DNA of 55,148 nucleotides from the NCBI GenBank assembly GCA_051439425.1, contig JBFRWD010000009.1, positions 1-55,148 on the forward strand, given 5' to 3'. Under the pieces are notes generated by a model that was given only the letters and a program-made list of their open reading frames with translations, was not told the DNA's origin and searched no databases. Shown here in pieces: positions 1 to 55,148 of the stretch (its first letter is position 1; every line of letters begins with the position of its first letter). Made by a program: the position numbers and the translations under genes. The DNA comes from Synechococcus sp. GTDB lineage: Bacteria > Cyanobacteriota > Cyanobacteriia > Thermostichales > PCC-7336.

Positions 1-940
1 CCGTCGGTTGGAATTGACCGGCCCGCAACATCGACACATCAAATTGGTCGATGGTCATTTCTCGCGGGCCGCGCATTTGAGACACATCGGTATTGAGAAA
101 GTCCACTGCGACGCGATGGGGATTGAACACGCGTCGTGTGGAGACATTAACAGGGCCACTGGTACGGACAAAAAATCCGTCGTCTGTAGTCTCGATGCTC
201 AGAATATGGGTACGTACTGAGGGGGCTGGAGTGGTGGTGGGAGTCTCTGCTTGAGCTGTTCTGCTAGGTGCTGAATTGGTAGGTGCTGAATTGGTAGGTG
301 CTTGGGTGACCGGGGGGGACGATGCTGTTTGGGTGGAGCCGAATTGCACAGGGATGAGCAGCTGTACGGCCCATCGCTCGGGCGATGCCGTGAGTAGTTG
401 GATTTCTCGTTGGGTGATGGGCTGTTCTGGATCGATATCCATCACCAGCCGAGCCATGTCAGGACTAAATTGGCTGAGTCGGATCGAGCGCACCCGACCG
501 GAATAGTTCTGCTGTTCCTCCCTCTGGCCCAATCTGACATTGGGCAAATCGACTACGATTCGCGAGGGATTCTCTAGTGCGAAAAGGCGTGGGCGGGTTT
601 GTCCCTGAGTGGTGAGATCTAAACGCCCGAGAGCAGGGTTGTAGGTCCAGCTTTGCAAGCGAACCGGGTTTGCTTGAGCGATGAGGGATTGAGACCAGTG
701 ACCTGGAGAGTGGTTCCCTAGAGACCGATCTCCTGAAGACTGTGTGGTTTGAGAAAGGGGTGTCTGAGTTTGAGCAGTCCGCGCTAGAACAGGAGCGATG
801 GCCACTGCACTACTAATCCCCGTACCCATACTCGCACTGGCACCACCGATCGCCAGGCCCCAACAAGCTAGAAGCAACCACCATCGGTAGCGTGTGGCTG
901 GTGAGCTGTCTTGAGGCATTGGAACCGGCTGTCGTTTCAT
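1..940 (-). CDS. AMIN-domain protein, probably N-acetylmuramoyl-L-alanine amidase (AmiC-like); 5' part only, runs off the left edge
   Basis: Not in the ORF track because there is no stop in the window. Manual translation from ATG at 940 gives MKRQPVPMPQD..., a hydrophobic signal segment, AMIN motifs FALENPSRIVVDLPN and SIRLSQFSPDMARLVMDI, a Pro/Ser/Thr linker, then a second AMIN-like repeat (VFNPHRVAVDFLNTD...MLRAGQFQPT). The catalytic domain would lie outside the window. Confidence 0.8.
   Translation of the reverse strand, partial: MKRQPVPMPQDSSPATRYRWWLLLACWGLAIGGASASMGTGISSAVAIAPVLARTAQTQTPLSQTTQSSGDRSLGNHSPGHWSQSLIAQANPVRLQSWTYNPALGRLDLTTQGQTRPRLFALENPSRIVVDLPNVRLGQREEQQNYSGRVRSIRLSQFSPDMARLVMDIDPEQPITQREIQLLTASPERWAVQLLIPVQFGSTQTASSPPVTQAPTNSAPTNSAPSRTAQAETPTTTPAPSVRTHILSIETTDDGFFVRTSGPVNVSTRRVFNPHRVAVDFLNTDVSQMRGPREMTIDQFDVSMLRAGQFQPT
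265..302. repeat. 15-bp tandem repeat (TAGGTGCTGAATTGG x2.5) encoding APTNS units in the amidase linker
   Basis: Read directly from the sequence; in frame in the minus-strand AMIN ORF. Confidence 0.9.
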
Positions 941-1248
941 CACCAGACCTTTCAGCTTGGTGCTCCTTCCCACTAAAATCAGTCTCCACACCCTAGATCT
1001 AGAGCAACTATATCAACGGCATTTGGCCCGAGCCTGCTGGCAACCGCATAACCTGTAATGACCGTGGGCAAGGGTGGGTGCTATTGAGGGTGCGGCGTAT
1101 GCTGGCTGCTTGGTGTGGTAAGCGATCGCGGATATTGATGAATAGGTTGTCAATGATGAGTTAAGACTGCGATCCGGTTTCATCGAGTCGCAGGACTGTA
1201 CTAATCTTGCGTAGCTTTTCCGCAGCGAAGCATTCTAACCGCAGCAAG

Positions 1249-2103
1249 CTACAGCATTGCGTTTGCATGGTGTTTGATGTGATCTGCCACGAATGACGCA
1301 ATGAAGAAATAGCTGTGGTCGTAATGAGGATGGCGGCGTAATTGCAGTGGGTAGTTCACTGTTGCACAGGCTGCTTCCAATAGCTCTGGTTTGAGCTGAT
1401 TGGCTAAGAATGGATCGGCTTCTCCCTGGTCGATCAGAATGGGGAGTCGAGTCTCGGTGGTCTTCACTAATTCTGTTGCATCGTATGCCTCCCAATCTGG
1501 CGGATTGTCGCCGAGATAGTTACGAAAGGCTTTTTTTCCCCACGGCACTTGCGAGGGGGCCACAATGGGGGCGAATGCTGAAACGCTGCGGAACATACCT
1601 GGATTTTTGAGGGCAAGAATCAGTGCACCGTGCCCTCCCATCGAGTGACCGAAGATGCCTTTGCGACTGTCATCGACTGGAAACTGTTCTCGGACGAGGG
1701 CGGGCAGTTCGGACACGACATAGTCGTACATACGATAGTGTTGCGACCACGGTGTTTGTGTGGCGTTGATGTAGAAGCCTGCTCCACTGCCAAAGTCCCA
1801 ATCATTATCTTCGCCAGGAAGATTGCAACCACGCGGGCTGGTGTCTGGGGCAACGATCGCGATCCCGTACTTCGCTGCATAGGCTTGTGCCCCTGCTTTT
1901 GTGATGAAATTCTGTTCGGTACAGGTCAACCCACTCAGCCAGTAAAGCACCGGGCAGGGTTGCGTTTCCGCTTGAGGGGGCAAGTAGATGCCGAACGTCA
2001 TCTCGCAGTTCGTGACGCTCGACGTGTGGCGGTAGACGTGCTGCCAGCCACCACAGCAATAGTTACTGCTGACTTGGGTGAGTGAGGATGGTTGCAGAGT
2101 CAT
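1249..2103 (-). CDS. frmB: S-formylglutathione hydrolase (esterase D family)
   Basis: [23 protein letters not shown], nucleophile motif [11 protein letters not shown]-terminal [11 protein letters not shown]; 284 aa; adjacent to class III ADH. Confidence 0.95.
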
Positions 2104-2219
2104 GGGGGAAAGTCATGGGTCCTGTGAGGAACGCCGAGTGCATGGATTCTAGATTGAGCCAGCCCAAAGAAGTCTCGGTTAGAGGAAGTCTGTCAAAGAA
2201 CAGCGGCTGTTTATAGTGT

Positions 2220-2303
2220 TTGCCATTTCAGTTAGGACAAAAATTTTCAACCGCAGTCAGGGCTGGACATAGCTGAAATGCCTGAAGTGGGATGGCCACT
2301 GCC
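2220..2303. repeat. 84-bp structured dispersed repeat, copy A (reverse complement of 15501-15584)
   Basis: Manual ungapped alignment gives 71/84 identical positions, including a 29-nt identical core CATTTCAGCTATGTCCAGCCCTGACTGCG. Confidence 0.9.
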
Positions 2304-2309
2304 ATATAG

Positions 2310-2363
2310 TCAGGCTGGCTGTAATGCAGTGGCTACTCGATCGCCCTTTCAGAGCCAGCCTGA
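2310..2363. terminator. 11-bp inverted repeat (TCAGGCTGGCT...AGCCAGCCTGA) just 3' of frmA; terminator or mRNA-stabilising stem
   Basis: Perfect inverted repeat at 2310-2320 / 2353-2363 immediately downstream of the frmA stop. Confidence 0.55.
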
Positions 2364-2367
2364 ACGA

Positions 2368-3552
<1,185 letters not shown>

Positions 3553-3641
3553 TCACGATAATTCGTGAGCTTTGTGAGTGCCCACTGATTGCCAGTAACT
3601 TCCAGTCACTTGAGGTTAACGCGTCGAACTTGGCTTCCGTT

Positions 3642-5153
3642 CTACTTAAGGAATAGCTGGTACGCAGGATTGTCGTTTTCGTCCCAATAGCGGTAGCCAA
3701 GTGTGGTGAGAAATTCCTGCCACTCGCTCATTTCTTCTGGCGGTACCTGCATGCCCACCACAATGCGCCCGTAGTCCGAGCCGTTATTGCGATAGTGGAA
3801 CAAGCTGATATTCCAGTTGGGACTCATGGAGGCGACAAACTTCATCAGAGCACCAGGACGCTCTGGGAACTCAAAGCGGTAAATCAGTTCGTTTTTCGCC
3901 AGCGGCGATCGCCCTCCCACCATGTGACGCAAATGCATCTTTGTCAGTTCGTCGTCTGTCAAATCTAGAGTTTTCAGGCCAGCCGTCTCAAAGGTGTCTT
4001 TCATCTGAGAGGCATCCTCCCGATTCTGGACCTGCAGACCCACAAAGATGTGGGCTTCTTGGCGATCGGCGATCCGGTAGTTGAACTCGGTCAGGTTGCG
4101 GGTACCCAAGCAATTGCAGAATTTGCGCAGGCTGCCCGGTTTTTCGGGGATGTTAACGGCAAAAATTGCTTCCCGTCGCTCTCCTAATTCTGCTCGCTCC
4201 GCCACAAACCGCAGGCGATCGAAGTTCATGTTGGCTCCGCAGGCCAGTGCTACCAAGGTTTCGCCCGTGATGCCCGTACGCTCGACATAGGCTTTGGCCC
4301 CGGCGATCGCCAGTGCTCCTGCCGGTTCAACAATCGATCGTGTGTCTTGAAACACATCCTTGATGGCTGCGCAGGTATCGTCCGTCTTCACCAAAATGAT
4401 GTCGTCTATTAATTCTTGGCAAAGCCGAAAGGTTTCCTTCCCCACTTCGCGTACAGCTACGCCATCGGCAAAGAGCCCTACTTGTTCTAAACGAACGCGG
4501 TGGCCCACTTTGAGCGATCGGTACATGGCATCAGCGTCTATGGGTTCAACACCGATGACTTTGATCTCTGGTCGTACTCGCTTGACGTAAGAGGCAATCC
4601 CCGAGATCAGGCCGCCCCCACCGATCGCCACAAAAATCGCGTGAATGGGCTGCTGGTACTGCCGCAGAATTTCCATTCCCACCGTGCCCTGACCAGCAAT
4701 CACATCTGGGTCATCGAATGGATGAATGAATGTTAATCCTTTGTCTTGTTCCAGTTGACGGGCGTAGCCGTAGGCGTCGTCGTAGGTATCCCCAAACAAG
4801 ACGACTTCGGCACCGCGAGCCCTAACTGCATCCACCTTCATCGAAGGTGTCGTCACGGGCATGACGATGACGGCATGAGTTCCTAGTCGTTGGGCCGCTA
4901 GCGCTACACCTTGGGCGTGGTTGCCCGCAGACGAGGCGATCGCCCCGCGCTCCAGCTTGTCTGGAGGCAGGTTGACCATTTTGTTGTAGGCACCGCGCAG
5001 CTTGAATGAAAACACCGACTGCATGTCTTCTCGCTTGAGCAAAATCTTGTTATGCAAGCGTGTCGAAAGGCTAGGAGCTTCTTCGAGGGGGGATTCTTGG
5101 GCGACGTCGTAGACGCGGGCGGTAAGAATGCGAGTCAGGTAGTCGGTGTTCAT
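3642..5153 (-). CDS. ilvA: Biosynthetic threonine ammonia-lyase (threonine dehydratase) with C-terminal regulatory domains
   Basis: KREDMQSVFSFKLRGAYNK (PLP lysine), SAGNHAQGVA, two ACT-like repeats (IPEKPGSL, FPERPGAL); 503 aa. Confidence 0.97.
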   Translation of the reverse strand: MNTDYLTRILTARVYDVAQESPLEEAPSLSTRLHNKILLKREDMQSVFSFKLRGAYNKMVNLPPDKLERGAIASSAGNHAQGVALAAQRLGTHAVIVMPVTTPSMKVDAVRARGAEVVLFGDTYDDAYGYARQLEQDKGLTFIHPFDDPDVIAGQGTVGMEILRQYQQPIHAIFVAIGGGGLISGIASYVKRVRPEIKVIGVEPIDADAMYRSLKVGHRVRLEQVGLFADGVAVREVGKETFRLCQELIDDIILVKTDDTCAAIKDVFQDTRSIVEPAGALAIAGAKAYVERTGITGETLVALACGANMNFDRLRFVAERAELGERREAIFAVNIPEKPGSLRKFCNCLGTRNLTEFNYRIADRQEAHIFVGLQVQNREDASQMKDTFETAGLKTLDLTDDELTKMHLRHMVGGRSPLAKNELIYRFEFPERPGALMKFVASMSPNWNISLFHYRNNGSDYGRIVVGMQVPPEEMSEWQEFLTTLGYRYWDENDNPAYQLFLK

Positions 5154-5640
5154 GGGCTGGAAGAGTGGCAGGCCGCGTGAGTGGAAAATGCCTGTAGAAG
5201 GAACGCTTAAGTCTACAGCTTTTTGCTGACATTGATTCTCAGCGTTGCTTTTAGAGTGTAATTAGACAGTCATGCATGAAATTATACTTAGGTCAACTGT
5301 TTAAACCTTTTTGGTTGTTACGGTGTCAGCATCTATGTAGTCTCAATATACTTGTTGATCATTTCAAATAGAGGTTGCAGTATCTTTAAGGTTTAGTTTG
5401 TTTACCAGTTGTATGGCTTTTGTTTGCCTTGAAAAAGCGGCTTATGTATTGACTTACGCGAAAACTTTTGTTAATTAAGTATGTATCCATTACAATGTTG
5501 ATTTCTAGTTCAGAGTCGGAATAAATAGCAAACAATATCCCTAATTTATGAAGTCTAATTAATTAAATTAATGTATTCTGTGATTTTGTGATTAGTAAAG
5601 ACATAGATTTCAGATATTCAAATCATAGGTATTCTTCAGT

Positions 5641-6135
5641 ATGATCCTTTGGCAAGCATCTATTTTTGAATTTGTAGTTATACCATTACTTACATTGATA
5701 TTTACGATTCTTGCAAAAGGTGTTTCTAGGCATAATCTTCTCTTTAAGATAGAAACAGAAGATTATTTGGTGTGTTTCGACTTATTGGTCTTATCTATAT
5801 TTATTTATATGGTCAATATGGGTAAGACTTTTAGTCAGTTGCAGGAAGTTAGTTCAATTGTTCGTGCAGAAGCATTGAATAGAGCACAAAGCAGCATATC
5901 ACCTGAGGCATTGGCATTATATGCTGAGCAGGAACAACTATACGAGTCGAAGCTGGGGATTGCAATACCTATTGTTTTAGCTATAGCTTTAATGACAGTT
6001 ACGTTGATTTTCGCTACAAAAAGCCAATTTGCTAGAGATGGAAATGGGAATCCCAAAACTTACCCTGGGATAGTTTTTCCTAACGTATTGGGTTTGATAG
6101 TACTTATTATTGTATCATTGGTAACCACGATATGA
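5641..6135 (+). CDS. Hypothetical membrane protein with about 4 TM helices, in an AT-rich island
   Basis: 164-aa ORF with four hydrophobic stretches; no family recognised; AT-rich and free of HIP1. Confidence 0.7.
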   Translation: MILWQASIFEFVVIPLLTLIFTILAKGVSRHNLLFKIETEDYLVCFDLLVLSIFIYMVNMGKTFSQLQEVSSIVRAEALNRAQSSISPEALALYAEQEQLYESKLGIAIPIVLAIALMTVTLIFATKSQFARDGNGNPKTYPGIVFPNVLGLIVLIIVSLVTTI

Positions 6136-6293
6136 CTAGAGTAGATGAGAGAATTAAGTTATTAGCTTTATTATGTGCTTGTACGATATCAATTTATTTG
6201 TTGGTGTCCTCAGCTTTTATGACGTCTGATATACAGATTCAGATACTCCAAAATGTAGACACAATCATGGAATTGAGATTGGGTGACTTGTGA
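6132..6293 (+). CDS. Small (53 aa) single-TM or signal-anchored protein, translationally coupled to the upstream gene
   Basis: Below the ORF-track length cutoff. Its ATG overlaps the upstream TGA (ATGA at 6132-6135). Translation: MTRVDERIKLLALLCACTISIYLLVSSAFMTSDIQIQILQNVDTIMELRLGDL, stop TGA 6291-6293. Confidence 0.5.
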   Translation: MTRVDERIKLLALLCACTISIYLLVSSAFMTSDIQIQILQNVDTIMELRLGDL

Positions 6294-7282
6294 AATCTAT
6301 ACAGATTTTGTTTTCTAATATTATTTGAATTTTGATAAATATATAGGACTTATGAATTCTGGACTTATTGAGTATCATTTCAAAACACTCTGTTTCTAAG
6401 ATGTGCAATACATGAAGGGAAAAAACTCAATAATATAGCCAGTAAATTTGTGTGTCCTAATCGAAACCTCATCAGTGAAAGTTTCTGGGATCTAGGCTAC
6501 TATCTGTTGAGGGTTGGTCTAGATTAGGAAGCGGTAAAAGTGTGAATTTTTAGTGTAGAAAATTAGGAAGAGCGATTTAAATAATTAAGATTTCCGACTC
6601 CTTATAAGAGGCACTGATCTTTGGCTTTTAAACTTACTAAAAGGGCTTGGCTATGCTGAAAGAAATTTTTCGATAAAGCTTTCATTAAAAAAAAAGACAT
6701 ATTTTACTCTTTCTTTTTTGGATTAATAGTTCTATTTTTACATCTTATATTTCATAAAATATTTCAATGCATTTTTTATCTTTCTAGAAAAATATTGAAT
6801 CGTGTGTTTGCGTTAGTATTTTACAGCTTCGATTAGTATCATGTCTAATGCTTTCTGAATAGGTAATTTTAAGGTAATAACGATTGACATTTTCTCTTAT
6901 ATAGCTTCTATGATTTCCTTTACTATTAAGCTTCAGTATCTTGAAGGTTATTGTGAATGATGAAAGAAATGGGAGAACGATAAACTCGCCCGAGACCGAT
7001 AAAATCTAGGTTGTTATAGTGATTAATTTCTTTAGAAATATAGGTTCTCTCACACTAAATTATCGTAATGCAAATTAAAGTTATCAGGAGGATAAAGGCC
7101 TACTGATGCACTAGTCAGGCAAATGATTTTGCCAATATATATGACGATCACTTGCTGTTCCTGGACTTCAATGCTCTGAATGTAAATGATCGATATCTAG
7201 CCTAAATTACTACAGAGAAGTAAAAAATAATTCTTATATGATTGCTCTTGGTTAAATATACATTTAAGATAACTTAAATTAG

Positions 7283-8170
7283 GTGCAGATTGTGACCGAC
7301 GAGATCACAGAACTGAGGGCTGGGAACAGCTCTTACGATCGCATTGCCGAGGCGATTGCCTTCATTCGAAAGCATCAATCCAGCCAACCGGATTTAGACA
7401 CTATTGCCGAACACGTTCACCTGAGTAAATACCATTGCCAGCGACTGTTTACCCAATGGGCAGGCATTAGTCCCAAGCGCTTCCTCCAGTACTTAACTGA
7501 ATATGCCAAATCTAAAATCGAGGACACTCGTAGTTTGCTAGATCTGACGATGGATGCGGGGCTATCCAGTCTGGGGCATTTGCACGATCTGTTTGTCAGG
7601 CTGGAGGCAATGTCGCCAGGCGAATTCAAGTCTGGTGGCGCGGGTCTACAGATTCGATATGGAATTTACAACAGTCCGTTTGGAGCTTGTGCGATTGCCA
7701 CCACAGTCCGAGGAATTTGCAATCTTCAGTTTTTGGAAGAAGCCACTCTGGTCGCAGTTAAAGGACTTTTAAGAACGGATTGGCCAAAGGCCGAGCTGAT
7801 TGAGGATAGTGAAGTCGTGTGGGCGATTGGCGATCGCATCTTCCAGCAATTTGGCCATTCTTCAGCGCCTATTGCCCTGCATGTCAAAGGAACCAATTTT
7901 CAAATTCAAGTTTGGCGGGCATTGCTAGAGGTTCCATTCGGTGGAGTTGTTACTTATCAAGGGCTGGGGATGGTTTTGGGACGACCATCTGCTGCTCGGG
8001 TGATCGGCAATGCTGTCGGACGAAATCCTGTCGGATATCTGATTCCTTGCCATCGCGTTATTCGTGCGTCTGGAGAGTTGGGGGGATATCGCTGGGGGAC
8101 TGGCCGTAAGTCAGTGCTATTAGGCTGGGAGGCAGGTCAAGCTGCGGGTGCAGTCGAGGAGCGAGCGTGA
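7283..8170 (+). CDS. Ada-like bifunctional AraC-HTH / methylated-DNA--protein-cysteine S-methyltransferase
   Basis: AraC-type HTH (HLSKYHCQRLFTQWAGISPKRFLQ), GTNFQIQVWRALL, active site NPVGYLIPCHRVI; no N-terminal Zn-binding Ada domain. Confidence 0.9.
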   Translation: MQIVTDEITELRAGNSSYDRIAEAIAFIRKHQSSQPDLDTIAEHVHLSKYHCQRLFTQWAGISPKRFLQYLTEYAKSKIEDTRSLLDLTMDAGLSSLGHLHDLFVRLEAMSPGEFKSGGAGLQIRYGIYNSPFGACAIATTVRGICNLQFLEEATLVAVKGLLRTDWPKAELIEDSEVVWAIGDRIFQQFGHSSAPIALHVKGTNFQIQVWRALLEVPFGGVVTYQGLGMVLGRPSAARVIGNAVGRNPVGYLIPCHRVIRASGELGGYRWGTGRKSVLLGWEAGQAAGAVEERA

Positions 8171-9054
8171 AGTTATCCGATATTGCTGAGCTGTTGCTGT
8201 TGGCTGGGCTGTGGGGGGGCTCTTTTTTGCTGATGCGAATTGCAGCTCCAGCGTTAGGACCAATTTGGCTGATTGAAATTCGTGTTTTGTTGGCAGGACT
8301 AGTGCTGCTACCAGTCTTGGTGCACATGAAACTCGTCGGGACGTTGCGGCAATATTTGTCTCCGCTATTGGTGGTGGGCGCGATTAACTCGGCGATTCCT
8401 TTTGTGCTTTACGCATACGCTTCGCTTTCTCTTCCTGCTGGATTTACGTCCATTTTGAATGCGACTGCCCCTCTGTTCGGCACAGTTGTTGCCGCTATTT
8501 GGATACAGGAACGGCCGACTCCAGCTCGCCTATTGGGGTTTGGCGTGGGGTTTGTGGGTGTAGTGATATTGATTGGTTGGCAAACGGACATCACGGCAAC
8601 ACCAACCTTTCTCATATCCGTAGTAGCAGGACTATTCGCAGCAGTGATGTATGCGATTGGAGCCCCATTTATCAAACTCCATTTGTCTGATGTCCACCCA
8701 TTGATTGTGACGACTGGTAGTCAATTAAGCGCGGCTTTGTTACTGCTTCCTGCCGTTCCGTTCACCGTTCCTATGCAAGAGATGACGCTTCAGGTGGCGA
8801 TTTCCACCGTTATCCTTGCTGTGTTCTCAACAGCGTTTGCCTATATCTTATATTTCCGGTTGATTCGCAATATTGGTTCGACGAAAGCGCTGACGGTTAC
8901 CTATCTGATACCGATGTTTGCAATGTTGTGGGGGTCGCTGGTACTGCAAGAGGTGATTACGGCATCAATGGTGGTGGGTTGCGGATTTATATTGGTGGGG
9001 ACGGCGATCGCTAACGACGTACTGTCAGGATTCTTGGCCCCCAAGGCGAGATAG
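8167..9054 (+). CDS. EamA/DMT family transporter
   Basis: About 10 TM helices, LWGGSFLLMRIA, SILNATAPLF, AYILYFRLI, VTYLIPMFA; GTGA overlap with the ada-like stop. Confidence 0.92.
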   Translation: MKLSDIAELLLLAGLWGGSFLLMRIAAPALGPIWLIEIRVLLAGLVLLPVLVHMKLVGTLRQYLSPLLVVGAINSAIPFVLYAYASLSLPAGFTSILNATAPLFGTVVAAIWIQERPTPARLLGFGVGFVGVVILIGWQTDITATPTFLISVVAGLFAAVMYAIGAPFIKLHLSDVHPLIVTTGSQLSAALLLLPAVPFTVPMQEMTLQVAISTVILAVFSTAFAYILYFRLIRNIGSTKALTVTYLIPMFAMLWGSLVLQEVITASMVVGCGFILVGTAIANDVLSGFLAPKAR

Positions 9055-9086
9055 TCAGCTCCGGTTTTGTACTGTGATATAAATGC

Positions 9087-9121
9087 AATTCCGCCTGAAT
9101 CCTAGAAATCCAAGCGGAATT
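9087..9121. terminator. Probable bidirectional terminator hairpin between convergent genes
   Basis: AATTCCGC...GCGGAATT inverted repeat followed by AAAAA, between the EamA gene (+) and a hypothetical gene (-). Confidence 0.6.
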
Positions 9122-9147
9122 AAAAATATTGATCGAAGCCGTTCAAA

Positions 9148-9411
9148 CTAGTGCTTCTTCTTGGGGTGAATATGCTCTAGAGACGATACTTCGTCGTAAA
9201 CATCTACTTTTCCTTCATCGGGATTGTCTACTTTTGGGAATGTGTGGTGAATGGTTTTAGAGGTTCTCATATAGTCGATATCCCCTAAGGTTTTAGCCTC
9301 GTCCGGGCTGAGAAAGAAATCGCGGGAGTTTTTCTTCCACCCAAAAAGCGACTTTCCTTCGGTACTGCTATCGTCTGCTTGTCCCCAAAAGCGCTTAAAA
9401 ATCCCGACCAT
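9148..9411 (-). CDS. Conserved cyanobacterial hypothetical protein
   Basis: Motif FFLSPDEAKTLGDIDYMRTSKTIHHTFPK resembles a cyanobacterial hypothetical family (from memory); ATG at 9411 preceded by an AGAGGTG RBS. Confidence 0.7.
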   Translation of the reverse strand: MVGIFKRFWGQADDSSTEGKSLFGWKKNSRDFFLSPDEAKTLGDIDYMRTSKTIHHTFPKVDNPDEGKVDVYDEVSSLEHIHPKKKH

Positions 9412-9870
9412 AACTATCACCTCTGAACAAAGTGAGTGCGAGTAGATCGTATCTGGCTGCCCTAGTACGAGGTAGACATGCTACGAGGTCTGCAATGATT
9501 TTAGGTATTTCGCTACATAAGAGGGCTCTATGTTGCGATTGAAGTGTACCTAACTTCATATAGCTTTGGAAAACTAGCGACACTCATTCGTTCGGATGAA
9601 TATATTGTCTCTCGGTATAGTGCTTTCTACGTCTGAGAAATCAACAGTTTTTGAGAACAAACTGAAGTCAAGAACTGGTTGAAGTATAGAGGACGATTGT
9701 AAAAAAGGTGCGATTGTTTGGGACTCTGATTGTCCTACAAATGCTCAGCAAGTTTCAAGCTGTCTTTATCGACTGTCAACTCAATTGAGTTCCCATCCAC
9801 CTCTGTATTTTATTTACAGTGCGGCTGGATAGTTCAGCTAGAGTGAATTCGCACCCTTTGCAGTTCATTC

Positions 9871-10365
9871 ATGACCGTACAGCGAATCGAACCCGGCCCC
9901 GGCCAAGAATCCGTCTGGGATTATCCCCGTCCTCCCCGCTTGGAAGACAGTACCAAGCACATTCGTATTATTTGTGGCGGTGAAGTGCTGGCTGATACTC
10001 ATCGTGCCAAACGAGTTCTGGAAACCAGCCATCCACCGACCTACTACATTCCCCCCGAAGACGTGCAGATGCAGTACTTAACACGCACGCAAAAGGGTAG
10101 CTGGTGTGAATGGAAAGGGAAGGCGATCTATTACACCATTGCAGTTGGTGATACTGAATTAACCGAAGCTTGTTGGAGCTATCCAGAACCCACACCAACC
10201 TTCGCCGGAATAGAAAATTACATAGCGGTGTATCCCAGCAAAATGGATGCTTGCTATGTCGATGGTGAACAAGTACAAGCACAGAAGGGCGACTTCTATG
10301 GCGGTTGGATTACCAGCGATATTGTGGGGCCGTTTAAAGGTGGAGTTGGAACCTGGGGATGGTAG
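9871..10365 (+). CDS. DUF427 domain protein
   Basis: ESVWDYPRPPRLE, VLETSHPPTYYIP, SWCEWKGKAIYY, FYGGWIT. Confidence 0.9.
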   Translation: MTVQRIEPGPGQESVWDYPRPPRLEDSTKHIRIICGGEVLADTHRAKRVLETSHPPTYYIPPEDVQMQYLTRTQKGSWCEWKGKAIYYTIAVGDTELTEACWSYPEPTPTFAGIENYIAVYPSKMDACYVDGEQVQAQKGDFYGGWITSDIVGPFKGGVGTWGW

Positions 10366-10408
10366 CCAACCTCCCCGCATCCAACTCACGCGCTCAATTC
10401 AACGATCG

Positions 10409-11614
10409 CTAATCCTCTTCTTCAATGCTCAGGCGAATGTTGCGAGCTGCTTCGCTCAACCCCAATTGAATTTCCACCTGACTGCTAGCCAGGTTGTCCA
10501 GTTGTTCCAACAGCGATCGCAAATGAGGAGTGCTGGCCCCACTCTGGCCGTCTAACTTGTCCGCCAAATTGCCCAGCCGTTTCCAAGAGGTGTAAACCTT
10601 AGCGATCGCTTGCTCTAACTGCGCTGCCTGATTCACCAACTCCGCCGTTTGGTTGAGACATCCTAACCGTAGCGACTCATCCAATGCAGATTCTAAGTTG
10701 ACCTCTGCTTTGGCCAGCACCTGTACCCGAGAGGCCGACTCAATGTATTTGGATAGATATTTAGCAGCGGCAGTTGCTTCTTTCAACGTGTCCAAGTCAG
10801 GTGTGCGAGCAACCTCTGTCTTAAGAGTTTCCTGATGCTCCACCGGTAGCTTCTCCATCTCCCGTACTAACGGAGCTAAGTAGCGGGTTGGAATAATATT
10901 TTCAGCAGCTTTGGCCCTTACCTCGGTTGGCAGTAAGTCGGAGGTCATGGCTGTCCATTCGTCGGACAGTTGGCGAACCTCGCGTCGAGTAATGCGATCG
11001 CCCCGCTGTGCTGCCTCACTCACCATTTGCTGCACTTCTGGTGACGCCTGAGCCGTCTCCACAAACGCCCGCTTGCTGAACCGTTCGATATTCTCCGGCT
11101 CTAACATGCCATCGTCCAGTAGCCGATCCGCGCTGTCGGCCAGCTCGATCCAGCGATAGGCTTGGCTCTTACCGATTTCCCGTTCCTTCAGCCAGCTTAA
11201 AAAACCTTGACCGCGTCCCCCACCGTACTTACGTTCGCGATCGCGAATCACGCGCAAAATCCGTCCCCGCCATATATCCGACTGCAGATCGAACCGGTCG
11301 CATACCAACCAAGCTGCGTCCACCTGTTTGAGAAAATCTGCCTCCGACATTTGCTCGTCGTCAGGATCGGGCAGGGATAAATCTAGGGTTGCTACCCCTG
11401 CCAGCAAATCGCGATCGAGTTGGGGGGTCTCCCGTTGTGGAGTATCGCTTGAGGGTTGGTTTGACTCGGGTTGCCGGATTGCGGAATGTTCTGGCTGAGT
11501 CTGCTCTCGCTCGGGAGAGACTGGCTGAGCCTGCTCTGTGCGATCCGGTTCGGATAGAGAGGGGGCTGGCTGCGAAGTACTGCGTTGGGGAGCAAGCTCG
11601 GAAGTAGGACTCAT
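10409..11614 (-). CDS. Conserved cyanobacterial hypothetical protein (disordered N-terminus, helical/coiled-coil core)
   Basis: 401-aa ORF with native HIP1 sites; DRFDLQSDIWRGRILR and FLSWLKEREIGKSQAYRWIELA (HTH-like). Confidence 0.85.
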   Translation of the reverse strand: MSPTSELAPQRSTSQPAPSLSEPDRTEQAQPVSPEREQTQPEHSAIRQPESNQPSSDTPQRETPQLDRDLLAGVATLDLSLPDPDDEQMSEADFLKQVDAAWLVCDRFDLQSDIWRGRILRVIRDRERKYGGGRGQGFLSWLKEREIGKSQAYRWIELADSADRLLDDGMLEPENIERFSKRAFVETAQASPEVQQMVSEAAQRGDRITRREVRQLSDEWTAMTSDLLPTEVRAKAAENIIPTRYLAPLVREMEKLPVEHQETLKTEVARTPDLDTLKEATAAAKYLSKYIESASRVQVLAKAEVNLESALDESLRLGCLNQTAELVNQAAQLEQAIAKVYTSWKRLGNLADKLDGQSGASTPHLRSLLEQLDNLASSQVEIQLGLSEAARNIRLSIEEED

Positions 11615-12129
11615 CCAGGGGGCTGCAACGAAACGGTCGTATCAGTATTGCAGCCTTTTCTCAACCTTCCGCGATTTCCTTCAGCAAATTTCACCTTCGG
11701 CGATCGGGCCTAGATTGACTCCAACTGGAGGAATTGGACAGTTCGAAGATCTTGCAACGATCTTTATACCTTCATCATCGTTCTGCCCAATTCATCGCTA
11801 GCTTTAGTGATGTTTTGTCGGCGATCGAGCCTTGGGGCATTGTCTGCAGAGAATTTACAGATCCACCATTGTCAAAGGTGATGTGCTACACAGTTTTCTT
11901 CTGAAATTTATAAGACTATACATCCTTAATGGTAAATACTATTCAGTCAAAGATTCCCTCCCAATCGACAGAAGTTATCGTTCTAAAGCTGTAACATTCC
12001 CTTTTTTCAGTTCGATTGCCACGCTATCTTTCTGAGTCGATTGAGGTTGTATTGGCATATAGATCAAAGCTCTAGAAATATTTTGGTTCGCGCTAACTGC
12101 TTCTGAATTGAAGTGTAGGGAGATTTCTT

Positions 12130-13563
12130 GTGATAAATTTTCTGAACGATCTGTTATGGGGAAAGATATTAATCGTAGCCCTGATTGGTATTGGATTGAG
12201 ATTTACAATCTCATCTAAATTTGTCCAGTTTCGCTATTTTGGTCGCATGTTTGGCATCCTCAAGCAAGCAACACAGCATGAGGAAGGACATCTCAGTTCA
12301 TTTCAGGCATTAGTGTTGAGTGTTGCCGGTCGAGTTGGGGCCGGCAACATTGCAGGTGTTGCGGTTGCCATTAGCTTGGGTGGCCCTGGTGCAGTGTTCT
12401 GGATGTGGGTGATTGGCTTGATTGGTATGGCTACCAGTTTTTTTGAATGTACCCTGTCCCAAGTGTTTAAAAATGCAGAGCCCGACGGAACTTACCGAGG
12501 GGGGCCCGCCTATTATATTCAGCGCGGTTTGGGTCAGCCGTGGCTGGCATCGCTATTTTCAGGTCTGTTACTGCTCACGTTTGGCCTCGGATTCAATGCT
12601 TTGCAAGCCTACACTGTGGCAACATCTCTCAACGACACATTTGGCATTCCCACTCAAGTTGCTGGTGCCTTACTGATGGTGGTTCTAGGGCTGGTGATTG
12701 TGGGTGGAATCGGTCGTATTGCCGACGTTGCTGAGTATGTAGTGCCAATTATGGCTGTGGGCTACTTTGTGATGGCCTTTTTTGTCATCGTTACTAATCT
12801 TGGTAGCATTCCCGGTGTGTTTGCCTCAATCATCCAGAGTGCATTTGGGTTTAACTCCGCTATTGCCGGTGGAATTGGCGCTGCCATGATATTCGGTGTT
12901 AAACGCGGCCTGTTTTCCAATGAAGCTGGCTTAGGGAGTGCCCCCAACGTTGCAGCAGTGGCTTACGTCAAACACCCGGTTAATCAAGGCATCGTTCAAG
13001 CCTTTAGCGTGTTTGTAGACACGATTGTTCTGTGTTCTTGTACGGCAGCTGTAATTCTACTCTCCAATGTTTACGTGCCCGGCAGCGATATCGATGGCAT
13101 CGTGATGACTCAGTCTGCCTTGGCAGAGCATGTGGGGGACTGGGGACGCACGTTTGTGACTATTGCTCTACTACTGTTTGCTTTCACGTCAATGATTTAT
13201 AACTACTACCTGGGAGAAAACAGCCTCAATTACTTCAGTGAAGAAAACAAAGCATTATTCAATGGATTCCGAGTTCTTACGCTTGTTCTAGTGATTTGGG
13301 GGGCCTCCCAAGATTTAAGTACGGTGTTTGGCTTTGCGGACGTCACGATGGGATTGCTGGCTCTGGTGAACCTCGCCGCACTGATGATGTTGTTTAAGGT
13401 TGGGCTGAGAGTGATGCGCGACTTTGATTCGCAGTTGCAAGCCGGGGTGGTGGAGCCTGTTTTTGAAGCGCGTAAGTTTGCCAGTCTCAATATCGATCGC
13501 CAAGCCTGGGTGATTGAAGAGGACGATATTCCAGCCGAACTTGGCGTGCCTATGCCCCAGTAG
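12130..13563 (+). CDS. Alanine/glycine:cation symporter (AGCS, AlsT/AgcS family)
   Basis: RVGAGNIAGVAVAISLGGPGAVFWMW, YRGGPAYYI, GVKRGLFSNEAGLGSAP, HPVNQG signature motifs. Confidence 0.95.
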   Translation: MINFLNDLLWGKILIVALIGIGLRFTISSKFVQFRYFGRMFGILKQATQHEEGHLSSFQALVLSVAGRVGAGNIAGVAVAISLGGPGAVFWMWVIGLIGMATSFFECTLSQVFKNAEPDGTYRGGPAYYIQRGLGQPWLASLFSGLLLLTFGLGFNALQAYTVATSLNDTFGIPTQVAGALLMVVLGLVIVGGIGRIADVAEYVVPIMAVGYFVMAFFVIVTNLGSIPGVFASIIQSAFGFNSAIAGGIGAAMIFGVKRGLFSNEAGLGSAPNVAAVAYVKHPVNQGIVQAFSVFVDTIVLCSCTAAVILLSNVYVPGSDIDGIVMTQSALAEHVGDWGRTFVTIALLLFAFTSMIYNYYLGENSLNYFSEENKALFNGFRVLTLVLVIWGASQDLSTVFGFADVTMGLLALVNLAALMMLFKVGLRVMRDFDSQLQAGVVEPVFEARKFASLNIDRQAWVIEEDDIPAELGVPMPQ

Positions 13564-13600
13564 GGCTTGTCTAGAGTCTGTTGACGAGCAATAGTCGAAA

Positions 13601-13634
13601 CAAATCGCAGCCAAGACTACTTGGCTGCGATTTG
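13601..13634. terminator. Perfect 15-bp stem / 4-nt loop hairpin between convergent genes
   Basis: CAAATCGCAGCCAAG-ACTA-CTTGGCTGCGATTTG. Confidence 0.8.
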
Positions 13635-13662
13635 AACAATTGAGATCATCACTTGTGCTGCG

Positions 13663-14421
13663 CTACTTCTTCTTACCCTTGGGGAAATGGGCAATGCGAG
13701 CAATGCCGTAGAACACGATGCGGTCGCTTTGAACCCGTAAGCGATCGACGGATAATTGTGTCCCGTCCAGCTTGAAGGTTTCCAAGTCCAGCAGAGAGTT
13801 GACGTGACCCACCAAGTCTTTAGCCAGCTCCAGAGCAATTCCCGATGCGTTGTAGTCCACATCGCTAAAAAACATCTTGGTGCCGCCTTCAACCTGCAGA
13901 GCCGCCGTCCAACCCAGTGGCATCCAGTCTCCTGTCTCACCTAGCTTGGTTTCAGTGGTTAGTTGTAGCTTGCGCTCGTCCGTCAGGATCACATTCGTAT
14001 TTCGGAAGCTTAGCTTCTGACCGTGAAAGGTCATGCGTTGCAGCTTTTCGATCGCAAAGGGAGTGTTGAAAGACTCGGTTAGGTCGTCAGGTGTCAACAC
14101 AACACGCATCGTAGCTTGGGTGGGTCGTTGCAGTTTCACAAGACCTCGAAATACAGCTCCAAAGTCAATCGAGACGGATTGCAAGTACAGTTCCATTACC
14201 TCCAGACGGAGGCCGTTGTACATGCGCAGTCCTTGACCAATCAGATCGAAGCCATCGACGCTGCCTTGCAGTAACTTCGCTACAGGCTCGGCTCGAACCT
14301 GAGCATCTAGCTTTTCGGTGCGCTCGAACAGGGCCGAGATCGCAGCGGTGACCGCCTTACTGACCAGGCGATCGCCGTTCTTGGGTGAAAATGGTAGGCC
14401 GCTAAACAATGCCGCAGTCAT
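13663..14421 (-). CDS. DUF2993 / LmeA-like lipid-binding protein
   Basis: AEPVAKLLQGSVDGFDLIGQG, VKLQRPTQATMRVVLTPDDLTESFN; probable ATG at 14421 (MTAALFSG). Confidence 0.8.
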   Translation of the reverse strand: MTAALFSGLPFSPKNGDRLVSKAVTAAISALFERTEKLDAQVRAEPVAKLLQGSVDGFDLIGQGLRMYNGLRLEVMELYLQSVSIDFGAVFRGLVKLQRPTQATMRVVLTPDDLTESFNTPFAIEKLQRMTFHGQKLSFRNTNVILTDERKLQLTTETKLGETGDWMPLGWTAALQVEGGTKMFFSDVDYNASGIALELAKDLVGHVNSLLDLETFKLDGTQLSVDRLRVQSDRIVFYGIARIAHFPKGKKK

Positions 14422-14621
14422 ACATCTACGCTGTACAAGATGCACTCACACTAACACAACATTAAATTATGTTAAGTGAGGGTTGCTACTCAAACAATTA
14501 CGATCGGTGCGTGAATAGGTACAAATCTGGATTGCAAAACATCTGTACTTATGCATTATGCCACGCACCCCGTCTCAGTCACTCATTATGACTCTGGAAC
14601 ATGTTCCCCCCGAAAATCGCT

Positions 14622-14921
14622 CTAACGATCCGCTGCTGTTTCCAATACGTCCAGTAGAGTCAAAATTCCCTGCATCGGCAATAGATCGAACAGGCTGAGT
14701 TCGGTGCGTCCGCCGCCCAGTTTGACGGGGATTTGTTTCAGCGCCTCAGTCACAGCATTTTCGGAGACGGTGCCATCTTCGACTAGGGGCAATACTTTTT
14801 CCGCCACTGCAGTATGTAACCTGGCATCGGCAAGGTACAGGTGCCACTTAGCAACGTCAATATACACCTCTTGTCCGATGTCAGCAGCTAATTGTTCGAC
14901 CTGTCGCGAGCTAACGGTCAT
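14622..14921 (-). CDS. DUF3181 family protein
   Basis: IGQEVYIDVAKWHLYLADARLH and IPVKLGGGRTELSLFDLLP; GGAGG RBS upstream. Confidence 0.85.
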   Translation of the reverse strand: MTVSSRQVEQLAADIGQEVYIDVAKWHLYLADARLHTAVAEKVLPLVEDGTVSENAVTEALKQIPVKLGGGRTELSLFDLLPMQGILTLLDVLETAADR

Positions 14922-15085
14922 GGCGATACCTCCGATGAATGATGTGCCGGCACGATACTCCCCTGAAGCCTAGCAGCCCTATCCAGGCTGCAATCCGAAT
15001 TGGAGAGGGCTGGATGGTGGGGGCGCCGGATTGCTGATTGCCAGGTTTTGACCCAGAGATGACAGCCTTCCAATGCAGCCGGAGG

Positions 15086-15403
15086 CTACTCAGACTTGAC
15101 CTCTCCGCCGCTAGATGCTGAACTGACATCTGCTTTATTCTGCGCTTTCTTGGGGTAATTGAAGCCGGGATAGCGGGCTAAAAGCAGCACCCATGCAGCA
15201 TTAACTGTCAGTGCGACCGTCCAGGCAGTCACAAAGGGTTTTAACCAGGGCCAGTCGGCTCGATATAGCAGTTGGAAAAACCACAGACCGGTGACGAAGG
15301 CACTGTAGACCATGGCATGAGCGCCGAGAGTATAGCGATCGTCTTGAAAGCGGAAAGCGGGATCTTTGCGAGTCGGAGGGGTTTCCCAACGGGGTAAAGG
15401 CAT
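15086..15403 (-). CDS. Small cyanobacterial 2TM-domain membrane protein
   Basis: MPLPRW...KDPAFRFQDDR followed by two TM segments (GLWFF, WPW); probable ATG at 15403. Confidence 0.75.
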   Translation of the reverse strand: MPLPRWETPPTRKDPAFRFQDDRYTLGAHAMVYSAFVTGLWFFQLLYRADWPWLKPFVTAWTVALTVNAAWVLLLARYPGFNYPKKAQNKADVSSASSGGEVKSE

Positions 15404-15500
15404 GAGCTGATTCGAACTGATTCCTATATCCAGCATAGTGGCCTGTTGCTAGGTAATGTTGCCGCGGCAGGCAGATTGGGTGGCCAAAATGGCGTGTTTC

Positions 15501-15584
15501 GGCAGTGGTATGACCACTGCGGACATTTCAGCTATGTCCAGCCCTGACTGCGATTGGAAATCTTTGTCTTAACTGAAACGGCAA
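15501..15584. repeat. 84-bp structured dispersed repeat, copy B
   Basis: Matches the reverse complement of 2220-2303; contains hairpin GCAGTGGT-ATG-ACCACTGC and imperfect inverted repeat CATTTCAGCTA...TAACTGAAACG. Confidence 0.9.
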
Positions 15585-15715
15585 GTTTTGTATCGCCTGG
15601 TCGTTAGTCGTTGACTCCCCTTACAGTGATACGAGGGATTGGACAGAGTGTCTCTGGCTCGATATCCCGAGCGGTGCACCTGCCGCTGTTGAACATGTTG
15701 TACGAGGCACCCACT

Positions 15716-16261
15716 ATGGCTAGGTTTAACCGACTGTGGAATGTGCTGTTGACTGCCACACTCGGCCTAGTTATCTATGGATGTGGTGGTCAACGACCTC
15801 TGCCCACTCCATCAGCTTTGACAGGGGTGCGAACGGTATTTGATGAAAACGATCCGAATCTGAGCGCCAATGGTCGCTATTTGGTGTTTTCCTCCAACCG
15901 AGACAGTTCTCACAATGTCTACCTCTACGACTTACAAAACCGCCGTTTGATCAACCTCCCCGGTTTAAATTCCGAGCAATTTACGGCAACACAACCTGCG
16001 GTAAGCAATAACGGCAGGTTCATTGTGTTTGTCTCCAACCGATTGGGTAAATCCGAGATCTTTCTCTACGATCGCGAAACGCGTGGCTTCGAAAATATTA
16101 GTCGGGGCAATCCAGGAGACGTCCGTCACCCCAGCATCTCGGGAGATGGCAGCACGATCGCTTACGAACAAAACTCCCTCGGTCAATGGGACATCGAAGT
16201 CTACGTGCGACGCGATGATGCCCCTCGCGATGTCGTGGAGACCCCTGAGCCCACCCAGTAA
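15716..16261 (+). CDS. TolB-like PD40-repeat lipoprotein
   Basis: Signal peptide with lipobox-like VIYGC; three PD40 repeats (PNLSANGRYLVFSSNR, PAVSNNGRFIVFVSNR, PSISGDGSTIAY); probable ATG at 15716. Confidence 0.85.
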   Translation: MARFNRLWNVLLTATLGLVIYGCGGQRPLPTPSALTGVRTVFDENDPNLSANGRYLVFSSNRDSSHNVYLYDLQNRRLINLPGLNSEQFTATQPAVSNNGRFIVFVSNRLGKSEIFLYDRETRGFENISRGNPGDVRHPSISGDGSTIAYEQNSLGQWDIEVYVRRDDAPRDVVETPEPTQ

Positions 16262-16302
16262 TTCTTTGTCCGCTCTCAGCTGAAACTCTCTTGCCGCCGC
16301 AA

Positions 16303-16854
16303 CTAGCGAATGTTCAACAGCTGGTTGATTGCCACTGGTTTGGTGCTAACCCGAACAATCGGGACTCCCTTGACCGACTGAACTTGCTGGTAGGACTGCA
16401 GAATTTGTTCGGAAGTTGCCAAGTCGCAGTGGGTGAGGGCAATGCGATCGGCGAAAAATAGCTGATTGGTCACCAACCAAGCTGGAGCGTTGTTAGGGGA
16501 ATTGGCGATTGCCGAGATGACTGTAATCATTTCGCTCAAGCGCAGCGACGTGCGGCTGAATCGATTCCGAATAGCACGTATCACCGGTACCGGATCGGTT
16601 TCGTCGCTCCCTTCCACAAACAAGCGGGAAAAGTTCGCAGATTGGTGTTGCGTTAGAACATCATTGAGAGCTTGATGTAAATCTTCCGAGCCACTGCAGC
16701 AAATGCAGCGAGTGGAGGTACGTTCGGCCTCTGCCCCCAGCAGAGCCACTGGTGCGGGCAATTGGTTGGCCAGATTTTGTATGAGTGTTGATTTCCCATA
16801 GCCGGCGAAACCAATGACCAAGGTCACCGGTAGTTGCGGGATCTCAGAACTCAT
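16303..16854 (-). CDS. Short, degenerate COG0523/CobW-like P-loop protein retaining the CxCC metal motif
   Basis: PVTLVIGFAGYGKSTLI, CICCS, LFVEGSD, NQLFFADRIALTHCDL; no CobW_C domain. Confidence 0.75.
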   Translation of the reverse strand: MSSEIPQLPVTLVIGFAGYGKSTLIQNLANQLPAPVALLGAEAERTSTRCICCSGSEDLHQALNDVLTQHQSANFSRLFVEGSDETDPVPVIRAIRNRFSRTSLRLSEMITVISAIANSPNNAPAWLVTNQLFFADRIALTHCDLATSEQILQSYQQVQSVKGVPIVRVSTKPVAINQLLNIR

Positions 16855-16881
16855 CGTCACCACTGCGTCAGGTTGTCGATG

Positions 16882-17319
16882 CTAACTGGCTGCTGAGCCG
16901 GATAGAAGCTCTTCAGCCTTGACCTTCATCGTTTTGAAAATATTCAGAAATCCGTTGGCTCGTGATGGAGTCAGACTGACGCTCAGCCCCGTATCCTTAA
17001 TAAAATCTGGTTCGAGCGGAGCAATGTCTTCCGGGGACAGTCCTTGCAAGCCGCGAATTAGAAACGCTACCAGTCCTTTAGTGAGCTGTGAATCCGAATC
17101 ACCGGTGAATTGGACTTTGCCATCCACTAACTCGGCAGTGACGTAAACGTTTGAGACGCAGCCCGCCACCTTATTTTCGGGAACCTTCGCAGTTTCTGGT
17201 TGAGCGTCCAGCTTGTTCGCCAACCACAGCAACTGCTCGTACCGTTGCTTGTTGGACGATGCTTTCTGGAATCGTTGAACGAGTTTTTCGAGCGCAGGAG
17301 GCAGTGAGGCTGCTGACAT
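16882..17319 (-). CDS. sufE: Fe-S cluster assembly sulfur acceptor SufE
   Basis: RYEQLLWLA, ENKVAGCVSNVY (conserved Cys), GDSDSQLTKGL, LTPSRANGF; ATG at 17319. Confidence 0.93.
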   Translation of the reverse strand: MSAASLPPALEKLVQRFQKASSNKQRYEQLLWLANKLDAQPETAKVPENKVAGCVSNVYVTAELVDGKVQFTGDSDSQLTKGLVAFLIRGLQGLSPEDIAPLEPDFIKDTGLSVSLTPSRANGFLNIFKTMKVKAEELLSGSAAS

Positions 17320-17490
17320 AAGTAATGAGCCGCAAGCAGATAGCAATAATTTCTGTGTGAATCATTGTAACGGCGATCGCACCTGACGCTGATGTCAACT
17401 CTGGCGACAGCATGAGCAAGCCATGACCGAATCGATCTCGATTGTTTGATGATGAAGGGCTTGAGAGAACCGTTAGCTCTACTGTCTGAA

Positions 17491-18018
17491 TTAGCGCTCA
17501 GTATTGCGATTGGATGGAATGCGGCTGAACTGTACGCCTCGCATATCGGCGCTTCTGAAATCCGTACCGTCCACCCGCACGCTCGTGAGAATGGAACCGC
17601 AAAAATTGGCGTTCTTGACGTTCGCTCGCTCGACCATCCCGCAGCTCAGATCGGCCCGCACTAGGCAGGCTCCACTCAGATCGCTGCCAGATAGATTGGC
17701 CCCCGCTAACTGGGCTTCAGTAAGGTCGGCTGCGACTAACGTTGCGCCGCTCAAGTTTGCTCCAACCAGATTGCAGCGAGATAAATTTGCTCCCGATAGA
17801 TCGGCTCCTACCATGAAAATGCCATGCAGGTTCAGCCCGGAGAGATTGGCCCCACTCAGATTGACATGGGAGTAATCTTGCTGCCGACCGTTACCGCTGA
17901 CAATCGCGCGTCGCAGGCGAGCAGGAGCCATTTGGATGGGTTGAGACGTAGCTGCAAGGGGGCGCTCGCTAGCACCAGTGATAGGACGGTTGAGTCCGGT
18001 GGAATGTTTTCCTGCCAT
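17491..18018 (-). CDS. Pentapeptide repeat protein
   Basis: Tandem A(N/D)LxX repeats (ANLSG, ADLSG, ANLSR, ADLTE...). Confidence 0.88.
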   Translation of the reverse strand: MAGKHSTGLNRPITGASERPLAATSQPIQMAPARLRRAIVSGNGRQQDYSHVNLSGANLSGLNLHGIFMVGADLSGANLSRCNLVGANLSGATLVAADLTEAQLAGANLSGSDLSGACLVRADLSCGMVERANVKNANFCGSILTSVRVDGTDFRSADMRGVQFSRIPSNRNTER

Positions 18019-19026
18019 AACCTCGGCTTTAAAACACAAATTTATACATCAAAAACTGCGGATCTTCGAGCCATTTAGAATCTGCGATCGATGAACATAC
18101 TCTATAGAGATAAAACCTTAAGAGAATCTATGAAAACAATGGCAGTTGCCAGCTAAGCCTTACCGCGAAAGTGTAATTACGGTTGCCGATCGGCACCTAT
18201 GGCAATCTTGCCACGCCTTCCATCGAAACGGTGAAAACCTATTATCAATTGATATTTATTTGATATTTATTCATGGTTGGCCTGCTCTGGGGATCGCTTG
18301 CCTATAGAAGCCTCTAGCCGTATCTTGTTGAGAATCGTTGGCCTGACCTTAGCAAAAGAAGTAGGGCACGAGCTGCAAGTTTGGCATGCGATTTGTTTTG
18401 ATTGTGCTGAGATGGCAGCAATTATGAATTGTGTGAATTGAGGAGATCGCAACTCTGGTCTTCTGGCGACTGGATTCAAGAATTCTGGGTGTTGTCTGAT
18501 GAATTTATGACCGTTTGAGTTTTGTCTTTCGCAAGTGATATTTTGCGCTGCTAATGCTTGCCACACAAGTGGGTGGACAGGCTGACATTGAGGACAAGTT
18601 TCTCTCGGTACAGTCGCTTCCTCTCGGCACAGTTCTATCGGAACAGAACGATGAAGTTGGATTCGGTTCGATCTGGCGGGAGCGATCGCGATCTCTATCC
18701 CTTAAGTTTTGCAGCTTGGCTTGGCAACGTTTTGGTGAGTGAGGGGGGTTGGGGGGACTGTCTCTAAGAGCAGGAAGAGTTGGGCTTGCGAACAAGGAGT
18801 AACAATTTCTCGTTTGTCAAGGGGGAAATCGAAGCATTTTCAAGGTTCTTGCATCGAAAGCGTAATGATTCGTAACGTAAATGCATCATCTTTTAACAAG
18901 GTGGTGAAGTTCTGCTAGAACAAAGGGCAGATTTTGCTATTTTTTGGTGAGGCTGGGGATTTCGTACCCTTTTGGAGACGGCTGATACCAGTAGCTTTTT
19001 GAACTATCCGCTTGGAGAATTTGCAC

Positions 19027-22000
19027 ATGTTCACTCAGGTTCGGCCATCGATTCGACACATCGAGCCGGATACAGTGGGAAATCGGTCTCTAGTCCGCGT
19101 CGTCTACGTGGTTCTAGAGCCTCAATATCAGAGCGCATTATCTGCAGCCGTCCAGGCGATTAATAAGAACAATCCCAGCGTGGCAGTCGAGATCAGTGGC
19201 TACCTGATCGAAGAGCTGCGGGACGCTGATAACTATGAAGCCTTTAAAAACGACGTTGCTGAGGCCAACATTTTTATTGCCTCGTTGATTTTTATCGAAG
19301 ACTTAGCAGAAAAAGTAGTAGCAGCCGTTGAACCTCACCGCGATCGCCTCGATGCGGCAGTTGTGTTCCCGTCCATGCCTCAGGTGATGCGCCTGAACAA
19401 GATGGGCAGCTTCTCGATGGCGCAGTTGGGCCAGTCGAAGAGCGCGATCGCCCAGTTCATGCGCAAGCGCAAGGAAAACTCCGGCGCGTCTTTCCAAGAC
19501 GCCATGCTGAAGCTGCTGCGCACCCTGCCCAAGGTGCTGAAGTACCTGCCGATGGATAAGGCGCAGGATGCTCGCAATTTTATGCTCAGCTTCCAGTACT
19601 GGCTGGGTGGTTCTGAAGAGAACCTGTCTAACTTTCTGCTGATGATCGCCGATCGCTACGTGTTTGATGGCGAAGACAATGAAGCGGCAGGCGAGCTATC
19701 CTACAACGACCCCGTTACCTACCCCGATATGGGGGTATGGCACCCTCTGGCTCCAGAGATGTACGAAGACGTTCGGGAGTACATGAACTGGTATCAGTCT
19801 CGCCCTGACCTGACCGCCGACCAGAAAGACCCATTGGCCCCTTGTGTCGGCCTGGTGCTGCAGCGCACCCACCTGGTCACTGGAGATGACGCCCACTACG
19901 TAGCGATGGTGCAGGAGCTGGAGAGCCTCGGTGCTCGCGTTCTGCCCGTATTCGCTGGTGGTCTAGATTTCTCCAAGCCCGTAGAAGCATTTTTCTTCGA
20001 TCCGGCAGCTAGCTCCGATGCTCAGCCCTTGGTCGATGCAGTTGTGTCTTTGACCGGTTTCGCTCTAGTGGGTGGCCCTGCCCGTCAGGATCACCCCAAG
20101 GCGATCGAGGCCCTAAAGCGTTTGAACCGACCCTATATGGTGGCCCTGCCCCTTGTCTTTCAAACTACGGAAGAATGGGAAGACAGCGACCTGGGTCTGC
20201 ACCCGATTCAGGTGGCTCTGCAGATGGCGATTCCCGAGTTGGATGGTGCGATCGAGCCGATTGTTCTGTCCGGTCGCGATGGTAATACCGGTAAGGCGAT
20301 CGCTCTACAAGACCGCATCGAGTCCATTGCTCAGCGGGCCATGAAGTGGGCCAGCCTGCGTCGCAAGCCCCGTCTCGACAAGAAACTGGCCATCACTGTT
20401 TTCAGCTTCCCCCCTGACAAGGGCAACGTTGGTACTGCCGCTTACCTAGACGTATTCGGCTCTATCTATCGGGTAATGGAAGGGATGAAGCGTAACGGCT
20501 ACAACATCGATGACCTTCCCGACACTCCGAAAGAGTTGATGGAAGCGGTCATCCACGATGCTCAAGCCCAATACAGCAGTCCCGAGCTGAACATCGCCTA
20601 CCGCATGCCGGTGCGCGAGTACGAAGAGCTGACCCCCTACTCCGAACGCCTGGAAGAGAACTGGGGGCCTCCTCCTGGCGAACTGAACACCGACGGTCGC
20701 GATTTGTTAGTGTACGGTAAGTCCTTCGGCAATGTCTTTATTGGTGTGCAGCCTACTTTCGGTTACGAAGGCGACCCGATGCGTTTGCTGTTCTCCCGTT
20801 CCGCTAGCCCCCACCACGGTTTTGCGGCGTACTACACTTACCTGGAAAGGATTTGGGGTGCCGATGCTGTCCTGCACTTCGGAACCCACGGTTCTCTGGA
20901 GTTCATGCCTGGTAAGCAGATGGGGATGTCCGGTCAGTGCTATCCCGATAGCCTGATTGGCAAGATTCCCAACCTGTATTACTACGCGGCCAATAATCCC
21001 TCCGAGGCGACGATCGCCAAGCGTCGCAGCTACGCTGAAACCATCAGCTACCTGACACCCCCTGCAGAAAACGCCGGTTTGTACAAGGGGCTGAAGGAGC
21101 TGAGTGAGTTGATTGGTTCCTACCAAACTCTGAAGGACAGCGCTCGTGGCATTCAAATTGCCAACGCGATTGTGGAGCAGGCTCGCATCTGCAACTTGGA
21201 TAAGGACATCGAGCTGCCCGAAGCCGATGCTAAAGAGCTGTCTGGTGAAGACCGCAACACCCTCGTCGGTAAGGTGTACGCCAAGTTGATGGAGATTGAG
21301 TCTCGCCTGTTACCTTGCGGGTTACACGTGATTGGTGAGCCTCCCTCTGCGGAAGAGGCGATCGCCACGTTGGTCAATATCGCCAGCATCGATCGCCCCG
21401 AAGAAGAAGTCATGGGTCTGCCTACGTTGGTGGCTCAGAGCGTCGGTCGCGAAATCGAAGAGATTTACCGCAACAACGATGCCGGAATTCTGGAAGACGT
21501 TCAGCTTCTTCAAGACATCACCGAGGCAGTCCGCTCGGCCGTTGGTGCTCTAGTAAAGGAGCAAACCGACAGCGAAGGCCGCGTGTCGCTGGTTTCCAAG
21601 CTCAACTTCCTCAACCTCGGTCGCAAGACCCCTTGGTTGGTAGCACTGGAAGAAGCAGGTTTCCCCAATGTTGATGAAGAGCAACTGAAGCCTTTGATGG
21701 AGTTTCTGGAGTTCTGTTTGGAGCAAGCTTGCGCTGATTTCGAGTTGGGCAGCTTGATCAAAGCTCTGGATGGCGAGTACGTCTTGCCCGGACCTGGCGG
21801 CGATCCCATTCGTAACCCCAGCGTTCTACCCACCGGTAAGAACATCCACGCTCTCGATCCGCAGTCCATTCCCACCAGCGCGGCCGTTCAGTCCGCCAAG
21901 ATTGTGGTCGATCGCCTGCTCGATCGTCAGAAGATCGACAACGGCGGTAACTGGCCCGAAACCATTGCCTGCGTGCTGTGGGGGACCGATAACATCAAGA

Positions 22001-23022
22001 CCTACGGCGAGTCTCTGGCTCAGATTATGTGGATGGTGGGTGTCCGTCCTCAGCCCGACTCTCTGGGTCGCGTCAACAAGCTGGAGCTGATTCCTCTAGA
22101 GGAGCTGGGTCGTCCTCGTATCGACGTGGTCATCAACTGTTCGGGTGTATTCCGCGACCTGTTCATCAACCAGATGGCATTGCTGGACCGCGCCGTGAAA
22201 ATGGCGGCGGAAGCAGACGAACCTCTGGAAATGAACTTCGTGCGCAAGCACGCTCTGGAACAGGCGGAAGAGATGGGTGTTGGTGTCCGCGAAGCGGCGA
22301 CCCGCGTTTTCTCGAATGCCTCCGGTTCTTACTCCTCCAACGTTAACTTGGCGGTGGAGAACAGCAGTTGGGAAGAAGAGTCGGAACTGCAAGAGATGTA
22401 TCTGAAGCGCAAGTCGTTTGCCTTCAACTCCGACAATCCTGGAGTAATGGATCAATCTCGTAACATGTTCGAGAAGGCGCTGAAGACCGCCGATGCTACC
22501 TTCCAGAACTTGGATTCCTCCGAGATTTCTCTCACGGATGTGTCCCACTACTTCGATTCCGACCCCACCAAGATCGTCTCCACACTACGGGATGACGGCA
22601 AGGCTCCGGCGTCTTACATTGCCGACACCACGACGGCCAATGCTCAGGTTCGGACCCTGTCCGAAACCGTGCGTTTAGATGCCCGCACCAAGCTGCTGAA
22701 TCCCAAGTGGTACGAAGGGATGTTGAGCCACGGTTACGAAGGAGTACGCGAACTGTCCAAACGTCTGGTGAATACGATGGGCTGGTCGGCGACGGCTGGT
22801 GCTGTGGATAACTGGGTGTATGAAGATGCGAACACCACCTTTATCGAAGATAAGGAGATGCGCGATCGCCTCATGAACCTCAACCCCAACTCTTTCCGCC
22901 GCATGGTGGGAACACTGTTGGAGGTCAATGGCCGTGGCTATTGGGAGACGTCTGATGAGAATATCGAGAAGCTGCAGGAAATCTACGCTGAAGTAGAAGA
23001 CCGCATCGAGGGTATCGAATAA
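19027..23022 (+). CDS. chlH: Magnesium chelatase subunit H
   Basis: MFTQVRP start after a GGAGAA RBS gives 1331 aa; [67 protein letters not shown]. Confidence 0.98.
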
Positions 23023-23069
23023 AGTTCTCGCACTTGGGAACTTGTTTCCCCTAAGTTGAACTCTGGCTT

Positions 23070-23099
23070 GTCCCCAGTGGGTTGATTCCTGCTGGGGAC
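23070..23099 (+). terminator. Hairpin downstream of chlH
   Basis: GTCCCCAG...CTGGGGAC inverted repeat about 50 nt after the chlH stop; no clear U-tract. Confidence 0.55.
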
Positions 23100-23185
23100 T
23101 ACTCTTATAAGCAAGCATGAATCTTGCATTCGCAAAAAAAGTTAGGACAGTGTTGTGAGGACAGAGTCGAGAGCGTCCCAAAGGG

Positions 23186-23615
23186 ACTTCAGTTCAATAG
23201 GGATTAGCTAGAAAAGAGCCTGAGGTAAGGCTGTAACCCGCTTGAACTCAAGGTTAACGGGTAGGTCAGTTGGCGACCAATCCAGCCAGTGAGTTGATCA
23301 AAAAGTTCCATATCTGCGATGTCGAGAATGCTCGATTTGCAGCATATTCTTGAGTTGGTCGTTGACAGTTTCGATGAGAGAGCGCTTGCCCAACAAGATT
23401 TTGTCCATCAGTTTGACCAGCTTCTGCGTCATATTTTTCTTGTAACGGGTGACCAACTCCAGACCTTGCTAGTAGAGCTGCTCAAATCGAGCTTGGGAAA
23501 TCCTCGGCCTCCAAAGAGTTTTCCGAACAGGCTCTGGGCCATCTCAGGAATGGGCTTTCGGTCATCGACATTCCCGGCAGTGAGTTTGAAAGGCCAGCAG
23601 TTCCCCTCGCTCATC
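23186..23615 (-). mobile_element. IS982-family transposase remnant (C-terminal half; frameshifts and an internal stop)
   Basis: Pieced across frames on the minus strand: ERGELLAF / [29 protein letters not shown] / [61 protein letters not shown] / [14 protein letters not shown], typical IS982 DDE motifs. A possible degenerate end (CCCTATTGAACTGAAGT) finishes at 23186. Confidence 0.88.
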
Positions 23616-23652
23616 TGATTCTTAAAACAGCATCTGACAGATTCAAGCGCAT

Positions 23653-25974
23653 TCATTCAAAATCAGAAATATCATAATCCGCATAGGCTATCCCGCTAGA
23701 AGTCTCTAATACTTCAGAACTAATTAAATCTCCTTCCCGATCGTATACACCAGTCTTGAGAACGTTATTCTGTCTTCCACCTAAGTCATTATTCATCGCA
23801 GTACCAACTACGAAAGGTACATTCAATTCAGCTAAATTTGGATAGGCAAAATCATATTCAGTACTCCAATTTGGATAAAATATTAGTTCTGCGCCTAAAT
23901 CATTGACCATAGTACCAAGGGGTTCATTTTCGTCTTTGTTTCCAAAGACGTCGTAGCATATTGCAACTCCTACTTTGATATTCTCAATATCAAAGACCCT
24001 GATTTCATTCCCTGGTGTCAAATTCTTAAGCTCTCCACCAGACGGTAACAGTATTTTACGATGAGTGCCAATATACTTGCCATTATCATTAAATATTATC
24101 TGGGAGTTATATATATCACTATCACCTTTATTTTGCTCATAAATATGGCCTAAAATATACATTCCATGCTCTGATGCCCATTCTTTATATTGTAAGGAGA
24201 GAGTGCCTTTCTTCGGATCCTCTGCAGCTTTTTCAAAAGAAAGATTTTTACCATTATTAGTTTTTATTCTAGAAATTCCTTCTGGAAATAAAAGTATATC
24301 TACGCCTTTGGAAGCAGCATTTTTGACTAATTTATCATATTCTCTTATGGTGTCAGTAAGAGTTGGGCCCAGATCGTTCAGCTTTACTTGTACTGCACCA
24401 ATTCTAATAGTGCCAGGTGGATTATCATTTCCGGGTGGGTTCTTTGCAGGTTCTGGGTTCGGGCCAGGTAGTCGGTTCGTTTTTTTGAGGTCGAAATAAT
24501 CTATACGAAGGGACTCTTTGCGATGTTCCTTGCCAACGAAGGTGATTCGATCCCCAGCTTCAAGCTCGAGGCCCTTAATGGTTCGAACCTGACGGTTATT
24601 AGCGCTAATGTCACTAGAGCCAGAGTTGCGGTTTAAAGACCACTGGTCGACCAATATGTTGTTAACTAAGACTTTTATGTTTCCAGTGCCATCATTTTCA
24701 TCAAAGTAGTTGAGTTTAAGGTCGTAGATTCCCCTAGCTCCCTTGTGAACGTAGACTGCTCGACCTTGTTCGTTCCATTTCCCCCCCCGAAGACTGATGG
24801 CCTTACCACCAGAGAAAAGTTTATTACTTTCGATTCGGAAGGCTTCAGGTCTTTGAAGATTTTCAGCTTCAATTCGTAGATTAGAATTCGTTGCAGGTGG
24901 TGGAAGCGGATTAGGTAGTGGGTTCGTTTTTGTGAGATCGAAATAATCTATCCGAAGGAACTCTTTGCGATGTTCCTTGCCAACGAAAGATATCCGATCC
25001 CCAGCTTCAAGCTCGAGGCCCTTAATGGTTCGAACCTGACGGTTATTAGCGCTAATGTCACTAGAGCCGGAGTTGCGGTTTAAAGACCACTGGTCGACCA
25101 ATGTGTTATTAACTAAGACTTTTATGTTTCCAGGGCCAGCATTTTCATCAAAATAGTTGAGTTTAAGGTCGTAAATTCCCCCATCTCCTTTATGAACGTA
25201 GACTGCTCGACCTTGTTCGTTCCATTTCCCCCCCCGAAGGCTGATTGCCTTATCACCGGAGAAAAGTTTATTACTTTCGATTCGGAAGGCTTCAGGTCTT
25301 TGAAGATTTTCAGCTTCAATTCGCAGGTTAGAATTGGATTCATTTTTTGGCAGGACTGCACTGTAGGATTCTCGAATAGTCTCTTTAAATCCAATTCCTG
25401 ACTCGATATCTCCAATTACACGTTCTAAAACCCAATCACCTCCCTGCTCTCTACTACCAGTAAAGTCGGTAGATGCAGCAACATCTGTACCGGTGTAGTG
25501 ACTCAGTTGACCTAGCAAGGGATCGCCACTATAGATTCCGTCACCAATATAGTCACCAGCAACATTACATCCATAAACTAAAGTATCGGCGTCTTCAGTG
25601 AACGAGCTTCTCCAAAGTTCAAGTTTATCTTTATAGTAAGCAATATTGCTAGAGTTAAGCGTGGTGGAGCCCAGTTGAAATTCTCCATCATGGCCATGGG
25701 ACACCAAATGAAGGCTAGGGATGCTATCAAAATATCCTAACGCTTGTGTAATTTGCTCAATTCCATCTTCATCACGATCTAAAGCTATTGCGATAGTATT
25801 ATCAGTCAGAGTTTTAATGAGACTATCAATATTCTGGACAGCTGAATCAACAAACATCAAATTAACATTTGATGTTTGTATCTGACTGCTATCCAATTCG
25901 CCAACATTAAAAAAATAATTACCTGCCGAAAAAGTATTCGGTGAGTCTACAGTGCTCTTTGCTAATGTACTCAT
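23653..25974 (-). CDS. Multidomain protein: DUF4347 + two CBM6/35-like beta-sandwich repeats + carbon-nitrogen hydrolase (nitrilase superfamily) domain
   Basis: DUF4347 motifs ([47 protein letters not shown]); repeats LRIEAENL...[11 protein letters not shown]...RIDYFDL; nitrilase triad motifs [24 protein letters not shown] at 25974 with a GGGAGG RBS. Confidence 0.85.
24474..25335. repeat. Near-identical intragenic duplication with a 447-bp period (24474-24888 and 24921-25335) encoding the two CBM-like modules
   Basis: The two protein copies differ at only about ten residues; the 447-nt DNA offset was checked at both ends. Confidence 0.95.
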
Positions 25975-26587
25975 TTTGAGTATCCTCCCAAAACCTCGGG
26001 ATCTCATCAATGTTAAATAAATTCATCCTAAATTTATCGCCTAACCAGCTGCCTTCCATTAATCTCTTTAGGCATTTGAGCCCAAGCAAAGTCTTGTAGA
26101 TAGAATTACAGTGATTTCACTTGAGTATTTTTTTAAAGCCTAGAATAGAGTTAAGCACTTTAGAAAAGTTCAGACTTCTAGCAGACTAACCCCAATCTGA
26201 CTTAAAGATTTGATTTTGCTAGTTCACAACCTGACGTGCAAGCTATGTTGATGAATTCCTGGCTCTCATTATGTCTATTTTAAGTATAAAGGCAACTACA
26301 AATGATTGGAGAGCCTGATTGACAATTGTTTATTAACTTCAATTCGACAGAACAGTTCAAGCGGCAAGGCTCCAGTCAAAGTAACACTCTGAGCAGAGGT
26401 CAAGTATCACAAACGCTTAGCTAGTATGAATTTGAGGATTTGATGAGTATCCAATGATGCTACCCTGCTTGAGCCGTCCCCTTCAATGCCAGTGCCCGCT
26501 ACAGCTCACGAGGCTCTGGATGACTCGCGATAAACTCGTCTAACGTCATGCCTTTAGGGGATTGCTTCCCTATCAGCATCTATAAAA

Positions 26588-27445
26588 TCATCTGGGATTG
26601 CTATCGAGGTCTTTAGACAGAATACAATACACGTTGTGTGCAAAATATTTCCCGACAAAAGGAATATGGTGCATCAACCAAAACACTTTGGACTTGAAGT
26701 CAGTACTTCGATTGACTTGTAGTGATTCTACTCGTAATTTACTTGCATTAAATATATGTTTGTATTCAACGAACGATACTCCATTCAATCCTAAGTCGGC
26801 AAACGAAGAAATGTGAGATTCAGTCGAAGCATTCCAACATTTGACAAATTTTGACTCACTAGTCAGTAGGTGTCCCCAAGGAAATTTGTTACTAAAGTTC
26901 CAGCCAAAAGCATTTCCATGAAAGCCATATGGGCTATGCCATAGGGGGCCAAATCCTATATATGCCAAACCACCCGGCTTTAGAAGTCGGTGAAACTCTG
27001 ACAGAACCATCTCAAGATCGAGAACGTGCTCGAATGTGTCCTTGGAAAGAATATAGTCAAAGCCACCGGTGGGATATTCTTGAATATCTACAGCCAGAAA
27101 TTCAACCTTCTCTTCAAGTTCTGGATAATTCTTTCGGACGTTGAGAGTAGCAACCTCGATATCGCGAGCAGTTAAATCCAGACCAACGACTTTGTCTGCT
27201 CCAGCCAAGGCTATATCAACTGACAAATTCCCAAGTCCGCAGCCAAACTCTAGAACTTTGGCACCGTTGAACGATGGATTCTGCCCTAGGCGAGACCAAA
27301 AAATATCATTTATATTCTGGCCGTCCTGTTTCTTTAGATATTTGAAGGCATGTTCTAGATAGTCATCTGATTCTAGAAATGAAATAGCAGGGAATGAAAA
27401 ATCAGGCTTACTTTGTAGTGCTTTAGGCGTGAGTTGATTTACCAT
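26588..27445 (-). CDS. Class I SAM-dependent methyltransferase, probably modifying the polysaccharide
   Basis: Motif I VLEFGCGLGNL, VVGLDL, FDYILSKDTFEHV, RLLKPGG; GGAGG RBS; located in the glycan cluster. Confidence 0.9.
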   Translation of the reverse strand: MVNQLTPKALQSKPDFSFPAISFLESDDYLEHAFKYLKKQDGQNINDIFWSRLGQNPSFNGAKVLEFGCGLGNLSVDIALAGADKVVGLDLTARDIEVATLNVRKNYPELEEKVEFLAVDIQEYPTGGFDYILSKDTFEHVLDLEMVLSEFHRLLKPGGLAYIGFGPLWHSPYGFHGNAFGWNFSNKFPWGHLLTSESKFVKCWNASTESHISSFADLGLNGVSFVEYKHIFNASKLRVESLQVNRSTDFKSKVFWLMHHIPFVGKYFAHNVYCILSKDLDSNPR

Positions 27446-27604
27446 CGTTAATCCTCCTGGTGTATCGTAAGTTCCACTGCGTATGAATCCTGTAGAACAT
27501 AGCTGGTTAACCTTTCATTGACAAAAGTTAGCTACCTTCAAGCTCATCCTAAGTCATTTGCTAAGAATATAGACATCAACTAATATGACCTGCCTAAACT
27601 AAGA

Positions 27605-29140
27605 TTAATCCTCACTTTGTCTAATCAACCGAGGCTCTGTAGAATAGTTTTCTGAAGATTCACGTCTCATAACTGTCTTAATTAGTTTCAATAACATGTG
27701 TGGAGTTTGGCCAGACGAACCGATGAAAATTGAAAGGCTATAAATGGCAACTAGCACAACTGGCTGTAGAGCTTTCAGTACAATAGGCCACAGATCCGAG
27801 TCAATCAAACTCATGACTGGATTGAGGATGCTTGGAACCGCAAGTGCAGCGACAACACTGACAAATGCTGATCCACTGGGTAATACAACTGGTCTTATTA
27901 GAGAGGATATGGAGTAATTCAAAACTTTGCTGGTGGCAAGCCAAAACCAAATAGTCGCAACAACTCCCATGACTGTGGTGACGCTTATAGCGACCCCTAC
28001 TAGTCCTCCCAGCCATGCACCTAAGAGAAAAACGGGAATTGAAATGGGAACTAAAACCCAATTGATTGCAGCATTCACATGAGGCTTTTCAAGTGCATTT
28101 AAACTGGTCCCCAGAATCGACATAAAACCTCTTGAATAAGCAAATATCAACAATATCTGGAAAAGAGGAACCACTGGTGACCAATTCATTCCGAATATCA
28201 GGGGAATTAGCCATGGTGCGACAACAAACCCTATTCCATAGATTGGTGCTGATATTAAAGCGGACAATTCAAGTACTTTTTCGATGTAGCGTTTTTGGCC
28301 ATCAACTTCACTCTGAGCAATAACAGAAAAGTTCACTCGGTTGATCTGAGACAGCGCATACGCCGGAAGCATCGATAGCTGATAGGCCATGTTGTAAAAC
28401 CCCAGAGGCTGCGCCCCTAGAAGGCGGCCGATGATTACGTCATCTCCACTTGTGTTGGCATATACAGCTAGATTGGTACCAACTAAGCTGCTGATGTATC
28501 CTCGGACATTGCGCACTGCTGCTCGATCGGGAAGTAGCCTGTATCGAAACCGGTACCGACTGAACCAGCGCTTCAATCCTGACACCACAATTGCTCTGGC
28601 AATTTCTGCGATCCCGAATGACCATACCCCTAATCCAAACACTGCTCCGCCAATTGCCCCTCCCATACGAGCAAATGCGCCACAACTTTCTGCGATCGCT
28701 TGCTCGCGAAACTGCATACGACGGCTTAAAACAGCTTCGTGGGCTCCCTCTCCTGCGCTGAATAAAAAAACTAAAGCAGAGAAAGCGGTTAATGGAAAAA
28801 CTATTGGCTCATCAAAGAAAATGGCCATTAGGTACCCGATCCCGCTTTGAATAACAAACATCACAACGGAAACCGTAACCCCAAGGCTATAGACAGCTTC
28901 TGTTAAGGTTTTGTCTGCCAGTCCACGATGAACGAGCACTTGGGCAAGTGCCTTGTCCTTAAATAAGTTGGCAAGTGACATCACCACCCACACCATTCCC
29001 CAAATACCAAACACCTCAGGTGTTAGCAGGCGAGCCAGAACAATCTGAGACATCAGCTGCGAGGATTTTGCTAAGGCAAATCTTGCAGTTAACCAAAGAC
29101 TGCTACCTGCGACGGTTTTTAAAGTGCTGTTCGAGGACAT
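27605..29140 (-). CDS. wzx: Wzx/WzxC-like polysaccharide flippase, copy 1
   Basis: IVLARLLTPEVFG, DDVIIGRLLGAQPLGFYNMAYQL, many TM helices. Confidence 0.9.
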   Translation of the reverse strand: MSSNSTLKTVAGSSLWLTARFALAKSSQLMSQIVLARLLTPEVFGIWGMVWVVMSLANLFKDKALAQVLVHRGLADKTLTEAVYSLGVTVSVVMFVIQSGIGYLMAIFFDEPIVFPLTAFSALVFLFSAGEGAHEAVLSRRMQFREQAIAESCGAFARMGGAIGGAVFGLGVWSFGIAEIARAIVVSGLKRWFSRYRFRYRLLPDRAAVRNVRGYISSLVGTNLAVYANTSGDDVIIGRLLGAQPLGFYNMAYQLSMLPAYALSQINRVNFSVIAQSEVDGQKRYIEKVLELSALISAPIYGIGFVVAPWLIPLIFGMNWSPVVPLFQILLIFAYSRGFMSILGTSLNALEKPHVNAAINWVLVPISIPVFLLGAWLGGLVGVAISVTTVMGVVATIWFWLATSKVLNYSISSLIRPVVLPSGSAFVSVVAALAVPSILNPVMSLIDSDLWPIVLKALQPVVLVAIYSLSIFIGSSGQTPHMLLKLIKTVMRRESSENYSTEPRLIRQSED

Positions 29141-29162
29141 CGTGAATGAAAGACACCTTTAG

Positions 29163-30362
29163 CTAGGAGTCTTGTTGATACAAAACTTGGAATGAAGGAC
29201 GCTGCTCTGCTAACTCTTGACCAGTCTGTCCCAGTCGCTCCCGGAGTACCTCGTCTCTGCATAACTGGCTTAGAGCAAGCTGCAACTCTGTCGAGGAGTC
29301 GGGATCGACTAACAAACCATTTTTTAGGTGCTGTACGGCATCAATAACTCCACCCACTTTAGATGCAAGGACTGGTTTGCCAAAAAAGCCAGCTTCACGA
29401 TAAACGATTCCGAAACCTTCGATGCTTTGTGAATCAGCATCGAAAAAGGTCAACATGGCGAACAGATCGCAAGCGTCGTAATATGAGGCCAATTCTGAGT
29501 CAGGTACAAACCCGACAAAATGAACGCGGTCTTCAACATTCAAGCTGTTAGCAAGAGCTCGGAGGTCCTGTTCCATTTTTCCACGGCCACAAATCAGATA
29601 GTGAACATCAAGCCCCTTGGATAGGAGTGACGGAATCTGGGAAATGACCCGATCGAAACCTTTACGCTTGATCAGACGTCCGACGGTCAGGATGACCACA
29701 GAATCGGTTGGAATACCAAACTTTTGACGAACAGCAGCTCCTGACCCCTCTGCGGAGGAGGAATACATAGACGAAAGACCAAATTTGGAAGGCCTTACGG
29801 TTGGATTGATAACATACGCTTGAGAGGTTATCGAAACACTGTTCAACAGATAGCTTCGCGTAAACCAGCTATTGCAGACAACTCCCGACGATCGATTCAA
29901 TGTCCACCTAAAGACACTCTTGAATAATCGGTTGCGTAACGGACACAAGAGATCGTTGCCGTGTAGATAAACGAAATAACGTATGGGGAGCAAATACCCC
30001 AAAACCAAGATGGATGGAAAATCGTAACCGTGACACCATTCGATATATTTGAAGCGGTACTTCCAATACAGGAAGAGTCCCATAATCACTGAGAAAACCA
30101 TGCAGAATAGCTGTCTGGTTACTTTTCCAATCAGTGACTTTTTGAGAAACTCTGGGTTTGGCCAGCGATAAATGGTAAACGGCTGTGAGCGGTCGAAAGA
30201 ACGTGCCCCCGGACAATCTGCAGCTAAGACAACAACACGCTTTGAATCACGCGTGCAGCGGTCATACACGTACTCCTCAATGCCACCTTCTTGCGGCAAA
30301 AATGTTCGAGTGACAACTAGAATGCTTGCCTTCTCGACCCCTATATAGCTATTTCTAAACAT
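29163..30362 (-). CDS. GT4 glycosyltransferase
   Basis: FLPQEGGIEEY, VGRLIKRKGFD, EGFGIVYREA, GGVIDAV; start uncertain (ATG 30362 or TTG 30371). Confidence 0.92.
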   Translation of the reverse strand: MFRNSYIGVEKASILVVTRTFLPQEGGIEEYVYDRCTRDSKRVVVLAADCPGARSFDRSQPFTIYRWPNPEFLKKSLIGKVTRQLFCMVFSVIMGLFLYWKYRFKYIEWCHGYDFPSILVLGYLLPIRYFVYLHGNDLLCPLRNRLFKSVFRWTLNRSSGVVCNSWFTRSYLLNSVSITSQAYVINPTVRPSKFGLSSMYSSSAEGSGAAVRQKFGIPTDSVVILTVGRLIKRKGFDRVISQIPSLLSKGLDVHYLICGRGKMEQDLRALANSLNVEDRVHFVGFVPDSELASYYDACDLFAMLTFFDADSQSIEGFGIVYREAGFFGKPVLASKVGGVIDAVQHLKNGLLVDPDSSTELQLALSQLCRDEVLRERLGQTGQELAEQRPSFQVLYQQDS

Positions 30363-31715
30363 CAGCAACAATCACTGCGTTCTAGACAAATACTTAAGCT
30401 GTGACGTAGAGCAAAAACTTGGGACGAAAAGCGAATGCTTTAACTTGCAAGCATCAAAACAAGCGCAAGAATGCGAAGACAATAGACACATAGCTATGAT
30501 AAATAAATACGCAGCTAAAACCAGCGTATGCCTTGATGCCACTGTAAGTATTTGCTACATGCGTTCAGTTTGGAAATAATACCCAAATGGGCATCCCCAC
30601 TATTTGTCTAATCCAAGATTTTATTCTGGAATGAGCGATCTTTTAAAAGTTTAATGGAATACATAGCAATATCAATCAAGTGCCGATATCTGAAGGCAAC
30701 TCTTGGCCTCTCTCAAAAGATCAGAAGTATCTAATAAGCCTAAAACTTATCAAATACGTGCCAGTGAACTCAACCTAAGATTGCTGGCTCGGTGACGAAC
30801 TTTAGAAGAAATAAATATTGTCTAAAGATTCAATATTCAGTAAAGTACAAGAGTAAGAAAATAATCACAAAAAAACATAGACCTATGGATCTCGTGACAT
30901 AAATAGCTTATTCACTATGAACCCCCAATGGAATACAGTGCTGAATTGGCAAGTGTGTTTTCAGGGTATGTCCGTAAATATTTCACCCAATATAGCATCA
31001 CTACCTACGTACGTAGCATGGAGGGATTAATTTTATTTACACAGTAAATTACTCTTCATCGAAAGTAAAAATTAACACAATCGAACCTTGAATGATTTTT
31101 GTCGGACATATTTTTTGCTCTGCCTCATAAAATTTACCCATAGGCCAGAATGGCCGTATAAAAATATCGCCTGCAAGTCAGGTCCTGTTATTTGATGGCA
31201 TTACTCTTGAGCGCAAAAGTCTTGGTATTTTTATACGCGCCTGCCGATAAACGAATTTGATTTCAATTCTTAATGAAGAATATCCGACACTTCGGGCGTT
31301 TAGGTCAAAGGAAATAGCCGTATAGCTTCCATCTCCGGATTTGTCTTGGTTGACTGTGAAAAGGCCTAATGACTTCGGAAGAAACCTATACAGTGCTGGG
31401 GCTATAACTGTTGAATAAGTGCGAAGGATTAACGAATTAGCGCTGCAGTGCTAGCCGCCTTTTTGATATGACAGTTACAAATATTTTGCATTTAAACTAG
31501 GCTTTGCTCTTAGCTGCTGTACTGAGTTCCTAGAACGATAATCAAAGTACGATACCAATTCTCGGCGATCGCAGTAAGGTCTGTAGTGAGGAGAGCTCAA
31601 AGCCTTGATTGGCTGAGAAAAGATTTGAAATCCTCCATAACTGGATTGCAGGAAGCTATACAAGGACTTGGCTACGACTTGCCTGCTCATATCGTTTCCC
31701 TAGACTGATGCGGTC

Positions 31716-33188
31716 TTAAGCTCCTACTGCTTTCATCAATCGATATTTCAGTTTGCGAAATAGATAATAAGGAGCATCCCCGGACGTTGCTATCAGGAGC
31801 TTTACCAACCCAATATCGCTGTCTTTCTGATTGAAGGGGTACTGCGATAATGTGGGGGCAATGCGATGAATGATCTTTTCTTGAATACGCGATCCGAGTC
31901 GGGCCGCTTCGGGAAAACTCAGTAATAGAGAGTAGTTAAGCGCCGAATTCAAAATTGGAAAGCGTTCCAGTCTGCCGAGATCGTACAGCTGCTCTTTGGC
32001 TGCCAACCAACCTGCTTGACGCTGTTCGATGAAAAAGCGATCGCGCCAATCTAAGTGCTCTTGCGGATGCTTAAGAACCCACTCAAGCCATTCCTGAAGT
32101 CCGATCACGGCAGACGAAGATAGCGGTTCCTGAAACAACCGCGCAAGTTGTTCGGCACCAACTTCAGCACCGGTAACGCTGCTGGGTAAGAGGCGCAGGT
32201 TGGAAAATCCACTCGCAACGGCAAATCCGTGGCCTCCAAATGAAATGCCCTCCATTTCGTCCCGGATACCGTTGATAAACGGGTCAGCGTCACCTGGCGA
32301 GACATGACCAGCGCTGTGTTTGATTACGAGAGCGGCGCGCTCGGATGAGAACTCCCTATGTCGCATGATTGTATGTGTGTAGCCACAATCGCGAGCTAAT
32401 TGGGGAGGTAGCAAGCGATCTGCTACGGCTGTTCTCGCCGATATGCGAGTGAATGGTAAAACATCAACACTCGCGTGGGCGCATAGCGCTAGCATCAGCC
32501 GGGAGTCGTAACCTGCGGTCAGACCGAGCCACAACGGTTGATGAAAGGACGCTAACCGTTTGACTGTTGTCACCAATCTAGTACTAATTTCCGCAATAGC
32601 ATCGTCTTCACTCCAATCTCGCTCAATGTCGGGCATCAGTGGACGAGCAACCACTTCTTGCTGACGTAGATTTAAGACTTGGCTTGGTAAGAGTCGAGTA
32701 ATACCAGGCAGCTTAGTACGCGGCGGAGTGAACCAGGAGATGCCTACTTGGTAATGCAACTCTCGCCGGTCTGGCAGAGGGGGACCGTCTCCAAACAGCA
32801 GGTGATTTAGCAAAGTAGGACTGCTACTTGCCCAGAAGTCCGCCGAATTGGTCCGACCGAACAGGCAACCGAGCAGGCCGCTAGCATCCATATGTACTTG
32901 TTCCGACCCTAGCAGCACCCATCGACCTGCCCAACTGGAGTACAGGTCTGAAATCCGATCGCTGCTAGTTTGTTGAATTTGTTCTGCAGGGGAGGGTTGA
33001 GTGGCGGTGGTTTCGACTGCTAGCCCTAGTAATGCCCAACTGGTGCCATCGCTATCGGTGGTGAGTTGAACTCGCAGTGACGGGCAGTGAGATAACCACA
33101 TTTTCTCATCCAACTGGTGGCAGTTCCAATCCGGATAGGCATTGAACGGCTCCGGTCCGACCACATATTGGCGCCGATGCGGTTTCAT
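31716..33188 (-). CDS. Asparagine-synthetase-like N-type ATP pyrophosphatase without the N-terminal catalytic Cys
   Basis: Degenerate Ntn-like region (WAGRWVLL, HMDASGLLGCLFG, TRLLPSQVLNL) and a PP-loop variant LGLTAGYDSRLML; start ATG 33188 or GTG 33215. Confidence 0.65.
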   Translation of the reverse strand: MKPHRRQYVVGPEPFNAYPDWNCHQLDEKMWLSHCPSLRVQLTTDSDGTSWALLGLAVETTATQPSPAEQIQQTSSDRISDLYSSWAGRWVLLGSEQVHMDASGLLGCLFGRTNSADFWASSSPTLLNHLLFGDGPPLPDRRELHYQVGISWFTPPRTKLPGITRLLPSQVLNLRQQEVVARPLMPDIERDWSEDDAIAEISTRLVTTVKRLASFHQPLWLGLTAGYDSRLMLALCAHASVDVLPFTRISARTAVADRLLPPQLARDCGYTHTIMRHREFSSERAALVIKHSAGHVSPGDADPFINGIRDEMEGISFGGHGFAVASGFSNLRLLPSSVTGAEVGAEQLARLFQEPLSSSAVIGLQEWLEWVLKHPQEHLDWRDRFFIEQRQAGWLAAKEQLYDLGRLERFPILNSALNYSLLLSFPEAARLGSRIQEKIIHRIAPTLSQYPFNQKDSDIGLVKLLIATSGDAPYYLFRKLKYRLMKAVGA

Positions 33189-33391
33189 GGTGTAGCCGGG
33201 AGTGGTTACTGACACAAGCTAGCCTCGGTCTAGGTGGCCTGGAAGACAAAATCATGAGGTCAATAAAAAACTGGTGCTAAGGAGCGCTCCAACTATCCAA
33301 TGCAATGTCTTTCATACTGGACAGCAACATACTTGATCATCAGTTCGATAAGACAGTTGTGTAAGGCTTGGTTTCCCTAAGTGAAAAACAC

Positions 33392-34663
33392 TTAAATACT
33401 TATCAACGAACGATAAAGATTAACCAGCTCGTCATTTAAAACCTCCATGTTATAGGTCGCTTCCACTTCCCGACGACCTGCCCACCCCATGGCTTCCCAG
33501 TCTTGAGGTTGATCGACTAAGTAAAGTAGTTTTTCAAACAAAGCATCTGCATCGCGCTCCGGGACCAAAAATCCAGATACACTATCGTGGATCAATTCGG
33601 GAATACCACCGTGCCAGGTCCCGATCGTTGGCAATCCCATTGCCATCCCTTCTTTTAACGTATTGACCGGTGCATCGGCATCTCCATCCGCTGCTGTCAC
33701 ACTGGGTGCTAGCAATAAATGAGAGCGATCTAGGAGCTCGATCAATTCATTCTGAAGCTTCCATCCAACCAGTTGAATGGTGTCACCTGCGTCCAAAGAA
33801 TCCACAAGTGCCTGGAGGCTAGATCTTAAAGGTCCATCTCCCACAACGAGATACTCGACGGGTCGCTGGCGAGCAAGACGGGCGACGGCTCGGATAGCGT
33901 ATTCAATCCCCTTTTTTTCCACCAATCTGCCAATAGTGATAATCCGGGTAGTCTCCTGTAGAAGTCGCGTGCGGGGGCGAAACGCGAAACGACGAACATC
34001 AATTCCCGAGCGATGGACCGATAGCTTATTGGGGTCTCCCCCTAAATCGAGCACTCGCTGTGCAAAAAATTGGCTATTGGGTAGATACGCGTCGGCAGCT
34101 TGCAGAAGGTCATCGTAGACGCGATCGCCGAACTTAGCGATGGCCCAACTGATGTCACGCCCCCGGAAGGAAACGACCAACTTTCCCGTTATCAGTCCCA
34201 GCTGTTTGAACAATAAGATGACAAGAGCGGTTGTGCCAAATTGACAGTGAATGATGTCGTAATCCAGCCCTCCCAATAGTGGAAGGGCGCGGTAAATCAA
34301 TCTCAGGGACAGGGCGTCGCGGCCGTGGAGCACTGGATTCAAAAGTTGTAGGGTTGCCTTCCAATGCTGCTGGTGAGTTGGCCATTTAGAGAAAGATCGA
34401 ACTAGCGTAAACCACCGTTCCAAATAATTCGCAGGTACACGTGGCGAAAACCGAGTGCGGTTGAGTAATTTATACTGCTCGACGATGGGATGAACGGATA
34501 CTTCTGGGTCGGCAGACCCCTGCAGGGCAAGAATCTCGACTTCATGGCCGCGATCGAGAGCACCTGCAATTTGATTGAGGACAAAGGTTTCGGAAGGGAC
34601 TGGAAATTCCTCGACAACATGGACTATTTTCATGGGCGATTGGGTTGCAACAGCCTTCATCAA
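33392..34663 (-). CDS. GT4 glycosyltransferase, WcaL-like
   Basis: FPVPSETFVLNQI, IIHCQFG, SFRGRDIS, IGRLVEKKGIEY, APSVTAADGD, TWHGGIPELI; ATGA overlap with the upstream wzx. Confidence 0.93.
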   Translation of the reverse strand: MMKAVATQSPMKIVHVVEEFPVPSETFVLNQIAGALDRGHEVEILALQGSADPEVSVHPIVEQYKLLNRTRFSPRVPANYLERWFTLVRSFSKWPTHQQHWKATLQLLNPVLHGRDALSLRLIYRALPLLGGLDYDIIHCQFGTTALVILLFKQLGLITGKLVVSFRGRDISWAIAKFGDRVYDDLLQAADAYLPNSQFFAQRVLDLGGDPNKLSVHRSGIDVRRFAFRPRTRLLQETTRIITIGRLVEKKGIEYAIRAVARLARQRPVEYLVVGDGPLRSSLQALVDSLDAGDTIQLVGWKLQNELIELLDRSHLLLAPSVTAADGDADAPVNTLKEGMAMGLPTIGTWHGGIPELIHDSVSGFLVPERDADALFEKLLYLVDQPQDWEAMGWAGRREVEATYNMEVLNDELVNLYRSLISI

Positions 34664-36144
34664 ACCACCGTCCGCTTTGAATGATTCTGCTCCGCTGTTT
34701 GTTTAGTGGAGACATTCAAACTTTTCAAAAGGGTTTCTTTGAATACCTCAAACACCTGCCCACCAGACAGGACACTTGCAATTCCCAAGTATCCAGCCAG
34801 AACCAGCACTGACAGGCTCCATTGGGGTATGGGAGTCACTGTAACGACTACAAAAGAACAGGCAAGCGACAGCCCAATTGCCACGGTTGGAACTCCCAAG
34901 GGCTTTATGAGAGCGATTGCACTCCACTTGGCAGCCCGGCAGGTGGCAAGCCAAAACCACGCTGTAGCGCCTAACCCCATCACAATGGCAACTGAAATTG
35001 CGACCCCTTGGATTCCTCCCAACCAAGCACCAATCGCAAATGCAGGCAAAGACATTGGAACCATGGCCCAATTGATGAATGCATTCAGTTCAGGGCGATC
35101 GATCGCATTCAAGGTAGTTCCCAAGATGGCCATGAAACCACGGGCATATGCGAATACCAATACCCATTGAAAGAGTCCGACAACCGGTTTCCATTCCGGG
35201 CCGTATATCCAGGGAATAGCCAGGGGAGCAAGAGCATATGCCACTCCGTATATTGGGGCCGAGACTATGGCAAATAGTTCGAGGGAACGACTGACATAGC
35301 GCTGCAGAGCTTGACTAGACAACTGCGACATGACAGAAAAGCTAACGCGGTTTACCTGCGATAGTACAAAGGTCGGCATCATAGCTAACTGGTAGGCCAG
35401 ATTGTAGAGTCCCAACGACTGCGCACCCAACAGCCGACCGATAATCATGTTGTCACTGTTGGTATTTGCATACACAGCCAAATTAGTGCCAATCAGGCTG
35501 CCAACATAGCGCCTCACACTGCACAGGGCACCTGCATCCGGACGGAGTTGGAATCGGCAATGGTAACCGCTGAACAAGCGGCGCAATACACTACTGATTG
35601 CTGTGAAAGCTAGCTCCGCCAGCACAAATGACCACACTCCTGCGCCAAGTACTGCGGCCAAAATTATGGTGATTAACCTTACGCCGTTTGAAATCCATCT
35701 GGCGATCGCAATTTGGTGGAATTTCATTTGCCGCTGCAGGATCGCTCCGTGGGTTCCTGCTCCAGCCCCAATTAAAAACGTCAGTGCCGAAACCACTGTC
35801 AAGGGAAATACGATGGGTGTGTCGAAAAATAGTGCCAATGGGAACCCAATTGCTGATTGCAGGAAAAACATCACAACAGATATTGCGATTCCCAGGCTGT
35901 AGACGGCGTTAACTAGCGTTTTGTCGTCGATCCCCCGCTGAATCAGAACGCCGGAGATAGCTGAGTCTTTGAAAATGCTGGATAAAGCCGTCACTACAAG
36001 GACCATCCCCCAAACCCCAAAGTCTTCCGGGATCAACAGTCTGGCCAATACAATCTGAGCCAATACCCGCGATAGCTTTCCAACGAGAAAACTAGATGTT
36101 AGCCACAGGCTACTTCTTGCAATTTTGGCTGCAGTTGCCGCCAT
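34660..36144 (-). CDS. wzx: Wzx/WzxC-like polysaccharide flippase, copy 2
   Basis: IVLARLLIPEDFG, DNMIIGRLLGAQSLGLYNLAYQL; paralogue of 27605-29140; probable ATG at 36144. Confidence 0.9.
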   Translation of the reverse strand: MAATAAKIARSSLWLTSSFLVGKLSRVLAQIVLARLLIPEDFGVWGMVLVVTALSSIFKDSAISGVLIQRGIDDKTLVNAVYSLGIAISVVMFFLQSAIGFPLALFFDTPIVFPLTVVSALTFLIGAGAGTHGAILQRQMKFHQIAIARWISNGVRLITIILAAVLGAGVWSFVLAELAFTAISSVLRRLFSGYHCRFQLRPDAGALCSVRRYVGSLIGTNLAVYANTNSDNMIIGRLLGAQSLGLYNLAYQLAMMPTFVLSQVNRVSFSVMSQLSSQALQRYVSRSLELFAIVSAPIYGVAYALAPLAIPWIYGPEWKPVVGLFQWVLVFAYARGFMAILGTTLNAIDRPELNAFINWAMVPMSLPAFAIGAWLGGIQGVAISVAIVMGLGATAWFWLATCRAAKWSAIALIKPLGVPTVAIGLSLACSFVVVTVTPIPQWSLSVLVLAGYLGIASVLSGGQVFEVFKETLLKSLNVSTKQTAEQNHSKRTVV

Positions 36145-36626
36145 AGAACATTCCTTGTACTTTAAATTGGCAGTCAACTATGCTCTTTTAGCGCATTAAT
36201 CTTGGAGATTACGTGCCGATTATTTCGTCTGCACAAATATTTCAAACGGATTTCTTCTTAGAAAAGAGATAAATTAGAATCCTAGAATTTCAGTAATCAT
36301 ATGCAACGGTGGGGAAAAGCCATGGAATGTTTAAATCTTACCACATAATTATATATTGACGCCCTATGTTACGTCCTAGGTGTGGAGACATCCAAACTCT
36401 TTGGTATGAATGAAAACTACTCAAGATGTGAGCCGCATTGAATTGCCACCCTCTATAATGAAAATCATCAAAAGCAAGCAATCTCAATCTCAACTGAAAA
36501 TAATTAATGGCATGCCTTGGCATTAAAATAGAAGGCCAAGAGAGAAAATATCTTCAAACATTATTAGGCCAGAATATTTCTGATTGACTGTTTACAATGG
36601 CCAGTCTTTTGCATACAGGCATACAT

Positions 36627-37739
36627 CTACACTTCAACGGCAAAATCATTCACTATGTCTGCAAATCTAGCGGCTGTTTTTTCCCAGCTGTAGTTTTGGA
36701 GTAACTGTTTGCGACTAGCATGTCCCAAATCCTTACGGATTCCCGGATGCTCGATAAGCGTTGTCAACGCTGCTGCGAGCTCTCGGGTACTTCCGGGTGA
36801 GACCAGTAACCCCGTTTCACCATCTTGAACCAGTTCTGGAATCGCAGAAATATTTGTACTCACAATTGGTAGCCCGTAGTACATGGCTTCTAGCAGTACG
36901 ATTCCAAACCCTTCTTTGTATGACGGCAACACAAAAATATCAGCTTGCTGATATAAGCGTTCGAGAGTGGCATCGTCTGTCCTGCCATGAAAGATAACCG
37001 ATTCTTCTAGCTGTTCTCGTTTGACAATATTACAAATTGAACGATAGTAAGCAATATCTTTATTCGTTTCTCCCACGATATTGAGTATGTACTCATGACC
37101 ATCACTCAACATTGAGACTGCATTGACTAGCTCCCGTATGCCTTTACGCGGAATGCAATGTGCCACACACAAAATAGATAGAGATTGCCGATTATCCTCC
37201 TTCTCCACACTCACCGACTGCCTAAATTTCTCTTCTAGCCCCGGAGGCAATATTGAAATCGAATCCTGAGAGAATCCCAAAGACATTATTTCCTGTTGGC
37301 AATATCGACTATTGGTGATGATGTGGTTCGCTGACGACAGTTTCAATTGCTCAACAATCGCGGAGTATGTTGCCCAAAACGAATCTTGGGAGTTGCATTC
37401 ATAACCTTCGAAATGATGCACTATTGCCAGTACATATCCTCTGTGAATATATCTGTGAATTGCATTCAAAACGACTAAATATCCACCAAAGTACTGATCG
37501 AATACCAATAGCCGATCGCCGCGACCAAACGCCAATAGTGCCAAACAGAGATTAACGACAACTGGACCCAGAAGCGGAATTCGTGCCAACCTCAACAGAT
37601 ACCGAATCTTATATAGGTCAATTGCCTCTACCTCCACGCCTGTGCGATCGAGATACGAGTAAAGCTTTAGGTTGTAAAGCTCTCCACCCGTTTTGGCGGG
37701 AATACTGCCAGTGAGGAACGTAACCTTCTGCATGCTCAA
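36627..37739 (-). CDS. GT4 glycosyltransferase
   Basis: TGGELYN, IPRKGI, ADIFVLPSYKEGFGIVLLEAM. Confidence 0.93.
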   Translation of the reverse strand: MSMQKVTFLTGSIPAKTGGELYNLKLYSYLDRTGVEVEAIDLYKIRYLLRLARIPLLGPVVVNLCLALLAFGRGDRLLVFDQYFGGYLVVLNAIHRYIHRGYVLAIVHHFEGYECNSQDSFWATYSAIVEQLKLSSANHIITNSRYCQQEIMSLGFSQDSISILPPGLEEKFRQSVSVEKEDNRQSLSILCVAHCIPRKGIRELVNAVSMLSDGHEYILNIVGETNKDIAYYRSICNIVKREQLEESVIFHGRTDDATLERLYQQADIFVLPSYKEGFGIVLLEAMYYGLPIVSTNISAIPELVQDGETGLLVSPGSTRELAAALTTLIEHPGIRKDLGHASRKQLLQNYSWEKTAARFADIVNDFAVEV

Positions 37740-39070
37740 GAGTGAGTACCAGGCTGGGACAATGTGGATGTTGAGAGATTCGGCTGCAATCGCTCGCCAG
37801 ACTGACCGGAATGAGTAGAAGATTGGTCTCTACCTACCTCCAAACAACCTGTCTCCAAGCCGCCTGTCTCTAATCCGGTCAATGTCGCAATCCCATGCGC
37901 ATAGCGAGCTACATGGCAGTTCTGCTCGACCCACTCACGTCCGGCCTTCAGTTGTTGAGCCGTCCGCTCGGCTGATGTACGTAGAGCACAAATGCAGCGG
38001 GCAACAGCTGCAGGATCGTCAGGGGCAACGGTCCAGTCTGGCGCAAAGTTATTCAAAATCTCGGCGATGCCTCCAGTCTTGCTACCGATAACCGGAACTC
38101 CGCTCGCAATGGCCTCGGCCACCGTCCGTCCAAACGGTTCGCGGGGAGCCAAAGAGATGGTTGCGTCAGCATGCACAAAGTAGGATTCGATATCAAATAC
38201 TGGAGGTAAAATTGTTAGCCAATCTCCAACACCATGCTTGTCAGCCAGCTCCTGTAAGCTACGGGTATAGCTACCATCACCAGACCCATCTGCCCCAATA
38301 ATGACGCTTTGATAGCGCTGTCCCATCGCCTTCAACTCTGCCAATACGGGTATGAGTGCCCGCAGATTTTTGTCGTTGACAATTCCAGGTTTATTTAGGC
38401 GTGAGGGGGTAAGCAAGATCCCAATATTGGAGTCGATCAACGACCTGAGGGCCTCTGGAGGCTTGTCAATTCTGGATCGCTCGAATCGACTGGGATCGAC
38501 CGGTTGATACAGAACTCCTCGAATATCCCGAGTCACGTACTGGCGGATGACACTGGCGGTGAAATTGGAGTTGCAAATTGCCCCTGGAGCCACCCGAGCA
38601 AACACGAATTTGCGTACCCAGTTGCCAATGGGATTGTATGAAATCGCTAGATCGTGAAAAAAGTGGAATAGCGGTCGCCGCTGCTGTCGCAGCATCTTAG
38701 ATTCTGCAAGCAGCACAAACATCCGATTGCGCAACACCCAACTTTCCAATAACAGCGGCCAATGGTGAGGTTGTTGATGCACCCACTGCAAGCTGCTACG
38801 AGAAAATGACTGTCCCGGTTGGGCTTCCAGCGATTGCAAGCAGTCCACATGCCCCGCTTGCAGCAAATACTGTTCTTGCAAAGAGCCTGCTTTCGTCACC
38901 ACCACGAGGCGATTGCCCATGCCCAATTGCTTGAAACCAGCAATTAACATTGACAGGCTGACTGTCATCCCGCCGAACGAGCTGGTGTAAGCAGATAGCA
39001 CGATCAACTTACTGTCGCTTCCTTGTTTCGAACAATCCGTTGGTGTTGCAGGGGGAGTAGAACCGTTCAT
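37736..39070 (-). CDS. GT4 glycosyltransferase
   Basis: FGGMTVSL, REPFGRTVAEAIASGVPVIGSKTGGIAEIL; 4-nt overlaps with both neighbours. Confidence 0.9.
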   Translation of the reverse strand: MNGSTPPATPTDCSKQGSDSKLIVLSAYTSSFGGMTVSLSMLIAGFKQLGMGNRLVVVTKAGSLQEQYLLQAGHVDCLQSLEAQPGQSFSRSSLQWVHQQPHHWPLLLESWVLRNRMFVLLAESKMLRQQRRPLFHFFHDLAISYNPIGNWVRKFVFARVAPGAICNSNFTASVIRQYVTRDIRGVLYQPVDPSRFERSRIDKPPEALRSLIDSNIGILLTPSRLNKPGIVNDKNLRALIPVLAELKAMGQRYQSVIIGADGSGDGSYTRSLQELADKHGVGDWLTILPPVFDIESYFVHADATISLAPREPFGRTVAEAIASGVPVIGSKTGGIAEILNNFAPDWTVAPDDPAAVARCICALRTSAERTAQQLKAGREWVEQNCHVARYAHGIATLTGLETGGLETGCLEVGRDQSSTHSGQSGERLQPNLSTSTLSQPGTHS

Positions 39071-40155
39071 CGCTGCTGCCCTCCGGGTATGGATGAGGGC
39101 AATGCTGAAGCAGGCCCTGCCGTCTTACTCGTTAGCTTTTGATAGAGGTTCAGTTTTCGGTAGAGGTAGCGGCGGGGGCCTAGACTGGCGATCTCTAGAC
39201 CTTGTTGAGGGGCAATCGCACAGGTACAGCGTCGAATTAATCGCTCCAACGTGTCTTTGATGCCTTGTCCCAAAGACCACCCTTCAGCCAAGGTAAGACG
39301 CAATATTGCGATCGAACGACCTAACGAGGGGTGGTTCTGCTGAACGGCAAGATAGCTGAGATAATCTGCGTCTCGCTCGATGTCTAACTGCTGCGGGCAG
39401 TCAGTCAAGCGAGCGGCCTGATTGATACAGTCCCGAGTGTCTTGGCGTTGCTCGATCAGGTAGTCAACATTTGCCGATCTCGCTCGCCGGTTATTCCCGT
39501 GCTGCCGTCGGTACATGAGTTTGTCATCAATGGCCCCCACCGTTCCGTAAAACGGAACCGTTGCCGTGATGTAGGTATCGGCCGCTTGCGGACGTGCTGG
39601 AAACGGTGCGATCGCTTCCAGCACCCAGCGACGGTGGGATAGAGCAGAAGTCACGGCCCAGGCGTATCGTCCGTATTCTAAAAGCAGCGATCGCACGTCC
39701 CCCTGGCTGAAAAAGGTTGGATCTCTACCGATGGTCTCTCCATGCGCATTCACCGTGACTCGACCATGGGAGAGTTGCACCCATTCAGGATGGCGAATCA
39801 GCGCTTCGACGACTCGCGTTACTTTATCAGGATGGAAATAATCATCGGCATCCAGCCAGCAAATAATGTCTCCGCTTGATTGCTGCAATCCTGCCGTGAA
39901 TGCAGGTCCCTGGCCTGTGTTCTCTTGAAAAATAGCGATGAGTCGCTCACCGTAGGCTTCGATAACCTCGCGGGAGTTATCGGTAGAACCGTCATCCACA
40001 ACAATCAACTCTAGCGGTTGGTAGGTTTGCGTCAGAACACTGTCGATCGCCGAACCGATGTACCGGCCATAGTTATGGTTCGCAATGATGACACTGACTA
40101 ACGGAGTGTCTGGTAGAGGATGAATGGAACTCAGTTTGGGCAATGGTGCATTCAT
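39067..40155 (-). CDS. GT2 glycosyltransferase
   Basis: PLVSVIIANHNYGRYI, VVDDGSTD, WLDADD, YRRQHGNN; probable ATG at 40155 (MNAPLP), not 40455. Confidence 0.93.
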   Translation of the reverse strand: MNAPLPKLSSIHPLPDTPLVSVIIANHNYGRYIGSAIDSVLTQTYQPLELIVVDDGSTDNSREVIEAYGERLIAIFQENTGQGPAFTAGLQQSSGDIICWLDADDYFHPDKVTRVVEALIRHPEWVQLSHGRVTVNAHGETIGRDPTFFSQGDVRSLLLEYGRYAWAVTSALSHRRWVLEAIAPFPARPQAADTYITATVPFYGTVGAIDDKLMYRRQHGNNRRARSANVDYLIEQRQDTRDCINQAARLTDCPQQLDIERDADYLSYLAVQQNHPSLGRSIAILRLTLAEGWSLGQGIKDTLERLIRRCTCAIAPQQGLEIASLGPRRYLYRKLNLYQKLTSKTAGPASALPSSIPGGQQR

Positions 40156-40261
40156 GAGAACGACTCTGTGTCCGATCGGGTGTGAGAGGGAAGAAATCTT
40201 GGAGAAGGGAGAAGCGAAAGTATGTGTAGATCGGGTTTTCTTGCTGTCGCAACCAGAAACT

Positions 40262-41650
40262 TTATCTAGCCGGTAGTAGCGGAGAGTCTGCAAACGAGTC
40301 AGCGGGCGAAAGGTTGGGCGACGGTTGCCGACCAACACTGATGAACAAAATGAGAAAGAAAGATGCCAGCGGTTCATCAAATAAGGCTGACATGGTGATG
40401 GCCGCAAGGGAATACAGTCCACAGATGCACAGCGGACTAGCGGGTTGCATGGCACTAGTGCGATACAGCCAGCGCAGCATCAACGCCCAAAAGCCTACAA
40501 ACAGTGCACTACCGGCAAGCCCATTGGTGTACAGCAAGTTGCCCAGAATAAAACTGTGGCTACCCAATACCGCAAACGAGATATACGGATCGACCGACTC
40601 TCCCTTGACGGCATATCCCCATATGGGGTTGTCAACGAACGCATTCCAAGTTTGCCGATAAATCTCCCCTCGCAGCGAGCTGGAGGATGCCCGGAATTCA
40701 TTGGCCGAGGTCAGTGCTCCGGTGATGTGGCTGGATAGAAACTCGTACCCGCTGGGCAACATCAAAAATCCAAATGCCATAGCGGCGGCGACAGTAAAGA
40801 CCAACGTCCGAAACGAGTGGCGGTGCCAGTTTGAATAGATCCAGCGCAGTCCCAAAATCGGCAGCATCGCTGCCATTACGATCCGCGTACCGCTCAGCAC
40901 AATCAATAGAAGGGCCAGAGCAAACATGCTCCATTTCCAAATGACAGTACGACTATCTGTGGGTCGCAAATCCAGAGCAACACATGCAAACGCCCCCGAT
41001 ATTAGCCCCAGTAATTCCGGATAGATGAAATAGAGCACGTAGCGAAGCAAACGGCCATTACCGTGGGGCCAATACGGCACTAGATAGAAACTGGCATTGA
41101 TTTCGCTGGTTTTACCCAAAACGCTTGCGTACAGGGTTGGAATGCTCGGTGGCCAAAACACCTCCTGCGCCGTCGGCAGAACAAGCAGGGCCACCAATGC
41201 CAGCATTTCCACCATCAGCAATGACAGTGCGGCCGCTATTACCGTCAATCGCAACCTCACTGCTCGACTTTGGATGTACCAGATCCAAGCAGCCGGAACG
41301 AAGGTCGTAACAACTGTTCGAACTAGATTGGACGAGTCAGCCGATATTACCAACAGGTGTCCGACTTGGTAACAGCCAAACCCCAAAAGAAACAGAACTG
41401 CCAAGTGGGGACGGGGCCACTGAATCTTCTTGGTGGTCCATAGCTCGCGCCCCAAAACAGTCACCAGCAGCAATAACGGCAGGTAGTACAACAGACCTGC
41501 TATCCACCAAAGCGGCAACGCTACGATGTTGACGCTGGCAAACCACTCTTCAATAGTGAGTGACGGTAGAGCGAATGGCAGCCCCAACAACCGAATATGG
41601 CCCCCCAATGGTGCCACTGTCCGCATGCTTGGCGATGACAGTTTGGTCAT
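40262..41650 (-). CDS. wzy: Wzy-type polysaccharide polymerase / O-antigen ligase family membrane protein
   Basis: About 10-12 TM helices; LSGTR, SSSLRGEIY, NPIWGY, GSHSFILGNLLYTNGLAG (Wzy_C-type loop). Confidence 0.82.
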   Translation of the reverse strand: MTKLSSPSMRTVAPLGGHIRLLGLPFALPSLTIEEWFASVNIVALPLWWIAGLLYYLPLLLLVTVLGRELWTTKKIQWPRPHLAVLFLLGFGCYQVGHLLVISADSSNLVRTVVTTFVPAAWIWYIQSRAVRLRLTVIAAALSLLMVEMLALVALLVLPTAQEVFWPPSIPTLYASVLGKTSEINASFYLVPYWPHGNGRLLRYVLYFIYPELLGLISGAFACVALDLRPTDSRTVIWKWSMFALALLLIVLSGTRIVMAAMLPILGLRWIYSNWHRHSFRTLVFTVAAAMAFGFLMLPSGYEFLSSHITGALTSANEFRASSSSLRGEIYRQTWNAFVDNPIWGYAVKGESVDPYISFAVLGSHSFILGNLLYTNGLAGSALFVGFWALMLRWLYRTSAMQPASPLCICGLYSLAAITMSALFDEPLASFFLILFISVGRQPSPNLSPADSFADSPLLPAR

Positions 41651-41853
41651 ATCTGTTGCACCAAACCACTAATGGCAGTAGTGAGATTAACGTTAGTCAT
41701 TAGACAAATACTGTTTGAAAACGTAAGTGGACCATCCATGCAAAGCTGCTAGATAAACACAGAGGCTAGAGAAACGAAAAGGGTAACGGTACTCAAAGGC
41801 TTGAGAAACAAAACAGGGTTGTAGGTGCCTGCCACATCAAGCGATCGCAAGAC

Positions 41854-43923
41854 TCAGGAAGGAATTCGCTCAGGCAGTTGCCGTCCGTATATGTAATCTG
41901 TCGAGTTTGTCACCTTGCCGTTGACGACAATGCCCAAAATATTGGTGCCGTATCGCTGTAGCTGCTCAACAGAATTGCGGAACGGATGGAGGTTACTGCT
42001 TCCAGGGCGAACAACCATCAGCACATTGCCTACCTCCCTTGCCATCAACACAGCATCACTGGTTAACCCAATGGGTGCTCCGTCAACCAGCACGTAATCG
42101 TAAGTCCCTTGCGCTTCCGCCAGCTGCACGTATTCAGAAAATTCCCCTTGAACTACAAACTGAGTTGGGTTGCGGTCTAAGGGATAGCTAACAACCAGAT
42201 CGAGCCCTACATCAATGGATACGGGCTTGACATCAATATCCAATAGCGAGCTGGGGTTCAGCCGCTCAGAGTTAGACCAGGGGAACCCCAATTTGTGGCT
42301 CAGCTCCCCCCTGTGAAAATCACCATCCACTAGCAACACGCGCGAACCGAGACTGGCTAGTGCCATGGCTAATCCCAACACCGTAGATGTTTTCCCCTCT
42401 CCAGCATCGGAGCTGGTTACCATCACGTATTTATTATCCAGAGAGAAGGACTCGATGTCTGAAGCCAACAACTGGAATTCAGGGGCTGACTTCAGCAAGG
42501 ACAGTTGACGATTCTCCAAGAGGACATCCAGCTTGGGAACGGCCTTCAAAACAGGGATCTCGCTAGTCTGGAGATCCTGCACCGCTAACAGTGGATTGCG
42601 TCCTTCAAAGAAAGACAGGAGTGCTGCGCTACCCAGTACCGACGCTACTAAGCCACCCAAAGCCATCAACCGACGGGACGGCCCAGCGCGATCGGGATCG
42701 ACGTAGGGTAGCCCCAGCACTTGCACAACTGGATAGATGCCGTTGCCACTCAATTTAGTCTCCTCGACCTGAGCTACCAGACCGTTGTAAACCCCTTCCG
42801 CTACGGCTACTCGCTGATGTAGATCGTTCAATCGAGCCTGGCTAGCCGGGATCGCTTTGAGCGTTTCATTTAAGCGATCGATCTCTTGTTGAAGGGCATC
42901 AGCTTCTTTCTGCTGAGCTGATGCTTCGCTACTCGCAATGATGAAGGTCTGAAGCAGCTCAAGCGAGTCTCCTCTATCTAAAAAATTCTCGCGATTGCCA
43001 TTACTGGAGATGTCACCACCATCAGGAATGTAGTCGCTTAGACGTGCTAAGACGTTCTCCCGCTCTTGTTCCAAAGCTCTGACGGTAGGCGAGCTTGCTA
43101 AAAAGCGTCCTTCCACTTGCTGCAATGAGGTTTCAATTTCAGCCAATCGCTCGCGTAGTCGTTGGAAGGTGGGATTATTGTTAGATGACAGTAGCTGCAG
43201 CGCCTGCTCGGCCGTCAACCCCATCGATGCCAATAGTTCGCCAGCTTGACTTTGACTGGCCTGTGCCCGAGCTACGGCACTCGCTCGGGTGGTGGTCAGT
43301 TCTGCAATGGTTTCGACAATTTGGTTCGTTTGCTCTTCACCATTGATGAGATTTGTACCTACTTGATAATCGGCTAAATTGAGCTGTGCTTGATTTAAGT
43401 TGGCCTCGGCTTGAACTAATTCATCCTGCAACTGTTCCGCCCGGAATTCAGAATGATTGAGGCGAAGTTCATCGATACGACCCAAAAAGGAATCAATCAT
43501 CAGATTGGTACGCTCTAGGGCCAGTTCGGGACTCGAACCTTCAACCGTTAGCGAGATCACCGTTGACTCGTTGCGTGGAGAAACATCAAATAATCCCCGG
43601 TATTCACCCAAGTCAGAATGCTCTTCCCTCTCGGGATCTGCATCCCTCGCCATCCTAAGGGTGTCAGTGCTCATTGCGATGTCAGACAGGGTATTGAGAG
43701 GATTAACCTGCTGAGAAAAAATCAGTCCTTCTTGACGTAAATCCCCTAGCGTACCTAAATTAGCGTTTAAATCGCTTGTAGACTGGGGCACGATCAACTC
43801 GGCTGTAGCCAACCAAAATGGTTCAGCAGTAGCAATCTTAAGCCCGGTGAAACCGAGAACGGTTATATTCAAGACCAAAAGAGACTTCCAGTGCCTTGAA
43901 GCTGAAGCAATTAACCTGTACAT
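41854..43923 (-). CDS. wzc: Polysaccharide co-polymerase / BY-kinase (Wzc/GumC-like)
   Basis: N-terminal TM, coiled-coil periplasmic region, second TM, Walker A SSDAGEGKTS, VLLVDGD, VLVDGAP, short Tyr tail DYIYG. Confidence 0.92.
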   Translation of the reverse strand: MYRLIASASRHWKSLLVLNITVLGFTGLKIATAEPFWLATAELIVPQSTSDLNANLGTLGDLRQEGLIFSQQVNPLNTLSDIAMSTDTLRMARDADPEREEHSDLGEYRGLFDVSPRNESTVISLTVEGSSPELALERTNLMIDSFLGRIDELRLNHSEFRAEQLQDELVQAEANLNQAQLNLADYQVGTNLINGEEQTNQIVETIAELTTTRASAVARAQASQSQAGELLASMGLTAEQALQLLSSNNNPTFQRLRERLAEIETSLQQVEGRFLASSPTVRALEQERENVLARLSDYIPDGGDISSNGNRENFLDRGDSLELLQTFIIASSEASAQQKEADALQQEIDRLNETLKAIPASQARLNDLHQRVAVAEGVYNGLVAQVEETKLSGNGIYPVVQVLGLPYVDPDRAGPSRRLMALGGLVASVLGSAALLSFFEGRNPLLAVQDLQTSEIPVLKAVPKLDVLLENRQLSLLKSAPEFQLLASDIESFSLDNKYVMVTSSDAGEGKTSTVLGLAMALASLGSRVLLVDGDFHRGELSHKLGFPWSNSERLNPSSLLDIDVKPVSIDVGLDLVVSYPLDRNPTQFVVQGEFSEYVQLAEAQGTYDYVLVDGAPIGLTSDAVLMAREVGNVLMVVRPGSSNLHPFRNSVEQLQRYGTNILGIVVNGKVTNSTDYIYGRQLPERIPS

Positions 43924-45080
43924 GCCCGAATAAACCCCCGCCTAGCTGGAAGCCAACAATCTAAATCTGCGCAAATTAAACCAAGAATGACTATAGAAAG
44001 TTAAAAATAATACCATCAGGCCATCTGCGAGTCTGAAGAGCCCAGGAACGCAATTGCTTTGCATGAAGCATTACGACTGCAACATTGCTCTACGCAGCGT
44101 TTCAATTTGACTCAAGTAGTCAAATACACTGATTACACTGATGACATTTTATGCTTTATAGCACATGTCTACGTGAATTGATGTTTGGTCAGGGCCGCTT
44201 ACCAGTTGTGTCATAAGAGTGATGAAATCTAAGAGCGACCGGCTTTGAGGCATCTTCTCCAGTCCAACGAGCGGCTCGAACGCACAACTCCCAAAGGGCA
44301 GATTCATTCACCAGCAGTTCACGTCTAAATGTATATGCAGCAAAGAGGTTTAGGTTAATGAGTTGTGCTCATAAATGGTGACGGATGATGGGCATGTATG
44401 CGGAACTCCCGTGGTTGGCAGTAGTGCTATAGGAATGGCCGAAATTTTGAACAACGTTGCTCCAGAATGAACGCTCGAACCATTGGATGCTCCAGCTGTG
44501 GCTAAGCGAGCAGCGAGCATGTTGGATAGTCCTGAAGCAACTCAGCAAAGGCTGCAAACAAGTCTGTGTTTGACTTCAAGCCATTGTGAAGTCACTCCAC
44601 AAGCCTAATACTTGATGCAAGTGACAGGTATAGCGATGGGATAGCGATCGCTACAGCGCAAAGGGGGTCGCACTCTATATCCCCCAAAAGCGATTTATTT
44701 GGCTCAAACGTAAAATCGAAGAATAAAGATAAAAAAAACGAAGTAGAGCCAAGCTCGGCGACAAATAGTTTACCTGGGTCACAGGCAAATACAACGAAGA
44801 AGCGAAATTTATACTTTATTTAACTATTCTTGCGTTTGGCTAGCATCCAAATGCTTGGCGGCGGGCACTCTATCACCACCTTGTCAGTAGAAACACTGGC
44901 GAGGTTGAGTTTAAAAGTTATTATGTGGTCACCTGAGCACTAGCTCTTATTGCCTGGTCTTCTCAATCTGGAGGACTCAATACTGAATTGAACAAGCGGT
45001 TTTTGTCTTAGCTCAAATACCTTAGGCATATCGTCCAGAAGCATAGGACCTAAAACACATTTCTTCGGAGTCTTGTACCC

Positions 45081-46094
45081 ATGGCTGTAACATTCAACGA
45101 TGCTACCGTCACTGTAATCTGCGTTCAACGGGAGCGCTTCAGCCCTACTCAGGGATGTTTGGAAAGCCTTTACGAGCACACGCAGTATCCATTCAAGATG
45201 GTGTGTGTTGATGGTAATTCGCCTCGCTCGGTCCACCGTTACCTAAAATCAGCGTCCGAAGAGAAAGGGTTTGAATTAGTCCGCAAAAATCGGTTCCTTT
45301 CTCCCAATCAAGCGCGAAATATTGGTTTGAAACACGCGACAACTAAGTATGTTGTGTTTTTTGACAACGATGTGACTGTTACACCTGGGTGGCTCGAAAA
45401 CCTCATCAAATGTGCTGAAGAGACCGAAGCAGCTGTTGTCGGTCCTCTCGTGTGCCAGTACGAGCCCCTCCACTCACAAATCCACTTCGCGGGTGGGGAA
45501 TCACACATCTGGGTGGATAAGCTTGGTCGGCGGAGACTGCGGGAGAAAATGTACGAGCAGGGTAAGGCCGTTACTCAAGTTCAACCGCAGTTGCAACGTA
45601 CCCCGACTGAATTAGCTGAGTTCCATTGCGTTTTAGTTCGCCGCTCGTCGATCGATCGCATCGGTGGTTTGGACGAGGGCATGTTGAACACTAAGGAGCA
45701 CCTCGATTTCTGTATGACTGTCGCGAAAGAAGGACAGTCGGTTTACTTCGAACCATCTGCACTTGTCACCTACGTACCCGGTCGCCCGAGAAGTCTGCGT
45801 GACGTGCACTTTTATATGGTGCGTTGGAGTGATGAATGGCAACAATCTAGCTTGGAATATTTCCGTACTAAATGGAATTTAGCTGAAGATGCTTATTTCA
45901 AAACTAAGTACAAGAAAATGGGATGGCGTCGGCGTCGTTCTCTTGTCGACCCCCTAATTCGAAAGCTCACCTTCGGTGTTGGGTTTCCCATACTGGCTCG
46001 CATGATGTACAAACTCGATCGCATTTTTAATCGATATGTTATGGCTTCGTATAACAGATCGCTTAACCCTGCAGAAGGTGAGTCAGGATATTGA
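45081..46094 (+). CDS. GT2 glycosyltransferase, divergent from wzc
   Basis: VCVDGNS, ARNIGL, YVVFFDNDV, GGLDE, EHLDFC. Confidence 0.92.
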   Translation: MAVTFNDATVTVICVQRERFSPTQGCLESLYEHTQYPFKMVCVDGNSPRSVHRYLKSASEEKGFELVRKNRFLSPNQARNIGLKHATTKYVVFFDNDVTVTPGWLENLIKCAEETEAAVVGPLVCQYEPLHSQIHFAGGESHIWVDKLGRRRLREKMYEQGKAVTQVQPQLQRTPTELAEFHCVLVRRSSIDRIGGLDEGMLNTKEHLDFCMTVAKEGQSVYFEPSALVTYVPGRPRSLRDVHFYMVRWSDEWQQSSLEYFRTKWNLAEDAYFKTKYKKMGWRRRRSLVDPLIRKLTFGVGFPILARMMYKLDRIFNRYVMASYNRSLNPAEGESGY

Positions 46095-46432
46095 AAGAAT
46101 AGTTCAGCTAGCTGAACGGTAAGTGAATATAGGTTCTCCAGGCTGTTAATAATAGTGCTGAGGAAACTCAAGTCTGCAATAGTCTAATTTCTTCGAAATA
46201 TGTAAATTACATTCAACGCCAGGAGATTATGCATGGATCGAAAATGATCTTTAGACTGTAGCTTCTGGCTACAGATGTAGAAATCCGCTGTAAGGTCTAT
46301 ATTCGGGAGTAAAGACCTCAATTTAAAAGGAGAAATGATTGGAGAACCTCTCCAGAGCGGATTACCTAGCGGTATATGTTGCAAAGGACCTTGTTCTCAT
46401 ATTATTTTGTCATGTTTTACTAAGGTGGCCCT

Positions 46433-47179
46433 ATGCCTGTTGGTCCCTATCTTCCAATTGTTGTTCCGGTTGTGTACGAGAATTTCAACGGCAATCAATT
46501 CGAGGAGTTTCAGTACGATCGCCCCAGAATTGACAGTATTGAGTCGTCTTCACGATACGACCGGGATGGAAGTGGAGAGGCCGTGAAAATAAACCTTCAC
46601 ATGGGCGATCGAGACATACACAATAGTCGTAGAGCAGAACTTCAATTGAATGCCGAAACGGGAGAATTTAAGCAGGGAGATCGTGCATGGATCGGTTTTA
46701 GCTTACTGTTGCCCGAAGGTTATGAGACCGATCCCAGCTTTGAAATTATTTTTCAATTACATTCATTCCCTGACGAGCATTTAGGTGAGGAATGGCGTTC
46801 TCCACCCATTTCGCTGAAGATTCAGGATGGAGACTTTCATCTTCACCACCAATACGACCGAAATGCTTTAACCACCAGCAATACTCCTGAAGAGAGAATT
46901 CGACAACTCATCAATCCCGTTGAATATGAAACGTGGACTGACTTTGCTATAGATGTCAACTATCAGCAGAATAGCGGTGGCTTCATCCATCTGTACCAGG
47001 ATGGTCATCAAGTGTACTCCTACACAGGCCCTGTTGGTTACAACGATGTTGACGGTATGTTTGTAAAAATAGGCATATATAAGCCCGATTGGAAATACAA
47101 TCCCCAAAATAGTTTGACCACCGAACGAACACTTTATTTTGATGCATTTCAGTTTGCTCTTATTGAAGGGACTGAGTAG
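46433..47179 (+). CDS. Polysaccharide-lyase-like beta-jelly-roll protein (Polysacc_lyase / PL13-PL20-like)
   Basis: RRAEL, WIGFSLLLP, IIFQLH, SPPISL, WTDFAIDV, FVKIGIYK, LYFD motifs. Confidence 0.78.
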   Translation: MPVGPYLPIVVPVVYENFNGNQFEEFQYDRPRIDSIESSSRYDRDGSGEAVKINLHMGDRDIHNSRRAELQLNAETGEFKQGDRAWIGFSLLLPEGYETDPSFEIIFQLHSFPDEHLGEEWRSPPISLKIQDGDFHLHHQYDRNALTTSNTPEERIRQLINPVEYETWTDFAIDVNYQQNSGGFIHLYQDGHQVYSYTGPVGYNDVDGMFVKIGIYKPDWKYNPQNSLTTERTLYFDAFQFALIEGTE

Positions 47180-47574
47180 AACGGCATCGTCGAATTAACG
47201 GAGACACAACGAAAATCGGCACTGTTTCTCTCCGTCAAGACTGTTGGCCAAAAAGTATGCTGCTGTATTTATGCAGCTCACATCACGCCACTTCTTTAAG
47301 TGCTAGCCCATGCTCTCTCGATATTCTGTGGTTGAGAGTCTGTGCTAATGGGGATGGAAATGTCCTTTTATGGGTTTGAAAGTAGATAGTAATCTTTGTG
47401 ACTGACCGGATGATTTGAAGCGACCCATCCGCTTCTCTCTCAATCGTGTTGGTCGGTGGGAATTCTCGGCTCGATTGTTGAGGCCCTTATACTGCCTGTG
47501 GTCTAATCCCTTCAATCTTTACCATAAGTCCCAGAAGAACAAGCGACTCGCTTGGAGAGAGAGGATTTTAAGAG

Positions 47575-49461
47575 TCATAGTGAAGATCCGAATTCTGTGG
47601 ACCGATCGCTGTTGGTGCGTTTTTGCTGCTCGATCAGGCGCTGTATCTCCGATTCGCTCAACGATTCTCCTTGGGTCTTGAGAGGTGTTTCAAACCAAAT
47701 CGAGCGTTGAGGAAAGGGGATGGAAATGCCGCCGCGATCGAAGGCGTACTTTAATCGGCGACGAAACTCTCTAGCGACGGCCCATTGTTTCAGGGGTTGC
47801 GTGTCAATCCATAGGCGGATTGTGATGCTGTTGTCTCCAAAGCTATCAACTCCCAGCATCTCCGGTTCCTTGACGATGAGTGATTGCCATTCCGGTTCGT
47901 GGGCCATATTGTCAGCAACTTGCTTGATAGTGGCAATAGCAAAATCTAAATCTGTATCGTAGGCCACTTCAATACCTAAATTGGCCCGAGAAAACCCATT
48001 AGTCAGATTTTCGACAACAGCAATTGTGCTATTTGGCACTACGATTAGATTTCCGTCCGCACTTCGTAGCCTGGTTCTCCGCAAATTCAAGTCTTCAACA
48101 ACTCCAGCAAAACCACCTATTGCAATTACATCCCCTTCACTGAATTGGTCTTCCAACAGAATAAAGAACCCGTTGAGAAAATCCTTAACCAGGCTTTGAG
48201 AAGCAAATGAAACAGCTAAGCCAATCAAGCCAGCACCGGCTAGGATAGGGGCCAGATCGATATGAATAGCCGCGAGAAAAGCCAATACACCAATTGAAAT
48301 AATAATGGTTCCTATCAGGCTTTTTAACACTCCTGAAACAGTTTTGAGACGACTGGAAAGACGGATCGATGTTCCTCCTTTAAGAAATTGTCCGCGACTG
48401 AGATTGCTAAATAAACCGTTGATTGCCACCAAGCTGAGTCGAAATGCTGTGTAAGTGAAGAGAATGATGAGGAATAACTCTAGAGCAAATGCTGTAAACC
48501 AATGGAAGAATCCGGTGCCCAGGTAACGGGTTTGCGGAAATAGCCTCAAAATTGCCAAACAACCGGCCGCAAGCAAGACTACTCGTATCACCTGGAAAGC
48601 TAGATTGATAAAATCTCGGCGGAATTGCGTGCGACTTTTTTGCTCTTGCCATCGCTGGCGGGCGGCCGCACGTTCTGCCTCTAAGTCTTCATCGATCTCC
48701 TCCGGTACATCTGTTGCCTCGACAGTGTTCGTTTGTTGTGGAATTATCGACGGCTCGGCAAATCCGTCCAGCTGTTTGTCGTAATAGTGGCGGACCCTAA
48801 ACCTCAATCGCGATACTAACCAGGCAAGCGCCACAGAGCCGACGGCTATCCCTGCGGCTCGTAAACCAGCTGTTCGCAAGTATAACGAGGTTCTCTCCTC
48901 GACTGCACGGTTCAGAGCATTCCGAATTTGTCTTGACATCGCGATTGCCGCAAGGTTGGGGTCTTCCTCCCCCCAGATTTGAGCATCTTGGGTGGTAACC
49001 GTCATCAGGTAACGTCCTCCCACTTTGATGACCCTTAGCGGTGAATTATCAAATGTTGTGGAATGTGTGACGTCAAGGGACAACGTCCCTCTAACCACAT
49101 CCCGGGCTATGTCTTTTAGCTTTCGTTCAATCTCTTTTGCTCGGTAATACACGGGAGATGCCGATCCACCGGAATCGTTATCTCCAGATACCGTCGAAGC
49201 CGCAACCAATAGCACGCGACGACCGTCTAGCGACACCCAGCGAGTATCGAGAGGAGCATCAAACCCATCCAGAATAGGGCTTGCTAAATCGCTAAGACTT
49301 TCAGTGATAGGGTTACTGGGCTGCTGAGCCAGTGTTTGAGGAACTGATGGTTGAGGAACTGATGGTTGGGGTAAGACTACCGTCCACACAGACACCAGCA
49401 TCAATAGCATCAAGCCCCAGCGGACTAAGGTTGAGACATCTCTACTCCAGGCTGGTCTCAC
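47575..49461 (-). CDS. MscS-family mechanosensitive channel with a large periplasmic N-terminal extension
   Basis: LAGAGLIGLAVSFASQSLVKDFLNGFFILLEDQFSEGD, GVVEDLNLRRTRLR, IVVPNS, ISIPFPQR. Confidence 0.92.
   Translation of the reverse strand: MRPAWSRDVSTLVRWGLMLLMLVSVWTVVLPQPSVPQPSVPQTLAQQPSNPITESLSDLASPILDGFDAPLDTRWVSLDGRRVLLVAASTVSGDNDSGGSASPVYYRAKEIERKLKDIARDVVRGTLSLDVTHSTTFDNSPLRVIKVGGRYLMTVTTQDAQIWGEEDPNLAAIAMSRQIRNALNRAVEERTSLYLRTAGLRAAGIAVGSVALAWLVSRLRFRVRHYYDKQLDGFAEPSIIPQQTNTVEATDVPEEIDEDLEAERAAARQRWQEQKSRTQFRRDFINLAFQVIRVVLLAAGCLAILRLFPQTRYLGTGFFHWFTAFALELFLIILFTYTAFRLSLVAINGLFSNLSRGQFLKGGTSIRLSSRLKTVSGVLKSLIGTIIISIGVLAFLAAIHIDLAPILAGAGLIGLAVSFASQSLVKDFLNGFFILLEDQFSEGDVIAIGGFAGVVEDLNLRRTRLRSADGNLIVVPNSTIAVVENLTNGFSRANLGIEVAYDTDLDFAIATIKQVADNMAHEPEWQSLIVKEPEMLGVDSFGDNSITIRLWIDTQPLKQWAVAREFRRRLKYAFDRGGISIPFPQRSIWFETPLKTQGESLSESEIQRLIEQQKRTNSDRSTEFGSSL
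49336..49369. repeat. 15-bp tandem repeat encoding PQPSV x2 in the MscS N-terminus
   Basis: TTGAGGAACTGATGG twice, followed by TTGG. Confidence 0.85.
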
Positions 49462-49574
49462 TCACACATTCCTCGAATTGGCCTATTTCAGATTATGTTG
49501 TTGCAAACGGAAATAGGCTACTGCCCCTGATCGCCTGAAGCGGCTTAAATGGTCTGCGGTGAGTGGGCGATCCA

Positions 49575-51464
49575 ATGGGGACCATTGCACGATTATGGAT
49601 GGGTGTCGCGATCGCTGGTTTGACCGGCATAGGATTCGCAATTTGGCAGGGAATAGAAACTCCGTCTTTTGAAACACCTTCCTTAGCAACCCCTGTCACT
49701 GAAGAATTAACAACCTCCCATGGCTGGCCCCAAGTCAACCCGTTGCCCAGCGATCGCCAAGTGTGGCATTGCGATGTTGTCGTAGTCGGTGGCTCGCTAG
49801 GGGGAGTTGCGGCAGCAGCCCATGCCATGCAAGCAGGAGCGCAAACCTGTCTGATTGAGCTGACACCATGGTTGGGGGGGCAGATTTCGTCGCAGGGGGT
49901 ATCGGCAATCGACGAATCGCTGGTGATGCGGCGACAACAAAACTTTTCAGGCAGCTGGAATCGCTTCAAGCAGATTTTGTTGAATCAAACCGTTGCGTTA
50001 CCGGAATCCGTAACCGGCAGATCGTCAGCTCGGGTCTCGGATATCAATGGCTGCTGGGTCGGAGATTTGTGCTTTCCACCCGAGGCGGGACATTTGGCGG
50101 CGCAAGAATTGTTGGAATCTGCTCAGCAGCAGGCTCCAGACAGTCGCTGGCTTTCTTCAGTGGCGTTTAAAGGGGCTGAATTTAATACAGAGGGCGATCG
50201 CATTACAGCTATTTACGCTGTAGCCAGAACCCCTCGCGACCCAAACTACAGTCCCGCCGGTCGTCTATCGCAGGAATTACACGACTGGTACGGCTGGGAT
50301 TCAGATGAACTATTTGAGAAAACGGCGATCGAACTGAGAGCATCAGAGGGGCGAGATCTAGTGGTTATCGATGCCACAGATACGGGGGAGGTCGTTGGTT
50401 GGGCCAATATTCCCCATCGGCTGGGGTCTGATAGTCAAGCAATAACGGGGGAACCCCATGCTGTTGCCGATAACCCGGACTGCACACAAGCATTTACCTT
50501 TCCGTTTGTGTTGGCGATCGCCCCCGATGATGGCAATACACTTGAACGCTTGGCCACTTTAGATACGACATACGCCAAAGTCGAACATCGCCGAGATTTT
50601 TCCCTGAGCGGATTTAACCTGCTATCGGGGCGCAGCGTGTTTAACTATCGCCGTATTGCCAGCATGACAAGTAGCGATCCAATGACTGGGACGCCGGGGT
50701 TGGGAGATATGACCGCGATCAATTGGAATCGTGGCAATGACTGGAATTTGATGAACCCTCCGCTCATCCTGACCGCAGAGCAGGTACAAGCCAGCGGACA
50801 AGATCGCGACTGGTTGGGAGGGCTGAATACTGAAGCGCTGCAGCAGGCCGAAGCCCACGCGTTGTTATTTGCGGAATGGTTGATGCAGAACTATTCCAGC
50901 CCAGAGACACCGCTAACGATGCTATCGGGAGAGGACTCTCCATTGCAGACCACATCTGGACTGAGCATGTACCCCTACATCCGCGAAGGTCGGCGGATTT
51001 TGGGGCGATCGGCGTACGGTGATGATGCCTTCCAGCTGAGGGAGCAAGATATTCGGCTAGATATGACTGGAGGTAGAGAGTTTGCAGACCGCAGCGTAGC
51101 CACCACCAACTATGCAGTTGATATTCACGGCTGTCGGTACCGCAATTGGGAACCATCAGGAGAAGCGAGTTCGGCCCCTGCAAACGAGTTTGCTGTCCGC
51201 AATATTCAGATTCCACTAGAGGCTCTGTTGCCCCAAGACATCGATAACTTATTAATTGGCGGCAAGGGGATCGCCGTCACCCATATTGTGAATGCGGCCA
51301 CTCGTACCCACTACGGGGAATGGAGTATTGGAGGGGCTGCTGGGGCGATCGCTGCCTATCACTTACAAACCGACGTAACGGCGCCGTTAGCATCCTTAAC
51401 GTTCGCAGACAATACAGTTCGACTTCGTAGCCTACTTATTCAGCAACAGTTGCGTGTCGAGTAG
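49575..51464 (+). CDS. Membrane-anchored FAD-dependent oxidoreductase (FAD_oxidored family)
   Basis: N-terminal TM, DVVVVGGSLGGVAAA, WLGGQISSQGVSAIDE, IDATDTGE, PYIREGRRI, NLLIGGKGIAVTHIVNAATR. Confidence 0.88.
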   Translation: MGTIARLWMGVAIAGLTGIGFAIWQGIETPSFETPSLATPVTEELTTSHGWPQVNPLPSDRQVWHCDVVVVGGSLGGVAAAAHAMQAGAQTCLIELTPWLGGQISSQGVSAIDESLVMRRQQNFSGSWNRFKQILLNQTVALPESVTGRSSARVSDINGCWVGDLCFPPEAGHLAAQELLESAQQQAPDSRWLSSVAFKGAEFNTEGDRITAIYAVARTPRDPNYSPAGRLSQELHDWYGWDSDELFEKTAIELRASEGRDLVVIDATDTGEVVGWANIPHRLGSDSQAITGEPHAVADNPDCTQAFTFPFVLAIAPDDGNTLERLATLDTTYAKVEHRRDFSLSGFNLLSGRSVFNYRRIASMTSSDPMTGTPGLGDMTAINWNRGNDWNLMNPPLILTAEQVQASGQDRDWLGGLNTEALQQAEAHALLFAEWLMQNYSSPETPLTMLSGEDSPLQTTSGLSMYPYIREGRRILGRSAYGDDAFQLREQDIRLDMTGGREFADRSVATTNYAVDIHGCRYRNWEPSGEASSAPANEFAVRNIQIPLEALLPQDIDNLLIGGKGIAVTHIVNAATRTHYGEWSIGGAAGAIAAYHLQTDVTAPLASLTFADNTVRLRSLLIQQQLRVE

Positions 51465-51605
51465 CGATCGCCTCTTGGAGGACGGACAAGCCCCATAGCA
51501 ATCCACTGTAAGGTCTGGAGTGCGAAAACAGCTCAAACTCTATGTTTACCGGGAAAAATGGCTAGAGTAATTCTCCGTAGCTGATTGCAGAAAGCCATAC
51601 ATACA

Positions 51606-52568
51606 CTAGGAATCAAATTCAACAACGCGATACACAATGGCTCCTTCATCCGAGAAAGCCTCGTAGTAGACCCCGCTGCAATCGAAGAACTCGAAGCCGT
51701 CAATCTCAAAGGCCTCGCATCCATCCGGTAAATAGGTCACGACAGCAGTGGGAGGGGGCTCGACAACGATGTAACTGTCGTTCTCGGGCAGCATATAAAC
51801 GCCATCGGAATAGATATAGCGAGTCGAGCCGACATACACCGTCGAGTAGTAGGGCGGTGGAGAGTTGAGGGCAGCACCAATAGCCAAGCCTGTGGCAAAC
51901 CCCACTAGCCCCCAGCCAGGGGGAGTATAGTATCCTCCGCCGTACCAGCCACCGCCGTACCACCCTCCCCCCCGATTGACATCTTCGATATTGATATCGC
52001 GGCTGTTATCGATGTTGATATTGCGGTCACTGGGAGAAACGCTGATATTACTTTCACGATTTCTCAAATTATTTTGGACCTCAGAGCGCTCAGATTCCGA
52101 CAATCGATTGACGTCATTTCGATTTGCTCGGTCTCCGTCTATCGATCGCGGGTTGGAGCGCTGCCCATCGAGAGAAGCAGGCGATCGATTCAGATTGCCT
52201 CGATCTTGCAAGTTGTGGCGGGGATTATCAGCAGAGGGGCGCGAGGGATTGGATAAACTGGACGGTCGATCTGGATTCGACGGTCTTGACGTGCGTGAAG
52301 GGGGGCTGGACGGACGACTCGATGGCAGACTCGATGGCCTGGAGAGTGAAGATGGAGAGCGTGATGGACTACTAGGACGACTGATATTTCCGCGAGTTCG
52401 AGTACTGGTTCTGCTTGGAACCGAACGGTGGCTAGCTCGCTGACGAGAAATGCTACTACGGGCTTGCGGTCTACCACCCCTACGTTGAGCGGTAACACTG
52501 TCCGAGAACGCAAAAACCAGGAGAGTAGCGAGCAATAGACAGACGATGGGCCGCAGACTGAGTTTCAT
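51606..52568 (-). CDS. Secreted protein with a long Ser/Arg/Pro-rich disordered region, GGGWY repeats and a C-terminal DUF6515-like domain
   Basis: Signal peptide (VTA-Q), SRPSS repeats, GGGWYGGGWYGGGYY, Tyr-rich beta repeats YIYSDGVY...YIVVEPP...CSGVYY. Confidence 0.7.
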   Translation of the reverse strand: MKLSLRPIVCLLLATLLVFAFSDSVTAQRRGGRPQARSSISRQRASHRSVPSRTSTRTRGNISRPSSPSRSPSSLSRPSSLPSSRPSSPPSRTSRPSNPDRPSSLSNPSRPSADNPRHNLQDRGNLNRSPASLDGQRSNPRSIDGDRANRNDVNRLSESERSEVQNNLRNRESNISVSPSDRNINIDNSRDINIEDVNRGGGWYGGGWYGGGYYTPPGWGLVGFATGLAIGAALNSPPPYYSTVYVGSTRYIYSDGVYMLPENDSYIVVEPPPTAVVTYLPDGCEAFEIDGFEFFDCSGVYYEAFSDEGAIVYRVVEFDS

Positions 52569-52619
52569 GAGAACGATGACCTAACGGGATGAACGGCATA
52601 ATGGCAGGACTTGAAATTG

Positions 52620-53402
52620 TTATTCTTGAGGCAAAAAGTCCACCTGGCGGTCTCCGTCCGACGGCACAAACGTGAAGGCATCGTCTTCTGTATTGGGGTC
52701 AAAATTCCAATTGCTGAATACTGCCGTATATTGGGGCTGCCCCGAAAGGGTTTTGTAAGTAATCACAATTTTTTGAATGAGGGGGGTATCACCTTCACTC
52801 ACCCATATTTGAAAGTCTTTCTCATCCGTTGTGAAGAGCAAGTGCTGCGCGGGAACTCGATTGACGTAACTCGTTCCTAGGTAGGTGCTGCTGTTGATAG
52901 CGTTAGAAATTCGATCTAAGGGGTCGGACAGGAGTAACGTCGACAGGGGAATCGAGACTCCTCGAATTTCCTCTAAATCAAGAACCAATTCATCAATAGT
53001 CACCGAAGCTTCTTCCGAAATATAGAAGCCAGTATCGGAATAGAAGATGGATAGATTTTCACCATCGTGAAATAGCTGATTGGCATTCAAGTCCCCGACA
53101 TAGTCGACGAATAAGCGATTGGGACGACTGACAACAATTTCTTGATAAGCACTGTACTGAATTTTTTCTCCAGTCACTAGAACATTATCAAATTCAATAT
53201 CTATCTCAAACGAAAATTCATCTCGATCTGCTAAATTCCCCAAGGAACTTTCCAAAAGCTCGATCGCTCGACTGTCTGAAGAAAATTCAAGCAGATCGGG
53301 TGTGCTGCTGGAATCATTTTGGGCCAAGCTGGCAGGGAATCCGCTCAAGAAAAGGAGAGACGAAGAAGTCAGTAAAGCTGCGATCGAGCGTCTTCTAATC
53401 AT
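52620..53402 (-). CDS. DUF2092 family periplasmic protein (LolA-like fold)
   Basis: Signal peptide; VSRPNRLFVDY, HDGENLSI, QHLLF, DFQIWV, KIVITYK..PQY, WNFDP, FTFVP. Confidence 0.82.
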   Translation of the reverse strand: MIRRRSIAALLTSSSLLFLSGFPASLAQNDSSSTPDLLEFSSDSRAIELLESSLGNLADRDEFSFEIDIEFDNVLVTGEKIQYSAYQEIVVSRPNRLFVDYVGDLNANQLFHDGENLSIFYSDTGFYISEEASVTIDELVLDLEEIRGVSIPLSTLLLSDPLDRISNAINSSTYLGTSYVNRVPAQHLLFTTDEKDFQIWVSEGDTPLIQKIVITYKTLSGQPQYTAVFSNWNFDPNTEDDAFTFVPSDGDRQVDFLPQE

Positions 53403-53695
53403 GGCTATCAAGAAAGCAGATCGAAATGGGAAGTCATTATATCAACAAAGAATTGGTGGCGCACAACCTGGAACTGAAGTAGAAAAACTAACGTTTTAAA
53501 GAAAAACTTATTCTATAGACCAAGTTTGAATATTGAATTAAACATGAATTTATGGCGGATCCAACTTGGATTGCGATCGTTTAGGTTGCTTTGAAAAAGA
53601 GTCAATGACTATGGATCGAGGGGGATTCAGCAAGCAACTCAGTCATCGTTTCTGGGTTGCTACAATTACCAACCCAGAAAAGAAGAAATTCTTCT

Positions 53696-53843
53696 TTTCA
53701 AATGAACACCCCCGCCCCAAGGGACGGGGGCACGTCACTTCGCTCACACGCTTTGCAGCTCGTCTTCTTCAGCAGCTCTCTTCGGATGCTGCCGCTGCGA
53801 ATGGCGCGAGCGGCGGGGAAGCGACCCGCCGTAAAGATTGAAA
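53696..53843 (-). mobile_element. GC-rich multi-hairpin element resembling a non-autonomous IS200/IS605 derivative (PATE-like)
   Basis: The minus strand ends CCCCCGTCC-CTTG-GGGCGGGGG-TGTTCA, like an IS200/IS605 right end. The other end has hairpin GGCGGG-GAAGCGA-CCCGCC. It is a GC-rich patch in an AT-rich spacer with no transposase. Confidence 0.55.
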
Positions 53844-53872
53844 TACGATTCGTGAGTGCGAGAAAAGGTGGG

Positions 53873-54775
53873 TCATACGAAAAGAAACCCTAGCCCGAGC
53901 AGCAAACCGCTCCAAAAGTGAAACGCCACCGCAATGAACTTAGAACCACTGATTTTCTGCGGGTTGTCGTGGTGTAGGTGCACGAGACGAACCAAGCGAA
54001 CGGCAGGAGGAAGGCTAGCGATCGCCAGTAATCCACCAATTGGCATGACTTCGAAAATCGTCAACGCGACCAACACCCCAAAAAATGCCAGCAACATTCC
54101 TGTCACCACTTTGGCACCGGTAGCCGTCCCCAATCGCACAATGGGCGATCGCTTCCCTGCCGCCAAGTCATCCGTTACCTGATGAAAGTGCGAGCAGAAC
54201 AAAATTAATGTCGTACTGAGACCAATAAGGACAGAGGCGACAAGACTGGCTGGTGACCAGGCTTGTGCCTGACTGTAGTAGGCAGCTCCTACCGCCATCG
54301 GCCCAAAGGTTAACCAACAGATTGGCTCTCCTAACCCTTGATACCCCAGTCGAAACGGCGGCCCCTGATACATGTAACCCAAAAAACAGGCGATCGCGAT
54401 AATCGCCACCACCGTCCAGTCCTGCTGCCACCAAGAAATTGCAGCAATTCCGGCTACTCCTAGAATTAAAAGAACATTTGCGATCACAAACACCGCCGGC
54501 GCATTCCCCGTCAAATTCACCACGGAATGTGCTTTGTTCTTATCGATCCCGGTCTTGGCATCGAAGACGTCGTTGGTTAAATTCAGCCAGGCCAGGATGG
54601 CAATTGCTGCCCCGATAAACGTTGTAAAGGTACGCCAATCGACCGATCCAGTTTCTCCCCAAGCGATCGCGCTCCCCACCCAGATAGGCACGATTGCCAC
54701 GCTATACATAGGTGGCTTGATGGCTGCCAGCCACAGTTTGCGTCGAGAAGGAATAGTTGATGGTGGAACTGCCAT
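53873..54775 (-). CDS. menA: 1,4-dihydroxy-2-naphthoate phytyltransferase (phylloquinone synthesis, UbiA family)
   Basis: KLWLAAIKPPMYSVA, WLNLTNDVFDAKTGIDKNK, YQGPPFRLGYQGLGE, SHFHQVTDDLAAGKRSPIVRLG; start uncertain (54775 or 54826). Confidence 0.95.
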   Translation of the reverse strand: MAVPPSTIPSRRKLWLAAIKPPMYSVAIVPIWVGSAIAWGETGSVDWRTFTTFIGAAIAILAWLNLTNDVFDAKTGIDKNKAHSVVNLTGNAPAVFVIANVLLILGVAGIAAISWWQQDWTVVAIIAIACFLGYMYQGPPFRLGYQGLGEPICWLTFGPMAVGAAYYSQAQAWSPASLVASVLIGLSTTLILFCSHFHQVTDDLAAGKRSPIVRLGTATGAKVVTGMLLAFFGVLVALTIFEVMPIGGLLAIASLPPAVRLVRLVHLHHDNPQKISGSKFIAVAFHFWSGLLLGLGFLFV

Positions 54776-54920
54776 GTACGGGGTACTGGGGATTACCGGG
54801 CCTGGAAACGTTACCAATTGTCTCATTGCCGTAGGGCTCGCACGCAGCGATCGAGCCAAAATCTCGCCTATTTTCTGTGCTAGCACCAAACTAGTAGCGC
54901 TACTTTCCCGTCGAGCACTC

Positions 54921-54926
54921 TATAAT
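54921..54926 (+). promoter_or_regulatory. Candidate -10 element (TATAAT) for psbD
   Basis: Perfect TATAAT about 95 nt upstream of the psbD ATG; not verified. Confidence 0.35.
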
Positions 54927-55021
54927 GAGAGCGCTCGCAAACTATCTTTACAATTATTCGAGCTTCTTCTGCTCTGTAGTTTGCATGTCATTTTTGTCCA
55001 TACCCTCAGGAGGGTAATTCC

Positions 55022-55148
55022 ATGACCATCGCAATGGGTCGCAGCCAAGCGAACCGCGGCTGGTTCGACATCATGGACGACTGGCTCAAGCGGGACCGAT
55101 TCGTATTCGTCGGTTGGTCCGGCCTGCTGCTGTTTCCTTGTGCGTTCC
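55022..55148 (+). CDS. psbD: Photosystem II D2 protein, 5' part, runs off the right edge
   Basis: Manual translation [51 protein letters not shown]. Confidence 0.98.

What the first reader, a model, noticed from the sequence alone, without database searches (positions are those of the whole stretch)
23653..25974. DUF4347 - CBM - CBM - nitrilase-superfamily fusion: a candidate glycan-targeted amidase
Seen: an N-terminal DUF4347, two near-identical ~140-aa modules of the IEAE...IDY type, Pro-rich linkers ([28 protein letters not shown]), and a complete carbon-nitrogen hydrolase domain with all three triad motifs (FPE-Glu, HRK-Lys, ICYD-Cys). Known: DUF4347 usually heads large, probably secreted cyanobacterial proteins; IEAE-type modules resemble CBM6/CBM35; nitrilase-superfamily enzymes hydrolyse non-peptide C-N bonds and are mostly cytoplasmic and stand-alone. 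Inference: this looks like a modular carbohydrate-active enzyme with an amidase/N-acyl hydrolase as its catalytic unit, placed as the last same-strand gene of an EPS cluster. I do not recall this architecture being described.
Basis: partly seen in the sequence, partly recalled or inferred. Interest (0 to 1): 0.78.

Follow-up and report, generated by a model that had tools for sequence, protein, structure and literature searches.

The report
Sugar-anchored amidase with caspase-like head
A cyanobacterial gene at the edge of a slime-polysaccharide gene cluster joins a caspase-like head, two sugar-binding modules and a very divergent nitrilase-family amidase, a combination seen nowhere else so far, which suggests an untested type of enzyme that cuts carbon-nitrogen bonds on or within extracellular polysaccharide.

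Summary
Window 23656-25974 (-) encodes a 773-aa protein with four parts:
- DUF4347 (Pfam E 3e-47);
- two 137-aa repeats (129 of 140 aa identical);
- Pro-rich linkers;
- a complete CN_hydrolase domain whose Glu565, Lys640 and Cys673 align with invariant columns of relatives.

Three things were added here.
- The repeats fold (pLDDT 92.5) as CBM6/35/36/84-type beta-sandwiches. Z is 13-15, and the best Foldseek hit is a xanthan-binding module.
- DUF4347 folds as a caspase/CHAT-like module with a conserved His-Cys pair. Its nearest structure is the putative cysteine protease Tce1 (Z 12.2).
- The amidase domain has no close relative among 1.84 billion representatives (best 35% identity). Its nearest clade is itself fused to CBM_4_9-like modules, often behind signal-peptide-like N-termini.

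Paralogues and metagenomic relatives carry the same head and repeats fused to polysaccharide lyase or LamG domains.

The weak points:
- there is no signal peptide or known export tag;
- the gene is missing from 3 of 3 congeners;
- a 613-nt gap separates it from the EPS cluster;
- the five paralogue loci inspected are not EPS loci;
- the assembly across repeat 1 is unverified.

Best reading (0.45): a matrix-anchored, glycan-directed C-N hydrolase. It is a new variant of a known kind, of moderate interest.

The parts
23653..25974 (-). Whole gene (773 codons plus stop): caspase-like DUF4347 head, two CBM-like repeats, CN_hydrolase
   Evidence: start at ATG 25974 supported by the similar N-terminus of P0002
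25861..25974 (-). N-terminal 38 residues before DUF4347; no hydrophobic signal-peptide-like stretch by eye, no LEPR-XLL match
   Evidence: sequence; NCBIfam scan at E<=0.1 lists only CN-hydrolase families
25351..25860 (-). DUF4347 domain (residues 39-208); caspase/CHAT-like predicted fold; conserved His93 (25696-25698) and Cys136 (25567-25569)
   Evidence: Pfam E 3e-47. In alignment A2 of 32 sequences, Gly65 and Cys107 are invariant and Ser63 and His64 are at least 90% conserved. SHG at residue 92 and YGC at residue 134. AF2 pLDDT 91.1. VIA Z 12.2 to 9qpe_G Tce1 and 8.5 to SAVED-CHAT.
24928..25338 (-). Repeat 1 (residues 213-349), CBM6/35/36/84-type module
   Evidence: 93% identical to repeat 2; member of alignment A1
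24892..24927 (-). Pro-rich linker 1 (residues 350-361)
24481..24891 (-). Repeat 2 (residues 362-498), CBM6/35/36/84-type module; this copy was the one modelled
   Evidence: AF2 pLDDT 92.5, 11 strands. Foldseek top hit 7ehg MiXBM, E 1.8e-9, TM 0.74-0.77. VIA Z 14.8 to CBM35 2w1w, 14.6 to CBM36 7ay3, 14.4 to CBM6E 8j3y, 13.8 to MiXBM.
24415..24480 (-). Pro-rich linker 2 (residues 499-520)
   Evidence: A 1197-nt contig of run X1 with 0 differences spans 23346-24542, that is the CN domain, this linker and the start of repeat 2.
23656..24414 (-). CN_hydrolase (nitrilase-superfamily) domain, residues 521-773; Glu565 (24280-24282), Lys640 (24055-24057), Cys673 (23956-23958); GC 0.358
25975..26587 (.). 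613-nt spacer to the upstream methyltransferase gene; 26375-26587 holds two ~107-nt dispersed repeats found on other contigs
26588..43923 (-). Wzx/Wzy-type polysaccharide cluster on the same strand: methyltransferase, 2 Wzx, 5 GT4-type, 1 GT2, Wzy, Wzc-like, one unknown ORF
46433..47179 (+). Stand-alone PF14099 polysaccharide-lyase-family protein on the far side of the cluster, the same family that is fused to DUF4347 heads in paralogues
   Evidence: Pfam E 6e-35; 32% identical, E 5e-34, to the lyase-like domain of the C141 paralogue

Best explanation
The gene encodes a modular, most likely cell-surface or matrix-located enzyme.

Shown by computation:
- Two CBM6/35/36/84-type beta-sandwich modules.
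- A C-terminal nitrilase-superfamily domain with an intact Glu-Lys-Cys triad.
- An N-terminal DUF4347 module with a caspase/CHAT-like fold and a conserved His-Cys pair.
- Sister proteins in which the same head and modules carry polysaccharide-lyase or LamG domains.

Inferred:
- The CBM-like modules dock the protein to an acidic, uronic-acid-containing exopolysaccharide, plausibly the product of the neighbouring Wzx/Wzy cluster.
- The Cys673 thiol attacks a non-peptide amide-type C-N bond. Candidates are a uronamide, an amino-acid amide on a uronic acid, or an N-acyl or N-carbamoyl group on an amino sugar.
- This forms a thioester that water resolves, releasing ammonia or an amine and changing the charge of the polymer.
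- The DUF4347 head is a shared maturation or export module of this protein family, possibly self-cleaving like the cysteine protease domains of large toxins.
For: Domains and triad.

CBM fold: the model has pLDDT 92.5. Foldseek gives 307 PDB hits at E<=1e-3, led by the xanthan-binding module 7ehg and by CBM6, CBM35 and CBM36 entries, several of them solved with uronic acids (2w47, 4qb2). VIA gives Z 13-15 over 116-125 residues. A review places the xanthan-binding modules of the Microbacterium enzymes in CBM84 (PMC10881899, passages).

Guilt by association:
- P0003 and P0004 are DUF4347 + PF14099 lyase + 2 repeats. P0002 is DUF4347 + repeat + LamG. P0005 is repeats + PA14.
- In the same genome the repeat sits in proteins with PF14099, CBM_6 and cadherin domains.
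- A stand-alone PF14099 protein flanks the EPS cluster.

Nearest amidase clade: of 39 top relatives scanned with Pfam, 3 have CBM_4_9, 1 has F5/8-C plus a T9SS tail, 1 has a sulfatase, 1 has PKD and 1 has GT2. 66 of 67 N-terminal extensions are related to the CBM_4_9-positive one. Many relatives start with signal-peptide-like N-termini. The clade occurs in at least 599 stretches of species genomes of Acidobacteriota, Verrucomicrobiota, Planctomycetota and Bacteroidota.

Gene integrity: the frame is open over 253 codons at GC 0.358. A zero-difference contig spans the CN-linker-repeat 2 junction, and a second study (X2) holds about 95%-identical CN-domain DNA.
Against: - No signal peptide is visible in the first 38 residues. 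There are no RTX repeats and no LEPR-XLL tag, so the export route is unknown and localisation is inferred only.
- No Pfam CBM family matches the repeats at E<=1.
- Nitrilase-superfamily active sites known from structures are pockets for small substrates (my knowledge of the family). No member is known to act on a polysaccharide.
- The link to the EPS cluster is not conserved. The CN domain was not found in 3 of 3 same-genus genomes (best hit among 40 relatives 31% identity). In the complete congener G402, chlH and the Wzx-like match lie far apart. None of the 5 paralogue loci inspected is an EPS cluster.
- Neighbourhoods of 12 loci of the CBM_4_9-like + CN clade share no operon. Sulfatases occur in 2 of 12, and beta-helix or CEMIP-like proteins in 2 of 12.
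- The contigs of all four runs laid do not jointly cover the stretch: no run has depth in the bin 25118-25218, and X1, the likely source sample, has none over 25017-25218. The link between the DUF4347 head and the rest, and the copy number of two, therefore rest on the assembly alone.
Confidence: 0.45

Rival explanations
1. Matrix-retained scavenging amidase. The CBM-like modules only tether the enzyme in the cell's own sheath or slime. The nitrilase-type domain hydrolyses small soluble amides, nitriles or carbamoyl compounds from the surroundings to release ammonia or to detoxify them. The polysaccharide is a scaffold, not the substrate.
For: By profile, the closest solved relatives are small-molecule enzymes: Pyrococcus nitrilase-like proteins, Nit2 omega-amidase, Nit3 and N-carbamoylputrescine amidase, at E 1e-70 to 1e-55. 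The profile is dominated by the relatives rather than by this domain. No conserved glycan-degrading neighbourhood was seen for the nearest clade in 12 loci. One neighbour in L107 is glutamine synthetase. The run that best holds the gene is labelled marine sediment metagenome.
Against: Sister proteins with the same head and repeats carry polymer-cleaving lyase domains. Relatives are fused to sulfatase, GT2 and CBM_4_9, which points to glycan chemistry. None of this excludes the rival.
Confidence: 0.25
2. Recent non-functional chimera or assembly artefact. A DUF4347-repeat gene was joined to a foreign CN_hydrolase fragment, either by recombination in a variable region or by mis-joining of contigs at the 93-95% identical repeats. 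The product has no selected function.
For: The head and repeats are 89-95% identical in DNA to a paralogue split over contigs C161 and C160. The CN domain has GC 0.358 against 0.514 for the genome. The gene is absent from congeners. Dispersed repeats sit in both flanking spacers. In the contigs of all four runs laid, no run has depth over 25118-25218, and X1 has none over 25017-25218.
Against: The frame is open over 773 codons, including 253 AT-rich codons. All triad residues are kept. The CN-linker-repeat 2 junction is spanned by a zero-difference 1197-nt contig. Depths are even: 13.1 over the CN domain, 13.5 over DUF4347 and 12.3 upstream. The loose ends seen at 24475 and 24922 are the linker of the LamG paralogue. 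Run X2, from another study, holds about 95%-identical CN DNA. Even if the head belonged to the paralogue, the CN domain would still be fused to a repeat of this family.
Confidence: 0.1
3. Amide-forming transferase. Like apolipoprotein N-acyltransferase (Lnt) in the same superfamily, the domain runs the acyl-enzyme step towards an amine acceptor and decorates the exopolysaccharide or a surface protein instead of hydrolysing it.
For: The Lnt model gives a weak match: TIGR00546 at E 2.5e-10, 40 bits against a cut-off of 132.9. Position next to a biosynthetic cluster.
Against: The score is far below the Lnt cut-off. The protein lacks the membrane domain that Lnt has (my knowledge of Lnt). The closest relatives by profile are hydrolases.
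Confidence: 0.07
4. Delivered toxin or effector. DUF4347 acts as in the Pseudomonas type VI effector Tce1, and the variable C-terminal domain (here an amidase) is the toxic payload of a polymorphic-toxin-like family.
For: The nearest solved structure of the head is the Hcp3-bound effector Tce1 (Z 12.2; PMC13323088, passages). C-terminal modules are swapped among paralogues.
Against: The swapped modules are lyase-like, LamG and CBM domains, not toxins. There is no candidate immunity gene downstream: the next gene is convergent chlH, and the only ORF between is a 99-aa frame on the other strand. The head occurs up to 20 times per genome on giant repeat proteins, which fits surface proteins rather than Hcp cargo.
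Confidence: 0.05

Closest known systems
Nitrilase superfamily (Pfam CN_hydrolase PF00795); nearest solved members are Pyrococcus PH0642/nitrilase-like proteins (1j31, 3ivz), mouse Nit2 (2w1v) and N-carbamoylputrescine amidase (5h8i)
   Same: Domain-wide homology and aligned Glu-Lys-Cys motifs.
   Different: At most 35% identity to anything among 1.84 billion representatives, with none at E<=1e-30. No NCBIfam subfamily cut-off is reached: best 59 bits against 410. The 'FPE' that follows the Cys motif in relatives is replaced, with a 4-residue insertion. It is fused behind CBM-like modules instead of standing alone.
Uncharacterised clade 'CBM_4_9-like module + CN_hydrolase' (e.g. P0024, P0046, P0054, P0068; named by sources only as carbon-nitrogen hydrolase or predicted amidohydrolase)
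   Same: These are the closest relatives of the amidase domain. They also put a beta-sandwich glycan-binding-type module in front of it.
   Different: They have one N-terminal CBM_4_9-type module, often behind a signal-peptide-like N-terminus, and no DUF4347. They come from other phyla: Acidobacteriota, Planctomycetota, Verrucomicrobiota and Bacteroidota. Identity is 28-38%. No function has been tested, as far as my searches show.
CBM6 / CBM35 / CBM36 / CBM84 carbohydrate-binding modules (e.g. 2w1w, 7ay3, 8j3y, 7ehg MiXBM)
   Same: Same beta-jelly-roll fold over nearly the whole module, Z 13-15. Conserved acidic positions E8, E10, D64, E65, D67 and D131 lie where, as I recall, this fold binds calcium in several families.
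   Different: No Pfam CBM model matches at E<=1. The profile against PDB reaches only E 0.054, to MiXBM. Identity is 12-26%. Ligand unknown.
Tce1 (PA0256) of Pseudomonas aeruginosa and clan-CD cysteine peptidases (CHAT, caspases, legumain, the cysteine protease domains of large toxins)
   Same: DUF4347 family (PMC8262886, passage; PDB name of 9qpe_G). Shared fold (Z 12.2; CHAT 8.5; the others 5.8-7.2). A His-Cys pair conserved at the ends of two strands.
   Different: Here the module is the N-terminal head of a glycan-binding enzyme, not a small type VI cargo. Protease activity has not been shown for Tce1 either: the paper shows only that a Cys mutant of Tce2 loses yeast toxicity.
DUF4347-headed polysaccharide-lyase proteins (P0003, P0004; paralogues on C129, C141, C123, C147)
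   Same: Same head, same repeat family, same linker style.
   Different: Their catalytic unit is a PF14099 lyase-like domain placed between head and repeats. Here it is a C-terminal nitrilase-type domain.

Membership tests
Nitrilase superfamily (CN_hydrolase, PF00795) | Sequence match above the curated threshold over the whole domain | tested here: met
   63.7 bits against 23.2; profile positions 4-252 of 256 in the six-frame search
Nitrilase superfamily (CN_hydrolase, PF00795) | Catalytic Glu-Lys-Cys triad in the conserved motifs | tested here: met
   E565, K640 and C673 fall in columns that are E 68/68, K 68/68 and C 65/68. E45 and K120 are invariant and C153 at least 90% conserved in A3. 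Aligned to the motifs of 1j31. A Glu at K+8 (E648) exists, but its equivalence to the second catalytic Glu is not settled.
Nitrilase superfamily (CN_hydrolase, PF00795) | Four-layer alpha-beta-beta-alpha fold and dimer | not tested
Named nitrilase-superfamily subfamilies (AguB, archaeal nitrilase, Lnt, NAD synthase, deaminated-glutathione amidase, formamidase, aliphatic amidase) | Score above the NCBIfam curated cut-off | tested here: not met
   Best is TIGR03381 at 59 bits against a cut-off of 410. All 8 listed families are far below their cut-offs.
CBM6/35/36/84-type carbohydrate-binding module | Beta-jelly-roll fold superposable on solved members | tested here: met
   pLDDT 92.5; Foldseek E 1.8e-9 to 7.8e-6; VIA Z 13-14.8, rmsd 2.3-2.9, 116-125 residues aligned
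CBM6/35/36/84-type carbohydrate-binding module | Sequence membership of a curated CBM family | tested here: not met
   No Pfam CBM hit at E<=1. The PDB profile search gives its best hit, MiXBM, at E 0.054. CAZy family assignment cannot be run here.
CBM6/35/36/84-type carbohydrate-binding module | Binding of a glycan | not testable with these tools
   Only association with lyase, LamG and PA14 domains.
DUF4347 (PF14252) | Sequence match above threshold | tested here: met
   160.8 bits against 24.6, profile positions 1-164 of 164
Clan CD cysteine peptidases (caspase/CHAT/legumain/toxin CPD fold) | Caspase-like alpha/beta fold | tested here: inconclusive
   Z 12.2 to Tce1, which is itself only a putative protease; 8.5 to SAVED-CHAT; 5.8-7.2 to Craspase CHAT, caspases, legumain, GPI8, C11, separase and toxin CPDs. 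Foldseek TM is only 0.38-0.53. The tool warns that Z under 8 is common.
Clan CD cysteine peptidases (caspase/CHAT/legumain/toxin CPD fold) | His then Cys catalytic dyad, each after a beta strand | tested here: met
   His64 at least 90% conserved, Gly65 and Cys107 invariant in 32 sequences. These are H93 and C136 of the protein. They follow strands 56-62 and 96-105 of the model. Spatial closeness could not be measured because no coordinates are given.
Type I secreted RTX proteins / LEPR-XLL-tagged giant proteins | RTX nonapeptide repeats or an N-terminal LEPR-XLL tag | tested here: not met
   No PF00353. No NF012209 at E<=0.1, while relative P0013 does have it at 26.6 bits. The search of the own genome found nothing, but its control was silent too.
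Sec/Tat-exported proteins | N-terminal signal peptide | not testable with these tools
   No predictor is on hand. By eye the first 38 residues (and the 12 extra from the TTG start) have no hydrophobic core.

The most novel reading that the evidence does not exclude
The nitrilase-superfamily domain, together with its CBM_4_9-fused relatives in at least 599 genome stretches, is the catalytic unit of an unrecognised class of carbohydrate-active enzymes. These would be polysaccharide amidases that remove amide-type decorations (uronamide, amino-acid amides, N-acyl or N-carbamoyl groups) from extracellular glycans. In cyanobacteria this unit has been captured by a family of surface enzymes whose caspase-like DUF4347 head cleaves itself or its carrier during export by a route that needs no signal peptide.
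Probability: 0.2. Interest if true: 0.8.

Novelty: new variant of a known kind. Interest (0 to 1): 0.55.

Why it matters
Enzymes known to edit extracellular polysaccharides are lyases, glycosidases, esterases and metal-dependent deacetylases. A thiol amidase of the nitrilase superfamily aimed at a glycan has not been described in the papers I could search.

If the reading holds, this protein and the much larger CBM_4_9-fused clade would open a new enzyme class for glycan remodelling. That clade occurs in Acidobacteriota, Planctomycetota, Verrucomicrobiota and Bacteroidota, phyla I recall as noted polysaccharide degraders. It would also give a handle on amide decorations of cyanobacterial slime.

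Separately, DUF4347 heads hundreds of giant cyanobacterial proteins. Seeing it as a caspase-like module with a conserved His-Cys pair gives a testable idea for how those proteins mature.

Tried and rejected
- RNA evidence: no RNA holder was listed for the gene. This says nothing on expression.
- Rfam over the whole window at gathering thresholds: no match.
- Promoter and terminator scan of 23000-26700: counts at chance level, 8 found against 7.3 expected and 2 against 2.8. It does not tell whether the gene has its own promoter.
- ESM Atlas on the amidase domain: only generic CN_hydrolase clusters, scores 0.93-0.94.
- Earlier findings by place and by sequence: nothing. By four words together: nothing.
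- LEPR-XLL search of the own genome: nothing, but the control genomes were silent as well, so it is uninformative.
- Neighbourhoods of 12 loci of the CBM_4_9-like + CN clade: no shared operon.
- Literature:
  - 'DUF4347' occurs in 5 papers, none on cyanobacterial enzymes.
  - 'nitrilase superfamily' + 'carbohydrate-binding module' + 'secreted' gives 2 papers, judged unrelated from their titles and abstract openings.
  - 'CN_hydrolase' + 'exopolysaccharide' gives 0.
  - 'carbon-nitrogen hydrolase' + 'carbohydrate binding' + 'signal peptide' gives 1 paper, on secreted proteins of cereal-infecting fungi, judged off-topic from its title and abstract opening.
  - A broad cyanobacterial EPS/lyase/CBM search gave 68 papers; none of the 15 listed is on this protein type by title or abstract.
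- Uncovered stretch in the read lay: no run has depth over 25118-25218, and X1 has none over 25017-25218. I treat this as untested, not as evidence.
- One search failed because one coordinate range contained stop codons. It was repeated without that range.
- A structure of the amidase domain and a dimer prediction were not run.
Full report
**The thing itself.** On the minus strand an ORF runs from 26010 (TTG) to 23653. The ATG at 25974 gives a 773-aa protein, and its first residues resemble those of the closest homologue P0002.
- Pfam finds DUF4347 at residues 39-208 (E 3e-47) and CN_hydrolase at 537-677 (E 2.2e-17).
- A six-frame family search of the genome extends the CN_hydrolase match to profile positions 4-252 of 256.
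- Between the two domains lie two copies of a 137-aa module, residues 213-349 and 362-498. They are 129 of 140 aa and 392 of 420 nt identical, and are separated and followed by Pro-rich linkers.

The genome is a cyanobacterium: it has 13 phycobiliprotein matches, and among 14 control genomes only Synechococcus rings. It is a 182-contig assembly, 96% complete.

**The repeats.**
- The same module occurs 9 times at E<=1e-5 in this genome (10 at E<=0.001) and in 15 of 401 sampled genomes of the phylum.
- An alignment of 32 copies (A1) gave an AlphaFold model with pLDDT 92.5 and 11 strands.
- Foldseek against the PDB gave 307 hits at E<=0.001. The list is led by MiXBM (7ehg; E 1.8e-9; TM 0.74-0.77; 23-25% identity) and then by CBM6, CBM35 and CBM36 entries.
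- VIA-align gave Z 13-14.8 for CBM35 2w1w/2w47, CBM36 7ay3, CBM6E 8j3y and MiXBM. These are all tied.
- A review assigns the xanthan-binding modules of the Microbacterium enzymes to CBM84 (PMC10881899, passages read).
- By sequence the module belongs to no curated family. There is no Pfam CBM hit at E<=1, and the best PDB profile hit has E 0.054.
- Nearly invariant acidic positions (E8, E10, D64, E65, D67, D131) fit the calcium sites that I recall for this fold. That point is recalled, not tested.

**The company the repeats keep.**
- The closest relatives in 5.8 billion clusters are P0002 (DUF4347 + repeat + LamG), P0003 and P0004 (DUF4347 + PF14099 polysaccharide lyase + two repeats) and P0005 (repeats + PA14).
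- In this genome the module sits in DUF4347 proteins that also carry PF14099, CBM_6 and cadherin-type domains.
- A stand-alone PF14099 protein lies at the far end of the EPS cluster in the window (46433-47179). It is 32% identical to the lyase-like domain of a paralogue.

This is the strongest indirect support for a glycan-directed role.

**The head.**
- DUF4347 is common: 57 of 201 sampled genomes, up to 20 copies per genome, on open frames up to 11,710 aa. This genome has 11 matches.
- In 32 aligned copies (A2) a Gly and a Cys are invariant, and the preceding Ser-His is at least 90% conserved. These are S92-H93-G94 and C136 of this protein.
- The model (pLDDT 91.1) is closest to chain G of 9qpe, the Hcp3-bound effector Tce1 (Foldseek E 3.3e-4; VIA Z 12.2, rmsd 3.0, 146 residues).
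- Next come SAVED-CHAT (Z 8.5), Craspase CHAT (about 7), and caspases, legumain, GPI8, a C11 peptidase, separase and the cysteine protease domains of MARTX and TcdB (5.8-6.7).
- The paper on Tce1 (PMC13323088, passages read) calls it a putative cysteine protease whose His186 and Cys240 overlay the TcdB dyad. An earlier paper notes that PA0256 has DUF4347 (PMC8262886, passage).

So the head is a caspase/CHAT-like module with a plausible catalytic pair. Activity is unproven, here and in print.

**The amidase domain.**
- Glu565, Lys640 and Cys673 fall in columns that are E in 68 of 68, K in 68 of 68 and C in 65 of 68 rows of an alignment with 67 relatives. They also align with the motifs of PH0642.
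- No named subfamily is reached.
- The domain is an outlier. With word-based searches only three (near-length) and two (fused-length) relatives passed E<=0.001, at 27-37% identity.
- A full HMMER scan of 1.84 billion representatives found 1441 hits at E<=0.001, 62 at E<=1e-10 and none at E<=1e-30. The best had 35% identity.
- It was not found in 3 of 3 same-genus genomes. The best hit among 40 relatives is 31% identical.
- Its GC is 0.358, against 0.396 for the head, 0.438 for the repeats and 0.514 for the genome.

**What the nearest relatives look like.**
- I scanned 39 of the 150 listed hits with Pfam, chosen by rank and by length. Of these:
  - 3 carry CBM_4_9 in front of the CN domain;
  - 1 has F5/8-type C plus a type IX secretion tail;
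  - 1 has a sulfatase;
  - 3 have a beta-lactamase-family domain;
  - 1 has PKD;
  - 1 has GT2;
  - 3 have DUF7133;
  - 1 has Vanin_C.
- Among 155 relatives, 67 have at least 110 residues before the CN domain. 66 of those 67 were reached by an iterative search seeded with the CBM_4_9-positive N-terminus of P0046. The database was small and the threshold lenient, so I treat this as indicative.
- Many relatives start with signal-peptide-like sequences. A crude rule flagged 53 of the 141 relatives that start with M (examples).
- A profile of 28 such proteins found 599 confirmed stretches in species genomes, mostly Acidobacteriota, Verrucomicrobiota, Planctomycetota, Bacteroidota and Armatimonadota.
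- Sources name them only as carbon-nitrogen hydrolases or predicted amidohydrolases.
- Their neighbourhoods in 12 loci share no operon. Sulfatases occur in 2, beta-helix or CEMIP-like proteins in 2, and ThuA in 2.

**Context and integrity.**
- The same-strand cluster upstream is a Wzx/Wzy-type polysaccharide locus.
- The gene is separated from it by 613 nt that hold dispersed short repeats. The downstream spacer holds one too.
- Five paralogue loci are not EPS clusters.
- In the complete congener, chlH and the best Wzx-like match are far apart.
- The head and repeat 1 are 89-95% identical in DNA to a paralogue split over contigs C161 and C160. A mis-join at the repeats therefore had to be considered.
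- Contigs of the best-holding run (X1, probably the source sample) include a 1197-nt piece with no differences across 23346-24542. That piece covers the CN domain, linker 2 and the start of repeat 2. Depths are even (about 13).
- No run has depth over 25118-25218, and X1 has none over 25017-25218.
- Loose ends at 24475 and 24922 equal the linker of the LamG paralogue.
- A run from another study (X2) holds CN-domain DNA with 30 differences over 23301-23966 and 13 over 24045-24296.
- The repeat-CN fusion is thus well supported. The head-to-repeat link and the count of two repeats rest on the assembly.

**Export.**
- There is no hydrophobic N-terminus, no RTX repeat and no LEPR-XLL tag.
- Earlier notes of this scan propose that DUF4347 giant proteins with a LEPR-XLL leader are cargo of an undescribed HlyD/S2P/SecA-like exporter.
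- I found the tag in relative P0013 (26.6 bits). I did not find it in this protein, in its paralogues or in this genome (the last is uninformative because the control was silent).
- Localisation outside the cell is therefore an inference from the domain types.

**Reading.**
- Most likely (0.45): a matrix- or surface-located enzyme that docks on an acidic exopolysaccharide and uses a thiol amidase to cut an amide-type C-N bond on it.
- Main rival (0.25): the same protein with the glycan as anchor only and small amides as substrates.
- Lesser rivals: a non-functional chimera or mis-assembly (0.10), an Lnt-like transferase (0.07) and a delivered toxin (0.05).

The architecture DUF4347 + CBM + CBM + CN_hydrolase was found only here. 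The broader idea of 'CBM plus nitrilase-type amidase' is widespread but uncharacterised. I rate it a new variant of a known kind, interest 0.55.

Noticed in passing
window 25351-25860 (and loci L035-L064): DUF4347, which heads giant proteins in 57 of 201 sampled genomes of the phylum, models as a caspase/CHAT-like fold with an invariant Cys and a nearly invariant His. This suggests that the heads of these giant proteins are cysteine peptidase-like modules.
   Followed up: yes
P0024, P0046, P0054, P0068; loci L082-L147: A large uncharacterised clade of about 420-480-aa proteins (signal-peptide-like start, CBM_4_9-like module, CN_hydrolase). It occurs in at least 599 stretches of species genomes of Acidobacteriota, Verrucomicrobiota, Planctomycetota, Bacteroidota and Armatimonadota.
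   Followed up: partly
G000 contigs C161:2020-2652 and C160:2-1264: A close paralogue (DUF4347 + one repeat + LamG, 89-95% DNA identity to the head and repeats) is split over two contigs. The C161 frame ends in a stop just after DUF4347, and the C160 frame starts with unrelated residues. The gene is either disrupted or broken by the assembly.
   Followed up: partly
window 30372-31715: A 1.3-kb stretch inside the EPS cluster with no frame open for more than 90 codons between stops, GC 0.391, and no Rfam match. It could be a decayed gene or an unannotated element.
   Followed up: partly
window 31716-33215 (-): A 499-aa ORF in the middle of the EPS cluster with no Pfam family at E<=1e-4.
   Followed up: no
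window 23121-23186, 23280-23451 and 26375-26587: Short dispersed repeats (60-170 nt, 75-86% identity) flank the gene on both sides. They recur on many contigs of this genome and of congeners. The depth of run X1 at 23300-23400 is about three times that of the gene.
   Followed up: partly
window 46433-47179 (+): A stand-alone PF14099 polysaccharide-lyase-family protein next to a GT2 gene, at the far end of the EPS cluster.
   Followed up: partly
G000 contig C129 (7.7 kb): Three DUF4347-headed genes in tandem (lyase-like, cadherin-like and repeat modules). This looks like a local expansion of the family.
   Followed up: no
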